This document shows, one piece after another, positions 1 to 64,000 of a stretch of 64,000 bases of DNA (position 1 is the stretch's first letter; each line of letters starts with the position of its first letter). Origin of the DNA: Squalus acanthias. Its lineage: Eukaryota. The translations under genes and the position numbers were made by a program. Below the pieces are notes generated by a model that worked only from the letters and a program-made list of their open reading frames with translations, searched no databases and was not told the origin of the DNA. Location of the stretch: contig CM059431.1 of assembly GCA_030390025.1 (NCBI GenBank), positions 149,298,001-149,362,000 on the forward strand, given 5' to 3'.

Positions 1-451
1 CATCAATATAAGATAGTCACCAAGAAATCAAATAGGGAATTCAGAGTAAACTTATTTATGCAGAGAGTGATGAGAATGTGGAACACGCTACCACTGCGAA
101 TGGCTGTAGCGAATATTATGGATGCATTTAAGGGGCGGTTTGATAAGCTTAAAAGTGAGAAGGGAATAGAGGGTTATGCTGATAGAATTAAATGAGGAAA
201 GACGGGTGGAGGCTCGAGTGGAGCATAAATACCGGTCTAGACTGGTTGGGTCAAATGGCCTATTTCTGTCCCGAATATCCAATATAATCCTATGTAATCC
301 TATGAAACCCTTGCAATTACTTTACTCCTCTAGGCTTTCTGTAGTAGTGGGCTCTCAGCATTAGACAAAAGCTTCCCTTATTTCCATTCTTCTTCCCTGT
401 ATGCTTTTTGACATCCAGTGGGCCCTAAATTTGAGAGTCTCATCCTTTTTG

Positions 452-885
452 TCAGCTGTGGATCGGTTGGTTGCACACTCGCCTCTGAGTCAGAAGTTTT
501 GGGTTCAAGTCATATAAAACAATGCTGACACTCCAGTGCAGTGCTGAGGGATTGCTGCACTGTCGGAGGTAACGTCTTTCGGATGAGACTTTAAACGTCG
601 GCCCCGTCTGCTCCATCAGGTGGACGTAAAAATGCCAATGGCACTATTTCGATGAAGAGCAGTTGAGGTGTCCTGGCAAATATTTATCCCTGAATCAACA
701 TAACAAATCAGATTATCTGGTCATTTACACGGTACTATTTGTGGGAGCTTGTTGTGTGCAAATTGGCAGCCGCGTTTCCTACAATACAGCAGTGACTAAA
801 CTTCAACAGTACTCATTGGCTGTAAGCGCTTTAAGACGTCCTGTGGTCGTGAAAGGCGCTATATAATTGCAAGTCTTTCCTTTCC
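452..885 (+). mobile_element. tRNA-derived SINE, DeuSINE/SacSINE1-like
   Basis: tRNA-like head (CTCTGAGTCAGAAG...GGTTCAAGTC), core GTGCTGAGGG..TGCTGCACTGTCGGAGGT..CGTCTTTCGGATGAGAC, tail GTGAAAGGCGCTATATAA.TGCAAGT. Family name from recall. Confidence 0.75.
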
Positions 886-889
886 GTTT

Positions 890-1460
890 TTCTTTGGGGG
901 AACATATTTGCTCTGAACCCTCACTATCTCCTCCTTGAATGCCCCCCATTGCTCTGACAGGGGTTTACCTTCAAGTAGCTGTTTCCAATTCACTTTTGCT
1001 AAGTTGCAGCTCAGCTTAGTAAAATTGGCATTTCCCCAATTGAAAACGTTTGCACCTGGTCTATCTTTGTCCTTTTTCATAAGGGAGAATTTATTATAGA
1101 TATTAGAATTGTTGATTGGATTTCATAGTGCGCATAATTTGAATTGTTTTCCAGTGGCTGAAACTTGGGTAACCAGAGTACACAGAACTAAGTTAATAGG
1201 CAAAAGACCCAGAGGCGAGATGAGGATATTTAACTTTTTGCAGTGAGTTGATGTGATCTGGAATGCACTGTCTGAGAACGTGGTGGAAGGAGATTCAGGA
1301 GTAACTATCGAAAGGGAGTGGGATAATTAGTAGAATGGAATTTTTTTTACCGGGCTCTGGCTAATGTGTAGGAATAATGTGACAGCTCTTTCAAAGAGAA
1401 GACCCTGGCACGATGGGCCGAATGTCATCCTACTGTGCTGTACCATTCTTTGACACTATG
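890..1460. mobile_element. Two decayed CR1 LINE fragments (minus-strand ORF2 piece 890-1080; plus-strand 3' end 1085-1460)
   Basis: ORF 859..1080 (NWGNANF..VNWKQLLEGK..EQWGAFKEEI) matches the CR1 post-endonuclease linker. A CR1-type 3' tail follows (GGGCCGAATG..CTGTGCTGTACCATTC). Confidence 0.75.
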
Positions 1461-1639
1461 AGCAAGAGACAGAGAGAGAGAAGGGGGATAGTGAGACACG
1501 GAGACAAAGAAAAATAGAGACAGAAATACTAGGAGAGGTACAGCAGGGAAGAAATTAAATTAAAAGGGAATTGGATAAATACTTAAAGGGTAACAATTTG
1601 AAGGACAATGGAAAAAGAACAGGGAAATTGGAATAATTG

Positions 1640-2120
1640 GAAGGGGTGAGGCCATGGTGGGATTTGATCTTAAGGATGAGAATATTAAGATAGTGGCCTT
1701 TCCTGATCGGGAGCATATGGTGATCAGTGAGCAAAGGAGTGATGGGTGAACGGGACATGATGCGATTTAGGAGTTTTAGATGAGCTCGAGTTTATGGAGG
1801 CTTGTAACTGGGAGGCCATCCAGAAGAGTATTGGAATAGTCGGAGTGAGCTTAAACAAAGGCGCGGGTGAGGTTTTATGCTGCGGACGGGCTGAGGAGGT
1901 GCGGAGACGGATGATATTTTGGAGGTGGTAGTCGGCAGAACTGATGGTTCAGAGGATATGTGGTCGGACTCAGCACAGGCTGAAAGTGAACGCCATGGTT
2001 GCTAACAATCTGGTTCATCCTCAGACGTTGGTTAGGGAGGGGGACTGAATTGATAAATAAAAAAAGGAGTTTTTTGACGAGGACCGACGACAATGTCTTT
2101 GGACTTCCCAAGATTTAAAT
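1640..2120 (-). mobile_element. L2-type LINE fragment
   Basis: ORF 1875..2111 (NSVPLPNQRLRMNQIVSNHGVHFQPVLS) resembles the L2 post-RT segment; paralogous copy at about 52800-53290. Confidence 0.6.
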
Positions 2121-2383
2121 GATAAACACAGTAATACAGTGAGACCTGGTGTACAGATCTAATTGCTGGATGTAGAGACTTAACAGGAAGACCAACAGCA
2201 GCACAGATGAGATAGTAACTTCCGAGAATAGTAATACAGTATGCAAAGGTTTACAGATTTAATAGCTGGATACAGAGACTTACCAGGAACAACAACCGCA
2301 ACAAGGAAGGGAATGTAAAAGGCAAGAACTGCAGTGCAGTTATTCACGTTTTATAGAATTAATAACTGAATAGATTGACTTAC

Positions 2384-2564
2384 CAAAAACACCAACAGCA
2401 GCAAGGAGGGGATAGTAAATGCATTGCATAATCAGAAATGCGTAATAGATCTTACTTGTTAATGATAGATAATCATAAAATTCAGAAAACTTGTCAAACG
2501 CCAAGGAGAAACCCTTTCCCATTGTTGTAACGTTGCAATCTACTGAGCTCAGATTCTGATCCAT
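2384..2564 (-). CDS. GPR139-like: First coding exon (N-terminus plus TM1) of a GPR139-like rhodopsin GPCR; partner exon 2 not in the window
   Basis: First in-frame ATG at 2564 (ACAATGG). Encodes MDQNLSSVDCNVTTMGK...IYYPLLAAVGVF, then a phase-1 donor G|GTAAGT at 2384/2383. Confidence 0.8.
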
Positions 2565-2729
2565 TGTTGTAACATTCCAATCAACTGTTCTGAGGATCCA
2601 ACCGAGTGTTGAAACTTTCCAATCCGCTGCTCTCAGATTCCCACTCAATCTCTGATGAGCAGCGCACAGATCAATGTTAGTGCCGGAGGAGATGCTCTCA
2701 CTGACACTACGAGATAGCACATTGAAAGG

Positions 2730-2835
2730 AGTCCGTTATTAATAAAAGAGGTAAACCCTGCACTGATGCATTTATGGTCCATGGCGACTGACATTAATTA
2801 CAGTCACTGAACAAACAGCTTCAGTTAACCCGTTT
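2730..2835 (-). promoter_or_regulatory. Putative proximal promoter of the GPCR first exon (TATA-like TATTAATAA plus a conserved upstream block)
   Basis: Non-repeat block conserved with about 53860-54010 and partly with about 44715-44740. TATA-like motif about 175 bp upstream of the ATG. Confidence 0.45.
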
Positions 2836-2859
2836 CAATCCAGAACATTCTGTACCACA

Positions 2860-4652
2860 GTAAAGTAGAACATTTCCGCGGTCCGGATGAGATGCCTGAG
2901 TGTTGCTGAGGGAAGTAAAGGTGGAAACAGCGCAGGAACTGCCCAGAATCGTTCAATCCTCCTTGGATATAGGAGTGGGACCAAAGGATTTTAGAGTTGC
3001 CAATGTTACCACCTGCTTAAAAAAGAAGGGAGGGTTAAACCCTGTAACTACGGGCCAGTCAGGCTAATGTAGGCGGTGGGGAAATTTCTAAAGTACATAT
3101 ACCCGGAGAAAATTATCTGTCACTTGGAAAGAAACATGGATTAATAAATGACAACAAGCACGGATATGTTAACGACAAAGTGTGTCTGACCATCTTGATT
3201 GAGGTCTTTGATGAAGTAACGGAAAGGGTTGATGAGCGTAATGTGGTTGACGTTTGTACATGACTTTAGAAATGCATTTAATTAACTGTTTTTGAATAAA
3301 CTTGTTAGGAACAAAGGGGCAGTGGCAGTGCGGCTCTGAAATTGGCTGAGGGACAGAAAACAGAGAGTAGCGGTGACTGGTTGTTGTTCAGAGTCGAGTG
3401 AAGTATACAGTGGTGTCACCCCGGTCTCGCTATTCGGACCACTGATCATTTAGATAAATATTAAAAATATTGTTATATACATATATATATATATATATAT
3501 ATAAAGGGCATAATTTGAAGGTTTGCAGATGACACAAAAATAGGAAATGTAGTAAACACTGAGTGGGATCCGAGTAGGCTTCAGGAGGACATAAACAAAC
3601 TGCTGAAATGAGCAAAGTCTAGTGGGGTACCGCAGGGATCGGTGCTGGGACCCCAGTTATTCACAATATATATTAATGATCTGGACGAGGGAACTAGATG
3701 TAATATCTCCAAGTTTACAGTCGACACAAAGCTGGGTGGTCGTGTGTGCTGTGAGGAGGATGCAGAGAAACTCCAGTATGAATTGGACAGGTTGGGTGAT
3801 TGGGCAGATGCATGGCAGATGCAGTATAATGTGGATAAATGCGAGGTTATCCACTTTGATGGCAAAAACATGAAAGCAAATTATTATCTGAACGGCAATA
3901 GATTGGGAAAAGGGGAAGTGCAACGAGACTTGGGTGACTCTTAGCACCAATCGCTGAAGGTAAGCATGCAGGTGCAGCAGGCGGTTAAGAAGGCAAATGG
4001 TATGTTGGCCTTCATAGCGAGAGGTTTCGAGTACAGGAGCAAGGATGTCTTGCTGTAGTTGTACAGGGCCTTGGTGAGACCACACCTTGAGTTCTGTGTG
4101 CATTTTTGGTCGCCTTATCTTAGGAAGGATGTTCTTGCCATGGAGGGAGTCCGGCGAAGATTCACCAGGCTGATACCTGGGATGGCAGGAATGACGTATG
4201 AGGAGAGTTTGGTCGATTGGGCTTGTATTCGCTAGAGTTTAGAAGAATGAGAGGGGATCTCATTGAAACTTATACAATTCTGACAGGAGTAGACAGACTA
4301 GATGCAGGAAGGATGTTCCCGATGGCGGTGGTGTCCAGAAGCAAGGTCACAGTCTAAAGATAAGGGGTAAGCCATTTAGGACTGAGATTAGGAGGAATTT
4401 CTTCACCCAGAGAGTGGTGAATCTGTGGAATTCTCTACCGCAGAAGACAGTTGAGTCCAATTCATTAAATATATTCAAGAAGTAGTTAGATATATTTCTG
4501 AAGGCTAAAGGGATCAAGGGATATGTGGAGAAAGCAGGGGCAGGGTACTGAACTTGGATGATCAGCCATGATCGCATTGAATGGCGGAGCAGGCTCGAGG
4601 GACCGAATGGACTAGTCCTTCTCCTATCTTCTATGTTTCTTCGTTTCTATGA
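2860..4652 (+). mobile_element. CR1 LINE RT fragments (older 2860-3618, younger 3619-4652 with 3' tail)
   Basis: GVPQGSVLGPQLFTIYINDLDEG..SKFTVDTK RT motifs (ORF 3642..3944) and the 3' tail GATCAGCCATGATC..GGCGGAGCAGGCTCG..TTCTATG. Confidence 0.9.
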
Positions 4653-5068
4653 TAAAAGGGGACCGCTAAAATGATTCCCTCTTTAAAAGGGTCTCTGATA
4701 GTGACACTCCCTCTTTAAAAGGAATCCTGTGTGTGAGAATCTCTCTTTGAAAGGGATCCCTGATGGTGACTCACTCATTAATAGGGCTCCCTGATAGAAA
4801 GACTCCCTCTTTTGAAGTGATCGCTAATGGCAAGTCTCTCTTTAAGTGGACTCCCTTATAGAAAGACTCCCTCTGTACAAGGGCTGCCTGATGGTGAGGC
4901 TCACTCTTTAAAAGGGATCCCAGATGGTAAGACTCATCTTTAAAAAGTGTCCGTGCTGCTGAATCGCCATCTTTAAAAGAGGTCCCCGATTGTGAGGCTC
5001 CCTCTTTAAAAGGGGTCCCTGGTGGAGAGACTCTCTCTTTAAAATGGACCCCGGATGGATGGACTCTC
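4653..5068. repeat. 33-bp satellite, truncated at the duplication breakpoint
   Basis: Degenerate units of AAAAGGGGTCCCTGATGGTGAGACTCCCTCTTT. Confidence 0.9.
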
Positions 5069-5114
5069 ACGAAGCGATGGAGAGGATAATAACACAGGCA
5101 GCAATAGAGAGTTG

Positions 5115-6180
5115 GCAGAAAGTAGGGATAAAGGGTAGCTAATCAGCCTGGCAGAAGGAGGGTAGTGGTGTTCTACAAGGATCACTGCTGGGACTACTGT
5201 TGTCCAGAACTTATATTAACGATTTAGATTTTGGAACCAAAAACATAATTTCAAAATGTGTGGACGACAGGAATTTGGAGGGGATGGCCAACACTGAGGA
5301 GGACAGCAACAAATTACAAGAAGACCTTAATAAACTTGCAGAATTGGCATATAATTAGCAAATGACATTCAACACAGATAAATGTGAGGTATTACATTTT
5401 GTTATGACAAATAGGGAGGTCACATATTACTTGGAAAATAGGATTCCAAAATGGGGCAGAGGTGCAAAGGGATCTAAGAGTACAAATATACAAATCGTTG
5501 AAAATTATCGACACAGGCTAAAAAGGCCATACAAAAAGCAACCCAACCACTATGATTTATTTCTAGAGGGATAGAATTGTAGAGTAGTGAAGTTATGCCA
5601 AACTTTGTATCGAACATTGGTGTGGACTTGATTAGATCAAAATTGGATTACTATATGCATTGCTGGTCGCCATAGTATAAAAAAAGGACATGAAGGCACT
5701 GGAGAGGGTGCAGAGACGATTTACAAAGATGATACCAGAAATGCGAGGGTACACATATCATGAAAGGATGAACACACTGGATATCTTTTCACTTGAAAAT
5801 AAAAGGCTGAGGGCTGACCCAATAGAAGTCTTTAAATCATGAAAGATTTTGACAGAATAAATGCAGAGAGAATGTTTCCACTTTTGGGAAGAGGAAAACT
5901 AGAGTTCATCAATATAAGATAGTCACCAAGAAATCAAATAGGGAATTCAGAGTAAACTTATTTATGCAGAGAGTGATGAGAATGTGGAACACGCTACCAC
6001 TGCGAATGGCTGTAGCGAATATTATGGATGCATTTAAGGGGCGGTTTGATAAGCTTAAAAGTGAGAAGGGAATAGAGGGTTATGCTGATAGAATTAAATG
6101 AGGAAAGACGGGTGGAGGCTCGAGTGGAGCATAAATACCGGTCTAGACTGGTTGGGTCAAATGGCCTATTTCTGTCCCGA
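5115..6180 (+). mobile_element. Decayed CR1 LINE RT and 3' region (its last ~270 bp also at 1-270)
   Basis: MTFNTDKCEVLHF motif (ORF 5362..5574); colinear with about 50510-51540. Confidence 0.85.
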
Positions 6181-6357
6181 ATATCCAATATAATCCTATG
6201 TAATCCTATGAAACCCTTGCAATTACTTTACTCCTCTAGGCTTTCTGTAGTAGTGGGCTCTCAGCATTAGACAAAAGCTTCCCTTATTTCCATTCTTCTT
6301 CCCTGTATGCTTTTTGACATCCAGTGGGCCCTAAATTTGAGAGTCTCATCCTTTTTG

Positions 6358-6790
6358 TCAGCTGTGGATCGGTTGGTTGCACACTCGCCTCTGAGTCAGA
6401 AGTTTTGGGTTCAAGTCATATAAAACAATGCTGACACTCCAGTGCAGTGCTGAGGGATTGCTGCACTGTCGGAGGTAACGTCTTTCGGATGAGACTTTAA
6501 ACGTCGGCCCCGTCTGCTCCATCAGGTGGACGTAAAAATGCCAATGGCACTATTTCGATGAAGAGCAGGTGAGGTGTCCTGGCAAATATTTATCCCTGAA
6601 TCAACATAACAAATCAGATTATCTGGTCATTTACACGGTACTATTTGTGGGAGCTTGTTGTGTGCAAATTGGCAGCCGCGTTTCCTACAATACAGCAGTG
6701 ACTAAACTTCAACAGTACTCATTGGCTGTAAGCGCTTTAAGACGTCCTGTGGTCGTGAAAGGCGCTATATAATTGCAAGTCTTTCCTTTC
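6358..6790 (+). mobile_element. DeuSINE-like SINE (duplicate copy)
   Basis: Near-identical to 452-885. Confidence 0.75.
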
Positions 6791-8289
6791 TGTTTTTCTT
6801 TGGGGGAACATATTTGCTCTGAACCCTCACTATCTCCTCCTTGAATGCCCCCCATTGCTCTGACAGGGGTTTACCTTCAAGTAGCTGTTTCCAATTCACT
6901 TTTGCTAAGTTGCAGCTCAGCTTAGTAAAATTGGCATTTCCCCAATTGAAAACGTTTGCACCTGGTCTATCTTTGTCCTTTTTCATAAGGGAGAATTTAT
7001 TATAGATATTAGAATTGTTGATTGGATTTCATAGTGCGCATAATTTGAATTGTTTTCCAGTGGCTGAAACTTGGGTAACCAGAGTACACAGAACTAAGTT
7101 AATAGGCAAAAGACCCAGAGGCGAGATGAGGATATTTAACTTTTTGCAGTGAGTTGATGTGATCTGGAATGCACTGTCTGAGAACGTGGTGGAAGGAGAT
7201 TCAGGAGTAACTATCGAAAGGGAGTGGGATAATTAGTAGAATGGAATTTTTTTTACCGGGCTCTGGCTAATGTGTAGGAATAATGTGACAGCTCTTTCAA
7301 AGAGAAGACCCTGGCACGATGGGCCGAATGTCATCCTACTGTGCTGTACCATTCTTTGACACTATGAGCAAGAGACAGAGAGAGAGAAGGGGGATAGTGA
7401 GACACGGAGACAAAGAAAAATAGAGACAGAAATACTAGGAGAGGTACAGCAGGGAAGAAATTAAATTAAAAGGGAATTGGATAAATACTTAAAGGGTAAC
7501 AATTTGAAGGACAATGGAAAAAGAACAGGGAAATTGGAATAATTGGAAGGGGTGAGGCCATGGTGGGATTTGATCTTAAGGATGAGAATATTAAGATAGT
7601 GGCCTTTCCTGATCGGGAGCATATGGTGATCAGTGAGCAAAGGAGTGATGGGTGAACGGGACATGATGCGATTTAGGAGTTTTAGATGAGCTCGAGTTTA
7701 TGGAGGCTTGTAACTGGGAGGCCATCCAGAAGAGTATTGGAATAGTCGGAGTGAGCTTAAACAAAGGCGCGGGTGAGGTTTTATGCTGCGGACGGGCTGA
7801 GGAGGTGCGGAGACGGATGATATTTTGGAGGTGGTAGTCGGCAGAACTGATGGTTCAGAGGATATGTGGTCGGACTCAGCACAGGCTGAAAGTGAACGCC
7901 ATGGTTGCTAACAATCTGGTTCATCCTCAGACGTTGGTTAGGGAGGGGGACTGAATTGATAAATAAAAAAAGGAGTTTTTTGACGAGGACCGACGACAAT
8001 GTCTTTGGACTTCCCAAGATTTAAATGATAAACACAGTAATACAGTGAGACCTGGTGTACAGATCTAATTGCTGGATGTAGAGACTTAACAGGAAGACCA
8101 ACAGCAGCACAGATGAGATAGTAACTTCCGAGAATAGTAATACAGTATGCAAAGGTTTACAGATTTAATAGCTGGATACAGAGACTTACCAGGAACAACA
8201 ACCGCAACAAGGAAGGGAATGTAAAAGGCAAGAACTGCAGTGCAGTTATTCACGTTTTATAGAATTAATAACTGAATAGATTGACTTAC

Positions 8290-8470
8290 CAAAAACACCA
8301 ACAGCAGCAAGGAGGGGATAGTAAATGCATTGCATAATCAGAAATGCGTAATAGATCTTACTTGTTAATGATAGATAATCATAAAATTCAGAAAACTTGT
8401 CAAACGCCAAGGAGAAACCCTTTCCCATTGTTGTAACGTTGCAATCTACTGAGCTCAGATTCTGATCCAT
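8290..8470 (-). CDS. GPR139-like: Duplicate GPR139-like first coding exon
   Basis: Same translation as 2384-2564; ATG at 8470; donor G|GTAAGT at 8290. No exon 2 lies between it and the 2.4 kb copy. Confidence 0.75.
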
Positions 8471-8765
8471 TGTTGTAACATTCCAATCAACTGTTCTGAG
8501 GATCCAACCGAGTGTTGAAACTTTCCAATCCGCTGCTCTCAGATTCCCACTCAATCTCTGATGAGCAGCGCACAGATCAATGTTAGTGCCGGAGGAGATG
8601 CTCTCACTGACACTACGAGATAGCACATTGAAAGGAGTCCGTTATTAAGAAAAGAGGTAAACCCTGCACTGATGCATTTATGGTCCATGGCGACTGACAT
8701 TAATTACAGTCACTGAACAAACAGCTTCAGTTAACCCGTTTCAATCCAGAACATTCTGTACCACA

Positions 8766-10556
8766 GTAAAGTAGAACATTTCCGCGGTCCGGATGAGATG
8801 CCTGAGTGTTGCTGAGGGAAGTAAAGGTGGAAACAGCGCAGGAACTGCCCAGAATCGTTCAATCCTCCTTGGATATAGGAGTGGGACCAAAGGATTTTAG
8901 AGTTGCCAATGTTACCACCTGCTTAAAAAAGAAGGGAGGGTTAAACCCTGTAACTACGGGCCAGTCAGGCTAATGTAGGCGGTGGGGAAATTTCTAAAGT
9001 ACATATACCCGGAGAAAATTATCTGTCACTTGGAAAGAAACATGGATTAATAAATGACAACAAGCACGGATATGTTAACGACAAAGTGTGTCTGACCATC
9101 TTGATTGAGGTCTTTGATGAAGTAACGGAAAGGGTTGATGAGCGTAATGTGGTTGACGTTTGTACATGACTTTAGAAATGCATTTAATTAACTGTTTTTG
9201 AATAAACTTGTTAGGAACAAAGGGGCAGTGGCAGTGCGGCTCTGAAATTGGCTGAGGGACAGAAAACAGAGAGTAGCGGTGACTGGTTGTTGTTCAGAGT
9301 CGAGTGAAGTATACAGTGGTGTCACCCCGGTCTCGCTATTCGGACCACTGATCATTTAGATAAATATTAAAAATATTGTTATATACATATATATATATAT
9401 ATATATAAAGGGCATAATTTGAAGGTTTGCAGATGACACAAAAATAGGAAATGTAGTAAACACTGAGTGGGATCCGAGTAGGCTTCAGGAGGACATAAAC
9501 AAACTGCTGAAATGAGCAAAGTCTAGTGGGGTACCGCAGGGATCGGTGCTGGGACCCCAGTTATTCACAATATATATTAATGATCTGGACGAGGGAACTA
9601 GATGTAATATCTCCAAGTTTACAGTCGACACAAAGCTGGGTGGTCGTGTGTGCTGTGAGGAGGATGCAGAGAAACTCCAGTATGAATTGGACAGGTTGGG
9701 TGATTGGGCAGATGCATGGCAGATGCAGTATAATGTGGATAAATGCGAGGTTATCCACTTTGATGGCAAAAACATGAAAGCAAATTATTATCTGAACGGC
9801 AATAGATTGGGAAAAGGGGAAGTGCAACGAGACTTGGGTGACTCTTAGCACCAATCGCTGAAGGTAAGCATGCAGGTGCAGCAGGCGGTTAAGAAGGCAA
9901 ATGGTATGTTGGCCTTCATAGCGAGAGGTTTCGAGTACAGGAGCAAGGATGTCTTGCTGTAGTTGTACAGGGCCTTGGTGAGACCACACCTTGAGTTCTG
10001 TGTGCATTTTTGGTCGCCTTATCTTAGGAAGGATGTTCTTGCCATGGAGGGAGTCCGGCGAAGATTCACCAGGCTGATACCTGGGATGGCAGGAATGACG
10101 TATGAGGAGAGTTTGGTCGATTGGGCTTGTATTCGCTAGAGTTTAGAAGAATGAGAGGGGATCTCATTGAAACTTATACAATTCTGACAGGAGTAGACAG
10201 ACTAGATGCAGGAAGGATGTTCCCGATGGCGGTGGTGTCCAGAAGCAAGGTCACAGTCTAAAGATAAGGGGTAAGCCATTTAGGACTGAGATTAGGAGGA
10301 ATTTCTTCACCCAGAGAGTGGTGAATCTGTGGAATTCTCTACCGCAGAAGACAGTTGAGTCCAATTCATTAAATATATTCAAGAAGTAGTTAGATATATT
10401 TCTGAAGGCTAAAGGGATCAAGGGATATGTGGAGAAAGCAGGGGCAGGGTACTGAACTTGGATGATCAGCCATGATCGCATTGAATGGCGGAGCAGGCTC
10501 GAGGGACCGAATGGACTAGTCCTTCTCCTATCTTCTATGTTTCTTCGTTTCTATGA
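8766..10556 (+). mobile_element. CR1 LINE fragments (duplicate of 2860-4652)
   Basis: ORF 9546..9848 is identical to ORF 3642..3944. Confidence 0.9.
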
Positions 10557-13500
10557 TAAAAGGGGACCGCTAAAATGATTCCCTCTTTAAAAGGGTCTCT
10601 GATAGTGACACTCCCTCTTTAAAAGGAATCCTGTGTGTGAGAATCTCTCTTTGAAAGGGATCCCTGATGGTGACTCACTCATTAATAGGGCTCCCTGATA
10701 GAAAGACTCCCTCTTTTGAAGTGATCGCTAATGGCAAGTCTCTCTTTAAGTGGACTCCCTTATAGAAAGACTCCCTCTGTACAAGGGCTGCCTGATGGTG
10801 AGGCTCACTCTTTAAAAGGGATCCCAGATGGTAAGACTCATCTTTAAAAAGGGTCCGTGCTGCTGAATCGCCATCTTTAAAAGAGGTCCCCGATTGTGAG
10901 GCTCCCTCTTTAAAAGGGGTCCCTGGTGGAGAGACTCTCTCTTTAAAATGGACCCCGGATGGATGGACTCTCTCTTTAAAAGGTGTCCCGGATGGTGATA
11001 CACCCTTTTTAAAAGGGGTCCCTGATGGTGAGGCTATTTCTTTAAAAGCGGTCCCTGATGCTGAATCTCCCTCTTTAAAAGTGGTCCCTGATGGTGAGAC
11101 TTTCTCATTAATAGGAATCCCTGATGCTGAAACACCCTATTTAAAAGGGGTCCCTGATGGTGATCCTCTTTAAAAGGGGTCCCTAATGGGGAGAATCTCT
11201 CTTTAAAAGTGGTCCCTGATAGAAAGTTTCCTAATTTAAAAAGTGTCCCTGATGATGAACCACCCTTTTTAAAAGTGGTCCCTGATTGTAAGATGCCTTA
11301 TTTTAAAGGATCCCTGATGGTGAGACACCCTCTTTAAATGTGGTCCCTGAAGGCGAGACTCCTTCTTTAAAAGGTACCCCTGATTGTAAGATTCACTATT
11401 TAAAATGGGTCCCTGATGGGGAGTTACCCTCTTTAAAAGCGGTCCCTGATGGTGAAACTCTCTCTTTAAAATGGATCCCTGATGATGAGAATCTCTCTTT
11501 AAAAGGGGTCCCTTATGGTGAGACTCCCTCTTTAAAAGGGGACCATGATGGGTCGACACCCTCTTTAAAAGGGGTCCGTTATTGAGACACTCCCTCTTTT
11601 AAAGGGGTCCCTTATGGTGAGACTCTCTCTTTAAAAGGGGTCCCTGATGGAGAGATTATGTTTTTAAAAGCGGTCCCTGATGCTGAATCCCTTTAAAAGG
11701 GGTCCCTGATGGTGAGACTATCTCTTTAAAAGAGGTCCCTGATGGTGAGGCATTCTCTTTAAAATGGGTCCCTGATTATGAGACTCCGCCTTTAATCGGT
11801 GTCCTTGATGCTGAAACACCCTCTTTAAAAGTGGTCCCTGATGGTGAGTCTCGTTAAAAGGGGTCACTAATGGGGAGAATCTCTCTTTAAAAAGTCTCCC
11901 TGATAGAAAGTCTCCCTCTTGTAAAAGTGTCCCTGATGCTGAAACACCTCTTTAAAAGGGGTCCCTGATGGTAAGCCTCTTTAAAAGGGTTCCCTAATGG
12001 GGATAATCTCTCTTTAAAAGGTTTCCCTGATTGAAAGTCTCTCTCATTAATAGGGGTCCCTGATGATAAGATTCCCTATTTTAAAGGGGTCCCTGATAGT
12101 GAGACACCCTCGTTAAAATTGGTCCCTGATGGTGAGACTCCCTCTTTAAAATGTGTCCCTGATGGTAAGATTCCCTATTTAAAAGGGGTCCCTGATGGGG
12201 CGACACCCTCTTTAAAAGTGGTCCCTGATGATGAGACGCTCTCTTTAAATGGGGTCCCTGATAGAGTGAGTATCACTTTAAAAGCAGTCCCTGATGCTAA
12301 AATTCCCTCTGTAAAAGCGATCCCTGATGGTGAGACTCTCTCTTTAAAAAGTGTCCCTAATGATGAGGCTCCGTTTTTTTAAAAGGGGACCCTGACGGGA
12401 ATGCTCCCTCTTTAAATGTGGCCACTGATGGAGACACTCCCTCTTTAAAAGGGGTCCCTGATAGGGCGAAACCCTCTTTAACAGGGACCCTGATTGATTC
12501 ACTCCCTCTTTAAACGGGGTCCCTGATGTTGAGACTCCCTGCTTAAAAGGGGTCCCTGATGGTGAGACTCCCTCTTTCAAAGGGGTCCCTGTTGGAGAGA
12601 ATCTCTCTTTAAAAGGGGTCCCTGGTGGAGAGACTTTCTCATTAATTGGTGTCCCTGATAGAAAGACGTCCTCTTTAAAAGGGGTACCTGATAGAAAACT
12701 CTCTTTAAACGTGTCCCTGATGGTGAGACGCCCTCTTTTAAAGCGGTCCCTGATGGTGAGACTCCCTCTTTAAAAGGGGTCCCTGATGGGTACGATCCCT
12801 CTTTAAAAGCGGTCCCTGATGGTGAGACTCCCTCTTTAAAAGGAGTCCCTGATGGGTATTATCCCTCTTTAAAAGCGGTCCCTGATGGTGAGACTCCCTC
12901 TTTAAAAGCGGTCCCTGATGGTGAGACTCCCTCTTTAAAAGCATTCCCTGATGGGGCGAAACCCTCTTTAAAAGGGTCCCTGATTGAGACACACCCTCTT
13001 TAAAAGCGGTCCCTGATGGTGTGATTCTCTCATTAAAACGAGTACCAGATGCTGAAACTCGTTCTTTAAAAGAGGTCCCTGATGGTGAGACTCAGTCTTT
13101 AAAAGGGGTGCCATGTGGAGAGATTATTTCTTTAAAAGGTGCCCCTGATAGGGAGACACCCTCTTTAAAATGGTTCCCTGATGGCGAGTCTCTCTCTTTA
13201 AAAGGGGTCCCTGATGCTGAAACACTTTCCTGATTGTGAGACTATCTCTTTGAAAGGGGGCCCTGATGGGGCGAATCTCCCTTTAACAGGGTTCCCTGAT
13301 AGTGATACTCACTCTTTAAAACGGGCCCCTGATGGTGAGATTCCTCCTTTAAAAGGGGTCCCTGATGTTTACGCTCACTCTTTAATAGCGGTCTTTGATG
13401 GGAAGACACCCTCTTAAAAAGGTATCCCTGATGGAGATACTCCCTCTTGAAAAGCGGTCTCTGATGGTGAGACTCTCTGTTTAAAAGGTGTCCCTGATAG

Positions 13501-13651
13501 AAATAATCCGTCTTTAAAACGGGTCCTTTGATGGAAACGATTTATCCTTAAAATGGATCCCCGAGGGTGAGACTCCCGCTTTAAAAAGGGTCCCTGATGG
13601 TTAGGCACACTCTTTAATAGGCTTCCCTGATGGGGAGATTATCTCTTCAAA
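10557..13651. repeat. 33-bp tandem satellite, block 1
   Basis: Head-to-tail units GGTCCCTGATGGTGAGACTCCCTCTTTAAAAGG; translate as KGVPDGETPSL or HHQGPLLKRES repeats. Confidence 0.97.
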
Positions 13652-16002
13652 AGGATATTGTGGCCATTACAGAAACATGGCTGCAGGGTGACAATGCCTG
13701 GGAATTAAACATACCAGGTTATTTAACGATCAGGAAGGACAGGCAGGAAGGAAGGGGAGGTGGGGTGGCTATGTTAATAAAGCAAGGAATCACTATAATA
13801 CAGAGTAATGATATTGGGTCAAAAAATCATGATAATGAAACAGTTTGGGTGGAGATAAGGAATAATAAGGGGAAAAAAACACTAGTGGGCGTAGTCTATA
13901 GGCCTCCGAACAGTTGCAACTCTGTTGGACAGAGTATCAATCAGGAAATAGTTGTGGCTTGTAATAAGAGAACATCTATAATTATGGGGGATTTTAACTA
14001 TCATATTAATTGGACAAATAAAATTGGGCAGGGCTGCCTTGAGGATGAGTTCATTGAGTGTATTAGGGATGGGTTTCTTGAGCAGTATGTAACTGAACCG
14101 ACCAGGGGGCAAGCAACCTTAGATCTGGTCCTGTGTAACGAGACAGGATTAATTAAAAATGTCCTAGTAAAGGATCCCCTTGGAATGAGTGACCATAACA
14201 TGGTTGAATTCCATATTCAATTAGAGGGTGAGAAGGTTGGATCTCAAACAAGCGTGCTAAGCTTGAATAAAGGAGACTATGAAGGTATGCGAGCGGAATT
14301 GACTAGAGTGGATTGGGAAAATAGATTAAAGGGTAAGACGACACATGATCAGTGGTGTACATTCAATGAGTTATTTTACAACTTCCAAAAAATATATATT
14401 CCACTGAAAAGAAAAGGGTGTAAAAGAAAGGACAGTCATCCGTGGCTAAGTAAAGAAATTAAGGATAATATTCGACTAAAAACAAGGGCATATAAGGTAG
14501 CGAAATCTAGTGGGAGGACAGAGGATTGGGAAAACTTTAAAAGGCAGCAAAAAATAACAAAAAGATTGTTTAAGAAAGGGAAGATAGATTATGAAAGTAA
14601 ATTAGCAAAAAATATAAAAACAGATAGTAAGAGTTTTTATAGTTATATAAAAAGAAAAAGGGTGGCTAAAGTAAATGTTGGTCCCTTAGAGGATGAGACC
14701 GGGAAATTAATGGTGGGAAATATGGAGATGGCAAAAACACTGAATGAATATTTTGTATCAGTCTTTACAGTAGAGGACACTAAGAATATCCCAACACTGG
14801 ACAAACAGGAGGCTATAGGCGGAGAGGAGCTAAACACGATCAAAATCACTAAGGAAGTGGTACTCGGTAAAATAATGGGTCTCAAGGCGGATAAATCACC
14901 TGGACCTGATGGCTTACATCCTAGAGTCTTGAAGGAAGTGGCGGTAGGGATTGTAGATGCATTGGTAATAATTTTTCAAAACTTCCTGGATTCCGCTAAG
15001 GTCCCGGCAGACTGGAAAACTGCTAATGTAACACCCTTATTTAAAAAGGGCAGTAGACAAAAGGCTGGTAACTATAGACCGGTTAGCCTAACATCTGTGC
15101 TAGGTAAAATTTTGGAGTCCATTATTAAGGAAACAGTAACAGGACATTTGTATAATCATAATTTAATAGGACAAAGTCAGCATGGTTTTACGAAGGGGAA
15201 GTCATGTTTGACAAATTTGCTGGAGTTCTTTGAGGAAGTAACATATAGAGTGGATAAAGGGGAACCAGTGGACGTATTGTATTTAGACTTCCAAAAGGCA
15301 TTTGACAAGGTGCCACACAAAAGATTATTGCTTAAGGTAAAAAATCACGGGATTGGGGGTAATATTCTGGCATGGATAGAGGATTGGCTATCTAACAGAA
15401 AGCAACGAGTTGGGATAAATGGTTCATTCTCATACTGGCAATCAGTAACTAGTGGTGTTCCACAGGGGTCAGTGCTGGGTCCCCAACTCTTTACAATCTA
15501 TATTAACGATTTGGAGGAAGGGACCAAGTGTAACATATCAAAATTTGCAGATGATACTAAGATGGGAGGGAAAGTAGTGAGTGAGGAGGACATAAAAAAC
15601 CTGCAAGGGGACATAGACAGGCTAAGTAAGTGGGCAGAGATTTGGCAGATGGAATACAACACTGGAAAGTGTGAGGTGATGCACTTTGGCAGGAAAAATC
15701 CTAGAGCAATTTATTATCTTAATGGCAAGAAACTGGAGAGTACTGAAGTGCAAAGGGATCTGGGGGTCCTGGTGCACGAAACTCAAAAGTTTAGTATGCA
15801 GGTGCAGCAAGTGATTAAGAAGGCAAATGGAATGTTGGCTTTCATTGCTAGGGGGATAGCATGTACAAATAGGGAGGTATTGCTTCAGTTGTACAAGGTA
15901 TTGGTGAGACCGCACCTGGAATACTGCATACAGTTGGTGTCCTTACTTAAGGAAAAAACATCCTTGCTCTCGAGGCAGTGCAAAAAAGGTTCACACGGTT
16001 AA
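13630..16002 (+). pseudogene. CR1 ORF2 reading frame (790 aa; EN N-terminus missing, C-terminus frameshifted)
   Basis: ORF track. The first residues (MGRLSLQK) derive from the satellite. Confidence 0.85.
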
Positions 16003-16611
16003 TCCCGGGGATGAGGGGGTGGTCATATGAGGAGAGGTTGGGTAGATTGGGACTCTACTCATTGGAGTTCAGAAGAATGAGAGGCGATCTTATTGAAACA
16101 TATAAGATTGTGAAGGGGTTGGATCGGGTGGATGCGGGGAGGATCTTCCCGATGACGGGTGAGACTAGAACTCGGGGACATAGTCTTAGAATAAGGGGCT
16201 GCTCTTTCAAAACTGAGATGAAAGAGGAACTACTTCACTCAGAGGGTGGTAGGTCCATGGAATATGCTGCCACAAAAAGCTGTAGAAGCTACATCATTAA
16301 ATAAATTTAAAACCGAAATAGACAGTTTCCTAGAAGTAAAGGGCATTAAGGGTTACGGGGAGCGGGCAGGAATTTGGACATGAATCTAGGTTCGGATCGA
16401 TCATGGCCCTGTGGGTAGTGGAGCGGGCCCAGGGACCGTGTAGCCTGATTCTGCTCCTATTTCGTGTGTGCAATTCTGTTAGATGCAGGAGATGGTTCTG
16501 TGATAGTAGATTGGCGGTTAGGATCAGATCAGCCATGATCTTATTGAATGGCGGAGCAGGCTCGAGGGGCCGATTGGCCTACTCCTGCTCCTATTTCTTA
16601 TGTTCTTATGT
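13652..16611 (+). mobile_element. Young 5'-truncated CR1 LINE with nearly complete ORF2 (APE endonuclease plus RT) and 3' tail
   Basis: ORF 13630..16002 carries DIVAITETWL, GVVYRPP, MGDFNY, TLDLVL, SDHN (EN) and YRPVSLTS, LDFQKAFDKV, GVPQGSVLGP, FADD (RT). Frameshift at about 15935-15965, C-terminus in ORF 15978..16304, ends TTCTTATGTTCTTATG. Confidence 0.97.
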
Positions 16612-18972
16612 GTCCCTGATGGAGACACACCCTCTTTAAAAGGGATCCCTGACAGAAAGACTCCCTCTTTAAAAGGGTCTCTGATGGTGAGACAACCTCT
16701 ATAAAAAGAGTCCCTGATGGGGTACTCCCTCTTTAAAAGGGGTCCCTGATGGTGAGACTCCCTCTTTAAAAGGGGTCCCTGATGGTGAGACTCTCTCTTT
16801 AAAAGATGTCCCTGATGGTGAGACTCCTTTTTGAAGAGGGGTCCCTGATGGTGAAACTCTCACTTCAAAAGGTGTCCCTGATGGAGAGACTATCTCTTTA
16901 AAAGGGATCCCTGAAGCTCTAACTCCCTTTTTAGAAGGGTTCCCTGATGGTGAGATTCCCTTTAAAAGCGGTCCTTGATGGTGAGATTCCCTCTTTAAAA
17001 GGGGTCCCTGAAGGTGAGATGTTGCTCTTTAAAAGCGGTCCTTGATGTTGAGATTTCCTCTTTAAAAGTCTTCCCTGGTGGAGAGACTCTCTCATTAAAA
17101 GGAATCCCTGATGCTGAAACTCGCTTTTTTAAAAGGGGATCGCTGATGGTGAGTCTCTCTCATTAAAAGGGTTCTCTGATGCTGAAACACTCTTTTTAAA
17201 AGGGGTTCCTAATTGTGAGACTATCTCTTTAAAAAGAGTCCCTAATGGGGAGACTCTCTCTTTAAAAGGGGTCACTAATGGGGAGACTCTCTCTTTAAAA
17301 GGGGTCCCTGATGGAGATACACCCTCTTTAAAATGGTTCCCTGATGGTGAGTCTCTCTCTTTAAAAGGGGTCCCTGATGGTGATACTCCCTCTTTAAAAG
17401 GGGTCCCTGATGGTGGCTCTCCCTCTTTAAAAGGGATCCCTGATGTTGAGATCCCCTCTTTAATAGCAGTCCCTTATGCGGAAACACCCTCTTTAAAACG
17501 GGTCCCTGATGGTGAGACTCCTACTTCATAAGGGGTCCCTGATGGTGAGGCTCTTACTTCAAAATGTGTCCCTGATGGAGAGACTATCTCTTTAAAAGGG
17601 ATCCGTGATGCTTGAACTCCCTTTTTAAAAGGGATCCCTGATGGTCAGACTCCCGCTTTCAAAGGGGTCCCTGTTGGAGAGACTCTCTCATTAAAATGAG
17701 TCCCTGATGCTGAAACTCGCTTTTTAAAAGTGGTCCCTAATGGTGCGACTCTCTCATTATAAGGGATCACAAGTGGAGAAATTCTCTCTTTCAAAGGTTT
17801 CACTGGTAGGGATACACCCTCCTTCAAATGCGTCCCTGATGGTGAGTCTCTCTCATTAAAAGGGGTCTCTGATGCTGAAACACTTTCTTTAAAAGTGGTC
17901 CCTGATTTTGAGACTATCTCTTTAAAAGTGGTCCCTGAGGGGGAGACTCTCTCTTTAAAAGGGATCCCTAATGGGGAGACTCTCTCTTTACAAGGGGTCA
18001 CTGATGGGGATACTCATTCTTTAAAAGGGGCCACTAATGCTGAGAAGCCCTCTTTAAAAGTGGTCCCTGTTGGTTAGACTCCCTCTTTAAAAGCGGTCGC
18101 TGATGATGAGACTCTCTCTTTATAAGGGATCCCAGATGGTAAGACTCATTGTTTAAAGGGGCTCCCTGATGAGGAGATACATTCTTTAAAAGGGACCCCT
18201 GATGGTGAGACTCTCTTTAAAAGGGATCCCTGATGGTGAGACACTCGCTTTAAAAGATGTCCTTGATGGTGAGACACCCGCTTTAAAAAGGGTCCCTGAT
18301 GGTTAGACTCTCTCATTAAAAGGGATCTCTGATGGAGAGACTATCTCTTTAAAAGCGGTCCCTGATGCTGAAATTCCCTCTTTAAAATTGGTCGCTGGTG
18401 GAGATATTCTCTCATTAACAGTGGTCCCTGATCGGGATACACAGTCTTTAAAAGCGATCCCTGATGGTGAGATTCTCTCTTTAAAAGGGTCCCTGATGCT
18501 GAAACACACTTTTTAAAACGGATCCCTGATGGTGAGACTCCCTTTTAAAACGTGTCCATGATGGTGAGGCTCCATCTTTAAAAGGAATCCCTGATGGAAA
18601 ACAGCCTATTTAAAAGGTGTTCCTAATAGAGACACACCCTCTTGAAAAGGGCACCCTGATTGTGAAACACTCTCTTTAAAATGTGTCCCTAATCGGAAGA
18701 TTCTCTTTAAAAGAGGTCCCTGATAGAAAGACTCAATCTTTAACATGGCTCCCTGTTAGAAAGACCAACTATTTAAGAGGGTCCCTGATAGTGAGGCACC
18801 CTCTTTAAAAGGGGCCCCTGATTGTGAGACTCTCTTTAACACGGTCTCTGATGGTGAGACTCTCTGTTTAAATGGGTCTCTGATGGAGAGACTCTCTCTT
18901 TAAAATGAATCCCTGATGCTGAAACACCCACTTTAAAAGGGGTCCATGATGGAGAGGATCCCTCTTTAAAAT
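16612..18972. repeat. 33-bp tandem satellite, block 2
   Basis: Same unit as block 1; resumes in register after the CR1 tail. Confidence 0.97.
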
Positions 18973-18974
18973 GG

Positions 18975-19170
18975 CAATGATGTGGAGATGCCGGTGTTGG
19001 ACTGGGATGGACAAAAACGAGAAGTCGCACAACACCAGGTTATAGTCCAGCAGTTTTAACTGAAATTACGAGCTTTCGGAGTGCTGCTCCTTCGTCAGGT
19101 ACAGTGAGGGAATATAAATAATTTACAAAGCACATATAGACAGAGAACATAAAGACAAAGCACATGTAAA
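18975..19170 (-). mobile_element. Penelope-like terminal fragment (family B)
   Basis: Matches the termini at 42904-43030 and 35654-35774 (GATGTGGAGATGCCGGTGTTGGACTGGG...CACCAGGTTATAGTCC); contains a hammerhead motif. Confidence 0.75.
19066..19102 (-). ncRNA. Minimal hammerhead ribozyme motif (Penelope-associated)
   Basis: Reverse strand reads GUAC-CUGACGA-A-GGAGC AGC ACUCC-GAAA-GCUC-GUAA: core CUGANGA/GAAA, stem I UAC/GUA, stem II with one mismatch, palindromic AGCU in stem III. Confidence 0.65.
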
Positions 19171-19175
19171 CATTT

Positions 19176-22100
19176 GCACCACCTCCAGCGTGATCCCACC
19201 ACCAAACGCTTCTTCCCCTCACCTCCCCTTTCAGCATTCCGCAGGGACCGCTCCCCCCGCGACACCCTAGTCCACTCCTTTACCACCCCCAGCATCCCTT
19301 CCCCTTTGCCCGGCAGCTTTCCATGCAAGCGCAGGAGATGCGACACATGCCCTTATACTTCCCCTCGTCCCACTGTCCGGGCCCCAAACACCCATTCCAG
19401 GTGAAACAGCGATTAACTTGTACTTCCTGCAATTTAGTATACTGTATTCGCTGCTCACGATGTGGTCCCCTCTACATTGGGGAGACCAAACGCAGATTGG
19501 GTGACCGCTTTGCAGAACACCTCCGTTCAGTCCGTAAGGGTGACCCCGAGCTCCCGATCGCCTGTCACTTTAATTTACCGCTTCACTCCCACTCTGACCT
19601 CACCGTCCTCGGCCTATTACACTGTTCCACGGAAGCGCAGCGTAAGCTCGAGGAACAGCACCTCATATTTCGTTTAGGCACGCTACAGCCCTCTGGACTC
19701 AATATCAAGTTCAACAATTGTAGATCATAACCTAAGCCCCATCAAATTTACATTTTATTTTCTCATCCACTCTTTTATTTGCACCCATCTTTTTCTTTCC
19801 TCCTAGAAGCTGGCAGCTGTCCTTCATTCTGCCATTGCATTTCACACTTCTTTCAGCCTTAACCTTTTTACATGAACACCACCTCTTGCCTTGAATATCT
19901 CATAATTTCTCTTAATGTCTCTTAATGTCTCCTTTTGTTCTTTCATCCCCTCCCCCTTTTCCCAGCTTTATCCTTGCTTTAAATCTATTTGATTTCCTGC
20001 TGTCTCCAGTTCTGATGAAATGTCTTCGACCTGAAACGTTAACTCTGTTTCTCTCTCCACGGATGCTGCCTCGCCTGCTGAGTTTTTACAGCGTTTTCTG
20101 TTGTTGTTTCGGATTTCCAACATCTGCAGTATTTTGCTATAGTATTAGTGTTTGGTCCACTGCCACCTCTCTTCTAGGAATGCCTACCTTGAAGAAGTAC
20201 TGCTCTTCTCTTCGACGGGACCTCCGTTTGTCTCTTCAACCTTGTTCAAATTCACTGCTTTCAGTTTTCCTTCTCGTGTTTGATCAGGTGTCTGCCAAGA
20301 CTCGGTTTCACAGCCACATTACTTTCCTCAGCAACTGTCTCTGGTTCCGTTTTATTCCATGTGGATTCCAACTCAACTTCCACCCTTCGTGTTTCGGATC
20401 CACCCATGAGTACAAATAGCATCAAGATATTCATCGTTCCTCGAACTACTGCTCTCGCCGCGTCTTGAGAGCCGCGCTCAATGCCATGCGGCGCCACATG
20501 AACACTCTCGAACTCTCTCTTCAGCAGCACCGACGCACTCTATCTCAAAGCTGTCCGGGTCCACAGTTCCATTTCATCCTTCGACTCATCCGACGCTTCA
20601 ACAAAAAACTTTTTTTCTTCCTTTCTAATGTCAATGATCGCAAGCTTCATCAACACTTGAACACCAACGTCCCTGCGGAACCTTCTTACCCTTCACTGTC
20701 CTCTGACGCCCCTTCGCCCAATCTCACCCCCTGCCGCGTTTTCACTATTTCTTCTGACCTTCCCCTTTCTGACCCCGAACGATCAGTCCTCAGCAAAGGC
20801 CTGAGCTTCATCCCCTTACGCCCCCACCTCAATGAATTTCCAGCTCGGCACGATGCTGAGCTCTTTTCCACCGCCTTCACCTCCGTGCCCACTTCTCTGG
20901 CCAGGAGTCTTCCCCCCATACGGCTGACCCTTTCTCCCGCTTTCAGAATTCCCGTTCTACCTGGACACCTCCCTCTGGCCTCTTACCCTCTCTAGATCTT
21001 TTCATTACCAACTGCCGGCGTGACATCGGACGTCTTAATTTCTCTGCTCCCCTCTCTCACTCCAAACTACCTTCCTCTGAACTTGCAGCACTCTATTCCC
21101 TCAGATCCAACCCCGACATTGTCATTAAACCTGCTGACAATGGCAGTGCTGTTGTTGTTTTGCGTAGCTACCTCTACCTAGCTGAAGCTGAAGGCCAACT
21201 CTCCGACACCTTCTCCTACCTCCACCTGGACCATGACCCCACCACCGAACATCAAACTACCATTTCCAAGACAGTCACTGACGTCATCTCCTCTGGAGAT
21301 CTTCCCCCCACGGCCGCCAACCTCATAGTTCCCCAACACGGCACAGCCCGCTTCTACCTCCTTCCCAAGATCCACAAACAGGACTGCCCCGGTAGAACCA
21401 TCGTTTCAGCCTGTTCTTGCCCCACGGAACTTATCTCTTACTAGCTCGACTCTATTTTTTCTCCCCTTGTCCAGTCTCTTCCCACCTACATCCGCGAATC
21501 TTCCGACGCCCTCCGCCATTTTAACAGTTTACAGTTTCCCGGCCCCAACCGCCTCCTCTTCACTATGGACGTACAATCCCTCTACACCTCCATTCCCCAC
21601 CAGAATGGCCTGAGGGCGCTCCGCTTCTTCCTTGAACATAGGCCCAACCAGTTCCCATCCACCACCACCCTCCTCCGCCTGGCTGAACTTGTTCTTACAT
21701 TGAACAACTTCTCCTTTGACTCCACCCATTTCCTCCAAATGTGTCCCAGCTTTGCCTGCCTTTTCGTGGAATATGTGGAACACTCTTTGTTCCAGTCCTA
21801 CTCGGGTCCCCTCGCTCACCTCTTTTTCCGGTATATTGATGACTGTATCGGTGCCGTCTCCTGCTCTCGCCCTGAACTAGAACATTGCATTCACTATGCT
21901 TCCAATTTCCTCCCTTCCCTCACCTTCACATGGTCCATCTCCGACTCTTCCCTTCCCTTCCTCGACTTCTCCGTCTCCATCTCTGGGGATAGGTTAATTG
22001 ATAAACATTCACTACAAGCTCACTGACTCCCACAGCTACCTGGACTACACTTCATCCCACCCCGCCTCCTGTAAGGACACTAATCCATTCTCCCAGTTTC

Positions 22101-22588
22101 TCCGTCTCCGCCGCATCTGCTCTGATGATGCCACCTTCCATACCAGTGCTTCCGACATGTCTTCCTTTTTCCTCAACCGAGGATTCCCCTGTACCATGGT
22201 CGACACGGCCCTCGACCGTGTCCGTTATATCTCCTGCACTTCTGCACTCACCCCTGCCCCTTCCTCCCGAAACCACCATAGAATTCCCCTTGTCCTCACC
22301 TTTCACCCCACCAGCCTGCACATTCAACGGATCATCCTCCGCCATTTCCACCACCTCCAGTGTGATCCCACCACCAAACGCATCTTCCCCTCACCTCCCC
22401 TTTCAGCATTCCGCAGGGACCGCTCCCTCCGCGACACCCTAGTCCACTCCTCTGCCACCCCCAGCACCCCTTCCCCTTCGCCCAACAGCTTCCCGTGCAA
22501 GCGCAGGAGATGCAACACATGCCCTTATACCTCCCCTCTTCCCACTGTCCAGTGCCCCAAACACCCCTTCCAGGTGAAACAGCGATTT
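19176..22588 (+). mobile_element. Penelope-like retroelement (family A): upstream partial copy (pseudo-LTR with GIY-YIG) plus a decayed long ORF with RT
   Basis: GIY-YIG NLVYCIRCSRCGPLYIGETKRRLGDRFAEH (ORF 19323..19730). RT motifs FYLLPKIHK, MDVQSLYTSIPH, FFRYIDDCIG. About 19178-19412 is directly repeated at about 22350-22586. Several frameshifts; the QxxGxAMG segment is deleted. Confidence 0.93.
20008..20044 (+). ncRNA. Minimal hammerhead ribozyme motif in the Penelope pseudo-LTR
   Basis: AGUU-CUGAUGA-A-AUGUC UUC GACCU-GAAA-CGUU-AACU: stem I AGUU/AACU, palindromic ACGU in stem III, one stem II mismatch. Confidence 0.65.
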
Positions 22589-22792
22589 GGGGAGCGTAGC
22601 GGGCCCAGGGGCCGTGCAGCCTGATCCAGCTCCTATTTTGTGTGTCCAATTCTGTTAGGTTCAGGAGATGGTTCTGTGATAGTAGATTGGCGGTTAGGAT
22701 CAGATCAGCCATGCTCTTATTGAATAGCGGAGCAGGCTCGAGGGGCCAATAGGCCTACTCCTGCTCCTATTTCTTATGTTCTTATATTCTTA
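22589..22792 (+). mobile_element. Short 3' tail of the young CR1 family, truncating the Penelope element
   Basis: Matches about 16415-16611. Confidence 0.85.
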
Positions 22793-23577
22793 TAAGCTTC
22801 GAACACCTAAAGGAGAGACACGAGTCTGCTTGCTAACAGCTGAACTGACTACAGGAATAGCAGGAGTCAACAGAAAAATGACTAGCGATAATTAGCTTAC
22901 ATCAGCAGAAAACTTCAAAGGAAATACATCTGAAAATGGGTAAAAAAATTGGATTTTCAAATGGGTTGATAGATTCGGTGTAAAGGGGCAACCCGATTCT
23001 TGTCTTCAGAGGCAGGCTCTGTAAGTCTACAACTCTTTGTATCTCGGGGATCAAGGTACTTGTATTTGAGTTTGGTGGATATCCTGGAATAAACTAAGAA
23101 CTGTAAAACTAGCTAAGTTAAGATTTGAGAATAAGGATCTCTGATAATAAAATTGTAAGATTTCTGTTTTTGGAACTGTTAATGTTGCGATTGAATCATC
23201 AACTGTAAATTACATGTCGGTTCATTAATAAATCTATTTCTTTTTAGAATTGTGTCAAATAGTATTTCTGTATCAAATTCGCAAACGTAATCTCTGTACA
23301 CTTTTTGGTGAGAAGTTGCAGAATTCTGGGGGAGTTTTCCGGACCCCCATAATATCCGGAATGTTACAGTCCAGCTAAACTGATTAAAAGTGCTATCTGG
23401 AGGATGGTAACATCTATCGGTTGTTCCTTTCCTTTAGTGAGAGTTAGTCTCGACCTTAACACCCAATTCATTGTCTTTAGGATTCGGCTACCTCAAACTT
23501 TAGTTGAAAGTGAATGTCTGAGGAATACGCCTGATCAGGTGTAGCCCTAAAGGGGTTAGGACAATAACTATCGCTTC

Positions 23578-26500
23578 AGAGAGACTCTCTCCTTAAAATA
23601 GGTCCCTGAAGGGGATACACGCACTTTAAAAAGGGTCGCTGATGGTGCGACTCTCTGTTAAACTTGGGCCTCTGATGGTGAAAATCACTCTTTAAAAGGA
23701 CTCCCTGTTAGAAAGACTCCCTCTTTAAAAGGGATCCCTGATGGTGAGACTTCTTCTTTAAAAGTGATCCCTAATGGGGATATTCTCACTTTGAAAGATG
23801 GCCCTGGTGGTGAGACTCGCTCTTTAAGAGGTGTCCCTGATGTTGAGACGCTCTCTTTAAAAATGATCCCTGATGATAAGACTCCCTCTTTAAAACTGGT
23901 CCCGGATGGTAAACCTCTATTTAAATGGACACCCTAATAGAATGACTCCCTCTTTAAAAGCTCTCTGATAAAGAGACTCCCTCTTTAAAAGTTGACGCTG
24001 ATTTTGAGACTCCCTCTTTAAAAGCGTTCCATATGTTGAAACTCAATCTTTAACAGGTGTATACTGATGGTTAGACTCAAATTAAAAGGGATCGCTGATA
24101 GAAAGACTCCCTCTTTAAAAGGGCTCCCTGAAGGTGAGTCTCCCTCTTTAAAAGGGGTCCCTGATGGGGAGACACCCTCTTTAAAAGGTTTCCCTGATAG
24201 AAAGACTTCCTGTTTAAAAGGGTGTCTGACGGTGAGACTTCATCTTTAAAAGGGTTCCATGATGGTGAGACTGTATCTTTAAAAGTTGTCTCTGAAGGCG
24301 AGACTGTCTCTTCCAAAGGGTTCCCTGATGGTGAGCCTCTTTAAAAGGGGTCCCCAATGGGGAGATTCTCTTTTTAAAAGGCGTCCCTGATGGTGAGACG
24401 CCCTCATTAAAAGGGATCCCTGATGATGAGACTCCCTCTGTAAAAGGGGTTCCTGATGGAGAGGCTCCCTCTTCAAAAGGGGTCCCTATTGGGGAGACTC
24501 CCTCTTAAAATTGGGTCCTGATGGGGAGACACCCTCTTCAAAAGGGGTCCCTGTTGATACACACCCTCTTTGAAAGGAGTCCGTGATGGAGAGACTCTTT
24601 CTTTAATAGGGGTCCCTGATGGAGAAACATCATCTTTAAAAGGGATCTCTGATGGTGAGACTCACTCTTTAAAACGGCGTCCCAGATGGCAAGACTTACA
24701 TTAAAATGGCTCGCTGATAGAAAGACTCCCTCTTTAAAAGTGCTCCCTGATGTTGAGACTCCCTCTTAAATAGTAGTCCCTGATGCTGAAGCACCCGCAT
24801 CAAAATGGGTCCCTGATGGTGAGAGTGCCTCTTTAAAAGATGTCCTTATAGGGGGGAATCTCTCCTTAAAAGGATTTGCTAAAAGAAAGACGCCCTCTTT
24901 AAAAGGAGTCCCTGATAGATAGACTTTCTCTTTAAAATGCGTCCCCGAGGGTGAGACACCCTCTATAAAATGGATCCCTGATAGAAAGACTCCATCTTTA
25001 AATGGGGTACCTGATGCTATGACACCGTCTTGATAAGGGTACCTGATATTGAGAATCCCTCTTTAAAATGGGTCCCCGGTAGAGAGACTCTCTCACTAAT
25101 AGTGATCCCTGATACACGCTCATTAAATGTGGACCCTAATGGTGAGATTATCTCTTTAAATGGGCTCTGATGGTGAGACGTCCTCTTTAAAAGGAACTCA
25201 TTATGGTGAGACTCCCGCTTTAAAAGGGGCCCCTGATGGTGAGACTCTCTTTAAAAGGGGTCCCTGTTGGGGAGACACCCTCTTAAAAAGTGGGCCCTGA
25301 TGTTTAGACTCCCTCTTTACAAGGAGCCCCTGAAGAAGACACCCTCTTTAAAAGGGGTCACTGATGCTAATACTCACTTTAAAATGGCTCCCTGACAGAA
25401 AGACTCTCTCTTTAAAATGGACACTGATGGTGAAATTCTCTCTTTAAAAGGGATCCCTGATGGTGTGACTCCCTCTTTAATAGGAGTCCCAGATGTTGAG
25501 ACTCCCACTTTAAATGTGGTCACTGATGGTGAGATTCCCTCTTTAATCGGAATACCTGATGCTGAAACATCCACTTCAAAAGTGGTCCCTGATTGTGAGT
25601 CTGCCACTTTAAAAGTGTCCCTAATGGGGAGACTCTCACTTTATGGTGTCCCTGATAGAAAGACGCCCTCTTTAAAAGGGGTCATTGATAGAAAGACTCT
25701 CCCTTTAAAAGAGGTCCATGATGGTGAGACTCCCTCTTCAAAAGGGGTCCTTGAGAGAAAGTCTCTCTCTTTAAAAGGGTCCCTGATGGTGAGACTCCCT
25801 CTTTAAAAGAGGTCCCTAAAGGTGAAAAATTATCTTTAAAAGCGCTCCTTGATGTTGAGCTTCCACTTTAAAAGTGTCCCTAATGGGGCGACTCTCTTTA
25901 TGGGGTCTCTGATAGAAAAACGCCCTCTTTAAAAGGTGTCTCTGATATAAAGACTCTCTCTTTAAAATGAGTCCCCTAATGGTGAGACACCCTCTTCAAA
26001 AGGGGGCCTTGTGTTTGAGACTTTCTCTTTAAAAGGGATCGCTGATGGTAAGAATTTCGTTAAAAGGGCTCCCTGATAGAAAGACTCCCTCTCTTTAAAA
26101 GGGAACCTTGATGGTGAGACTCCCTCTTTAAAAGGAATCCCCGATGGTAAGACTCTCTCTTTAAAACGGGTCCTCATCTTAAGCCTCCCCCTTTAAAAAG
26201 TGTCACTGATGATGAGACTATCTTTAAAATGTGATACACCCTCTTTAACAGGGGTCCCTGATAGAAAGACGTCCTCTTTAAAAGGGGTACCTGATAGGAA
26301 GACTCTCTCTTTAAAATGGATCCCCGAGCGTGAAACTCCTTCTTAAAAAGGGTCCCTGACAGAAAACTGTTTTTAAATAGGGTCCCTGTTGGAGGGACTC
26401 CCTCTTTAAAATGGGTCCCTGATGCTGAAACACCCACCTTAAAAGGGGTCACTGATGTTGAGACTCTCTCTTTAAAAGTGGTCCCTGATGTTGAGACTGT

Positions 26501-27320
26501 CTCTTTAAATTGCTCCCTGATGGTGAGACTCCCTCTTTAATTGGAGTCCCTGATGCTGAAACACCCTCTTTAAAGGGGGCCTGATGGTGAGCCTCTTTAA
26601 AAGGGTTCCCTAATGGGGATACCCTCTCTTTAAAAGGGGTCCCTGATAGAAAGACTCTCTCTTTAAGAGGAGTCCCCGAGGGTGAGTCTCCCTCCTTAAA
26701 AGGGGTCCCTGATAGACTCTCTCTTTAAAAGTGGTCACTGATAGTGAGACTCCCTCTTTAATAGGGTTCCCTGATGGGAAGATTCCCTCTTTAAAAGGGT
26801 TCCCTGATGGTGAGACTCCCTTTAATAGGGGACCCTGATGGTGAGACACCCTGTTTAAAAGATTTCCCTGATGGTGAGACTCTTTCTTTAAAAGGGGTCC
26901 CTGATGGGTATACTCCCTCATTAAAAGGGGCCCCTGATGGTGAGACGCTCTCTTTAAAAGGGTCGCTGATGCTGAAACAGCCTCTTTCAAAGGGCTTCCT
27001 GATAGTGAGACTCCCTCTTTAAAAGTGGTCCTTGATGGCGAGACTCTCTCTTTAAAAGGGGTCCCTGACAGGATGACACCCTCTTTAAAATTGGTCCCTG
27101 ATGGTGAGATCATCATTAAAACGGGTACCTGATGGTGAGACTCCCTGTTTAAATGGGATCCTTGATGGTGAGACACTCTCTTAAAAAGGGGTCCCTGATG
27201 GTGAGACTCTCTCTTTAAAAGGTGTCCCTGATGGTGAGGCAATCTCTTTAAATGGGTCCCTGATGGTGAGACTCACTCTTTAAAAGGGGTCCCTGAGGGA
27301 GAGACTATCTCTTTAAAATA
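23578..27320. repeat. 33-bp tandem satellite, block 3
   Basis: Same unit, more degenerate. Confidence 0.96.
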
Positions 27321-27322
27321 TT

Positions 27323-30300
27323 GTCATAGAGTTATACAGCCAAGAAGAGGCCCTTCGGCCCATCATTTCTGCGCCGGCCTTCAAGCCCTATCAACTCTAA
27401 TCCCATTTTCCAGAATATGGTCCGTAGACATGTATGCTATGTCGTTTCAAGTGCTCGTCGAAATGGTTCATGAATGTTGTGACAGTTCCTACATTTACCA
27501 AACTTTCAGGCAGTGAGTTCCAGATTCCAACCGCTCTCTGAGGTGATTTTTTTTCCCCTCATATGCGCTCTGCACCTCCTGCCACTTAAATTGAAACTAT
27601 TCCCCTTGGTTATTGAACCCTCTACTAAGGGGAAAATATCCTTTCTATCTACCCTATCTGTGCCCCTCATATTTTTGTACACCTCAATCAGGTCCACCCT
27701 CAGCCACCTGTGTTCTAAGGAAAACAACCCCAGCCTGTCCAGTCTCTCTTCATAGCTGAAGCACTCATGCCCAGGTAACATCCTGGTGATCTCCTCTGCA
27801 CCCTCTCCAATGCAATCACATCCTTCCTATAGTGTGTCGACCATAACGGCACACAGTATTCCAGCTGTGGCCTAACTTGCATTATGTACAGCTCCATCAT
27901 AACCTCCCTGCTCGTTTATTCTATGCCTCGGCTAATGAATGCAAGTATTCCATATGCCTTCTTAACCACTTATCTACCTGTCCTGCTGCCTACACAGATC
28001 TATGTACATGCAAACCAAGTTTTTTCTGATCCTCTGTCCTACCTAGGGCATTACCATTCATTGTGTATTCCCTTGCCTAGTTCGTCCTCCCAAAATGCAT
28101 CACCTCACACTTTGCAGTGTTAAATTTCATTTGCCAATGTTCTGCCCATCTGACCAAACAGTCAATATCGTCCTGTAGCCTGAGGCTTCCCTCCTCGCTA
28201 TTTACCACTCCACCAATTTTCGTGCCATCAGTGGACTTACTGATCATGCCTTCTGCATCCTAATCTAAATCATTAATGTATACTACAAACAGCAAGTGAC
28301 CCAGCACCGATGCCTGCGGTACACCACTGGACACAGGCATCCAGTCACAAAAACAGCCTTCGACCATCATCCGCTGCCTCCTGCCACTAAGCCACTTTTA
28401 GATCCAATGTGCCAAATTGCCCTGGATCCCATGGTCTCTTACCTCCTTGATCAGTCTCCCATGCGTGACATTGTCAAAAGCCTTACTGAAGTCCATGTCG
28501 ATCACATCAACTACTCTACCCACATCCGCACATCTAGTCATCCCCTCGAAAAATTCAATCAAATTGGTAAGACATGATCTCCCCCTGACAAATCCATGCT
28601 GACTATCCTTGATGAATCCTTTCCTCTCCAAGTGGAGACTAATTCGGTCCCTCAGAATTTTTTCCAATAATTTCCCTACCACTGATGTTAGGCTCATTGG
28701 CCTGTAATTCCCTGTATTATCCCTACTACCCTTCTTGAATAATGGTACTACGGTAGCTGTTCTCCAGTCCTCTGGCACCTCCCCTGTGGACAGAGAGGTT
28801 CTGAAAATTTGTGTCAGAGCCCCTGCAATCTCCTCCCTTGCCTCACACAGCAGCGTGGGCTACCTCTCGTCTGGGCCTCGGGATTTATACACTTTTAAGC
28901 CCGCAAAAACCGGTAGCACCTCCTCCATCTCAATACTAAATTGTTCAAGTATATCACAATACCCCTGCTTGATTTCTATGCCTACATCGTCGTTCTCCAT
29001 TGTGAACACTGATGCAAAATATTCATTTAAAACCTGACCTACATCTTCCGGCTCTTCACACAGATTGGCACTTTGTTCCCTAATGGGCCGTACTCTTACC
29101 CTGGTTATCCTCTTTCCCTTAATATACTTATAAAACACCTTGGGATTTTTCTTTATTTTGCCTGCCAGTGTTTTTTCATGCCCCCTCTTCGCTCTCCTAA
29201 TTTCCTTTTTAGGTACCCGCCTGCACTTTCTGCACTCCTCTAGGCCTTCACTGTTTTTAGTCCTTTGTGTCTGCTGAAATCCTCTTTTTTTCTCCTAATC
29301 CATTCTTGTATATCCCTTGACATCCAGGGTTCCCTGGGCTTGTTGGTCCCACCCTTGACCTATACTGGAACATGTTGGCGTTGCACTCTCTCTATTTCCT
29401 TTCAGAAAGACTCCCACTGCTCTGATGTGGATTTTCCTACAAGTAGCTGTCCCCAGTCCATTTGCCCAGATCCTGCCTTTTCATATTAAAATCGGCCTTC
29501 CCCCAATTTAGAACCTTTATTTCCGGTCCATCTTTGTCCTTTTCCATAACTACCTTTAATCTCACCGAATTATGATCACTGTCACCATAATGCTCGCCTA
29601 ATGTCACTTCTACCACTTGCCTGGCTACATTCCATGGAATTAGGTCCAGTAACGCCCCCTCTCTTGTAGGATTTTCTACATGCTGGCTCAAAAAGCTTCC
29701 TGGATGAACTTTAAGCATTCCACACCCTCTAACCTTTCACACTCTGACTATCCTAGTTAATATTGGGGAAGTTGAAATCCCCTACTATTATTAACCTATT
29801 ATTTCTGCACATCTCTGAGATTTGCCGACATGTCTGTTCCTATATCTCCCCCTGACTGTTTGGGTGCCTATAGTACACTCCCAGCAAAGCGCTTGCACCC
29901 TTTTTGTTTTTAAGTTCTACCCATATGGCCTCATTAGAGGAACCTGCTAAGATATCATCCCTCCTTACAGCAGTAATTGACTCCTTGATTAATATTGCGA
30001 CACCACCTAATATTTTACACGCCCCTCTGTCTCGCCTTAAGTTTTTATACACTGGAATATTGAGCTGCCAGTTCTGCCCCTCCCTGAACCATGTCTCTGT
30101 GGTAGCAACAATATCATAGTCCCATGTGTTCATCAACACCTTCAATTCATCTGCCTTACTCGCAAGACAACTTGCATTAAAATAAATGCCATCCAGCATT
30201 GCCATACTCCCTTGTGCCGTTACATATTTGCTCTGCCTTCCAGGCTGATTGATTTTTCCTCTATATTTGGCTGTGCATCACCCCCTACTATAGCTCCACT

Positions 30301-30595
30301 CCGTATCCCATCCCCCTGCCAAGTTAGTTTAACCCCCCACCCACCACCCCCGCCACCCGCCAACTGTACTAGCAAACCACCCCGCAAGGATATTGGTCCC
30401 ATTCCGGTTCTGGTGCCATCCGTCCGACTTGTACATGTCACAACTTCCCCAGAAGCTGACCAGTGATCCAGGAAACTAAAGCCCTCCCTCCTGCAGCAAC
30501 TCTTTAGCCACGCATTCATCTATTCTATCATCCTATTCCTATGCTCATTAGCACGTGGCACCGGGATAATCCAGAGATTACAACCCTTGAGTTCC
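27323..30595 (-). mobile_element. CR1 LINE: end of ORF1 (esterase/SGNH-like), decayed ORF2 and 3' tail
   Basis: ORF1-like MNAWLKSCCRREGFSFLDHW (30220..30519); EN YFNA..DIVATTETW..GVYYRHPNS; RT YRPMSLTS..MDFSKAFD; tail is the reverse complement of GTCATAGAGTTATACAGC. Confidence 0.92.
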
Positions 30596-32302
30596 TGATA
30601 TATCGCACACACCTCACTGTAACACAATGATATACCCTGCACCACTCACTGTAACACTCTGTTATACCACACATCCATCACTGTAACTCTGTGATATACA
30701 CCACAGCCCCGAAGCACTCTTACATATCCCACACCCCTCACTGCAACTCTCTGATACACTACTCACCCAACACTGCAACACTCTGAATTCCCGCACAAAA
30801 CTCACTGTTAGACTCTGATTTACCCCACACCCCTCACTTTAACACTCTGTTATACCCCACACATCTCACTGTAGCACTCAATTTTTTCCCACAACCAATC
30901 TCTGTAACATTGATATACCTCACACCACTCACTGTAACACCCTATAATATACTCTACATCCTCACTGAAAAACACTCTGATATTCTCCACACCCCACACT
31001 GTAAGACTCTGAAGTACCCCACAATCCTCAGTGTAAAACTCCGAGATACCCCACAGCGCTCATTATAACACAATGCTATTCCCCACAGTCTTCTCTGCAA
31101 CAATCTGATGTACCCCACAACGCAGTAACCGTCTGATATATTCCACACCACTCAATGTAACGCTCTCTGATATACCCCACACCCGTCATGGTAACACTCT
31201 GATATTCCCCACACCGCTCACTGTAACACTATGAAATACTCCACACTTTAAGACGCTGATATAAACCACAAACCTCACTGTAACACACTGATAAACGCTA
31301 CACCACTCAATGTAATCCTCTGATATGTCACACATCCATAACTGTAACACTGTGACATACACCACACTCCCGACGCACTCTTACATATCCCACACCCCTC
31401 ACAGCAACACTCTGATGCAGGGCTCACCCAACACTGTAGCACTCTGATGTCCCGAAGAAACCTCACGATAACACAGTGGTATACCGCACACCACTCATTG
31501 TAAAACACTGATATTTCCCACACACCTCACTAGTAAAATTCTGATTTACCCCACACACCTCAATGTAACACTCTGATTTACCCCAGTTCCCTCACTGTTA
31601 CACTCTAATATATCCCACACCTCTCACAATAACACACTACTATTCCACACACTCTTCACAATAAAACGCCGATATACCACACACCGCTAAATGTAACACT
31701 CTGGTATGCACCAAACCTTTCAGTGCAATCCCCTGATATACCCCATACCCTCGTAAATCTCTTATATAGATCTCAGCACAAGCTGTAACACTCTAATATA
31801 CCCTACACCCTCACTGTAACACACTGATAAACACCACACGACACACTGTAACACAGTGATATACCCCCAACCCTCACTGTAACACTCTGATATACGCCAC
31901 ACACCTCACTGTAACACTCTGATATACCTCACACCACTCACTGTAACACACTGATATACTCCACACCCCTCACTGTAGCACACTGATATACTCCACACCT
32001 CTTACTGTAACACAATGATATATCCACACACCACTCACTGTAACACTCTGATATGCACACACCCATCACTGTAACACTCTGTTATACCCCAAACCCCTCA
32101 CTGTAACACAATGATATAAACCACACCCCTCATAGTAACTCTCTGATACACGCCACACCCCTCACTGCAACACTCTGATATCCTCCACACCATTCACTGT
32201 GACACTCTGATATAGACCACACCACTCACTGTAACACACTGATATACACCACACCACTCACTGTAACACACTGATATACACCGCAACCCCGAAGCAATCT
32301 TA

Positions 32303-33374
32303 CGACTGTAAAGGGCGTTGGTGAGACCACACCTGGAATACTGCGTCCAGATTTGGTCTCCTTTTTTAATGACGGATATACTTACATTGGAGACATTTCA
32401 GAGAAGGTTCACGAGGTTGATTCCGAAGATGACGTGGTTATCTTATGAAGAAAGGTTGATCAGGTTGTGGCTATACTCATTGTACTTTAGACGAATGACA
32501 GGTTATCTTATTGAAATATATAAGATTCTAAATGAGTTGGACAGCGTAAATGCATAGAGGATGTTTCCTTTCGTGGGGGAATCCAGAACATGGTGGCATA
32601 ACCCTTTGATATACCCTACACCCCGCACTATAATACTCTGATATACCCCACACCGCTCACTGTAACACTCTGATATACACCACACCCCGCACTGTAACAG
32701 TCATATATACCACACAGCCCTCACTGCAACCCTCTGATATACCATACACCCCTCACTGTAACACTTTGATATACCCTTAACCACTCACTGTAACATGTCT
32801 GATATACACCACATCCCTCATTGTAAAACTATTATATATCCACCAGCCCTCACTGTAACACGATGATATAGACCACACCCCTCACTGTAACACTCTGCTT
32901 TACCCCACACCCCTCACTGTAACACTCTGATACAAGCCACACCGGAAGCAATATTATGTATTCCACACCCCTCACTGCTACACTGATACACTACACACCC
33001 AACACTGTTACTATCTGATATCCCCCACTACCCTCATTGTAACACTCTGATTTACGCCACACCACTCACTGCAACACTGATATACCCCACAGGGTACCCT
33101 TTTAAATTGGAAATGAGGGGCAATTTCTTCACTCAGAGGCTCGTGAATATTTTGAAGTCACTTCCCCAGAGAGCTGTGAATGCTGTGTCAATGGATATAC
33201 TTCAGGTGGATTTAGACAGATTTTTAAACGATAAGGGAGGCATGGGTTATGGGGAGCGGGCAGAGATGTGGTGTTGAGGCAAAGATCAGATCAGCCATGA
33301 TCTTATTGAAAGGCGGAGCAGGCACGAGGGGCCAAATGATCTACTTCTTGTCCTACGTGTGATGTCTTTTGTCC
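32303..33374 (+). mobile_element. CR1 3' fragment split in two (32303-32603 and 33091-33374) by satellite
   Basis: The first piece (LVRPHLEYCVQ..) ends at SRTWWHN; the second resumes at PFKLEMRGNFFTQR and carries the CR1 tail. Confidence 0.85.
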
Positions 33375-34098
33375 TATATACACCATACTCCTCACTGTAA
33401 AACACTCGTATTCCGCACACTCTTCATGTAAAGCTTTGATATACTCTACACCACTCACTATAATATTCTGGTATACCACGCAACACTGACTGTAACACTC
33501 TGATACATATCACACTCTGGGCTGTTACTCCCCACACCACACACTTTAGTACTGATATACCTCGCACCACTCACTGTAAAACACTCTGATATACTGCACC
33601 CCACTCACTGTAACACACATTGATATACTCCTTAACCCACACTGAAGCACTCTGAAACACCCACATTCCTCACTTTAACACTCTGAAATACCGCACACTC
33701 CTCACGGTAAAAGTCTGATATCCCCCACACCGCTCACTGTAACACTCTAATATACCCCACAGCCCACACTGTAACACTCTGGTTTACCCCACACCGCTCA
33801 CTGTAAAACTCTGATATATCCCACACCCTTCATTGCAAAAGTCTGATTTACCACACATCCCTCAATGTAACAGTCTGATATACCCCACACCCCTCACTGT
33901 AACAGTCTGATATAATAGCATTCCTCACTGTAATACACTCTGATATATCTCACAGCCCTCACGGTAACACTCAGATATACCCTAAATCCCTCACTGTAAC
34001 ACTATGATATACTCCACACCACACACTGTAACACACTGATTTACCCAAGCCCCACCACTGTTACTGTCTGATTAACCCCACATCCCTCACAGTAACAC

Positions 34099-36395
34099 GA
34101 ATGGACTGGGATCAGCGAATTGTAGGAAAATCCACATCAGAGCAGTGGGATCCATTCAGAACGGAAATATAGAGAGTACAACGCCAAAATGTTCCCGTGA
34201 AGTTCAAGGGTGGGATCAACATGCGCAGGGATCCCTGGATGTCAAGGGAAAAACAAGAATGGATTGGGAGAAAAAGGGAGGCTTCTGGGCAGTTAGAAAG
34301 GACATAAAAAACAGTGGAAGCCCTAGAGGAGTATAGAATGTGCAGGTGGGAAACTGAAAAAGAAATTAGGAGAGCGAAGAGGGGGCATGAAAAAACACTG
34401 GCAGGCAAAATAAAGAAAAATCCCAAGGTGTTTTATAAGTATATTAAGGGCAAGAGCATAACCAGGGAAAGAGTAGGGCACATTGGGGACCAAAGTGGCA
34501 AGCTGTGTGTAGAGCTGGAAGATGTAGGTCAGGTTTTAAATGAATATTTTGCATCTGTGTTCACTATGGATATGGACGATGTAGGCATAGGTATCATGCA
34601 GGGGGATTGTGATATTGTTGAACAAATTAGTATTGAGAGGGATGAGATACAAGCGGTTTTAGCGGTCTTAAATGTGGCTAATTCCCCAGGCCCTGACGGA
34701 ATGTATCCCAGGCTGCTTTGTGAGGCAAGGGAGGAGATTGCAGGTGCTCTGACACAAATTTTCAGAACCTCTCTGGCCACAGGTGAGGTGCCAGAGAACT
34801 GGAGACCAGCTAACGTAGTACCATTTTTCAAGAAGTGTAGTAGGGACAAAGCAGGGAATTAGAGGACAGCGAGCCTAAAATCAGTGGTAGGCTCATTACT
34901 AGAACAAATTCATTCGGACAGAATTAGTCTCCACTTGGAGACGCAAGGAGTAATCAAGAATAGTCAGCATGGCTTTGTCAGGGGGAGATCATGTCTGGCC
35001 AATTTGATTGAATATTTCGAGGGGGTGACTAGGTGTGTGAATGAGGATAGTGCAGTTGATGTAGTCTACATGGACTTCAGTAAGGCTTTTGACAAAGTCC
35101 CACATGGGAGACTGGTCAAGAAGTTAAGTGTCCATACGATCCAGGGCAATTTGGCACATTGGATTCAAAATTGGCTTAGTGGAAGGAGGCAGATGGAATT
35201 GGTCGAAGATTGTTTTTGTGACTGGAAGCCTGTGTCCATTGGTGTACCGCAGGGATCGCAGGGTCCTTTGCTTTTTGTAGTGTACATTAATGATTTAGAT
35301 ATGAATGTAGGAGGTATGATCAGTAAGATCGTAGATGACACGAAAATTGGTGGAGTGGTAAATAGCGAGGAGGGAAGCCACAGGCTACAGTACGATATAG
35401 ACGAGATGATTAGATGGGCAGATCAGTGGCAAATGGAATTTATCCCTGAAAAGTATGTGGGGATGCATTTTGAGAGGACAAACAAGGCAAGGACATTCAC
35501 AATGAATGGTAGGATCCTAGGAACGACGGAGGATCACAGGGACCTTGGTGTGCATGAACATAGATCCCTGAAGGCAGTATAACAGTTTGATAAGCTGGTT
35601 AAAAAGGCATAATCGGTTACTTGCCTACATTACCAGAGGCATAGAATATAAGATTGAGAGGTCGCACAACACCAGGTTATAGTCCAACAGTTTTATTTGA
35701 AATCACAAGCTTTCGGAGCTATCGATTGCCCTCTCAATTTTGTCCACCCCAGTCCAACACCGGCATCTCCGCATCATAGAATATAAGAGCAGGGAGGTTA
35801 TGATGGAGCTGTAAAACACGCTAGTTAGGCCACAGCTGAAATACTGTGTGAAGTTCTGGTCACCACGCTATAGGACGGATGTGATTGCATTGGAGAGGGT
35901 GCAGAGGACATTCACCAGCATGTTACCTGGCCTGGAGCGCTTCAGCTATGAAGAGAGACTGGACAGGCTGGTGTTGTTTTCCTTGGAGCAGTGAACGCTG
36001 TGGGGGGACCTGATTGAGTTGTACAAAATTATGAGGGACATAGATAGGGTAGATAGAAAGGAACTTTTCCCCTGAGTACAGGGGTAAATAACCAGGGGGC
36101 ATAGTTTCAAGGTAAGGGGCAGGAGGTTTAGATGGGAATTGAGGAAAAAAAATTCACCCAGATGGTGGTTGGAATCTGGAACTCACTGCCTGAATTTGTG
36201 GTAGAGGCAGGAACCCTCACAACATTCAAGAAGCATTTAGATGAGCACTTGAAACGCCATAGCAACAAAGGCTACGGACCAAGTGCTGGAAAATGGTATC
36301 AGAATAGACAGGGCTTGATGGCCGGCGCGGACACGATGTGCCAAAGGGCCTCTTTCTGTGCTGTATAACTCTATGACTCAGTGACTCTATGACTA
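34099..36395 (+). mobile_element. CR1 LINE, 5'-truncated (same family as 27323-30595, opposite orientation)
   Basis: ORFs 34314..34862 and 34884..35582 (YMDFSKAFDKVPHG, GVPQGS, VDDTK); tail CTGTATAACTCTATGACT. Confidence 0.92.
35654..35774. mobile_element. ~120-bp Penelope-derived micro-insertion with a target-site duplication, inside the CR1
   Basis: CATAGAATATAAGA at 35640-35653 and 35775-35788. The insert is two family-B terminal pieces in opposite orientation. Confidence 0.8.
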
Positions 36396-37589
36396 TGATA
36401 TATGTCACACTCTGCGATGTTACTCTCCACACCACTCACTGTAATTCTGATATACCTCGCACCACTCACTCTAACACACTCTGATATAGTCCAGCCACTC
36501 ACTGTAACACACTCTGATATACTCCACACCCATCATGGTAAAACTCTGATATACCAAGCCAATCATTGTAACACTTTGATATCCGCCACAACCCTCACTG
36601 TAACACTGATTTACCCAAGCCCGTCACTGTAACACTCTGATACACCCCAAACCTCTCACTGTAACGCTCTGATATACCCCACGCACCTCACTGTAACACT
36701 GAGATATACCCCACACCCCTCACTGTAACACTCTGATACATGACATATTCTCGACGTTAGTACACCACACCAGTCACTATAGTACTGATATACCTCGCAC
36801 CACTCACTGTAACCCACTCTGATATACCCCACATCCCTGGCTGTAGCACTCTGATACATGCCTCACTCTGGACTGTTACACCCCACACCACTCACTGTAA
36901 GACTGATATACCTCACATCCCTCACTGTAGCACTCTGATACATGCCACACTCTGGACTGTTACTCCCCACGCCAGTCACTGTAGTACTGATATACCCCAC
37001 ACCCCTCACTGTAGCACTCTGATACATGCGACAAAATGGACTCTTACTCCTCACACCAGTTACTGTAATACTGATATACCCCAAATTACTCACGGTAATA
37101 CAGATATACATCGCACTATTCACTGCAATACTGATATACCTCGCACCACTCACTGTAATACTGATATACCCCACACTCACTCACTGTAGCACTCTGATAC
37201 ATGCCACACTCTGGACATTTTCTCCCCACACCACTCCCGGTAATACTGAATACAACACATCCCTCACTGTAACACGCTGATACATGCCACACTCTGGACT
37301 GTTACTCCCCACACCACACACAGTGATACTGATATATCTCGCACCACTCACTGTTGCCATTGCCACTTTAATTCCACGGGGTTCAATATTGGTAATATTT
37401 GATATTTTATCAAACACCTTTGAAAATAAAGGGAAAGTTTGAGTAATATCGATCATAAAACCATAGAATTGGTGCCCCAAGTTGTGTTGACAATTTGTTT
37501 AGCGATGCATGACACCCCGCTCTGACCACAGACATCGCCTGGTTTCAATCAGTAAATTTCAAAATCAGTGATTATATTGCCATTTTATT

Positions 37590-38200
37590 ATTTATATTTA
37601 TTTGTTCTCAGGATATGGGGGACGCTGTCAAGGCCGTTATTACTTGCCCATCCCTAGTTAACCATGCGAAAATGGTGGGCATTCATCTGCAGTCCGTGTG
37701 TGGTGAAGGTGCTCCCACAGTACTATTACGGAAGGAATTTCAGGCTTTTGACCCAGTGACGATGAAGGAACGGCGATATATTCGAAGGCTACGGTCGTAT
37801 AGTCGTTATATTGCTGGACTAGTAAACCAGATACCTGGACTGAATGATCTTGTAGTTCAAATCCCACCAGCTGGGGAATTTTAATTGAATGAATTTAACA
37901 ATACTGGAATAAAAAGCTAGTTTCAGTAATGGTGACAATGAAACTAACGGATCGTCGTAAAAACACATTTAGTTCACTCCTGTCCTTCAAGGAAGGAAAT
38001 CTGCCGTTTTTACCCATTCTGGAAAAAAATGTGACTCCAGACACACAGCAATGTGTTTGACTATTAACACCCTCTGAAATGGCCTACCAAGCCACTCAGT
38101 TGTATAAGACGGCTCAAAATCACTTTATCCAGGGCAATGAGGGATGGGCAATAAGAGCTGGTCTTGCAAAGACGGCCACATTCCAAGAATGAATGGAAAA
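37590..38200. mobile_element. Minus-strand LINE 3' piece (37590-37780) abutting a plus-strand tRNA-derived SINE (about 37790-38200) with the same tail
   Basis: B-box-like GTTCAAATCCC. Tail GGGCAATGAGGGATGGGCAATAA (about 38132) matches the LINE end at about 56660; an inverted copy lies at about 37640-37662. Confidence 0.6.
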
Positions 38201-38231
38201 ATGATGATAATGATTTATAAATGGTGATAAT

Positions 38232-38970
38232 GGCCCAGAAATTGATCTCGCTCTGTTCCCGCGGGGGTAAGGAGCAGTCGCGATCTCTCACTCCGCGTTG
38301 GCTTTTTCAGATCCAGCTCGCACGAACTTGATGTTCTAGACATCAGCTGGGCAGTGCTTGCGTATCCCACCGGCGCAGTGAATTCGTGCGATCTGTGGGA
38401 TCACGTGACTCAGTTAGAGCCAATGGCAGCACACCATCTTCCATTCATAAGTTTCACATACGTGCTGTGAAAGCTATGAATCTTACACCCCCCAAAATAA
38501 CAGCTAAACCTCAATTAAATTAAAAAAAACATCACATTAATAAAATAAGTATAGTTAAATAAGTTAACCATTTTAAATAAAAAATTAAATGTTTGAAAAA
38601 ATTATAAATCTTTTAAAAAGTTATAAAAATAAACTTACCTATCTTTAAAGTCTCTAAAAATGATATACCTGTTAAAAAAAATTCAAAATAATAATTAATT
38701 CTCTACTTAACTTGTTAAAAGTGGGTCTTACTCCTCCTTTTTTCATTTCTAAAATCAGCCGTCCTCACCTGCGCGTCCAAAGCACTAAGTGCACAGCGTG
38801 CTCGCAACCTGTAGCGCGCACGCGGTGCACCGAGGAACCGCCCCCTTTTCCAAAGACCAAGTGCCGGTTTTCAGCGCATGCGCAGTGCATGCAGAAAACC
38901 GGCAATTGGAGAGAGAATACGCGAGAGTACGCAGTGCGTACTCTCGTGTAGCGGCATCAATTTTTGGCCC
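38232..38970. mobile_element. Non-autonomous TIR DNA transposon (MITE-like, possibly PIF/Harbinger), copy 1
   Basis: TIRs GGCCCAGAAATTGAT / ATCAATTTTTGGCCC with AAT on both flanks; second copy at 49004-50154. Confidence 0.7.
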
Positions 38971-38983
38971 AATGTTGTAACCT

Positions 38984-39322
38984 TAGCCGCCATTTTTGCG
39001 CGGGGCGACAGTGCCGCCATCTTGCTGCAGTGCACCGGAGCCGCCATCTTTGTTAGGGGCGCTAGAGTCGCCATTTTGTGCGGGGGCCGGTGCCGTCATC
39101 CTCGTGCGGAACGTGGGTTCCACCATCTTGGTGCGGGACAACAGAGCCGCCAACTTTGTGCGGAGCCAGGGGCCGACATTTTTGTGTGCGGTAAAGGAGC
39201 AGCGATCTTTGTGCGGTCCAACGGAGCCGCCATCTTTGTGATGGGCGCCGGGTCCGCCATGTTTGTGGGAGGCACCGAGACAGACATCTTTCTGCGGAGC
39301 GACGCGGCCGCCATCTTTGTTA
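38984..39322 (+). repeat. CpG-rich ~27-bp tandem array (about 13 units) built on GCCGCCATCTT
   Basis: Units start at about 38986, 39013, 39040, 39067 ... 39307; seven keep CGCCAT. Confidence 0.85.
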
Positions 39323-39392
39323 TGTAAATTGCCCCGCAGGCGGGCGGGCGGCCCGGGGGAGAGCGGCTCCCCGCAATATCAGGCCCAGGAGC

Positions 39393-40291
39393 AGGGGCCA
39401 TACACGAAACATCCGTAAGACAAAGGTCCTCTACCAACCTGCCCCGCCAAACAGTAATGCCCCCCGATTATCACAATCCACAACAAGGCCTTAGACAACG
39501 TGGACCACTTTCCATACCTCGGAACAAGGGCTGACGTCAACGACGAAGTCCAACACCGCCTTCAGTGTACCAGTGCAAGCTTCGGTCGCCTGAGGAAGAG
39601 AGTGGTGGAAAACCAGTATCTCAAACCCGGCACTAAGCTCATGTTCTACAGAGCAGCAGTGATAACCGCCCTGCTGTATGTCTCAGAGACCTGTACCATG
39701 TACGGCAGGCACCTCAAAGCACTGGAGCGCTACCACCAATGCTGCCTCCGCAAGATCCTGCAAATCCATTGGCAGGATAGGCGCATCAACGTCAGTATTC
39801 TTGCTCAGACCAACATCCCCAGCATCGAAGCTTTGACCACACTCAATCAGCACCAATGGATAAGTCACATTGTCGGCGTGCCCGATGCGAGACTCCCAAA
39901 ACTAGCGATGTACTCGGAGCTCTGACACAGCAACAGAGCCCCAGTTGGGCAGAGGAAACGCTTCAAGGACACCTTCGAAGCCTCCTTGAAAAAGTGTAAC
40001 ATCCCCACCGACACCTGGATTCCCTGGCCCAAGACTGCACAAAATGGAGGAGAAGCATCTGGGAAGGCGCCGAACACCTCAAATCTCTTCGCCAGGAGCA
40101 AGCGGAAGCCAAGCGCAGGCAGCGCAAGGAGCGCACGTCAACCCAAGCTACCCCACCCACCCGCCCCTTCAACCACCGCCTGCCCCAACTGTGACAGAGA
40201 CTGTAGGTCCCGCATTGGACTCATCAGTTACCTGCAAACTCATTTTTAACGTGGAAGCAAGTCATCCTCGTTCCGAGGGACTACGTAAGAA
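39393..40291 (+). mobile_element. RTE-clade LINE 3' portion
   Basis: ORF 39500..39925 (FPYLG..DEVQHRL..FGRLRKRV..TKLMFYRA..CLRKILQIHWQDR), C-terminal CPNCDRDCRSRIGLISYLQTH zinc finger, AAGAAG tail. Confidence 0.88.
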
Positions 40292-40389
40292 GTAAATTAC
40301 CCCGCCGGCGGGAGGGCGGCCCGGGGGAGAGCACCTCCCCGCAATACCAAGCCCAGGGAGCTCTCAGGCGAAAAAGTTTCCGCATCAAA

Positions 40390-41290
40390 TCATCCTTTAA
40401 TGAATTTTACAGTAAGAGTGAAGGGATATTTCGCTACATTCTTCAACTGCTCTCTGAACTTAGTCTGGGTCATGGCATAAATCCCAGTATTTGTGCAGCA
40501 ACTCAGCATCTGCAGCATCAATCCCAATTCCATTAGATAAATAGGTGGATGTACAGAACCATAACCAAAAAAACATATCCGGGCCCATATATAAAACAAC
40601 GTAAAGATTGCCCATAACAGGATGAAGTTGCCGGAGATAACAAGCAGTAAAATAATAGATTTCCTGCGGCTCTCCATCTCTGGGTCTCTAGGACTGTCCC
40701 CACTGCTGGGACCCCGGAGTCTCCTGCGGGCTCTGCTGGACACTAATATGTGTCTGACGGTGACAGCATTGAGCAGCAGAATCACAACAAATGGGTCCCC
40801 GCGGTGAGAATATAATGAAGAAGCTCAATTGTTCCCCAGACCGTTGAATACACAGAATCCACTGTTACACCACAAAACCAGGGCATGTTGAAAAGCATAT
40901 ACAAATCTGTGAACATAAAATACCAGAAAATGTTCTTTGTACCGCTCAGCACAGTCACTGTTCCCAGAACCTCAGCCGCCGTTTTCTGGGTGCAATATTT
41001 AGTTGTCAGCTTCTGGTGACAAATGGCCACAAATCGATCAAATGTGAAAGTGACAGTGAACCAGACAGAACAGTCTGTGACTGCATAAAGCAGGACGGCA
41101 TGGATATTACACACGGGGATGGACTCCACGAAACTAAACTGTTCCCTAAATACAATCGGAATCTGCCTCAACATCAGATCAAGGATAACGACCAGCAGAT
41201 CCGCCGCTGCCATGGCAACCAGGTAGCGAGCGACACATTTAGAGAGACCGCACTTTCCCCGGGACAGGATCACAATCGTCACTAAGTTTA
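40390..41290 (-). pseudogene. GPR139-like: Second coding exon (end of TM1 to TM7 and stop) of a GPR139-like GPCR, with one -1 frameshift at about 40795
   Basis: Acceptor TTTCCCTTGCTCAAAG|TA (phase 1). NLVTIVILSRGKCGLS, YLVAMAAADLLVVI, TFDRFVAICH, then in a new frame ILLLNAVTVRHIL..RRKSIILL..SCCTNTGIYAMTQTKFR, TGA at 40390. With the 53.5 kb exon, 181+901+1 nt = 361 codons. A sequencing error in the C4 run is possible. Confidence 0.88.
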
Positions 41291-42604
41291 CTTTGAGCAA
41301 GGGAAATAAACGGGGACATTATACATCAGGCTGGGAGCAATAGCAGCAGATTGAAGGAATTCGGGGAGAAATCTGCAATGCATTAGTGACATTCAATGAT
41401 ATAATCTAATTCTATTACCCATGAAGCTGAATACAATGTTTATTGTAAGAATAGTCGGAAATACATTGTGGAATTAATAAATGAATCGGGGATAACAATA
41501 ACATGAAAGTAACAGATGTTTGATCAATGAGAGATTAGATGATAGCTCTACATTTAGCCCAGCAGACAAAAGCACCACCCGAGGTACCAGGGACACAAAG
41601 GATCAGAACTTCTCAGGAAGCCTTCGTGTCGCGGGATCAGTCAGCATTTGGAGCGGTGCAATTCGCCTCACTGCCCCTGTGTTAGTGAGGGGGAAATCCC
41701 GCTTAGATTCATGCTCCTGGTTAGAATATCTATTACATTTAGAACTGAAAATGAATGCAACGGCAAAATACAGAAACTGCAACCTTGGCGTGCAATAAAT
41801 ACTGTCAATTGCATTTAAAATGTATGGCTGTAATATGCAAGTGTAAGATAATAAATACAAGCGCACTGCAGTTATAAAGATAACTGGGTGTAAGAAGTGT
41901 TTAGAAGAGTGAGTTTTCTGCAGTTTTGTTGAAATACTCAAATTGTGGCTCATTGAAAGGAAGATTTTGCAAGTAACATTGCAAGGACTGGAATCTGAAA
42001 TAAAATAATTAGTTATCATTGACCAGGTAATAACCCACTAAATGTATTTATTTACATCATAATCAGGCGACTCATCCCACAGGCAACAAGCCGTCGAAGG
42101 CGTTCGGAAAGTATCTGAACACAAATGGAAGAGATTTATCCTTCTACTTTTTCACCTGTTGGTTTGCAACTTATGAAGAGAATATTAGTCGAGAAAATAT
42201 GAAAGGATTTCCTTATCCTCAGTACTTCAGTTCCAATCAGCTGGGGTTGTTTTTCGTGCAGCACAGCAGGAGACAATAGAGAATCACTCTGGTTCTCACT
42301 GAGAGATCCACTGAACTGTGTGAGGTGGGCATGGGCTCCAATTGTACATTCAAAACAAAGTTTGGAAATAAACGCATTGAAATATGGCTGACTGAACGTT
42401 TTCTGAGAATGTAAGTTATCATTGTAATCCTATTCTAACCTTCAGAGGCAGAGCCACTGATGCGGAGCTGGAGATGTTGGGAAATGAGACACTGACTGAA
42501 ACTGAATGATTAGCGGATATTTCAGACATTTAAAGATGTGGATGTGATCTGCCAGGATTCGTTCCTGTGACTCTGTGTCAGTAGCCATACCGAGCATTCG
42601 GTGA

Positions 42605-42750
42605 AAACAAAAACAAATTAATGCGGATGCTGGAAATCTGAAATGAGAAATTAAAATGGTTTAAATACTCAGCAGGTCAGGCAGCATCTGTGGAGAGAGA
42701 GAGAGAAATAACGTTTCAGGTCGATAATCTTTCGCCATTACTTGAAAATT
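42605..42750 (-). mobile_element. Penelope family A terminal fragment (decayed hammerhead)
   Basis: Reverse complement resembles 20010-20135 (GACCTGAAACGTT..CTCTCTCCACAGATGCTGCC). Confidence 0.7.
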
Positions 42751-42993
42751 CTCCTCAACCAAGACAACATTCTTCTGATCGGTTACAAATGTTCAGTGTA
42801 GATAGCAGAACGGAATTATTTCAGCAAAGAGTCTCGTGCAATATATTTTCTTGAGATGAATATAGAAAATTGAATCTTGAGAAAATGTAACTCCTTTCGA
42901 ATCCATGATGTGGAGATGCCGGTGTTGGACTGGGGTGGAGAAATGTGAGAAGTCGCACAACACTGGGTTATAGTCCAACAGCTTTATTTGAAA

Positions 42994-43030
42994 TCACAAG
43001 CTTTCGGAGCGCTGCTCTTTCATCAGGTGA
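42994..43030 (-). ncRNA. Minimal hammerhead ribozyme motif
   Basis: Reverse strand reads UCAC-CUGAUGA-A-AGAGC AGC GCUCC-GAAA-GCUU-GUGA. Confidence 0.65.
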
Positions 43031-43373
43031 AGTGAAGAGATGTATATCGGCACAGCATGTATAGTCAGAGAACACTGCCAGATGATTACAGTTAATCTTT
43101 CTCACTGCCCTCGGCAGAGAGATAATCACGGCAATCCAAGGTGTGGATGGTGTAAAAACAGGTCAGTCAGGAATAAATTACATCAAAGACAATGAGTTGG
43201 GGTCACAAGGGGTCAAATGTGGCAGATGCTGGTGTCTGTATGGAAAACAAAAAAACTTTTAGCGGGATTATCTCTCTGCCGAGGTGTGATAAAGGGGAGT
43301 TAGAAAGATTAACTGTAATCATATGGCAGTGTTCTCTGACTATATATTCTGTGCCAATATGAATCTCTTCAAT

Positions 43374-43410
43374 ACACCTGACGAAGGAGCAGCGCTCCGA
43401 AAGCTTGTGA
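43374..43410 (+). ncRNA. Minimal hammerhead ribozyme motif (best preserved copy)
   Basis: ACAC-CUGACGA-A-GGAGC AGC GCUCC-GAAA-GCUU-GUGA: perfect 5-bp stem II, stem I CAC/GUG. Confidence 0.7.
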
Positions 43411-43737
43411 TTTCAAATAAAGCTGTTGGACTATAACCTGGTGTTGTGCGACTTCTCAGATTTGTCCTTTAGAATCAACAGCCGGCAGCTGTCAGATGGG
43501 CTGGGGAATGAAAAGGAGGGAAATACAGTAAAACATGATATATAGAATTAAAAGCTGGATACAGAGACTTACCAGGGATACCGATAGCAGCGAGGATGTG
43601 CCAGAAATTTTAAACAAGAACACTTGCATTAACAAAGATGCAACAACTTGAAACACATAATACCATTAATAACTGAGTATGCCACGGTAAATAGGAAGAA
43701 TAATATTACAGAATTAATAACTGGCCATGTTACTTAA

Positions 43738-44623
43738 TAGGAACACTAACAGCAGCGAGAAGGGGCTAGAAAATGTTTTGTATATCCTCCCCTCCCCTTT
43801 CAGCATTCCGAAGGAACCGCACCCTCCACAACACGCTGGTCCACTCCTCAATCACCCCCAACATACACTTCCCCTCTCCTCGGCACCTTCCCGTGCAAGC
43901 GCAGAAGATGCGACGCCTGAACTTTTAACTTCTCCCTTCCCACTGTGCAGGGCCCCAAACACTCCTCCCAGATAAAACAGCGATTTACTTGTACTTCTTG
44001 CAAGTCAGTATACAGTATTCGCTGCTCAAGTTGCGGTCTACTATACACTGGGGAAAACAAATGCAGATTGGGTAATCGGTTTCTGAACACTGCCGTTCAG
44101 TTGGACTCGTGACTTCGAGCTTCCGGTCTCCTGTCACATAAATTATTTGCTCTCCCTCCCACTCTGACCTCTCTGTCCACGGCTTGATACAGCGTTCCAA
44201 TGAAGCTCAATTTAAGCTCGAGCAACAGCACCTCATCATTCTATTGGGCACTTTACAGCCTTCTGTACTCAACATTCAGTTCCGCAATTTCAGATCATAA
44301 TCTGGCCGCTGTTTTTTCAGGCGGCAGCTGCTGATGTTTCTACCATCCACATTTGCAACATTTAACCACTCTTCCTTTCCACATTATCACAGGCCATCAC
44401 TTTTGTTCCTTCGTTCCCTCACCCCCTTTTCCCAAAACCTGTACTTGCTTGAAATCTTTTACATCTCTCGCTTTTTCCAGTTCTGAGGAAGGGTCACAGA
44501 ACTGAAACGGTAACTCTCTTTCTCTCGCCACAATGCTGCCTGACATGCTGAGTGTTTTCACCATTTTATGTTGTTATTCCAAAGTATTATTGTTAACTGT
44601 CACTGTTCAAGTATACTTTCCAT
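43738..44623 (-). pseudogene. Destroyed GPCR first exon split by a Penelope fragment
   Basis: 5' part has ATG at 44623 (MESILEQ*QLTIILW). 3' part 43738-43786 reads DIQNIF*PLLAAVSVP with a dead donor (A|TTAAGT). Upstream 44680-44740 resembles the 5'UTR/TATA region of the intact exons. Confidence 0.65.
43787..44578 (+). mobile_element. Penelope family A 3' fragment (GIY-YIG remnant, degenerate hammerhead at about 44479-44515)
   Basis: Colinear with about 19220-20110. Confidence 0.85.
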
Positions 44624-44749
44624 AGAGATCCACAAACTCACGACATCCCTACTGTGTGAGGCTGGTGGCCTTTTTGCTGGAGGCATCGCGCTGATTGTAT
44701 GAGGTCACAGAGTGAAGGGAGCTACTTATTTAGAGCAGAGGAGGGCGTT

Positions 44750-46020
44750 TCCAAGGGGCCCCAAGATTAAACCGCTCCCGCCTCAGTACAGAAAATTGAC
44801 TCCCAGGGACGCCAAGATAACACTGCTCCCACCTGAGTCCAGGAATAGCATTCCCTGGGCAGCCTAGATTACACTGCTCCCGCATCAGTCCAGGAATATA
44901 ATTCCTAGGGACACCTGGATTACACAGCTTCCGCCTCAGTCCAGGAATATAATTCTTGGGGTCACCAAGATTGCACTGCTGCCTGCTCAGTCCAGGAATT
45001 TCATGTTGAGGGCCCACTAGATTATACGGCTCCCGCTTCAGTCCAAACATTTCATTTCTTGGGCCAGCGAGATTACACTGCTCCCATATTATGCTAGGAA
45101 TTTTATTCCCAGGGCTGCATCGATTACACTGCTGCTGACTCAGTCCTCGTATGTGATTCCGAGGGATGCCTCGATTTCACTGCTGGCGCCTCAGTTCAGG
45201 AATTTAATTCCCAGGCCAGCCAAGATTGCACTGTTCCTGCCTCAGTCTAGGAAATTAAACACCTGGGCCGCCTAGATGAGAATGCTCCCGCCTCAGTTCA
45301 GGAATTTCACTCTCAGGGCGCCGACATTACACTGTTTAGAACATAAGATCATAAGACATCGGAGCAGGAATAGGTCATTTGTCCCCTAGAGCCTGCTCCG
45401 CCATTAAATAAGATTATGGCTGATCTGATCTTGGCCTCAACTCCACTTCCCTGCCCACTCTCCATAACTGTTGACTCCCTTATCGTTCAAAATTCTGTCT
45501 ATCTCCACCTTAAATATATTCAATGATCCAGCCTCCACAGCTCTCTGGGGAAGAGAATTCCAAAGATTCACGAACCTCTGAGAGAAGAAATTCTTCCTCA
45601 TTTCCGAATTAAAAGGGTGCCCCCTTATACTGAAATTATGCCCCCTAGTTCTAGATTCTACCACGAGGGGAAACATCCTCTCTGCCTCTAACCTGTCAAG
45701 CCCCTTCAGAATCTTAGATGTTTCAATAAGATCCCCTCTCATTCTTCTAAACTACAATGTGTATAGGCCCAAACTGTTCAACCTTTCTTCATAAGATAAC
45801 ATCTAGGTGAGAATGCTCCCGCCTCAGTCCAGGAATGTCATTCCCAGGGCCATCGAGATTACACTGCTCCCGTCTCTGTCGAGGAATTCCATTCCCTGTG
45901 CCTCCTACATAATACTGCTTCTGCCTCAGTACAGGAATTTCATTCCCAGGGCCGACTGGATTACACTGCTCCCACCTCAGTCCAAGAATGTCAATCCCAG
46001 GGCAGACTAGATTACACTAC
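44750..46020. repeat. 51-bp tandem repeat (GATTACACTGCTCCCGCCTCAGTCCAGGAATTTCATTCCCAGGGC..), interrupted by CR1
   Basis: Unit starts at 44765, 44816, 44867; about 11 units to 45335 and about 4 units at 45806-46020. Confidence 0.9.
45337..45800 (-). mobile_element. CR1 3' end
   Basis: ORF 45437..45742 (MRGDLIETSKILKGLDR..NFFSQR..NLWNSLP). Confidence 0.88.
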
Positions 46021-46024
46021 ACCG

Positions 46025-47700
46025 GCCTTTGTCCATGGTCCATGGTGAAATGGGCCGTTACATGGCAGAAAAAATTGAACACAGAGAAGTGTGAAGTGAT
46101 ATATTTTGGTAGGAAGCATGAGAAGAGGCAATATAAACTGAAGTGGGTGCACGATCAGACAGACCTGGGGTGCACTTATGCAATTTTTTGAAGGTGCAGG
46201 ACAAGTTGCGACAGATGCACATCAAGCATGCAGAGTTATTTTTAGAGCTGAGCAGGTTAAGAAACATAGAATAATAGATTCACAGAGCTGTACGGCACAG
46301 AAGGAGGTCATTCGGCCCATTGTGTCTGCACCGGCGCAAAAGGGCTATCCAGCCTAAACACACTTTCCAGCTCTTGTTCCGTAACCTTGCAAGCTGTGCC
46401 ACTTCAAGTGCACATCCAAGTACTTTTTAATGTGATGAGGGTTCCTGCCTCTACCACTCTTTCGGGCAGTGAGTTCCAGACTCCCATCATCCACTGGGTA
46501 AAACTAATTCTCAACTCGCCTCGAATCCTTCTACCATTTAGGTTAAATCTATGCCCCTGACTATTGACCACTCTGCAGAGGGAAATAGCTGCTCCCTATC
46601 CGATCTGTCTAGGCCGCTCATACTTTTAAGCACCTCAATTAAATCTTCCCTCAGCCTCCTCTGTTACAAAGAAAGCAATCCCAGACTGTCCAATCTATCC
46701 TCATAGCTAAAATTGTCCAGTCCTGGCAACCTCCTAGTAAATCTCTTCTGTTCCCTCTCTAGATGTGGCCTAACTAGTGTTTTATACAGTTCTACCATCT
46801 CCTCTCTTTTGTTATATTCTATGCCTCGGCTAATAAAGGAGAGTATCTGTATACCTTCTTACCCACAATATCTACCTGTCCTGCTATCGTCTGGGATCCA
46901 TGGGCATGCACTTCAAGGTCGCTCTGTTGCTCTGCATTTCTCAGTATCCTACCATTTATTGTGTATTCACTTGCCTTGTTAGCCTTCCGCACTTCTCCAG
47001 ATTGAATTCCATCTGCCCCTTTTCTGCCCTCCTGAAAACTTCCTGCAGGCTACAGCTTTCTTCCTCACTATCAACCACATGGCCAATTTATGTATCATCT
47101 GCAAACGTTTTAATCATGCCCCAAAATTGAGGTCTAAATCATTGATGTCTACCACAAAAAGCAAGGCACCTGTTACTGAGCGCTGCAGAACCCCGCTGAA
47201 AACAGTCTTCCAGTCACAAAAACACCCATCGACCATTATCCTTTGCTTCCTGACACTGAGCCAATTTTGAATCCAACTCGGATCCAATGCTCTTTTACTG
47301 TTTTGACCAACCTCTGTCATTTGGGACCTTGGCAAAGGTCTTGCTGATATCTATGTGGATTACATCAAATGCACTACCCTCATCGAACCTCCTCGTTACT
47401 TCATCATAAAATTCAATCAAATTACTCAGACACAACCTTCTCTTGCTTCTCTTAACAGGCTGGGATACATTTCACCGGCCCTGGCGAATTATCGACATTC
47501 AAAGATGCAATATCTCTTAATACATTCTCTGTCTCTATGCTAACCACATCTAATATTTAACATTCTTCCTCTTTAACTACAATGTCAGCATTGACCCTCT
47601 TTTCTGTGAAGACAGACACAAAGTATCCATAAGAACCATACACATGTCTTCCGCCTCCACACACAGGTTAACCTTTTGCTCTCCAATCAGCCCTAATTCA
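46025..47700. mobile_element. Decayed CR1 fragments (plus 46025-46260; minus about 46265-47700)
   Basis: NTEKCEVIYFGRK on the plus strand; WIQNWLSVRKQRIMVDG..SGVLQ on the minus strand. Confidence 0.75.
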
Positions 47701-49003
47701 ACATTGCAGGTAATGACGCATTTAGAAAAGAGAGACAGAGGCAAAAAGCGGAGTCGGAGTAGCTGTACATGTTAGGCATAACATAATGGCAGTAGAAAAA
47801 AGTGACGCAGGTGTCAGCAAGACAGAAATATAATTCATGTGGATTATGATGAAAGGTAATAAAGGATCAATCACAGCAATAGGGTTAGTCAACAGACCAC
47901 CTAATAAGGAAGAGAGATGGAGGAAGAAATATGCAGACAAATTAGGGAAATTAGTAAAAAAAAACACTTAGAATAATAATCATGGGGGATTTCAAATACC
48001 AGATAATAATTGGAAAAATGAGGCAGGTAAAGCGGATAAGAGAATGGAGTTCCTACCATGTGTACAAGAATCCTTTCTCACCCAATATGTAAAAAGCTCA
48101 ACAAGGGAGGATTCTCTATTGGATCTTTTAAGGGGGAATGAACCAGATCAGATAATCGAAGTAAAAGTAGGGGAACATCTAGGCAATAGTGACCATAATA
48201 AAAGACACTTGAAGATAATAATTAAGAATAACATAGGTATGCCAAAGACTAGGGTATTAGATTGGAGAACAATTGATTCTGAGGGGCTGAGATAGGAAAT
48301 TGACAACATCAGCAAATAATGAAGTAGAACAACAATAGAAAACATTTAAAAGTGTTAAAGATAGTCCAGGAAAGTATATTCTGCTGATAAACAAGAACAA
48401 GCAAAACACTAATGAGACACCGTGGAAAAATAAAGCCGCAAGGGAGAAATTGAGCACAAGCAAATCGGCATACATTAAGTACATGGACAGCAGGGGAGAG
48501 TATGATAAGGGAGAATATGGCGGGATATGAAGAGTTGTCAAAAAAACAATTAGGAAGGCATACAGTAACTATGAAATTAAATTATTAAGGAATATAAAAC
48601 AAAATATTAAAATACTTTACAGCCATATCAATACAAAAAGGAAGTTCAGAAAGGGAATAGGACCACTAAGAGATGGAGAGGAATCGACCACCGGCAGCAA
48701 CATAGAGTTGGCAGAGATATTAAATAATTATTTTGCTTCAGTATTTACCAGGGAGATAGAAGAGGTGGAGAAGACCTCGGATGATGAGATTAGTAATGAG
48801 TTAACAGCATTTAAAATAAAATGAAGAGATATACTAAATAAATTAATCAAACTGAAAGAGGATATAACCCCTGATGTCGACGGATCACATCCTCGCATTT
48901 TAAGAGAATCTACGGAAGAGATACTAGAGGCATTACTACACATATTTAATAACACGTTAGTAAAAGTTGTAGTGCGAGAGGACGGGCGTTTAGCTAACAT
49001 AAC

Positions 49004-50154
49004 GGCCCAAAATTTGGTGAGGAAGCCAACGTGCGAGGGTAAGGCTTCCCCGCGATCTCTCACTGCGCGTTGGCTTTTTCAGTTCCAGCTCGCACGAACT
49101 TGATGTTCTGGACAGCTGCTGTGCAGGGCTTGCGTATCCCACAGGCGCAGTTAATTCGTGCGAGCTGTGGGATCACGTGACTCAGTTAGAGCCAATGGCA
49201 GCACACCATCTTCCATTCATAACTTTCACAAAAGTGCTGTGAAAGCTATGAATACTATAGCCCCCCAAAAGAACAGCTAAACCTCAATTAAATTTAAAAA
49301 AACCATCACATTAATAAAATAAGTATAGTTAAATAAATTAACCATTTTAAATAAAAAATTTAATTTTTAAAAAAAATTTAAAATCTTTTAAAAAGTTATA
49401 AAAATAAACTTACCTGTCTTTAAAGTCTCTAAAAAAGATATACCTGTTAAAAAAATTCAAAATAATACTTAATTCACTACTTACCTTGTTAAAAGTTGGT
49501 CTTACTCCTCCTTTTTTTATGTGTAAAATCTGCCATAATTACCTGCGCGTTGAAACCACTAAGTGCACTGCATGCGCGCAGCCTGTAGCGCGCACGCGGT
49601 TCACTTAGGGCAACACGGTGGCATAGTGGTTAGCACTGGTGCCTCACAGCGCCAGAGACCCGGGTTCGAATCTGACCTCGGGTGACTGTCTGTGTGGAGT
49701 TTGCACATTCTCCCCGTGTCTGCGTGGGTTTCCTCCGGGTGCTCCGGTTTCCTCCCACAGTCCAAAAATGTGTGGGTTAGGTTGATTTGGCTATGATAAA
49801 TTGACCCTTAGTGTCAGGGGGGATTAAATATGTGGGGTTATGGGGATAGGATGGGATATGTTAGGGGGAATTAAATACGTGGGGTTACGGGGGTAGGGTG
49901 GGATATGTGTACTGTGGGGATTAAAGCAGGGACATGGTACTGGATTTGGATGATCAGTCATGATCGTATTGAATGGCGGAGCAGGCTCGACGGGCCGAAT
50001 GGCCTACTCCTGCTCCTAGATTCTATGTTTCTATGCCCCCTTTTCCATTCACCAAGTGCCGGTTTGCAGTGCATGCAGAAAACCGGCAATTGGAGACAGA
50101 ATACGCGAGAGTACACAGTGCGTACTCTCGCGTATCAAGACAAATTTTGGGGCC
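49004..50154. mobile_element. TIR element copy 2 (with nested SINE)
   Basis: Ends GGCCCAAAATTTG / CAAATTTTGGGGCC; body colinear with 38232-38970. Confidence 0.75.
49608..50035 (+). mobile_element. HE1-like V-SINE (tRNA head, V domain, CR1/HER1-type tail)
   Basis: A box TGGCATAGTGG, B box GGTTCGAATC, core TGTGTGGAGTTTGCACATTCTCCCCGTGTCTGCGTGGGTTTCCTCCGGGTGCTCCGGTTTCCTCCCAC. Tail matches the CR1 end at 4555-4640. Confidence 0.85.
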
Positions 50155-51591
50155 AATATCTATATCTAAGAAGGGAGATAGAACATGTCCAGGGAACTAT
50201 AGGCCTGTCAGATTAACATCGGTGGTAAGAAAAATTATCGAGAAAATATAAGAACATTTAGGAATGACAAATAGAATAATGAATAGTCAGCATGGATTTC
50301 AAAAGGGAAAGTCTTGCCTGACCAAACTAAGTGAATGAAGACCTAACAGTAAGTGTAGACGAAGCTGATGCATTCGATGTAATCTATCTAGATTTTCAAA
50401 AGGCCTTCTATAAGGTACCACATAGAATAAGAAATAAGGTCAAGGAATGCGGAGTCAGAGGACAAGTAGCAGAATGGATAGCTACCTGGCTTCAAGACAG
50501 AAAGCAGAGCGTATTGGTAAAGGGTATCTATTCAGAGTGGCAGATGGTGGGTAGTGGTGTTCTACAATGATCAGTGCTGGGACCACTGCTGTTCACAATT
50601 GATATTAACGATTTAGACTTTGGAATTAAAAACACAATTTCTAAAATGGAGGGGATGGCCATTGCTGAGGAGGACTGCAACAAATTACGTGGAGACATTA
50701 GTAAACTTGCAGAATGGGCATATAATTAGCAGATTAAATTCAACACAGATAAAAGTGTGGTATTACATTTTGGTAAGACAAATAGTGAGGTCACATATTA
50801 CTTGGACAATAAGAATCTAAAATGGGGTTGAGGAGCAAAGGGATCTGGGAGTACAAATACACAAATCACTGACAAGTATCGACACACGTTCACAAGGCCA
50901 AACAAAAAGCAAACCAAGCACTACGGATTATTTCCAGAGGGATAGAATTGAAATGTAGTGAAGTTATGCTAAACTTGTATTGAACCTTTGTGTGAACCTG
51001 GTTAGACGACACTTGGAGTATTCTGTGCAATTCTGGTCGTCATGTTATAAAAAAAAAGGATATAGAGGCACTGGAGAGGTTGAAGAGAATATTTACAAAG
51101 AAGACACCAGAAATGCGAGGGTGCACCTATCAGGAAAGGATGAACAGGCTGGGCCTCTTTTCTCTTGAATGAGAAGGCTGAGGTGTGACCTATTAGAGGT
51201 CTTTAAAATCATGAAAGGTTTTCATAGAGTAGATACAGAGAAAGTGTTTCCACTTTTGGAGAAGAGCAAAAGTACAGGTCATCAATATAAGATAGTCACC
51301 AAGAAATCAAATAATGAATAAAGAATACATGACTTCATCCAGAGTGTGGTGAGAATGTGGAACTCGCTACCACAGGGAGTGGTTGAAGCGAATTGTATAG
51401 ATGCATTTAAGGGGCGGTTAGATAAGCATATGAGGGAGAAGGAATAGAAGGTTATGCTGATAGAATTAGATGAGGAAAGACGGGAGGAGGCTCGAGTGGA
51501 GCATAAACATCTGCATAGACTAGTTGAGACAAATGGCCTGTACGCTCTCTAATTACTAGTGGACTATAGATTTGAGTATCCCATCCTTTTT

Positions 51592-52055
51592 GTCAGCTGT
51601 GGCTCAGTTGGTGGCACATTCACCTCTCAGTCAGAAAGTTGTGGGATAAAGTGCCACTCCAGGGACCTGAGCACATAAAGCTAGGCTGACACTCCAGTGC
51701 AGTGCTGAGGGAGTGCTGCACTGTCGGAGGTGCCGTCTTTCGGATGAGACGGTAAACTGAGACCCCGTCTGCTCTCTCAGGTGGAGGTAAAGGAGCACAT
51801 GGCACTATTTCGAAGAAGAGCAGGTGAGTTATCAACGGTGTCCTGGCTATTATTTATCCCTCAATCAACATAACAAAACAGATGACCTGGTCGTTATCAC
51901 ATTGCTGTTTGTGGGACCTTGCTGTGCGCAAAATGACTGCCGGGTTTCGCACATTACATCAGTGACTCTACTTCAAAAAGTATTTAATTGTCTGCAAAGC
52001 ACTTGGAGACGTCCGGTGGCCGTGAATGGCGCTATATAAATGCAAGTCTTTCCTT
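51592..52055 (+). mobile_element. DeuSINE-like SINE (paralogue of 452-885)
   Basis: GTGCTGAGGGAGTGCTGCACTGTCGGAGGTGCCGTCTTTCGGATGAGAC core; GGCGCTATATAAATGCAAGT tail. Confidence 0.78.
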
Positions 52056-53554
52056 TAATTTTATTCTTTTTTTGAACATATTTGCTCTGAACCCTAACTA
52101 TCTCCTCCTTAAATGCCTCCCATTGCTCTGACACTGATTTACATTCAAGTAGCTGTTTCCAGTTCACTTTTGCTAAATCGCATATCAGCTTAGTAAAATA
52201 CTCCTTTTCCCGATTGAAAGCTTTTACACCAGATCTAACGTTGTCCTTTTTCATGAGGGGAGATTTAATATAGATGATCAAAATTTTTATTGGGATTTGA
52301 TAGGGTGCATAATCGAATTATTTTCCAGTGGCAGAATGACACCGTTTTAAGGTAATAGGATAAAAGAACCAGAGGAGAGATGAGGAGAATTCTCTTCATG
52401 CATTGAGTTGCTGTGATCTCGAATGCACTGTCTGAGAACGTGCTGGAAGTAGATTCAATAGCAACTTTCGAAAGGGAATGGAATAATAGTTGAAGGAATA
52501 CTTTTTACAGGGCTCTGGCTAAAGAGTAGGAGTAATGATACAGCTCTGCTAAAGTGATGTCACGGACACGATCGGCTGAATGTCCTCCTTCTGTGCTGTA
52601 CCATTCGATTATTCTATGAGCAAGAGACATAAGGAAAGAAGAGGGAGAGAGAGTGACAGAGAGAAAGAAAAATAGAGACAGAAAGACTGGGAGAGGTACA
52701 GCAGGGAAGACATGTAATTAAAAGGGGAATTGGATAAATACTTGAAGGGTAACAATTTGCAGGCCTATGGAAAAAGGACTCGGGAATGGGACGAATTGGA
52801 GGGTTGAGGCCATGGTGGGATTGGATCTTAAGGATGAGAATATTCAGATCGAGGCATTTCCAAATCTGGAGCAAATGTTTCTCAGCGAGCAAAAGGATGA
52901 TGGGTTAACGGGACATGATGAGTGTTAGGATATGGGCAGCAGAGCTCTGGATGAGCTCTAGTTTATGGAGGCTTTTAAATGTGTGGCCAGCAAGGAAAAT
53001 ATTGGAGTAGTCGTGTCAGGATTTAACAAAGGCACGGGTGAGGGTTTATGCAGCGGAAGGGCTGAGTCAGGGTGGAGACGATCGATATTATGGAGGTGCC
53101 AGTAGGCTGGACTGATGATTCAGAGGATATGAGTTCGGAACTCAGCTCAGGGTGAAAGAAAATGCCGTGGCTGTGAACAGTCTGGTTCATCTGCAGACAT
53201 TGGCCAGGGAGGGGGACTGAATTGTTGCATAACAATTGATTTTTTGTCGAGGACAGAAGACAATGGCTTTGGTCTTCCCAAGACTGAAATGATAAACACA
53301 ATAACACAGTGAGACCTGGTTTTACAGATCTAATTGCTGGATGTAGAGATTTAAATGTAACACCAACAGCAGCAAAAATGAGAGCGTAACTTACGAGAAT
53401 AGTAATACAGCATGCAAAGTTTTTCAGAGTTAATAGGTGGTTACAGAGACATACCAGGAACAGCAATCGCATCAAGGAGGGGAGAGTAAAAGGCAAGAAG
53501 AGTAATGCAGTTAAACAAAGTTTATAGACATAATAGCTGAATACAGAAACTTAC

Positions 53555-53735
53555 CAGGAACGCCAACAGCAGCAAGGAGGGGGTAGTAAATGAATTGAAT
53601 AATCATAAGTGCGAACTGGATCTGTTGTTCTAATGATAGTTCATCATAATGTACAGACAAATATTCAACCACCCAGGATATACTCCTGACCATTGTTGTA
53701 ACATTCCAATCTACTGTTCTCAGCTTCTGATCCAT
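53555..53735 (-). CDS. GPR139-like: First coding exon of a GPR139-like GPCR; probable partner of exon 40390-41290 (intron about 12.3 kb)
   Basis: ATG at 53735; MDQKLRTVDWNVTTMVRS...IQFIYYPLLAAVGVP; donor G|GTAAGT, phase 1. G+TA gives Val, reading AVGVP-V-NLVTIVIL. Confidence 0.82.
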
Positions 53736-54629
53736 TGTTGTAACATTCCAATCTACTGTTCTCAGATTCCGGCTCCCTCTCTGTGGAACATCGTGCTGAT
53801 TCCTATTAGTACCGCAGCTGATGCTCTCACTGACGCTATGGTATAACACATTGAAAGGAGTCCCTTATTAATAGAAGAGTGAAACCCTGCACTGATGCAA
53901 TTAGGGTCCATGGAGAATGACATTAATTACAGTCACTGAACAAACAGCTTCAGTTAACCCGTTGAGACTGACATTAATCGTAGTCAATGAACAAACAGCT
54001 TCAGTTAACCCTTTTCAATCCAGCAGGTTTTGTAGCACAGTAGAGTAGAATATTTCCGCGGTCGGGGTGGTCTGTATCAGGATTTATGAGGGAAGGAATG
54101 ATGGAAATAGCGCATGATCTGTCCAGAATCTTTCAATCCACCTTGGATATTGGAGCGGTGCCGGAGGATTGTAGGGTTGCAGGTGTTACACACAGTTTAA
54201 AAAAGGAGAGAGGGATAACCCCTGTAACTATAGGCCTGTCAGGCTAACGTCGGTGGTGCGGGAACTTCTCGAGGCCATATTCCCGGAGAAAATTAACTGT
54301 CACTTGGAAAGAAACATGGATTAATAATTGACAACGATCACGGACATGTTAACGGCAAAGTGTGAATGACAATCTTGATTGAGTTCTTTGATGAAGTAAT
54401 GGAGATGGTTGATGAGTGTAGTTTGGTTGACGCTGTTTATATGGACTTTAAATGCATTTGATAAAGTTCATTGAATAAACCTGTTAGGACCAAAGGGTCA
54501 GTGGCAGAATGGATTTGACATTGGCTTAGGGACAGAAAACAGAGAGTAGTGGGGAATGTTTGTTGTTCAGCGTGGTGGGAAGTATACACGGGGGACCTCC
54601 AGGAGTCGCTATTCGGACCTCTAAACTTA

Positions 54630-55310
54630 TTGACGAAGATTAGATAGGACAGGTAGATGAGGTGGTTAAAAGGCATATGGGATACTTGCCTTCATTAGAC
54701 GAGGCATAGAATATAAAAGCAGGGAGGATATGATGGAACTGTACAAAACTTTAGTTAGGCCACAGCTGGAATATTGTGTGCAGTTCTGGTCACCACACTA
54801 TAGGAAGGATGTGATTGCATTAGAGAGGGTGCAGAGGAGGTTCATCAGGATGTTACCTGGGCTGCAGCGCTTCAGCTATGAAGAGAGACTGGACAGACTG
54901 GGGTTGTTTTCCTTACAGCAGAGAAGGCTGAGGAGGGACCTGATTGAGGTGTACAAAATTATGAGGGGCATAGATAGGATAGTTGAAAGGAACTTTTGCC
55001 CTTAGTAGAGGGGTCAATAACCAGAGGGCATAGTTTCAAGGTAAGGGGCAGGAGATTTAGAGGGGATTGGAGGAAAAACTTTTTCACCCAGAGGATTGTT
55101 GGAATCTTGAACTCACTGCCTGAAAGTGTGGTAGAGGCAGGGACCTTCACAACATTCAAGAAGCATTTAGATGAGCACTTGAAACGCCATAGCTTACAAG
55201 GCTACGGTAAGTGCTGGAAAATGGGATTAGAATAGATAGGGCTTGATAGACGGCGCGGACACGATGGGCCGAAGGGCCACTTTCTCTGCTGTATAAATCT
55301 ATGACTCTAT
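54630..55310 (+). mobile_element. CR1 3' insertion
   Basis: ORFs 54730..55005 and 54996..55235; absent from the paralogous module. Confidence 0.88.
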
Positions 55311-55439
55311 TAATGATATATATATAAATGGCAAAATTTGAACTTTTTTAGATGACACGCAACTGGGAAATGTAGTAAACACTGAATGGGATAGCTGTAG
55401 GCTTCAGGAGGACAGAGACAGACTGGTGAAATGACCAAA

Positions 55440-56725
55440 ATGATGAGAGGTGTCGGCGACAGTGCTATTAAGTGGTACTTACTCACCAATAACCTAATCA
55501 CCCTCGCTCTGTTTGTGTTCAACCAGGACTTCAATACAGACTTTTTCGAGACCTGGACAAAGAGCTAAATTCCAGAGTGAGGTGAGAGTGACTGCCCTCG
55601 ACATCAAGGCAACATTTGACCAAGTGTGGCATCAAGGAGCCCTAGTAAAATGGATGTCATTGGGAATGAGGAGGAACATCTCTTTTAGCTGGAGTCATAC
55701 CTAACACAAAGGAAGATGGCTGTGGTTGCTGGAAGTCAATAAGCTCAGCCCCAGGACATCACTGCAGGCGTTGCACAGAGCAGTGTCCTAGGCATAACCA
55801 TCTTCAGCTGGTTCATCAATGACCTTCGTTTCATCATGAGGTCAGAATTGGGGATGTTCGCTTACATTTGCAGTGCTTAATTCCATTCGCAACTCCTCAG
55901 ATAATGAAGTCCGTGCCCGCATGCAGCAAGACCTGGATGAGTTTCAGGCTTGGGCTGATAAGTGGCAAGCGCCAGGCAATTACGATCTCTAACAAGAGCC
56001 ACCTACCCGTGACTTTCAATGGCATTACCATCACCAAATACCCCATAATCAATATCCTGAGGGACACCATTCACCAGAAACTTAACTGGACCGAGACCAG
56101 CCACATTAAAATTGCAGCTAACTGACAGGTCAGAGCCTGTGTTTTCTGCGGTGATTGTCTCACCTCCTGACACCCCAAAGCCTTTCCACCATCTACAAGG
56201 CACAAGTCAGGTGTGTGATGGAATACTTTCCACTTTTCTGGAACATTGCAGCTCCAACAGCACTCAAGATGCTCAACATCATCCAGGACAGAGCAGCCGG
56301 CTTGATTGTCACACCATCAACCACATTAAACATTCAGACCATCCACCGCCGGCGTACCGTGGCTGCAGTGGGCACCATCTACAAGATGCACTGCAGCAAC
56401 TCTCCAAGGCTTCTTCTCCAGCGCCTCCCAAACACGTGACCTCTTCCACCTAGAAGGGCAAGGGCAGCAGGCGCATGGGAACATCATCATTTCCAAGTTG
56501 CACTCCAAGTCACAGACCTTCCTGACTTGGAATATATCGCCGTTCCTTCATCGTCTCTGGGTCAAAATCCTGCAACTCTCTCCGTAACAGCTCTGTGGGA
56601 GAATCTTCGCTTCAAGGTCTGCAGCTTTTCAAGAAGGCGGCTGAAGGCCACATTCTAAAGGGCAATTAGGGATGGGCAATAATTGCTGGCTTTGCCAGCC
56701 ATAGTCAAATCGCATGTTTAATAAA
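55440..56725 (+). mobile_element. Jockey/CR1/L2-group LINE 3' portion (distinct family)
   Basis: VTALDIKATFDQVWHQG RT motif; IYKAQVRCVMEY; tail GGGCAATTAGGGATGGGCAATAA. Confidence 0.75.
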
Positions 56726-56739
56726 AAGTTATAAAAGAA

Positions 56740-57530
56740 AGATGAAATTTAATGCAGAGAGGTGTGAAGTATATATCAGGGAGGGAAATGTGGAGATGCA
56801 ATATAAACTAAATTGTACAATTTTAAAGGGGGTCCAGGAAAAGAGACAGCTGAGAGTTTACGTACACAAGCCTTTGAAGATGGCAGGATAAGTTGACAAG
56901 ATTGTTAAAATAACACATGGGATCCTTCGCTTTATAAATAGAGGCAGAGAACAAGAGCAAGGGAGTTATGCGGAAACCTTCATAAATCGCTGGTTAGGCC
57001 CCAGCTTGAGTATTGTGTCCAATTCTTGGCAGCTTTATGAAGGATGTCAAGGTCTCGGAGTGGGCACAGAAGAGATTTACTGGAATGGTTTCAAGGATGA
57101 GGGTCTTAATTTATATAAAGAGACGCGAGAAGATGGAATTATTCTCCAGGGAGCATGCAAGATAAATGGGAGATATATTGGTAATGTTCAAAATTATGAT
57201 GGATTTGATAGACTAAATGAGAAGAAAATATTTCTACTGACAGAAGGGTCGGTGAACAGAAGACACAGATATAAGATAATTGGCAAAAGAACCAGAGCGA
57301 TGATGAGGAGAATTTGATCTTCGCAGCGAGTTGTTATGATCTGGAATGCACTGCCTGAAAAGCTGATAGAAGCAGATTCAATAATATCTTTCAAAAGGGA
57401 ACGGGATCAATACTGGAAGTGAGGGACTTGCAGGACTATGGGAAAAGAACAGGGGAATGGCACTAATTGAATAGCTGTTTGAAAGAGCCGGCACAATGCT
57501 CGATGGACTGAATGGCCTCCTTCTGTGCTG
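56740..57530 (+). mobile_element. Decayed CR1 3' portion (host element resuming after the insertion)
   Basis: ATGAAATTTAATGCAGAGAGGTGTGAAG (MKFNAERCE) and a CR1-type tail. Confidence 0.75.
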
Positions 57531-57799
57531 TCAGATCAGTGTCGAGATATCAATTCCTGCATCCCCCATTCAAGTGTATTTAGTTTAATCCACTTTCTTC
57601 CTGGAATAAATCTACTATCGTTCCAACAAGTGGATTTTGGTTTGTTGGCAACAACTCAGTTCTGTGCCATTTTTGGAAATAAAAAATCTGGGATCACACC
57701 CAGTAATACAGCACATTCGTCAAAGTATCACCAACAGCTCAAAAGGCCCACAGCACACATAATTTTACAGAATCAAGAGGGAAACAGATATCCCTCTGT

Positions 57800-60085
57800 A
57801 TATAATCTGCTTCTCACTCCCTGTTTGTCTGCGATCATTGATCTTCCCTCTAACTCTGTCACACTCTCTCTCTCTCCATACCTATATGTGATAATATCAC
57901 ATCGCTCTTTCTCCCTCTATCTCTCCTCTTTGTCTGTCACCCCCTCTCTCTCTCCCTATCTACATCTAATATCTCTCCTCTCTTTATCTCCATCTAATTC
58001 TCCCCTCTATTTCTGTCACTGTCCGTCTTTCTCCCTTTCTGTCGCGCTCACTCTCTTAGTCTATGCCTCTGTCTCCCACTCACTCTTTGTCTCTCTCACT
58101 CACTCTCTCGCTCTCACTCACTCTGTCTCTCTCACTCGATCCGTGTCTATATCTCTCATTCACTCGCTGTCTCTCTCACTCTCTCTGTTGTTTTTTTTTC
58201 CACAGACTCTCTCTGTCCCACTTTGTAGCTCTCTATCTCTCTGTATCTATTACCCTGTCTGTCTCTCTCACACTGCCAACTTCCTCTTCTATCGCCGCGT
58301 ATATGTCGTTCTTACCTTCTCTGACACTCTCTCGCTATTGTCATAGAGAAAGAGGAGGCAGTTGAGATATTGGATGGGATAAAAATTGATAAAGAGCAGG
58401 TGCTAGAAAGGCAGGCTGTACTTAAAATAGATAATTCACCAGGACCGGACGGGATGCATCCTAGGACGCTGAAGCAAGTAAGGTGAAAATTGTGGAGGTA
58501 CTGTGGCTAGAACCTTCCAATCATCGTTTGGTATGGGGTGGTGCCAGGCGACAGGAGAATAGCAAATATTACACACTTGTTCAAAAAAGGGTGTAAGGAC
58601 CAGTCTGCATAACCTCGATGGTAGGGAAGCTTTTAGAAACGATATTCAGTGACAAGATTCACAGTTACTTGGACAAGTGCGGATTAATTAACGGAACCCA
58701 GCACTGATATGTAAAAGGCAAATCAAGTTTAACAAATTTGTTAACATTTTCTGATAAGGTAACAGAGAGGATTGATAAGTGTAATGCGGTTGCTGTGGTG
58801 TACATGGACTTCCAAAAGGCATTTGATAAAGTGCCAAATAATAGGCTTGCCAGCAAAGTTGAATCACATGGAATATAATGGGCAGTGGCAGCATGCATAC
58901 GAAATTGACTAAGTGACCGGCAACAGAGTGCAGTGGTGAACGGTTGCTTTTCGGACTGGAGTAAGCTATAGAGTGGTGTTCCCCAGGGGTCGGTACTAGC
59001 ACCACTGTCTTTCTTGATATATATTAATGATATGCCTTAGGTGTACAGGACACTATTTCAAAATTTGTGGATGACACAAAACTTGGACGTATAGTGATCA
59101 GAGAGGAGGCTAGGGATAGACTTCAAGAGGACATAGACAGGCTGGTGGAATGAGCAGACACGTAGCAGATAAAGTTTAACGCAGAAAAGTGCGAATTGAT
59201 ACATTTTGTAGGAAGAAAGAAGGGAGGCAATATAAACTAAAGGGTACAATTCTAAAGGGGTGCAGGAACAGAGAGACCTGGGGGCATATGTGCACAGATC
59301 GCTGAAGGTGGCAGGGCAGCTTGAGAACGCGAGATAGAAATAAAGTGTTCCCATTGGTGAAAGGGTGGAGATCAGAAGGCAGAGATTTAAGTTGATTGGC
59401 AGATTGTCCAGAGGCCACATGAGGAAGTCCTTTTTTACGCAACGACTGGTTATGAACTGGAATGCACTGCATGAAAGCGTGGTGGAGGCAGATTCAATCG
59501 TGGCTTTCAAAATGGAATTGGATTATTACCTGAAGGAAAACATTGCAGGGCTCAGGGGAAAGGGCGGGGGAGCGGGACTAGCTGAAGTGCTCTTCAAAGA
59601 CCCGGCATGGGCTCGACCGGCCGAATGGCCTCCTTCTGTATTGTAACCATTCTATGATTCTATTCTCTGTTTACATCTCTATCTCCCATTTTCTCGCGCT
59701 CTTTTTCTCTCGCCCTCTCTCTGTCTATCTCACTATTTGCTTCTCTTGCTCTCTCTGTCTATCACTCCCTTTCTTTCTCGCTCTCTGTCTCTCGCCCTCT
59801 CCACTCTATCTCTATCTATCTCGTTGTATCTGTCCCTGTCTCTCGCTCTGAAACCCCCTCTGTCTCTCCCACTCTGTTGGTTTCACCTTGTCTCTCTTTT
59901 AAGCCCAGTTCCCTCTCTCTGTCTGGCTCTTACTCTGCCACCCTCTCTCTGTCCCTCTCTGTCTCTTTCTCTTTTTATTTGTTTCTCCTTGTCTTTTTAT
60001 TGCCCTCTCTCTCTGTCCCTGCATTCCCTCTATCTGCATCTCTCTCGCTCACTCTCAGCCCCTCCCTGTCTCGCATTCATCTACC

Positions 60086-60123
<38 letters not shown>

Positions 60124-60733
60124 CCTCTCCCTATAGGTCCTTCTTTCTCTCCGCCCCTCCGTCTCCCTCTGGCTATCTGCCTCTCCCTCTCTGAATGTCT
60201 CTCAGTCACTCTGTCTGTCCCTGCCTATCTCTTTTTGTTGCTCTCTATCTTTCTTTTATTGTCTCACTTTCTCCTTCTCTATCGTTCAATGTAGGTTTAT
60301 CTCCTTCTCTCTGTCTCTCTCCCCATTGTCTGGCTCTCTCTGTGCCATTCCCCGTTTCTCTCTGTGTATCCCGAGCACTCTCCCACTCTCTGGCTCTCAG
60401 ACTCTCTCTTTCATTTTTTCATTCTGTGTGTGTGTCTCTCTCTCCCCCTTTTTCTCATTCGCTCTCTCTCTCTCTGCCTCTGTCTCTCTCAGATCTGTTT
60501 CCACCTTTCTCCCCTCTCCCTTTCCCTCTCTGTCTCTATGCTTCCCGCTGTCTCTGCCTCCCTCTGCCACCCTCTGCCACCCTCTGCCTCTACCAATCTA
60601 TCCCGGTCACTCTTTCTGCCTCTGAATCTCAGCCTCTTCTCTGTCTCTCTCTATCACCTCCTCTCTCTCATTTTCTCCCTCTCTCTCTTCCGATATCTAG
60701 CTGTCTACTCTTCTTTCTCTCAATCTCTATATA

Positions 60734-60776
<43 letters not shown>

Positions 60777-61035
60777 GTCTCGCTCTCTCTGAATCTCTCT
60801 AACACGTCCCTTTCTGTAACTCTTTCAGTCTCTGTGTCTGTATCTCAGACTCTCTCCTGTCTCTCTCTCTCGCTCTCTCGGTCTTTCTCTCTTTCCACCC
60901 TCTGTCTCTCTAGCTCTATCTGTCTCACTTTCTCTGGCTCTCTCTCCTCGTCTTTCTTTCCATCTCTCACTCTGTTTTTCTTCCTCTGTCTCTCTTTCTT
61001 TGCCGTTCTCTCTCACTCGGTGTCTCACTCAGCGT
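57800..61035. repeat. CT-rich low-complexity tract (57800-58345 and 59655-61035)
   Basis: Degenerate (CT)n/(CTGT)n, with (CT)n(TA)n at about 60735-60775. Confidence 0.92.
58346..59655 (+). mobile_element. CR1 RT fragment with internal deletion, inserted in the CT tract
   Basis: YMDFQKAFDKVP and GVPQGSVL coding sequence, VDDTK, CR1-type tail. Confidence 0.85.
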
Positions 61036-61407
61036 AACAACATTTCGGTGCCCGACTGTTCAAAAAAAATCATGCATTTATTTCTTTAAACTTTGTTTGG
61101 GAATGTGGCATTTTATAAACAGTCCTCTCTCCTCACTGCAAAAATCAGAATTCCCTTGAAACCCTCCACGTCCAAATCAGGCGAAATGTTTTGGAGTTTA
61201 TAAAATCCGCTATTGGGAGCTGGGTTTGCGGTGGAGGAACAGCCTGAGACTCACTGCCAGCATGGTTTGCCCAAGCGTCTCCTCCCCGGGCAGCAGTTTT
61301 CTCATTGGCAGCTCTCAGTAGAAACATTTGTATTTTCCGTCCTTTCCTTCACTCTGCATTTCTTAGACTTGCACCATCAGCAATTTGCTCTTAACTCGCC
61401 CTTAAGA

Positions 61408-62828
61408 CCATAAGAACATAAGAAAAAGGAGCAGGAGTTGGTCATTTGGAGCTTCGAGCCTGCTCCGCCATTCAATAAGATCATGGCTGATCTTCTACCT
61501 CATCTCCACTTTCCTGCACTATCCCCATATCCCTTGATTCCCCATATATTCACAAATCTATCGACCTCTTTCTTGAATATACTCAACGACTAAGCCTCCA
61601 CAGTCCTCTGGAGAAGAGAATTCCAAAGATTCATGACCCTCTGATTGAATAAATGTCTCATCTGAGTCCTAGATGGCTGACCCCTTATTCTGAATCTGTG
61701 ACCCTTGGTTCTAGTCTCCACATCCAGGGGAAACATCTTCCCTGCTTCTACCCTGTCAAAACCTGCACGAATTTTGTATGTTTCAATGAGATCACCTCTC
61801 AATCTTCTAAATTCAAGAGAATATAGGCCGAGTCTATTTAATCTGTCCTCATTGGACAATCCCCCCATCCCAGGAACCAATCTGGTGAACCTTCGTTGCA
61901 CTCCCTCTATGGCAAGTATATTCTTCCTTAGCTAAGACCATAACTGTACACAATACTCCAGGTTTGGTCTCTCCAGTGCCCTATATACTTGCAGTAAGAC
62001 GTCTTTACTCCTATACTCAAATCCTCTATTAATAATGGTCAACATAGCATTTGCTTTCCTAATTGTTTGCTGTACCTTCATGTTATCTTTCAATGATTCG
62101 TGTACGAGGACACCCAGATCACTCTGAACCGCATCATTCCCCAATCTAGCACCATTTAAAAAATATTTCTGCTTTTCTATGTTTCCTACCAAAATGGATA
62201 ATTTCACATTTCTCCACATTTTGCCATGTACTTGCCCAATAACTTAGCTTGCCTATATCCCCTTGAAGCCTCCTTGCGACCTCCTCACAGCTTACATTCC
62301 CACCTTACTTATATCATCAGCAAACTTGGATATATTACATTTGGTCCCTCATTCAAATCATTGTTGTAGATTGGGAATAGCTGAAGCCCAAGCACTGCTT
62401 CTTGCGGTAACCCACTAGTTACAGCCTGCCAACCCGAAAATGACCCTTTTAATCCTGCTCTCTGTTTTCTGTCCGTTAATCAATCCTCAATATTTCCCCC
62501 AATCCCATGAGACCTAATTTTATTTAATATCCTGTTTGGCGGCACCTTAGCGAATGCTTTCAGAAAATCCAAATACACCATATCCACTGGTTCCCCCTTA
62601 TTTTTTCTGCTAGTTACAACCTCAGAAAATTCTAACAGATTTGGCAAAAACGGTTTCCCTTTCATAAATCAGCATTGACTCTGCCCAATCCTATTATTAT
62701 TTTCTAAGTGCACAGTTACCACGTCCTTAATAATAGATTCTAGCATTTTCCAACTAACTGTCAGGCGAACTGCTCAGTAGTTCGATGTTTTCTCTCTCCC
62801 TCCTTCCTTAACTAGTGGGGTTACATTT
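61408..62828 (-). mobile_element. CR1 LINE RT and 3' end
   Basis: ORFs 61590..61901, 61932..62219 and 62480..62665 (VYLDFLKAFAKVP). Confidence 0.9.
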
Positions 62829-62829
62829 C

Positions 62830-63300
62830 CTCTCTCTGTCGGGCCCAGGGTTCAATGAACAGTGATAAGGAGCAGTAGCCCTGGCTGATTTTCCCCTCTC
62901 TCGGACCCAGGGGTCACTGGTCAGTGCTCAGGAGCAGGAAATCTGGCTGATTTCCCCAGCTCTTTAACCCAGGGACGATTGGACAATGATCAGGAGCAGG
63001 AACCCTTGCTCAATCCCACCCTTGCAAACTCAGGCGTCACTGGAAAGTGATCAGGAGCATGAAAATAGGCTGATTTCCACTTTAAATAAACCGGGGCCCA
63101 GTGGAAAGTGATCAGTTTCAGGAACTCTGTTTGATTTCCGCTCTCTATAAACCAGGGCTCACTGGACAGTGATAAGGAGCAACAACCCTGGCTGATTTCC
63201 ATTCTCTATAAACCAGGACTCACTGGACAGCGATCAGGAGGCGGAACCATGGCTTGTTTCACCTCTATCTAAACGAGGGTTCACTGGACAGTGATCAGAA
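62830..63300. repeat. ~61-bp tandem repeat (about 8 units)
   Basis: CCCTGGCTGATTTCC..CTCT..ACCCAGGG.TCACTGGACAGTGATCAGGAGCAGGAA recurs at about 62880, 62942, 63003, 63066, 63125, 63187, 63248. Confidence 0.85.
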
Positions 63301-63666
63301 GGGTTTTTATTATAATCCGATTGGTTCATGATCCCCCTTACTGATACTAGCTTTTTATTCCAGATTTATTGCGTGGCTCCGGGCGATGTTGTGACGAGAA
63401 TGGAGCTGCATCTCCCAGCATGCCCAGCGAATTGAACTCCTCTGCAAAGTCAAGGAAGCCGGCTCCAGCGGTGCAACTTAAAGGGATCATAACCAATAAC
63501 TCGCCCCTGACAGAGTTTTGCAGTTGGAGTGGCTGTGTGATAATTCCTGCCACTGCAAGAGCTTTCCTTAGTTATTTCAAGGTTATTTAGTAGCAGGGAA
63601 TATTCTGGCAATTCCAAATTGTTCTCATTATTTTTCAGGCGCTTCAAACTACAATTGCTATAAGTC

Positions 63667-64000
63667 ATGGGGACTGTACTGACAGTCGAGCTCGCCCTCC
63701 AGCATCTACAGCGTAGGGAGCGAGAAAGACAGGACCATGTGCGCAGAGGGAGGAGGAGGAGGGCCAGCAGGGCTCTCAACAGGAGGCCTTAACCAACTAG
63801 GGTCTTCCGACATCAGTTCTCCTACCTTCAATTAAGCGAGGGGCTGTGTATTAGGAGGCTTCGTTTCACCAAGGAGGTGGTCACAGAACTCTGCCCCCCT
63901 CCTGCAACCAGACCTCCAGCCTCAGACCATGGCATCCGCGACTCTCCCAATGGCAGTCAATGTCACCGTGGAATTCAATCTCTTCGCCAGAGGATCCTTC
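63667..64000 (+). mobile_element. Decayed PIF/Harbinger (HARBI1-like) transposase N-terminus, running off the window
   Basis: Manual translation RRP*PTRVFRHQFSYLQLSEGLCIRRLRFTKEVVTELC/LLQPDLQPQT..LPMAVNVTVEFNLFARGSF resembles the HARBI1-family N-terminal region. Stop codon and frameshift present; not in the ORF track. Confidence 0.75.

Follow-up and report, generated by a model that had tools for sequence, protein, structure and literature searches.

The window, meaning the entire stretch of 64,000 nucleotides of Squalus acanthias DNA (contig CM059431.1) analysed here, holds four promoter/exon-1 units, at 2.4, 8.3, 44 and 53.6 kb, and a single receptor-body exon at 41 kb, all on the minus strand (Table 1). 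They belong to a shark cluster of two-exon G-protein coupled receptors (GPCRs) annotated as 'GPR139-like', with family HMM E-values of 1e-103 and 2e-74 in the window. Pfam 7tm_1 recognises the 41-kb exon 2 as a class A seven-transmembrane (7TM) body, and a protein search returned 1262 matches related to it. The N-terminal exon of the family ends in the first half of TM1, and the units of the window match this junction. The tally of four first exons and one body exon made in the first-pass annotation is thus correct as a count, but the 44-kb unit is dead and the sole exon 2 is frameshifted near 40797. Neither tblastn and HMM searches nor blastn recovered the remnant of a second 7TM-body exon in the window. 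The intact donors, at 2384, 8290 and 53555, are indeed phase 1 as had been stated; however, phase 1 represents a single splice point inherited across the family, and we dropped it as additional evidence for a shared exon 2.

Table 1. Positions of the receptor units and associated features in the window (strand not assigned where a dot is given).
Feature	Positions	Strand	Remarks
Left copy of 5.9-kb unit	1..5068	.	first ~840 nt outside window
Two degenerate 100-nt repeats of exon-1 end and donor	2160..2314	-	GT retained after 2284 but lost after 2184
Proximal long-type exon 1, coding	2384..2564	-	60 codons + 1 nt; ATG 2564; intact phase-1 GT donor after 2384
Family promoter core, 2.4-kb unit (putative promoter)	2691..2756	-	TATA-like element 2744-2736
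Right copy of 5.9-kb unit	5069..10972	.	self-comparison of window
Distal long-type exon 1	8290..8470	-	same protein as 2.4-kb copy; intact phase-1 donor
Family promoter core, 8.3-kb unit	8597..8662	-	derived base at 8649 in TATA-like element
Exon 2, ~300 codons from second half of TM1 through C-terminus	40390..41290	-	Pfam 7tm_1; acceptor AG ends at 41291
Second donor module	43550..43603	-	intact GT after 43573; in-frame stop 12 codons upstream, no ATG between
3' half of dead short-type exon 1	43738..43785	-	stop replaces conserved Tyr; donor lost
Decayed Penelope-like (GIY-YIG) fragment inside short exon 1	43786..44578	+	77-81% identical to 19.2-22.6 kb element
5' half of dead short-type exon 1	44579..44623	-	ATG 44623; stop at codon 8
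Diverged family promoter core, 44-kb unit	44681..44746	-	38/66
51-bp satellite arrays	44764..46018	.	directly upstream of 44-kb promoter
Intact long-type exon 1	53555..53735	-	60 codons + 1 nt; intact phase-1 donor
Family promoter core, 53.6-kb unit	53820..53885	-	core comparison

The receptor family is very large and little studied. Annotated shark members, among them the 'probable G-protein coupled receptor 139' models of Heptranchias perlo, Heterodontus francisci and Pristiophorus japonicus, are 70-83% identical to the window exon 2 and resemble the window in the TM1 junction, in a long N-terminus with 14-residue repeats and in the existence of a short N-terminus type, although, unlike the window layout, they are annotated as separate two-part genes. 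Human GPR139, a Trp/Phe receptor, is the best solved match (E 6e-15) at about 24% identity, and 'GPR139' on the shark models is an automatic name. A literature search covering titles and the start of abstracts, with supplements and subscription papers outside its scope, returned no work on the shark family or its exon layout; likewise, in the accessible text, the terms GPR139 and GPR142 do not occur in PMC11979771 and PMC8455134, nor sharks or cartilaginous fish in PMC12208981.

Judged by homology, each first exon carries its own promoter core. With the 66-nt core of the 53.6-kb unit as reference, compared over both strands of the window, the four best matches fall at 53885 (66/66), 2756 (57/66), 8662 (56/66) and 44746, while the next-best reaches 33/66 against a background of 16.9 +/- 3.7; for the diverged 44-kb core, the local alignment score was attained by 0 and 1 of 2000 shuffles. 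The single-base difference at 2743/8649 had been proposed as a copy-specific marker for 5' RACE, a purpose it is unlikely to serve, since it is located within the TATA-like element and is probably untranscribed. We do not claim the change at 8649 as a promoter knock-out, as that base also occurs at the corresponding place in the 44-kb promoter.

The 2.4- and 8.3-kb units are copies of each other: positions 1-5068 correspond to 5907-10972 with 99.88% identity, differing by four substitutions and one 2-nt indel. Differences at 663/6569 and 885/6791 fall in the intron, where a transcript carrying the 6569 or 6791 allele would have to originate at the distal promoter. The duplicated 5.9-kb unit, described earlier as promoter and exon 1 only, does contain both and lacks exon 2, yet it also includes part of the intron. 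Its left copy retains merely 391 nt of the upstream 33-bp satellite, and at the junction, 5068/5069, this satellite abuts a truncated piece of a retroelement, the two sharing about 1 nt of microhomology, with no N at the join. Both exons encode the same 60 residues, comprising a 14-residue repeat, an N-terminal helix as predicted from a structure model of a relative (P0006), and the first half of TM1. Degenerate repeats of the exon-1 end and donor, similar to those downstream of the 2.4-kb exon, are also found behind the 8.3- and 53.6-kb exons. Searching for an annotated partner of the 2.4-kb exon yielded four matches among 11 candidates, the best at 54%.

That the pair should be without an exon 2 does not follow from the window, where 2.4 kb of its intron is in view; the 53.6-kb unit has a homologous intron with at least 4.9 kb free of exon 2, and for the pair an exon 2 could just be located past the left window edge. 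We infer that gene B extends from 8.7 kb to beyond that edge and has one spare cassette, with a very recent non-homologous tandem duplication having copied its promoter and exon 1 together with some of the intron. Should both promoters be active, every transcript would be spliced from the first donor it contains and yield the same protein, so that at most the level or pattern of expression would be altered at present. The suggested effect on dosage, through two promoters serving one exon 2, is hence plausible for this pair if the duplication is real, but the suggested change of the ectodomain is not, because identical residues in both copies leave nothing to diversify.

The reality of the duplication needs to be weighed, as an assembler may have set two alleles, or an error-bearing copy, in tandem, in which case gene B would have one ordinary exon 1. 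Four substitutions in 5066 nt amount to a difference of 0.08%, which is within the range expected for alleles, and three of the four are T>G on one strand, an odd pattern compatible with consensus error. Moreover, heterotype and homotype false duplications are widespread according to the accessible part of PMC9516828, and the shark repeat shares with those described there the adjacent near-identical copies of part of a gene. Markers of false duplication (Ko et al. 2022) include a gap between the copies, haploid or lower read depth and discordant pairs. The shark repeat departs from such cases, however, in being gapless and in having a non-homologous junction, where the sequences that meet are unrelated and not the ends of a repeat they have in common. 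Derived bases are furthermore present in each copy (position 663 in the left one, 8649 in the right one), and there is no N between the copies or anywhere else in the window. We consider a false duplication unlikely.

The remaining units outline a different situation. The 53.6-kb exon 1 shares 56% protein identity with the 8.3-kb exon, and its join to the 41-kb exon 2 reproduces the family junction and leaves 225 codons in open frame; the intactness of the 53.6-kb exon has a 21% chance even under neutrality since the split from the 8.3-kb unit. The intervening 44-kb exon 1 is of a different, short type and is inactivated by two stops, the loss of its donor and a Penelope element inserted long ago. 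The nearby donor at 43573 was considered as a rescue exon, and ruled out by the upstream stop and missing ATG. Exon 2 displays one frameshift, with no premature stop in either frame segment. The point lesions are accordingly distributed as three in the short exon 1, plus the insertion, versus one in exon 2, which is a 6.8-fold larger target (P = 0.008 for three of four in the short exon; P = 0.001 including the insertion). Set against the open copy at 19.2 kb, the Penelope insert itself has accumulated one premature stop and five frameshifting indels (P = 0.011). Some of these insert lesions may be older than the insertion.

Gene A reaches from 53.9 to 40.4 kb and comprises an intact first exon, a dead 44-kb cassette and the exon 2 at 41 kb. 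Since this exon 2 has one frameshift and joins the 53.6-kb exon in frame, the gene probably continued until recent times to splice over a first exon that was already dead (lesion asymmetry P ~0.01). Among the 21 sequencing-run matches listed for 40300-41500, none shared half of the sequence words (best share 0.20) and no RNA run appeared, so none is likely to come from this species. The 53.6-kb exon 1 would have been spliced over 12.3 kb, across the long-dead cassette, and exon 2 would have taken its single frameshift afterwards. Two histories are conceivable: replacement of the short exon by the long one, or a short cassette that was carried along as a passenger in the intron of gene A. The earlier idea that a distal exon 1 may be spliced across a proximal one hence gains indirect support for this gene.

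Gene conversion or a recent crossover could also have placed a young exon 2 next to a first exon that died long ago. On such an account, the 41-kb exon 2 and its 44-kb neighbour would form one ordinary pseudogene, and the 53.6-kb exon 1 would have been orphaned by deletion of its own exon 2. The 44-kb unit lies 2.4 kb from exon 2 and is equipped with a promoter and a satellite of its own, near-identical paralogs are common among the relatives, and exon 2 departs from the family at 8 of 148 conserved columns (one being the frameshift gap), against a family median of 4 and with 14 of 119 relatives as high, suggesting that it is somewhat decayed. Trees do not fix its partner either: in a tree of 36 rows picked by hand from 209, its grouping with long-type genes is weak (86/65, not significant), and a quick tree of 120 rows gives no answer, the long and short labels being partly automatic and prone to err where a model begins at a later Met. 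This account nevertheless demands an additional event to explain the lesion asymmetry, and it sits poorly with a 53.6-kb exon, donor and promoter that are all intact and in frame. We regard it as an unlikely alternative to splicing across the dead exon.

Comparison of relatives indicates that exon 1 and exon 2 are mostly co-inherited, with mosaic models rare. Exon-1 identity drops from 0.96 to 0.46 as exon-2 identity drops from 99% to 70-80% (6670 pairs, 116 proteins), and the association was reached in none of 2000 Mantel permutations. Among 212 close pairs, with exon 2 at least 95% identical, 6 are true mosaics, and mosaic models were found in two other sharks; the other 14 of 20 discordant pairs were set aside by eye, since their members have a common exon-1 3' end and are distinguished by internal deletions or foreign 5' extensions. 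None of the 96 cluster members listed has 'isoform' in its displayed name. Exon 2 accounts for about 300 of 360 residues (~83% of the protein), and its loops vary about as much as exon 1 does.

These observations bear on the parallel with clustered protocadherins and UGT1A drawn in the first-pass annotation, in which several different working promoter/ectodomain cassettes would be joined by alternative splicing to one common exon 2, which could be located to the left of the window. As presented in the accessible part of PMC1885805, clustered protocadherins, UGT1A and GCNT2 have tandem first exons with their own promoters, birth-and-death evolution with relics, and positive selection on first exons; the specificity domain resides in the first exons, of which many diverged, working ones precede one conserved constant set. 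In the shark receptors, by contrast, it is the 3' exon that makes up most of the protein, and it is multiplied and variable, with the 1262 relatives found here rather than one constant region, while the spare first exons are identical or dead. No exon 2 in the window is accompanied by two different intact first exons: gene A has one intact and one dead, and gene B two identical ones in view. In addition, an exon 2 with an acceptor is placed between the 53.6- and 8.3-kb cassettes. Congruent with alternative use are the promoter and phase-1 splice point of every cassette, the indicated distal splicing over a dead exon, the mosaics of the other sharks and a left flank that could contain further units. 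Codons 16-42 of exon 1 also outpace the flanking DNA in divergence between the 53.6- and 8.3-kb copies (pN 0.39, pS 0.11, flank 0.18; scan-corrected P = 0.02), and from sequence the exon-1 ectodomain appears to diversify faster than neutral DNA. Aggregated, a true variable-first-exon locus is very improbable, and the parallel is not supported.

Instead, the window probably comprises portions of two genes from a birth-and-death cluster, and each gene has a single spare promoter/exon-1 cassette. It is best read as birth-and-death duplication leaving spare or replaced first exons, in the manner of PEP1, the FLC orthologue of Arabis alpina, rather than of protocadherins and UGT1A. Within the accessible portion of PMC3527215, PEP1 is reported to have a tandem partial duplication that covers promoter and exon 1 and reaches into intron 1, with both copies spliced to one exon 2, a predicted identical protein in one accession, and a suggested origin from an array of whole genes. 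The shark duplication likewise comprises promoter, exon 1 and partial intron 1 in tandem without downstream exons, and the spacing is similar, around 6 kb (6.3 kb in PEP1, 5.9 kb in the shark). As far as that portion of the source goes, use of both PEP1 exons was shown by cDNA and 5' RACE, whereas use of both shark exons is putative; the PEP1 upstream sequences have diverged, whereas the shark pair is near-identical over 2.3 kb upstream; and the shark gene, unlike PEP1, is a member of a very large family.

Most of what is seen is ordinary cluster turnover, and a warning that first-exon counts from a single window overstate combinatorial splicing. Nevertheless, the lesion pattern suggests that a remote first exon can serve a receptor gene even with a dead first exon in between, a step by which whole-gene arrays could become variable-exon clusters. 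A more far-reaching and doubtful proposition is that promoter and exon 1 form an exchangeable cassette in shark GPR139-like clusters, which would make this class A GPCR family an incipient variable-first-exon system. Partial duplications would then keep seeding spares and graft a diversifying N-terminal helix onto other receptor bodies, some loci would run two different cassettes simultaneously, and the window would capture two stages of the cycle, a fresh duplicate at 2.4/8.3 kb and a completed replacement at 53.6/44/41 kb. As the exon-1 ectodomain is a predicted structured helix that appears to diversify, first-exon swaps would alter the receptor surface, and if such swaps are common, the shark family would offer a test system for the origin of protocadherin/UGT1A-like architecture.

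The first 169 residues of exon 2 match 1262 proteins at E <= 1e-10 (2136 candidates), and the 120 matches listed of these share 70-83% identity with it, belong to four shark species by source names and are usually called 'probable G-protein coupled receptor 139'. Among solved structures human GPR139 ranks first, though it is distant (E 6e-15, 24% identity). The relatives' N-termini come in two types, long with 14-residue repeats and short with about 32 residues, and both have a common end point in TM1; literature searches by title and opening of the abstract listed no paper on the exon layout of this shark family. A profile of the 120 relatives recovered no notable matches in the window beyond exon 2 and the first exons at 53.6, 8.3 and 2.4 kb, and blastn likewise detected no second exon 2, in agreement with the single 7TM-body exon of the first-pass annotation. 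Its four first-exon units also stand, as the 66-nt promoter core has four above-background matches in the window by sequence homology; because one of them belongs to the 44-kb cassette, we regard the latter as a real fourth unit. The intact donors are in phase 1 as described, this being merely the sole splice point of the receptor family. The earlier observation was largely right.

Positions of features in the window
Feature	Position	Strand	Remarks
Promoter cores	53885, 44746, 8662, 2756
Intact GT donors	after 53555, 8290, 2384	minus	phase 1
Short-type exon 1, dead	ATG at 44623	minus	stop at codon 8, second stop in 3' half, donor lost
Penelope-like fragment inside short exon 1	44578-43786
Exon 2 (receptor body)	41290-40390	minus	Pfam 7tm_1 match
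Tandem copies	1-5068, 5907-10972		99.88% identical
42-nt repeat units	2523-2624, 53686-53769
Degenerate exon-end and donor copies	2160-2414, 8066-8320, 53330-53585	minus	two behind each long exon 1
LINE-type element	13621-16002	plus	793-codon open frame, endonuclease and reverse transcriptase domains
Penelope-like element	19194-22624	plus	largely complete, GIY-YIG frame, few stops
Related Penelope-like fragments	43-44.6 kb
33-bp satellite	10580-27318
32-bp satellite	30595-37354
51-bp satellite	44764-46018

In the gene comprising the 53.6-, 44- and 41-kb exons (gene A), exon 2 carries one frameshift near 40797, with premature stops absent from both frame segments. When targets are calculated from codon content and from the flanks' indel rate, the 44-kb short exon makes up 13% of the joint target yet holds 3 of the 4 point lesions (P = 0.008, falling to 0.001 once the insertion is counted). 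Compared with the open copy at 19.2 kb, the Penelope-like insert shows 5 indels that shift the frame and, with the natural stop excluded, 1 premature stop, and exon 2 holding at most 1 of the 7 lesions of insert and exon 2 has P = 0.011, some insert lesions possibly predating the insertion. From this asymmetry, exon 2 therefore outlived the adjoining short exon 1. The 53.6-kb exon is intact, and its join to exon 2 reproduces the family junction in a frame that stays open for 225 codons. The simplest reading is that gene A would have been spliced from the 53.6-kb exon over the dead 44-kb cassette to exon 2, until the latter was recently frameshifted. Three points count against this reading: exon 2 deviates from 148 conserved columns at 8 (the median is 4, and 14 of 119 relatives are as high), chance would leave the 53.6-kb exon intact in 21% of cases, and exon 2 could have been renewed by conversion or crossover. 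Trees group exon 2 weakly with long-type genes (86/65), so that either the long or the short exon may be its native partner.

The copies of the 2.4/8.3-kb pair (gene B, probably running beyond the left edge) differ by substitutions at 663, 885, 2743 and 4948 and by 2 nt within a TA run; exon 1 is free of all differences, and both encode the same 60 residues. At the junction 5068/5069 the 33-bp satellite meets a retroelement fragment whose counterpart in the 53.6-kb unit runs on into different sequence; the joint is therefore non-homologous, its two sides sharing about 1 nt. An assembly artefact would fit the mere 0.08% divergence and the T>G changes on the plus strand in 3 of 4 substitutions (663, 2743 and 4948 versus 6569, 8649 and 10852; chance or consensus error), but most false duplications border a gap (PMC9516828), whereas the window holds no N bases; a real 5.9-kb tandem duplication is therefore favoured, and an artefact seems rather unlikely. 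The repeat carries promoter and exon 1, as first annotated, but the absence of exon 2 probably reflects the window edge: only 2.4 kb of intron is seen left of the proximal (2.4-kb) donor, while the corresponding intron in the 53.6-kb unit extends for at least 4.9 kb without exon 2. The 2743/8649 difference, considered as a copy-specific transcript marker, falls inside a TATA-like element, probably upstream of the start site, and is therefore unusable. The closest precedent for this pair is Arabis PEP1, where a tandem duplication at a spacing of 6.3 kb covers the promoter, the first exon and a portion of intron 1, giving two transcripts with a common exon 2 onward (PMC3527215).

The AlphaFold prediction for relative P0006 (mean pLDDT 66) shows exon 1 as a disordered repeat, a helix at 13-28 and the beginning of a long TM1 (35-70). 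Residues 16-45 are the most variable (modal frequency 0.52-0.55), nearly matched by two exon-2 loop stretches (0.56-0.57); exon 2, with its variable loops, is therefore unlike the constant region described in PMC1885805. When the 53.6- and 8.3-kb exons are compared, codons 16-42, a segment picked after inspection, show pN 0.39 and pS 0.11 (Fisher P = 0.04, scan-corrected P = 0.02; 4-kb flank 18% divergent), which suggests diversifying selection from one exon pair. The long N-terminus consists of 42-nt repeat units, usually with their own Met and N-glycosylation sequon, in the window and among relatives (P0001-P0206); the latter have 0 to 5 copies by a rough pattern count, and repeat number is a simple route to varying ectodomain length and glycosylation.

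Of the relatives, 202 of 206 were splittable at the exon junction. For the 116 whose exon 1 is of the long family type, identity in exon 1 tracks that in exon 2, being 0.96 where exon 2 is at least 99% identical and 0.46 where it is 70-80% identical (Mantel r 0.24, 0 of 2000 permutations). Exon 2 is identical within six groups, and in five of these the N-termini too are identical or almost so. Exon 2 reaches at least 95% identity in 212 pairs, 20 of which fall below 70% in exon 1; of these, 14 are deletions or foreign extensions and 6 true mosaics. The mosaics, all annotated models, are P0030 against P0060, where a foreign exon 1 sits on a closely similar body, and P0204 (XP_067836187.1), with a long exon 1 but an identical body to short-type P0205 (XP_067836159.1). 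These mosaics, from two other sharks, with bodies identical or 95% identical to another gene's, resemble gene A in their long-before-short-body arrangement; the gene models being automatic, they may be candidate first-exon swaps or annotation mis-joins. None of 96 member proteins in 10 of the 120 clusters has 'isoform' in its displayed name. Exon-1 exchange is the exception, duplication of whole genes the rule. With the tandem pair protein-identical, exon 2 variable and exon 1 following exon 2 in the relatives, the proposed protocadherin-type variable-first-exon locus is very improbable; we lean towards cluster turnover, which would have left behind a single recent spare cassette identical to its neighbour and, in gene A, a single instance of a distal first exon being used.

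The degenerate copies behind each long exon 1 repeat its own 3' end and donor at an exact 100-nt spacing, with GT kept in the second, which could serve as an alternative 5' splice site, adding an in-frame stop; a similar donor module lies at 165 nt in the 44-kb unit. The three satellites are mutually unrelated and occupy the space between receptor units. The LINE-type copy is young and sits within the 33-bp field, which also contains the duplication breakpoint, and only the 51-bp array adjoins a promoter.

Follow-up and report, generated by a model that had tools for sequence, protein, structure and literature searches.

A candidate first-exon replacement in a young GPR139-like pseudogene of the shark Squalus acanthias

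Overall, the locus described here is best read as a hybrid gene within a tandem array of two-exon shark GPCR genes that evolves by birth and death, a reading to which we assign a probability of about 0.5. It lies in a window of 64,000 nt (the whole stretch of DNA analysed) that contains no N gaps. Specifically, an exon 2 that would originally have been served by a nearby, now dead exon 1 appears to have been taken over by a second, intact exon 1 of a different class farther upstream. As assembled, the locus is a young pseudogene, since a frameshift in TM5 of exon 2 ends the joined product of the distal exon 1 and exon 2 at 229 aa.

Exon 2 (40390..41290, 901 nt; minus strand, as are all gene features below) encodes a class A GPCR of the shark 'probable GPR139' family from the end of TM1 to the C-terminus, with a natural stop at 40392-40390 and, at 41291..41330, a polypyrimidine tract and a good AG acceptor. 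Membership in this expanded elasmobranch family is supported by a 7tm_1 match and by up to 78% identity over about 298 aa of exon 2, and the two-exon layout with a phase-1 junction inside TM1 (YYP...GVP/VNL, the slash marking the junction) is present at the locus. The intact seven-helix frame is absent: a net loss of 1 nt at 40800-40795, at a G run, shifts the frame in TM5 (lesion mapped to 40795..40802) and leads to a premature stop at 40784-40782. An earlier, sequence-only reading of this DNA had counted a single lesion in exon 2; the count is right, but the lesion is this frameshift, and as assembled the gene is not intact. Beside the frameshift, Ala has taken the place of a Pro that is kept in 186 of 186 relatives, and the changes T21A, C92H, K96T, V107E (in TM4) and L118T are found in 0 of 186. 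A search of the window with the family HMM returned no exon 2 remnant besides the one at 40390-41290.

With respect to the nearest exon 1 (P), whose 3′ part is of the short class (DIQxIYYP type), the two stops, GT-to-TT donor and Penelope insertion from which its death had been read are all confirmed. The exon survives as a 5′ part with the ATG and one stop (44579..44623) and a 3′ part with one stop (43738..43786), which translate as MESILEQ-stop-QLTIILW and DIQNIF-stop-PLLAAVSVP. Between them sits a decayed Penelope-like retroelement fragment on the plus strand (43787..44578, 792 nt) that is 79–81% identical to other copies in the window and matches a GIY-YIG-type ORF elsewhere in it (tblastn E 1e-22); the Pfam GIY-YIG match (E 9e-4) falls slightly short of the curated cut-off. 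The donor now reads CCTA/TTAAGT, with GT changed to TT at 43737-43736 together with a change in the last exon base, and is accompanied by degenerate copies, in tandem, of the end of exon 1 (43505..43737 in all). The last of these copies retains GTAAGT at 43572, and no open frame reaches that donor. A role for this second, intact GT donor in rescue or in an internal exon was rejected, as both candidate acceptors give out-of-phase exons, one of which has a stop in the frame tried. Upstream lie the 5′ UTR and an AT-rich promoter-like stretch (44624..44740) with remote homology (about 69%) to that of the distal head, and immediately beyond this a 51-bp minisatellite (44764..46018, no strand assigned), split by a LINE fragment at 45335-45792, that was not found upstream of the distal head or of the other two heads in the window. 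P retains a complete head of satellite, promoter-like stretch, exon and exon-end repeats.

The distal exon 1 (D; 53555..53735) is indeed intact: its 181 nt comprise 60 codons plus 1 nt and end in phase 1 at the donor CCTG/GTAAGT. It belongs to the long class (DWNVTTM repeat), and no other intact exon 1 lies upstream of exon 2 in the window, which stops at position 64000. The proposal that D is a duplicate of P fails, as nucleotide identity between them is 66–69% and their head classes differ. The longer, glycosylated N-terminus ascribed to D is half correct, in that D has one N-glycosylation sequon but is not newly lengthened, the long class being the commonest head in the family. The 5′ UTR and promoter-like region of D (53736..53990) is about 90% identical, in its best 200-nt bin, to those of the heads at 2.4 and 8.3 kb. 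Its intron opens with three tandem copies of the exon end and donor, and the start of the intron (50504..53554) is 78–82% homologous to the intron behind the 8.3-kb head; this homology extends to 50504, with a further short piece at 48664-48715, and LINE fragments then continue to the satellite of P at 46018, the interval between D and P being mostly LINE, satellite and transposon. A 90%-identical pair of blocks (38261-38830 and 49033-49604) was considered as a leftover flank of a lost exon 2 of D and rejected; the block resembles a non-autonomous DNA transposon with inverted ends. Comparison of the intron that precedes exon 2 with those behind D and the 8.3-kb head gave no homology above shuffles.

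Two sister exons of the long class complete the set of heads. The intact A2 (8290..8470) has no exon 2 between it and its tandem copy A1 (2384..2564), and the exon 2 of A1 would lie left of the window. The tandem period is 5,906 bp at 99.88% identity (4 substitutions and one 2-nt indel in 5,068 nt), and the two exons encode identical peptides; such a head-only pair, if real, would illustrate the origin of spare heads. Compared with this sister, the ectodomain of D gives a pN of 0.39 and a pS of 0.10 (Fisher p=0.027, for a segment picked after looking). The intactness of D is by itself weak evidence, with P(0 breaks)=0.17 at 10% divergence; combined with the excess of pN over pS, it suggests that D behaved as a working exon.

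Of 205 proteins fetched, 8 were dropped as short or poorly aligned and 46 had no recognisable exon 1. Long heads account for 119 of 151 relatives, under automatic labels of which a few are wrong (P0059 is unlabelled, and P0187 is probably short class). The seamless junction AVGVP/VNLVTIVIL, to which the sequence-only reading had pointed, does place D in frame with exon 2, but it has no value as evidence because the whole family has it: [VMLFI]N opens exon 2 in 146 of the 151 relatives with a recognisable exon 1, and the exact junction occurs in 10 of 151, spread over both exon 1 classes. Gene models of relatives also include discordant pairs of exon 1 and exon 2, one of them a long/short swap.

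In terms of relative timing, the claim that exon 2 remained under constraint long after P died is borne out, its departures at conserved columns being comparable to those of intact relatives. The 94 nt of P contain 3 lesions that break the frame, and the 901 nt of exon 2 contain 1 (p=0.003 by length, or p=0.023 for stops alone), statistics that were prompted by the observation itself. At 10% neutral divergence about 7 breaks would be expected in exon 2, and P(≤1) is 0.006. With lineage weighting, exon 2 departs at 5 conserved columns; the median for 44 intact lineages is 6, and 27 of the 44 score as high as exon 2, which caps its neutral decay at about 2.6%. An apparent excess of decay in the unweighted comparison (8 departures where the median was 4, a count as high as this occurring in 14 of 119) was removed by this control.

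Trees of 122, 198 and 42 rows gave no supported placement of exon 2. By identity its closest sequences are long-head relatives, the top 9 rows being one sawshark cluster at 76–78%, which would fit D as its native partner; a long-class grouping reached an SH-aLRT of 84 in the quick tree and was gone in the careful 42-row tree. Exon 2 sequences mostly group with others of the same species, so that an exon 2 could be kept young by gene conversion without selection at the locus. Head class switches 12–13 times on the exon 2 tree; in the quick tree, starred branches force at least 3 of the switches, and in the careful 42-row subset only 1 is forced.

Taken together, these observations are consistent with a history in which a head-only duplication or a deletion placed D upstream, P died, and D and exon 2 worked together until the recent frameshift; we give this account an even chance. 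At the outset, exon 2 would have been the native partner of P, a short-class head at a distance of 2.4 kb. A long-class head, made up of exon 1 with its promoter and about 5 kb of the intron, would then have arrived upstream unaccompanied by an exon 2, either through a between-repeat deletion that removed the exon 2 of D or through a head-only duplication, and the resulting order of D, P and exon 2 could be obtained by one deletion or unequal crossover. Since all heads share the same phase-1 end, D could, at the level of sequence, splice in frame to exon 2 over 12.3 kb. A long decay of P would have followed while exon 2 was constrained, with D probably supplying the promoter and N-terminus. 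In the assembly, exon 2 seems only recently to have gained its TM5 frameshift and a few damaging changes, as a result of which a transcript joining D to exon 2 would now yield a 229-aa four-helix fragment. A search of sequencing runs by sequence words listed 21, none of which contained half of the words (best share 0.21), and it listed no RNA run containing them.

The species-wise grouping of exon 2 and the switches of head class on its tree indicate frequent sequence exchange, and the near-identical A1/A2 duplication suggests that rearrangement is ongoing. These features, and the fact that exon 2 is broken already, would also suit a locus patched together recently, with the gene of P long dead, exon 2 recently copied or crossed in from a living paralogue, and D recently deprived of its own exon 2. 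We regard this as doubtful: it requires at least two recent events versus one older event, and no conversion tract is visible with a single exon 2 in the window. Its corollary, that D and exon 2 were never selected as a gene, or briefly at most, is doubtful to the same degree. Less probable again is that nothing was replaced, D and exon 2 forming an ordinary long-class gene and P being a passenger, a head cassette that either inserted into the intron or stayed behind in it and decayed in place. The timing is explained equally well on these terms, and the prevalence of long heads and the long-class relatives nearest to exon 2 speak for them. However, the long-class grouping lacks support in the careful tree, P retains its whole head, and a single crossover or deletion giving the observed order would be expected to keep the exon 2 of P, so that an insertion or second exchange is required.

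The two remaining alternatives concern the assembly. Loss of a base at a homopolymer run is a typical long-read error, and the missing base of exon 2 sits at a G run; the frameshift could thus be an assembly error, or else a null allele, and D and exon 2 a living receptor, compatible with either of the histories above. Overall constraint on exon 2 is also normal, but a homopolymer slip would explain neither the loss of the invariant Pro in the adjoining codon nor the five substitutions unseen in relatives, and we judge a living receptor unlikely. The order of D, P and exon 2 might itself be an assembly artefact, either a mis-join or a false duplication, in an array rich in repeats. In its favour one can cite the repeat content of the interval between D and P, and the near-identity of A1 and A2, which could be a haplotype duplication. 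This is the least probable of the alternatives, given the absence of N gaps and a distance of 12 kb that lies within the span of long reads.

As a young pseudogene in a family of hundreds, shaped by a known process, a single locus carries little weight. It does preserve both an old and a probable new first exon, which makes it a clean place to test head swapping. More speculatively, heads of promoter plus exon 1 might be interchangeable modules, with spare heads building up upstream of a shared exon 2 and splicing to it, an idea that we think improbable as it stands. If true, it would represent a variable-first-exon system of the UGT1A/protocadherin kind in a GPCR, in which expression pattern could be exchanged along with an N-terminal ectodomain under positive selection while the helical core stayed the same, and the locus would be the fossil of a single finished replacement of a short-class head by a long-class one. 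The shark family is more interesting than the locus, its fast-changing ectodomain and discordant exon pairs hinting at modular diversification of a large receptor repertoire; we found no paper on this expansion in the open-access literature.

Among known systems, the locus is a direct member of the elasmobranch 'probable G-protein coupled receptor 139' models (automatic names in RefSeq and UniRef), of which 1,744 match the first half of exon 2 at E≤0.001, from Heptranchias, Heterodontus, Pristiophorus and others. It shares with them the exon junction, both head classes and, at best, 76–78% identity over exon 2; unlike them, the present copy is frameshifted and has two heads before one exon 2, a layout whose frequency is invisible in protein records. 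Human GPR139 (PDB 7VUG, 9M42) is the best solved-structure match of the relative P0007 (E 4e-11, 45.9 bits), and a 20-residue stretch of it aligns with YYPLLAAVGVPVNLVTIVIL. According to the account in PMC7318219, the human gene has two exons, and the human and zebrafish versions of true GPR139 share 70% identity. P0007, a distant match at 45.9 bits, does not reach this orthologue level (about 70% or more), and the 'GPR139' name of the shark family, judged by these comparisons, is probably a nearest-hit label and not orthology.

Other gene clusters are known to contain hybrid genes and dead first exons, and part-swapping is ordinary in tandem families. In UGT1A, GCNT2 and PCDH, as described in PMC1885805, tandem first exons, some of them pseudogenes or relics, lie upstream of shared downstream exons, and the variable exons undergo birth-and-death turnover and positive selection. 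The tandem first exons D and P before exon 2, and the A2/A1 pair, which has no intervening exon 2, resemble this arrangement. UGT1A-type clusters, by that same account, have many living first exons with demonstrated transcripts, whereas our locus, read from sequence, has one intact head and one dead, and its exon 2 is itself multi-copy. At PEP1 of Arabis alpina, a tandem full and partial copy gives two full-length transcripts, both demonstrated in the description available (PMC3527215); at the shark locus one of the two heads is dead. In the chicken BG cluster, a same-strand tandem array, unequal crossing-over or deletion has put two promoter/5′ classes into new combinations with 3′ ends, and the hybrids, as far as PMC4046983 describes them, are without obvious pseudogenes. 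Head classes in the shark family may likewise be reassorted with 3′ parts; unlike the situation described for BG, the presumably displaced head stays behind as a relic within the intron.

The receptor exon of this locus (exon 2, 41290-40390, minus strand) belongs to an expanded family annotated as "probable GPR139" and is present in a single copy; a family HMM run over all six frames of the 64-kb window found no second exon 2 or remnant of one. Four first exons share its strand: the distal exon D (53735-53555, intact), the proximal exon P (44623-43738, split by an insertion) and two sister exons near the window start, A2 (8470-8290) and A1 (2564-2384). The first half of exon 2 matched 1,744 of 2,252 candidate proteins at E≤0.001, and among the best 120 of these 1,744 every named match came from a shark or ray. 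Human GPR139 matches one family member only distantly (E 4e-11), whereas the human and zebrafish versions of true GPR139 share 70% identity (PMC7318219), so the name is a nearest-hit label. The available text of a vertebrate GPCR survey places GPR210A/B beside GPR139/142 and leaves sharks unmentioned (PMC6504862), and that of a catshark sensory-genomics paper gave zero matches to the term "GPR1" (PMC11979771). Listings of the open-access literature yielded no publication on this shark receptor family.

The sequence-only reading, which was largely right in its observations, had described P as dead and D as an intact exon joining exon 2 in frame, and both descriptions stand. Specifically, the P peptide carries two stops (MESILEQ*QLTIILW / DIQNIF*PLLAAVSVP), its donor is lost (CCTA|TTAAGT), and a decayed Penelope-like fragment interrupts it at 43787-44578; D has a consensus donor, and its frame runs on across the junction. 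D is not, as had been proposed, a duplicate of P. The two are only 66-69% identical in nucleotides (promoter, exon end and downstream repeats), and their heads (promoter plus exon 1) fall into two classes that co-occur in Heptranchias, Heterodontus and Pristiophorus: D scores 110 bits on the long-class profile (44 on the other) and P 35.7 bits on the short-class profile (18.8 on the other). By sequence comparison the true relatives of D are A1 and A2, with homology spanning 55439 to 50504 at 78-84% identity. Among the heads in the window, only P has a 51-bp satellite directly upstream. Behind every head lie ~100-bp tandem copies of the end of exon 1 with its donor (53320-53590, 8036-8325, 2130-2419 and 43505-43784); some keep GTAAGT and are possible decoy or alternative donors.

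Of 205 relatives, 8 were dropped as short or poorly aligned, and exon 1 could not be recognised in a further 46. The remaining 151, labelled automatically with a few errors, comprise 119 long heads (D-like, with DWNVTTM repeats) and 32 short heads (P-like, with DIQxIYYP). The "seamless" junction once offered as evidence for the pairing of D with exon 2 is empty in this respect: exon 2 starts with [VMLFI]N in 146/151 relatives, exon 1 ends with [VIF]G[VI]P in 91/151, and the exact AVGVP|VNLVTIVIL recurs in 10/151, in both head classes. At the junction, every head is compatible with every exon 2. D does belong to the sequon-bearing class, but its longer, glycosylated N-terminus is no novelty, since a sequon occurs in 103/119 long heads (0/32 short heads) and this is therefore the majority state of the family. 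The N-terminal DWNVTTM unit of D forms a 42-bp tandem repeat (2 x 21) at 53686-53769; relatives hold from one to about eight copies (protein row P0121), which makes the number of glycosylation sequons depend on repeat count.

A1 and A2 form a 5,906-bp tandem duplication (window 1-10972, 99.88% identical) whose copies show 4 substitutions and a single 2-nt indel over 5,068 nt. It holds the long-class promoter and exon 1 without exon 2, and reflects either a head duplicated by itself very recently or a segment duplicated by the assembly. D and the A pair differ mainly by amino-acid changes in residues 16-44 (53604-53690 versus 8339-8425; pN 0.39, pS 0.10, flanks about 0.18; Fisher p=0.027 for a segment picked after inspection of the data), a pattern that hints at functional exons evolving under diversifying selection in this receptor family. 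Long 33-bp and 32-bp minisatellite arrays (10580-27318 and 30595-37354), broken by LINE and Penelope-like elements, occupy the stretch that separates the two receptor loci; a nearly intact 793-aa open frame at 13621-16002 belongs to a CR1/L2-like LINE and has endonuclease and reverse transcriptase motifs. A probable non-autonomous DNA transposon with inverted ends is present in two copies, 38230-38973 and 49005-50157, that share 90% identity over 573 nt; other insertions sit in the second.

With respect to timing, the inference that exon 2 stayed constrained after P died was fair. Three of the four frame-breaking lesions lie in P (94 nt) rather than exon 2 (901 nt; p=0.003), and stops alone, weighted by opportunity, give p=0.023; these values, like the others given for timing and for D against the A pair, are indicative only, because the observation itself prompted the tests. 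Compared with its other copies in the window, the P insertion has diverged by about 20%, or roughly 10% per lineage if the copies share a source. Indel rates taken from the D/A2 intron predict about 7 breaks in exon 2 at 10% neutral divergence (P(≤1)=0.006). Exon 2 departs from 5 conserved columns, where 44 intact lineages have a median of 6; the unweighted count is less favourable (8 versus a median of 4), yet even this caps neutral decay near 2.6%.

The lesion in exon 2 is single, as had been stated, but it is a frameshift in TM5, and the D-joined frame ends at residue 229; the gene is broken as assembled. A homopolymer error or null allele is unlikely. Beside the frameshift stands an Ala where 186/186 relatives have Pro, and T21A, C92H, K96T, V107E and L118T occur in 0/186, which favours real, recent decay over a homopolymer error.

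Taken together, we give roughly even odds (about 0.5) to a history in which a long-class head, D, settled upstream of a short-class gene and spliced over 12.3 kb to its exon 2, P became dispensable once D was in use, and D-exon 2 carried the gene until the recent frameshift. The sequence itself shows the anatomy, the splice compatibility, the relative ages and the frameshift, while the splicing and the succession of events are inferred. Starting from tandem units, one deletion or one unequal crossover would suffice for the order D, P and P's own exon 2; this would be the replacement proposed by the sequence-only reading, and the shortest path. Against this history, exon 2 is closest in identity to a long-class sawshark cluster (76-78%), and it joined 19 long-class rows in a quick tree (SH-aLRT 84); a careful exon 2 tree left it unplaced and did not recover this grouping. 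That P is a passenger inside a native D-exon 2 gene seems unlikely, and misassembly of the locus more improbable still.

Somewhat less remote, if still a minority reading, is a recent patchwork of parts. Exon 2 sequences group largely by species, so living paralogues could keep exon 2 young by gene conversion.

Signs of reassortment are present in the gene models of relatives. Among 199 pairs with exon 2 at least 88% identical, 6 have exon 1 tails <60% identical, and the reverse mismatch occurs in 5/126 pairs. The discordant pairs reduce to about five cases, among them a long/short head swap (P0038 versus P0056/P0066) and an apparently faulty gene model (P0184). Exon reassortment is thus suggestive and no firmer, because automatic gene models can mis-join exons. 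The swap candidates or annotation mis-joins lie in Heterodontus and Heptranchias (P0030/P0060, P0038/P0056, P0092/P0064 and P0153).

Replacement of exon 1 by a long-class head is plausible and would be of a known kind. UGT1A-type clusters include first exons that have died within a tandem series (PMC1885805), deletion or unequal crossing-over involving two promoter classes creates hybrid BG genes in the chicken (PMC4046983), and a full-plus-partial tandem copy of PEP1 yields two transcripts (PMC3527215). The shark locus may resemble all three in its working; unlike UGT1A, it is without several living first exons.

Follow-up and report, generated by a model that had tools for sequence, protein, structure and literature searches.

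Typical insertions of Penelope-like elements (PLEs) carry an inverted, 5'-truncated copy at their 5' end and a tail of 30-40 bp that is often found at one end only (Craig et al., 2021; PMC8557442). In the insertions described by Arkhipova et al. (2013; PMC3846280) the copies stand head to head, the inverted pLTR is 37 bp shorter, the tail measures 31 bp and the target duplications span 8-10 bp. In vitro work on a PLE of an anole has equated the tail with the stretch between two starts of reverse transcription, and in the same system the ribozyme requires the element's protein, while its cleavage is dispensable for insertion (Frangieh et al., 2024; PMC11167929). Minimal PLE hammerheads possess an extra base and a conserved G10.1-C11.1 pair, give no cleavage as monomers and a low one as dimers, and occur as dual motifs on opposite strands, 100-700 bp apart (Cervera and de la Pena, 2014; PMC4209133); the hosts named in the text covered from that paper are fishes, coelacanth, frog and reptiles, and sharks are absent from it. 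Cleavage of hammerhead dimers is also the subject of Lunse et al. (2017), as cited in a review (PMC6765202). Retrozymes, for their part, consist of tandem hammerhead units on the same strand (Cervera and de la Pena, 2020; PMC7229834; Li et al., preprint 10.64898/2026.07.22.740005). The portions of these papers covered here are the source of all comparisons made with them below.

Here we examine a fold-back lying in the window, by which we mean the whole 64,000-nt stretch of the genome of Squalus acanthias that was analysed, and we conclude that it is very probably an insertion, dead on arrival, that the machinery of an EN+ Penelope-like retroelement produced in a shark. The locus is a real but ordinary decayed copy, and a new instance of a described PLE insertion pattern. 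Its tail at one end, its head-to-head inverted copy and its hammerhead within the terminal repeat fit that pattern, which upholds the Penelope-like origin put forward in a first-pass annotation of this DNA; variable duplication length and 5' truncation are further points in common with the complex insertions of EN+ PLEs. The shark copy departs from these in being too truncated for an ORF and in having a tail of about 42 nt, against the 30-40 quoted.

The motifs of the shark element share with the minimal hammerheads of PMC4209133 a type I core, an extra base 9/10.1, a G10.1-C11.1 pair (in the family), a palindrome at 15.2-16.2 and a short stem I, and they resemble the dual motifs of that paper in lying 376 nt apart on opposite strands; in contrast, stem II has 5 bp in the shark and 7-8 in Schistosoma, and one of the two shark motifs lacks G10.1. 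The comparison with Poseidon of Anolis carolinensis (PMC11167929) concerns the ends: both have two genomic ends one tail apart and a hammerhead just upstream of the tail. In the anole, however, the ORF begins at stem II and the ribozyme is protein-dependent, whereas the shark stretch from hammerhead to tail has no open frame, and an ORF started within the hammerhead as in the anole element hits stops within a few codons. Non-LTR retrozymes are, like the shark element, short, non-coding, hammerhead-bearing, related to PLE pLTRs and of similar unit size, but they form head-to-tail tandems with same-strand, mostly canonical motifs, while the shark has an inverted pair of minimal ones. We rejected an assignment to the non-LTR retrozymes on the opposite strands of the motifs and the lack of a dominant continuation past the tail. 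Among the papers that literature searches listed, none dealt specifically with the hammerhead of this shark family; supplements may list it.

Results

The element is built from two inverted arms (Table 1). Local alignment within the window pairs 42937-43130 with 43263-43467 at 86% over 205 columns (E 2e-68), with 177 of the 194 aligned letters identical and one 11-nt gap, so that the fold-back seen in the first-pass annotation holds. The ends are asymmetric, with 33-42 extra bases (the tail) at the left end only, and the right arm extends 6-9 nt past the usual tail-less end of the family. Read along the minus strand, a 205-nt inverted copy is followed by a junction near 43262 and then by a 359-nt direct copy that ends in the tail. 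The annotated span (42904 to 43476) was right about the start, and the element proper, of about 564 nt, ends at approximately 43464-43467, the last annotated bases being part of the target duplication. This duplication, claimed as 12 nt with one mismatch, is indeed present at 42892-42903 and 43465-43476, and an equally good repeat was found in none of 600 random pairs of 45-nt boxes taken from the window; its length is given here as 9-12 nt, the first three letters fitting the repeat family too. The claim that the element has no ORF also stands: the longest stop-free stretch in six frames measures 69 codons, and no ORF with reverse transcriptase (RT) and GIY-YIG was found inside the element in those frames.

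Table 1. Positions of the fold-back, its parts, related copies and host exons in the window.
Feature	Position	Strand	Remarks
Third family end, 81% identical, with tail and hammerhead	18977..19149	-	abuts a different PLE family
Second, smaller fold-back of the arm family, 124 nt	35654..35777	.	perfect 14-nt duplications 35640-35653 / 35775-35788
Host GPCR exon 2, shark GPR139-like expansion	40390..41290	-	frame change near 40800
Left copy of target-site duplication, 9-12 nt	42892..42903	.	chance control 0/600
Tail, 3' extension of about 42 nt	42904..42945	-	left end only; right arm has just its first 6-9 nt
Direct, 5'-truncated family 3' end, 359 nt (spacer, left arm and tail)	42904..43262	-	high depth, 4/4 runs
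Left arm	42937..43130	-	private 11-nt deletion near 43108
Left minimal type I hammerhead, sense in GPCR pre-mRNA	42995..43030	-	A-C replaces G10.1-C11.1
Unpaired middle (spacer), 132 nt, family sequence upstream of the arm	43131..43262	-	depth, loose ends
Head-to-head junction of direct and inverted copy	43260..43265	.	depth dip 4/4 runs; loose ends at 43266 in 3/4
Right arm, shorter inverted copy without most of the tail	43263..43467	+	
Right minimal type I hammerhead, intact core	43374..43410	+	extra A before 5-bp stem II
Right copy of target-site duplication	43465..43476	.	
Probable host GPCR exon 1, with GT donor	53555..53750	-	element thereby in intron

Contigs from four public sequencing runs (X3, X1, X7 and X8, out of 20 listed, all 20 lacking a record as RNA) were aligned to 42760-43659 at 80% likeness. 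These runs cover the family and not the locus itself (best word share 0.23), X8 is RNA by guess only, and depth in them does not equal copy number. In all four, depth over the whole element and its spacer greatly exceeds that of the unique flank, the three larger runs giving 1e5-6e6 over the element, its middle included, versus 28-537 at 42820-42879. There is no steady fall of depth along the spacer, and all four runs show a dip in the bin that holds the junction (43240-43269), which in X3 reaches 38,000 between neighbours of 195,000 and 499,000. Loose ends with unrelated flanks accumulate at 42903-42905 (X1, X3, X8) and at 43458 (X1, X3; mirror position 42946), and the family has two termini about 42 nt apart. 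The flanks past the tail are heterogeneous (agreement 0.38-0.47), and no tandem continuation dominates among them.

The nature of the middle follows from the loose ends at 43266 (X1, X3, X8): because they continue into spacer sequence, the spacer belongs to the family and the right arm is a truncated copy. A second copy of the spacer was not found in the window. We considered that it might be captured unique DNA and rejected this idea, the spacer being deep in the runs and other copies reading into it. Family loose ends at 43109 (X1, X3, X7) similarly supply the letters missing near 43108 in the left arm. Among the joints listed (15 of 290), 14 run from arm to arm, with 11 distinct breakpoints, and the remaining one is a strand change at 43266 into the spacer; such joints often arise from repeats, and it is for exactly that that they are used here. 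No contig bridging the junction of the main element was seen among the 32 pieces listed of about 63,000, nor an empty-site contig among the 15 joints. What the runs reveal is a family that is dispersed and highly repetitive, with 5' ends that vary.

Three sites of this family are present in the window. The smaller fold-back, about 7 kb from the main element and within LINE-like RT sequence, is composed of a 65-nt inverted piece without tail, an 11-nt filler and a tail end. Its inverted piece stops within stem II of the hammerhead, its tail-less end lies at the same family position as in the main element, and its junction is a different one. The tail is found again at 18977-19018 and at 35732-35777, and duplication length varies from 9-12 nt in the main element to 14 nt at 35640-35788. 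None of the five inner ends of the arm family within the window falls at the predicted cut site of the hammerhead. Exact 22-nt patterns of the family gave no match in metagenome contigs, viral contigs or prokaryote genomes, as expected for a shark repeat, and no ORF-bearing member of the family was found in the 64-kb window or in the metagenome, viral and prokaryote collections scanned.

Each arm contains the hammerhead motif that the first reading of the sequence had reported, with cores at 43378-43402 (plus strand) and 43002-43026 (minus strand). The core pattern has six matches in the window versus 0.75 expected, five of them in PLE-type ends. Both motifs follow one plan: stem I has 3-4 bp, an extra A accompanies the core, stem II has 5 bp and a palindromic AGCU stands where stem III would be. 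The extra base 9/10.1, G10.1-C11.1 and the palindromic 15.2-16.2 all occur in the right arm and in the copy at 19 kb, and the left arm is without G10.1; the family letter at 43018 differs from that of the left motif in all four runs. In the right motif stem I is down to 3 bp through a private change, and standard hammerhead numbering predicts a cut after 43406. The base at the cut position is a U, which makes a hammerhead a poor substrate. With relaxed thresholds, Rfam returned no match in 41000-45500 or in 43340-43450, and the hammerhead is therefore recognised by its anatomy and not by a curated model: the reported minimal hammerhead with palindromic stem III stands as far as anatomy goes (AGCU) and has no counterpart in the model search.

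The arms differ at 17 places, of which six are private to the left, six to the right and five unassigned, as judged against family letters at 14 positions drawn from the 40 rows listed of 116. At the positions compared the arms have no departure from the family in common, and none of the 12 assigned differences is a paired change. Since the differences are private to each arm and none is common, the arms began alike and then decayed separately.

Equilibrium prediction, in which proteins play no part, folds the minus strand at -312 kcal/mol (z -30), a value that none of 100 shuffles matches. When the whole element is folded, stem I and stem II each have a predicted probability of 0.000 on both strands, and the predicted helices covering the motif have 52 bp (minus) and 76 bp (plus, G-U counted). 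Isolated pieces give stem II a probability of 0.01 to 0.6 according to context, with no clean fold, and the textbook dimer was not obtained in two-copy co-folds. The head-to-head order of the copies means that, whichever strand is transcribed, the antisense arm precedes the sense motif. With the motifs on opposite strands, any transcript carries one sense ribozyme plus its antisense arm, as had been anticipated; a single RNA never holds both motifs, so they cannot dimerise within one transcript.

The placement of the element in an intron of a GPCR gene is confirmed by our gene model, which puts exon 1 near 53555-53750 and exon 2 at 41290-40390 on the minus strand. The exon next to the element matches Pfam 7tm_1, and its best relatives (best 120 of 1262) are mostly probable GPR139 of sharks with 70-83% identity, the genera listed among them including Heptranchias, Heterodontus, Pristiophorus and Carcharodon. 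In alignments of six listed relatives to the window, an N-terminal exon falls near 53526-53756 and the main exon at about 41300-40396 (minus strand) in every case. All six also reveal a frame change at 40797-40800 in the main exon, either the mark of a pseudogene or an assembly error.

Other sequences accompany the gene. Decayed, internally repeated copies of GPCR exon 1 and its donor occupy 43500-43790, with a GT donor near 43567 and no open frame upstream of it; the element would be intronic also under a model that uses this exon-1-like piece. Sequence from about 900 to 10700 is duplicated in tandem almost exactly, at a period of about 5.9 kb, and the duplicated part includes a GPCR exon 1 (100% identical pieces); the duplication represents either a recent event or an assembly artefact. 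Minisatellite arrays with units of 33, 32 and 51 nt (10700-27300, 30560-34140 and 44700-46100) make up much of the window. An open stretch of 793 codons at 13621-16002 encodes endonuclease and RT and is a LINE ORF2 (Pfam RVT_1 above cut-off), and two further LINE copies, decayed and in inverted orientation, are present at about 27300-29500 and 34100-36350.

A second PLE family is present at 19171-22587, with a partial tandem, a hammerhead at 20012, a decayed RT, a Cys-rich linker and GIY-YIG, its RT and GIY-YIG matches in Pfam being weak and below cut-off; the linker suggests that it is Neptune/Nematis-like. We rejected this RT/GIY-YIG element as the parent of the arms, as its ends are without blastn similarity to the arm ends, beyond abutting one of them. 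That arm-family end (18977-19149, minus strand) is joined to it head to head near 19170. No target duplication was found around the composite at 18977-22587, which arose either as a chimeric insertion of both families or by a later insertion whose other half is gone.

Discussion

An insertion by an EN+ PLE would account for the anatomy of the locus as follows. Staggered nicks would give rise to the 9-12-nt duplication. One nicked strand would prime reverse transcription at the outer start site, so as to include the tail, and synthesis would stop after about 360 nt; the other end would be copied from an inner start site some 40 nt further in, with a stop some 205 nt on. Both pieces, each 5'-truncated, would then be joined head to head, and each arm would go on to mutate separately under neutral decay. 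We infer these priming steps, including twin priming of the main element, and we likewise take the family to descend from an ORF-bearing element. The hammerhead is present twice only because it is located in the terminal repeat (pLTR) of the family. Self-cleavage of the intronic transcript would not be expected, the sense hammerhead being buried in the predicted hairpin. Transcription of the intron would plausibly yield a passive dsRNA hairpin, and editing or dicing of that hairpin would be a by-product.

The annotation had also viewed the fold-back as a possible mobile family in its own right, and its inverted ends, its target duplication, the absence of an ORF and the abundance of fold-backs in the family all go in that direction. 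Under such a reading the whole fold-back would be the mobile unit, MITE-like or a re-retrotransposed hairpin, and it would have a fixed internal junction. Yet the ends are asymmetrical, the duplications measure 9-12 nt in one case and 14 nt in the other, and the smaller fold-back at 35654-35777 has a different junction. A family sharing the junction of the main element is contradicted by depth, which dips there, by the copies that run on from 43266 into the spacer, and by the 11 breakpoints among the 14 listed joints, so we regard this reading as very improbable; rare copies with this junction may nonetheless exist. MITEs and fold-back DNA transposons have symmetrical TIRs, a fixed duplication length and copies of uniform structure. 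We rejected an assignment to that class because the shark ends are asymmetrical, the duplications measure 9-12 and 14 nt, and the junctions vary. Even less credible, and in our opinion close to excluded, is the co-option of the insertion as a regulator of the GPCR pre-mRNA through a switch between hammerhead cleavage and a dsRNA hairpin open to ADAR or Dicer. It has in its favour the intronic position, predicted helices of 52 and 76 bp that would suffice as dsRNA substrates, and the existence of conserved intronic hammerheads in amniotes (PMC6155905, in the part covered). Nevertheless, the competition between self-cleavage and hairpin that had been proposed does not hold up: the motif on the minus strand lacks G10.1 and a partner on the same RNA, it is transcribed after the antisense arm, and its stem II has a predicted probability of 0.000. 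The arms, moreover, decayed separately, with no paired change among the 12 assigned, the host GPCR copy is frameshifted, and minimal PLE hammerheads are reported in the covered text of PMC4209133 as inactive when monomeric and weak as dimers.

A family that has no ORF of its own is more probable than these two readings, though we still hold it to be unlikely. The arms would then stem from a short non-autonomous PLE derivative of about 360 nt, retrozyme-like or SINE-like, mobilised in trans by an enzyme that could perhaps come from the adjacent Neptune/Nematis-like PLE, and the main element would still be a one-off inverted insertion. The 359 nt of the direct copy are close to the 363 bp given for the average retrozyme consensus in one chondrichthyan (10.64898/2026.07.22.740005, text covered), although that match is with an average over families. 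No linked ORF was found, an arm-family end abuts another PLE at about 19170, and the spacer shows no steady fall in depth. On the other hand, retrozymes are defined, in the portions covered of PMC7229834 and 10.64898/2026.07.22.740005, by head-to-tail tandems and same-strand hammerheads, and the heterogeneous flanks past the tail (agreement 0.38-0.47) contain no dominant tandem continuation. The PLE families of Adineta, as described in the part of PMC3846280 covered, are also without cross-mobilisation. Insertion by the machinery of an EN+ PLE remains the reading we prefer.

The listed joints raise a question about the hammerhead itself. In ten of the 14 arm-to-arm joints listed the breakpoint lies within 42989-43023, which mirrors the hammerhead (partners 43375-43394), and one of those listed has it at 42997, the mirror position of the base that immediately follows the predicted cut. 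This cluster could be due to snap-back at stem II or to cleavage by the ribozyme, and alignment bias is a further candidate, given that alignment stops are subject to the private changes of the reference and to short contigs and that the joints listed are 15 of 290. A bolder proposal, which we judge improbable, is that a family without ORF borrows the enzyme of the Neptune/Nematis-like PLE, forms chimeras with it (18977-19170) and has its fold-back junctions set by the hammerhead. If it were true, with junctions peaking at the cut genome-wide, these would constitute a fossil record of in vivo cleavage by a PLE hammerhead, with cut RNA serving as template, something that was not observed in the anole in vitro work as covered here (PMC11167929).

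A single locus such as this one matters little, as very many copies exist and this is one decayed example. It is as a population that short shark fold-backs with clean duplications are of use: their junctions and termini could test how PLEs make inverted ends, and their junctions whether the PLE hammerhead cleaves the template at all. Where such fold-backs lie in introns, they might in addition supply sharks with dsRNA, passively and on a large scale. Two leads at this population level, the joints at the mirror of the hammerhead and the cross-family abutment, are weak and may be alignment effects.

Further traces of the second family were noted around the element. A loose end of run X7 behind 43010 (four contigs) has 12 letters in common with the endonuclease region of the second family at 43968-43979, a weak hint at further cross-family chimeras. 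Ends of the second family at 42614-42748 (minus strand) and 43786-44581 (plus strand) stand head to head around the element and the GPCR exon-1-like piece. No convincing target duplication was found for a larger inverted second-family insertion with these ends that would enclose the element. Of the two, the left one reaches deeper into the family end, and the hammerheads of both are damaged.
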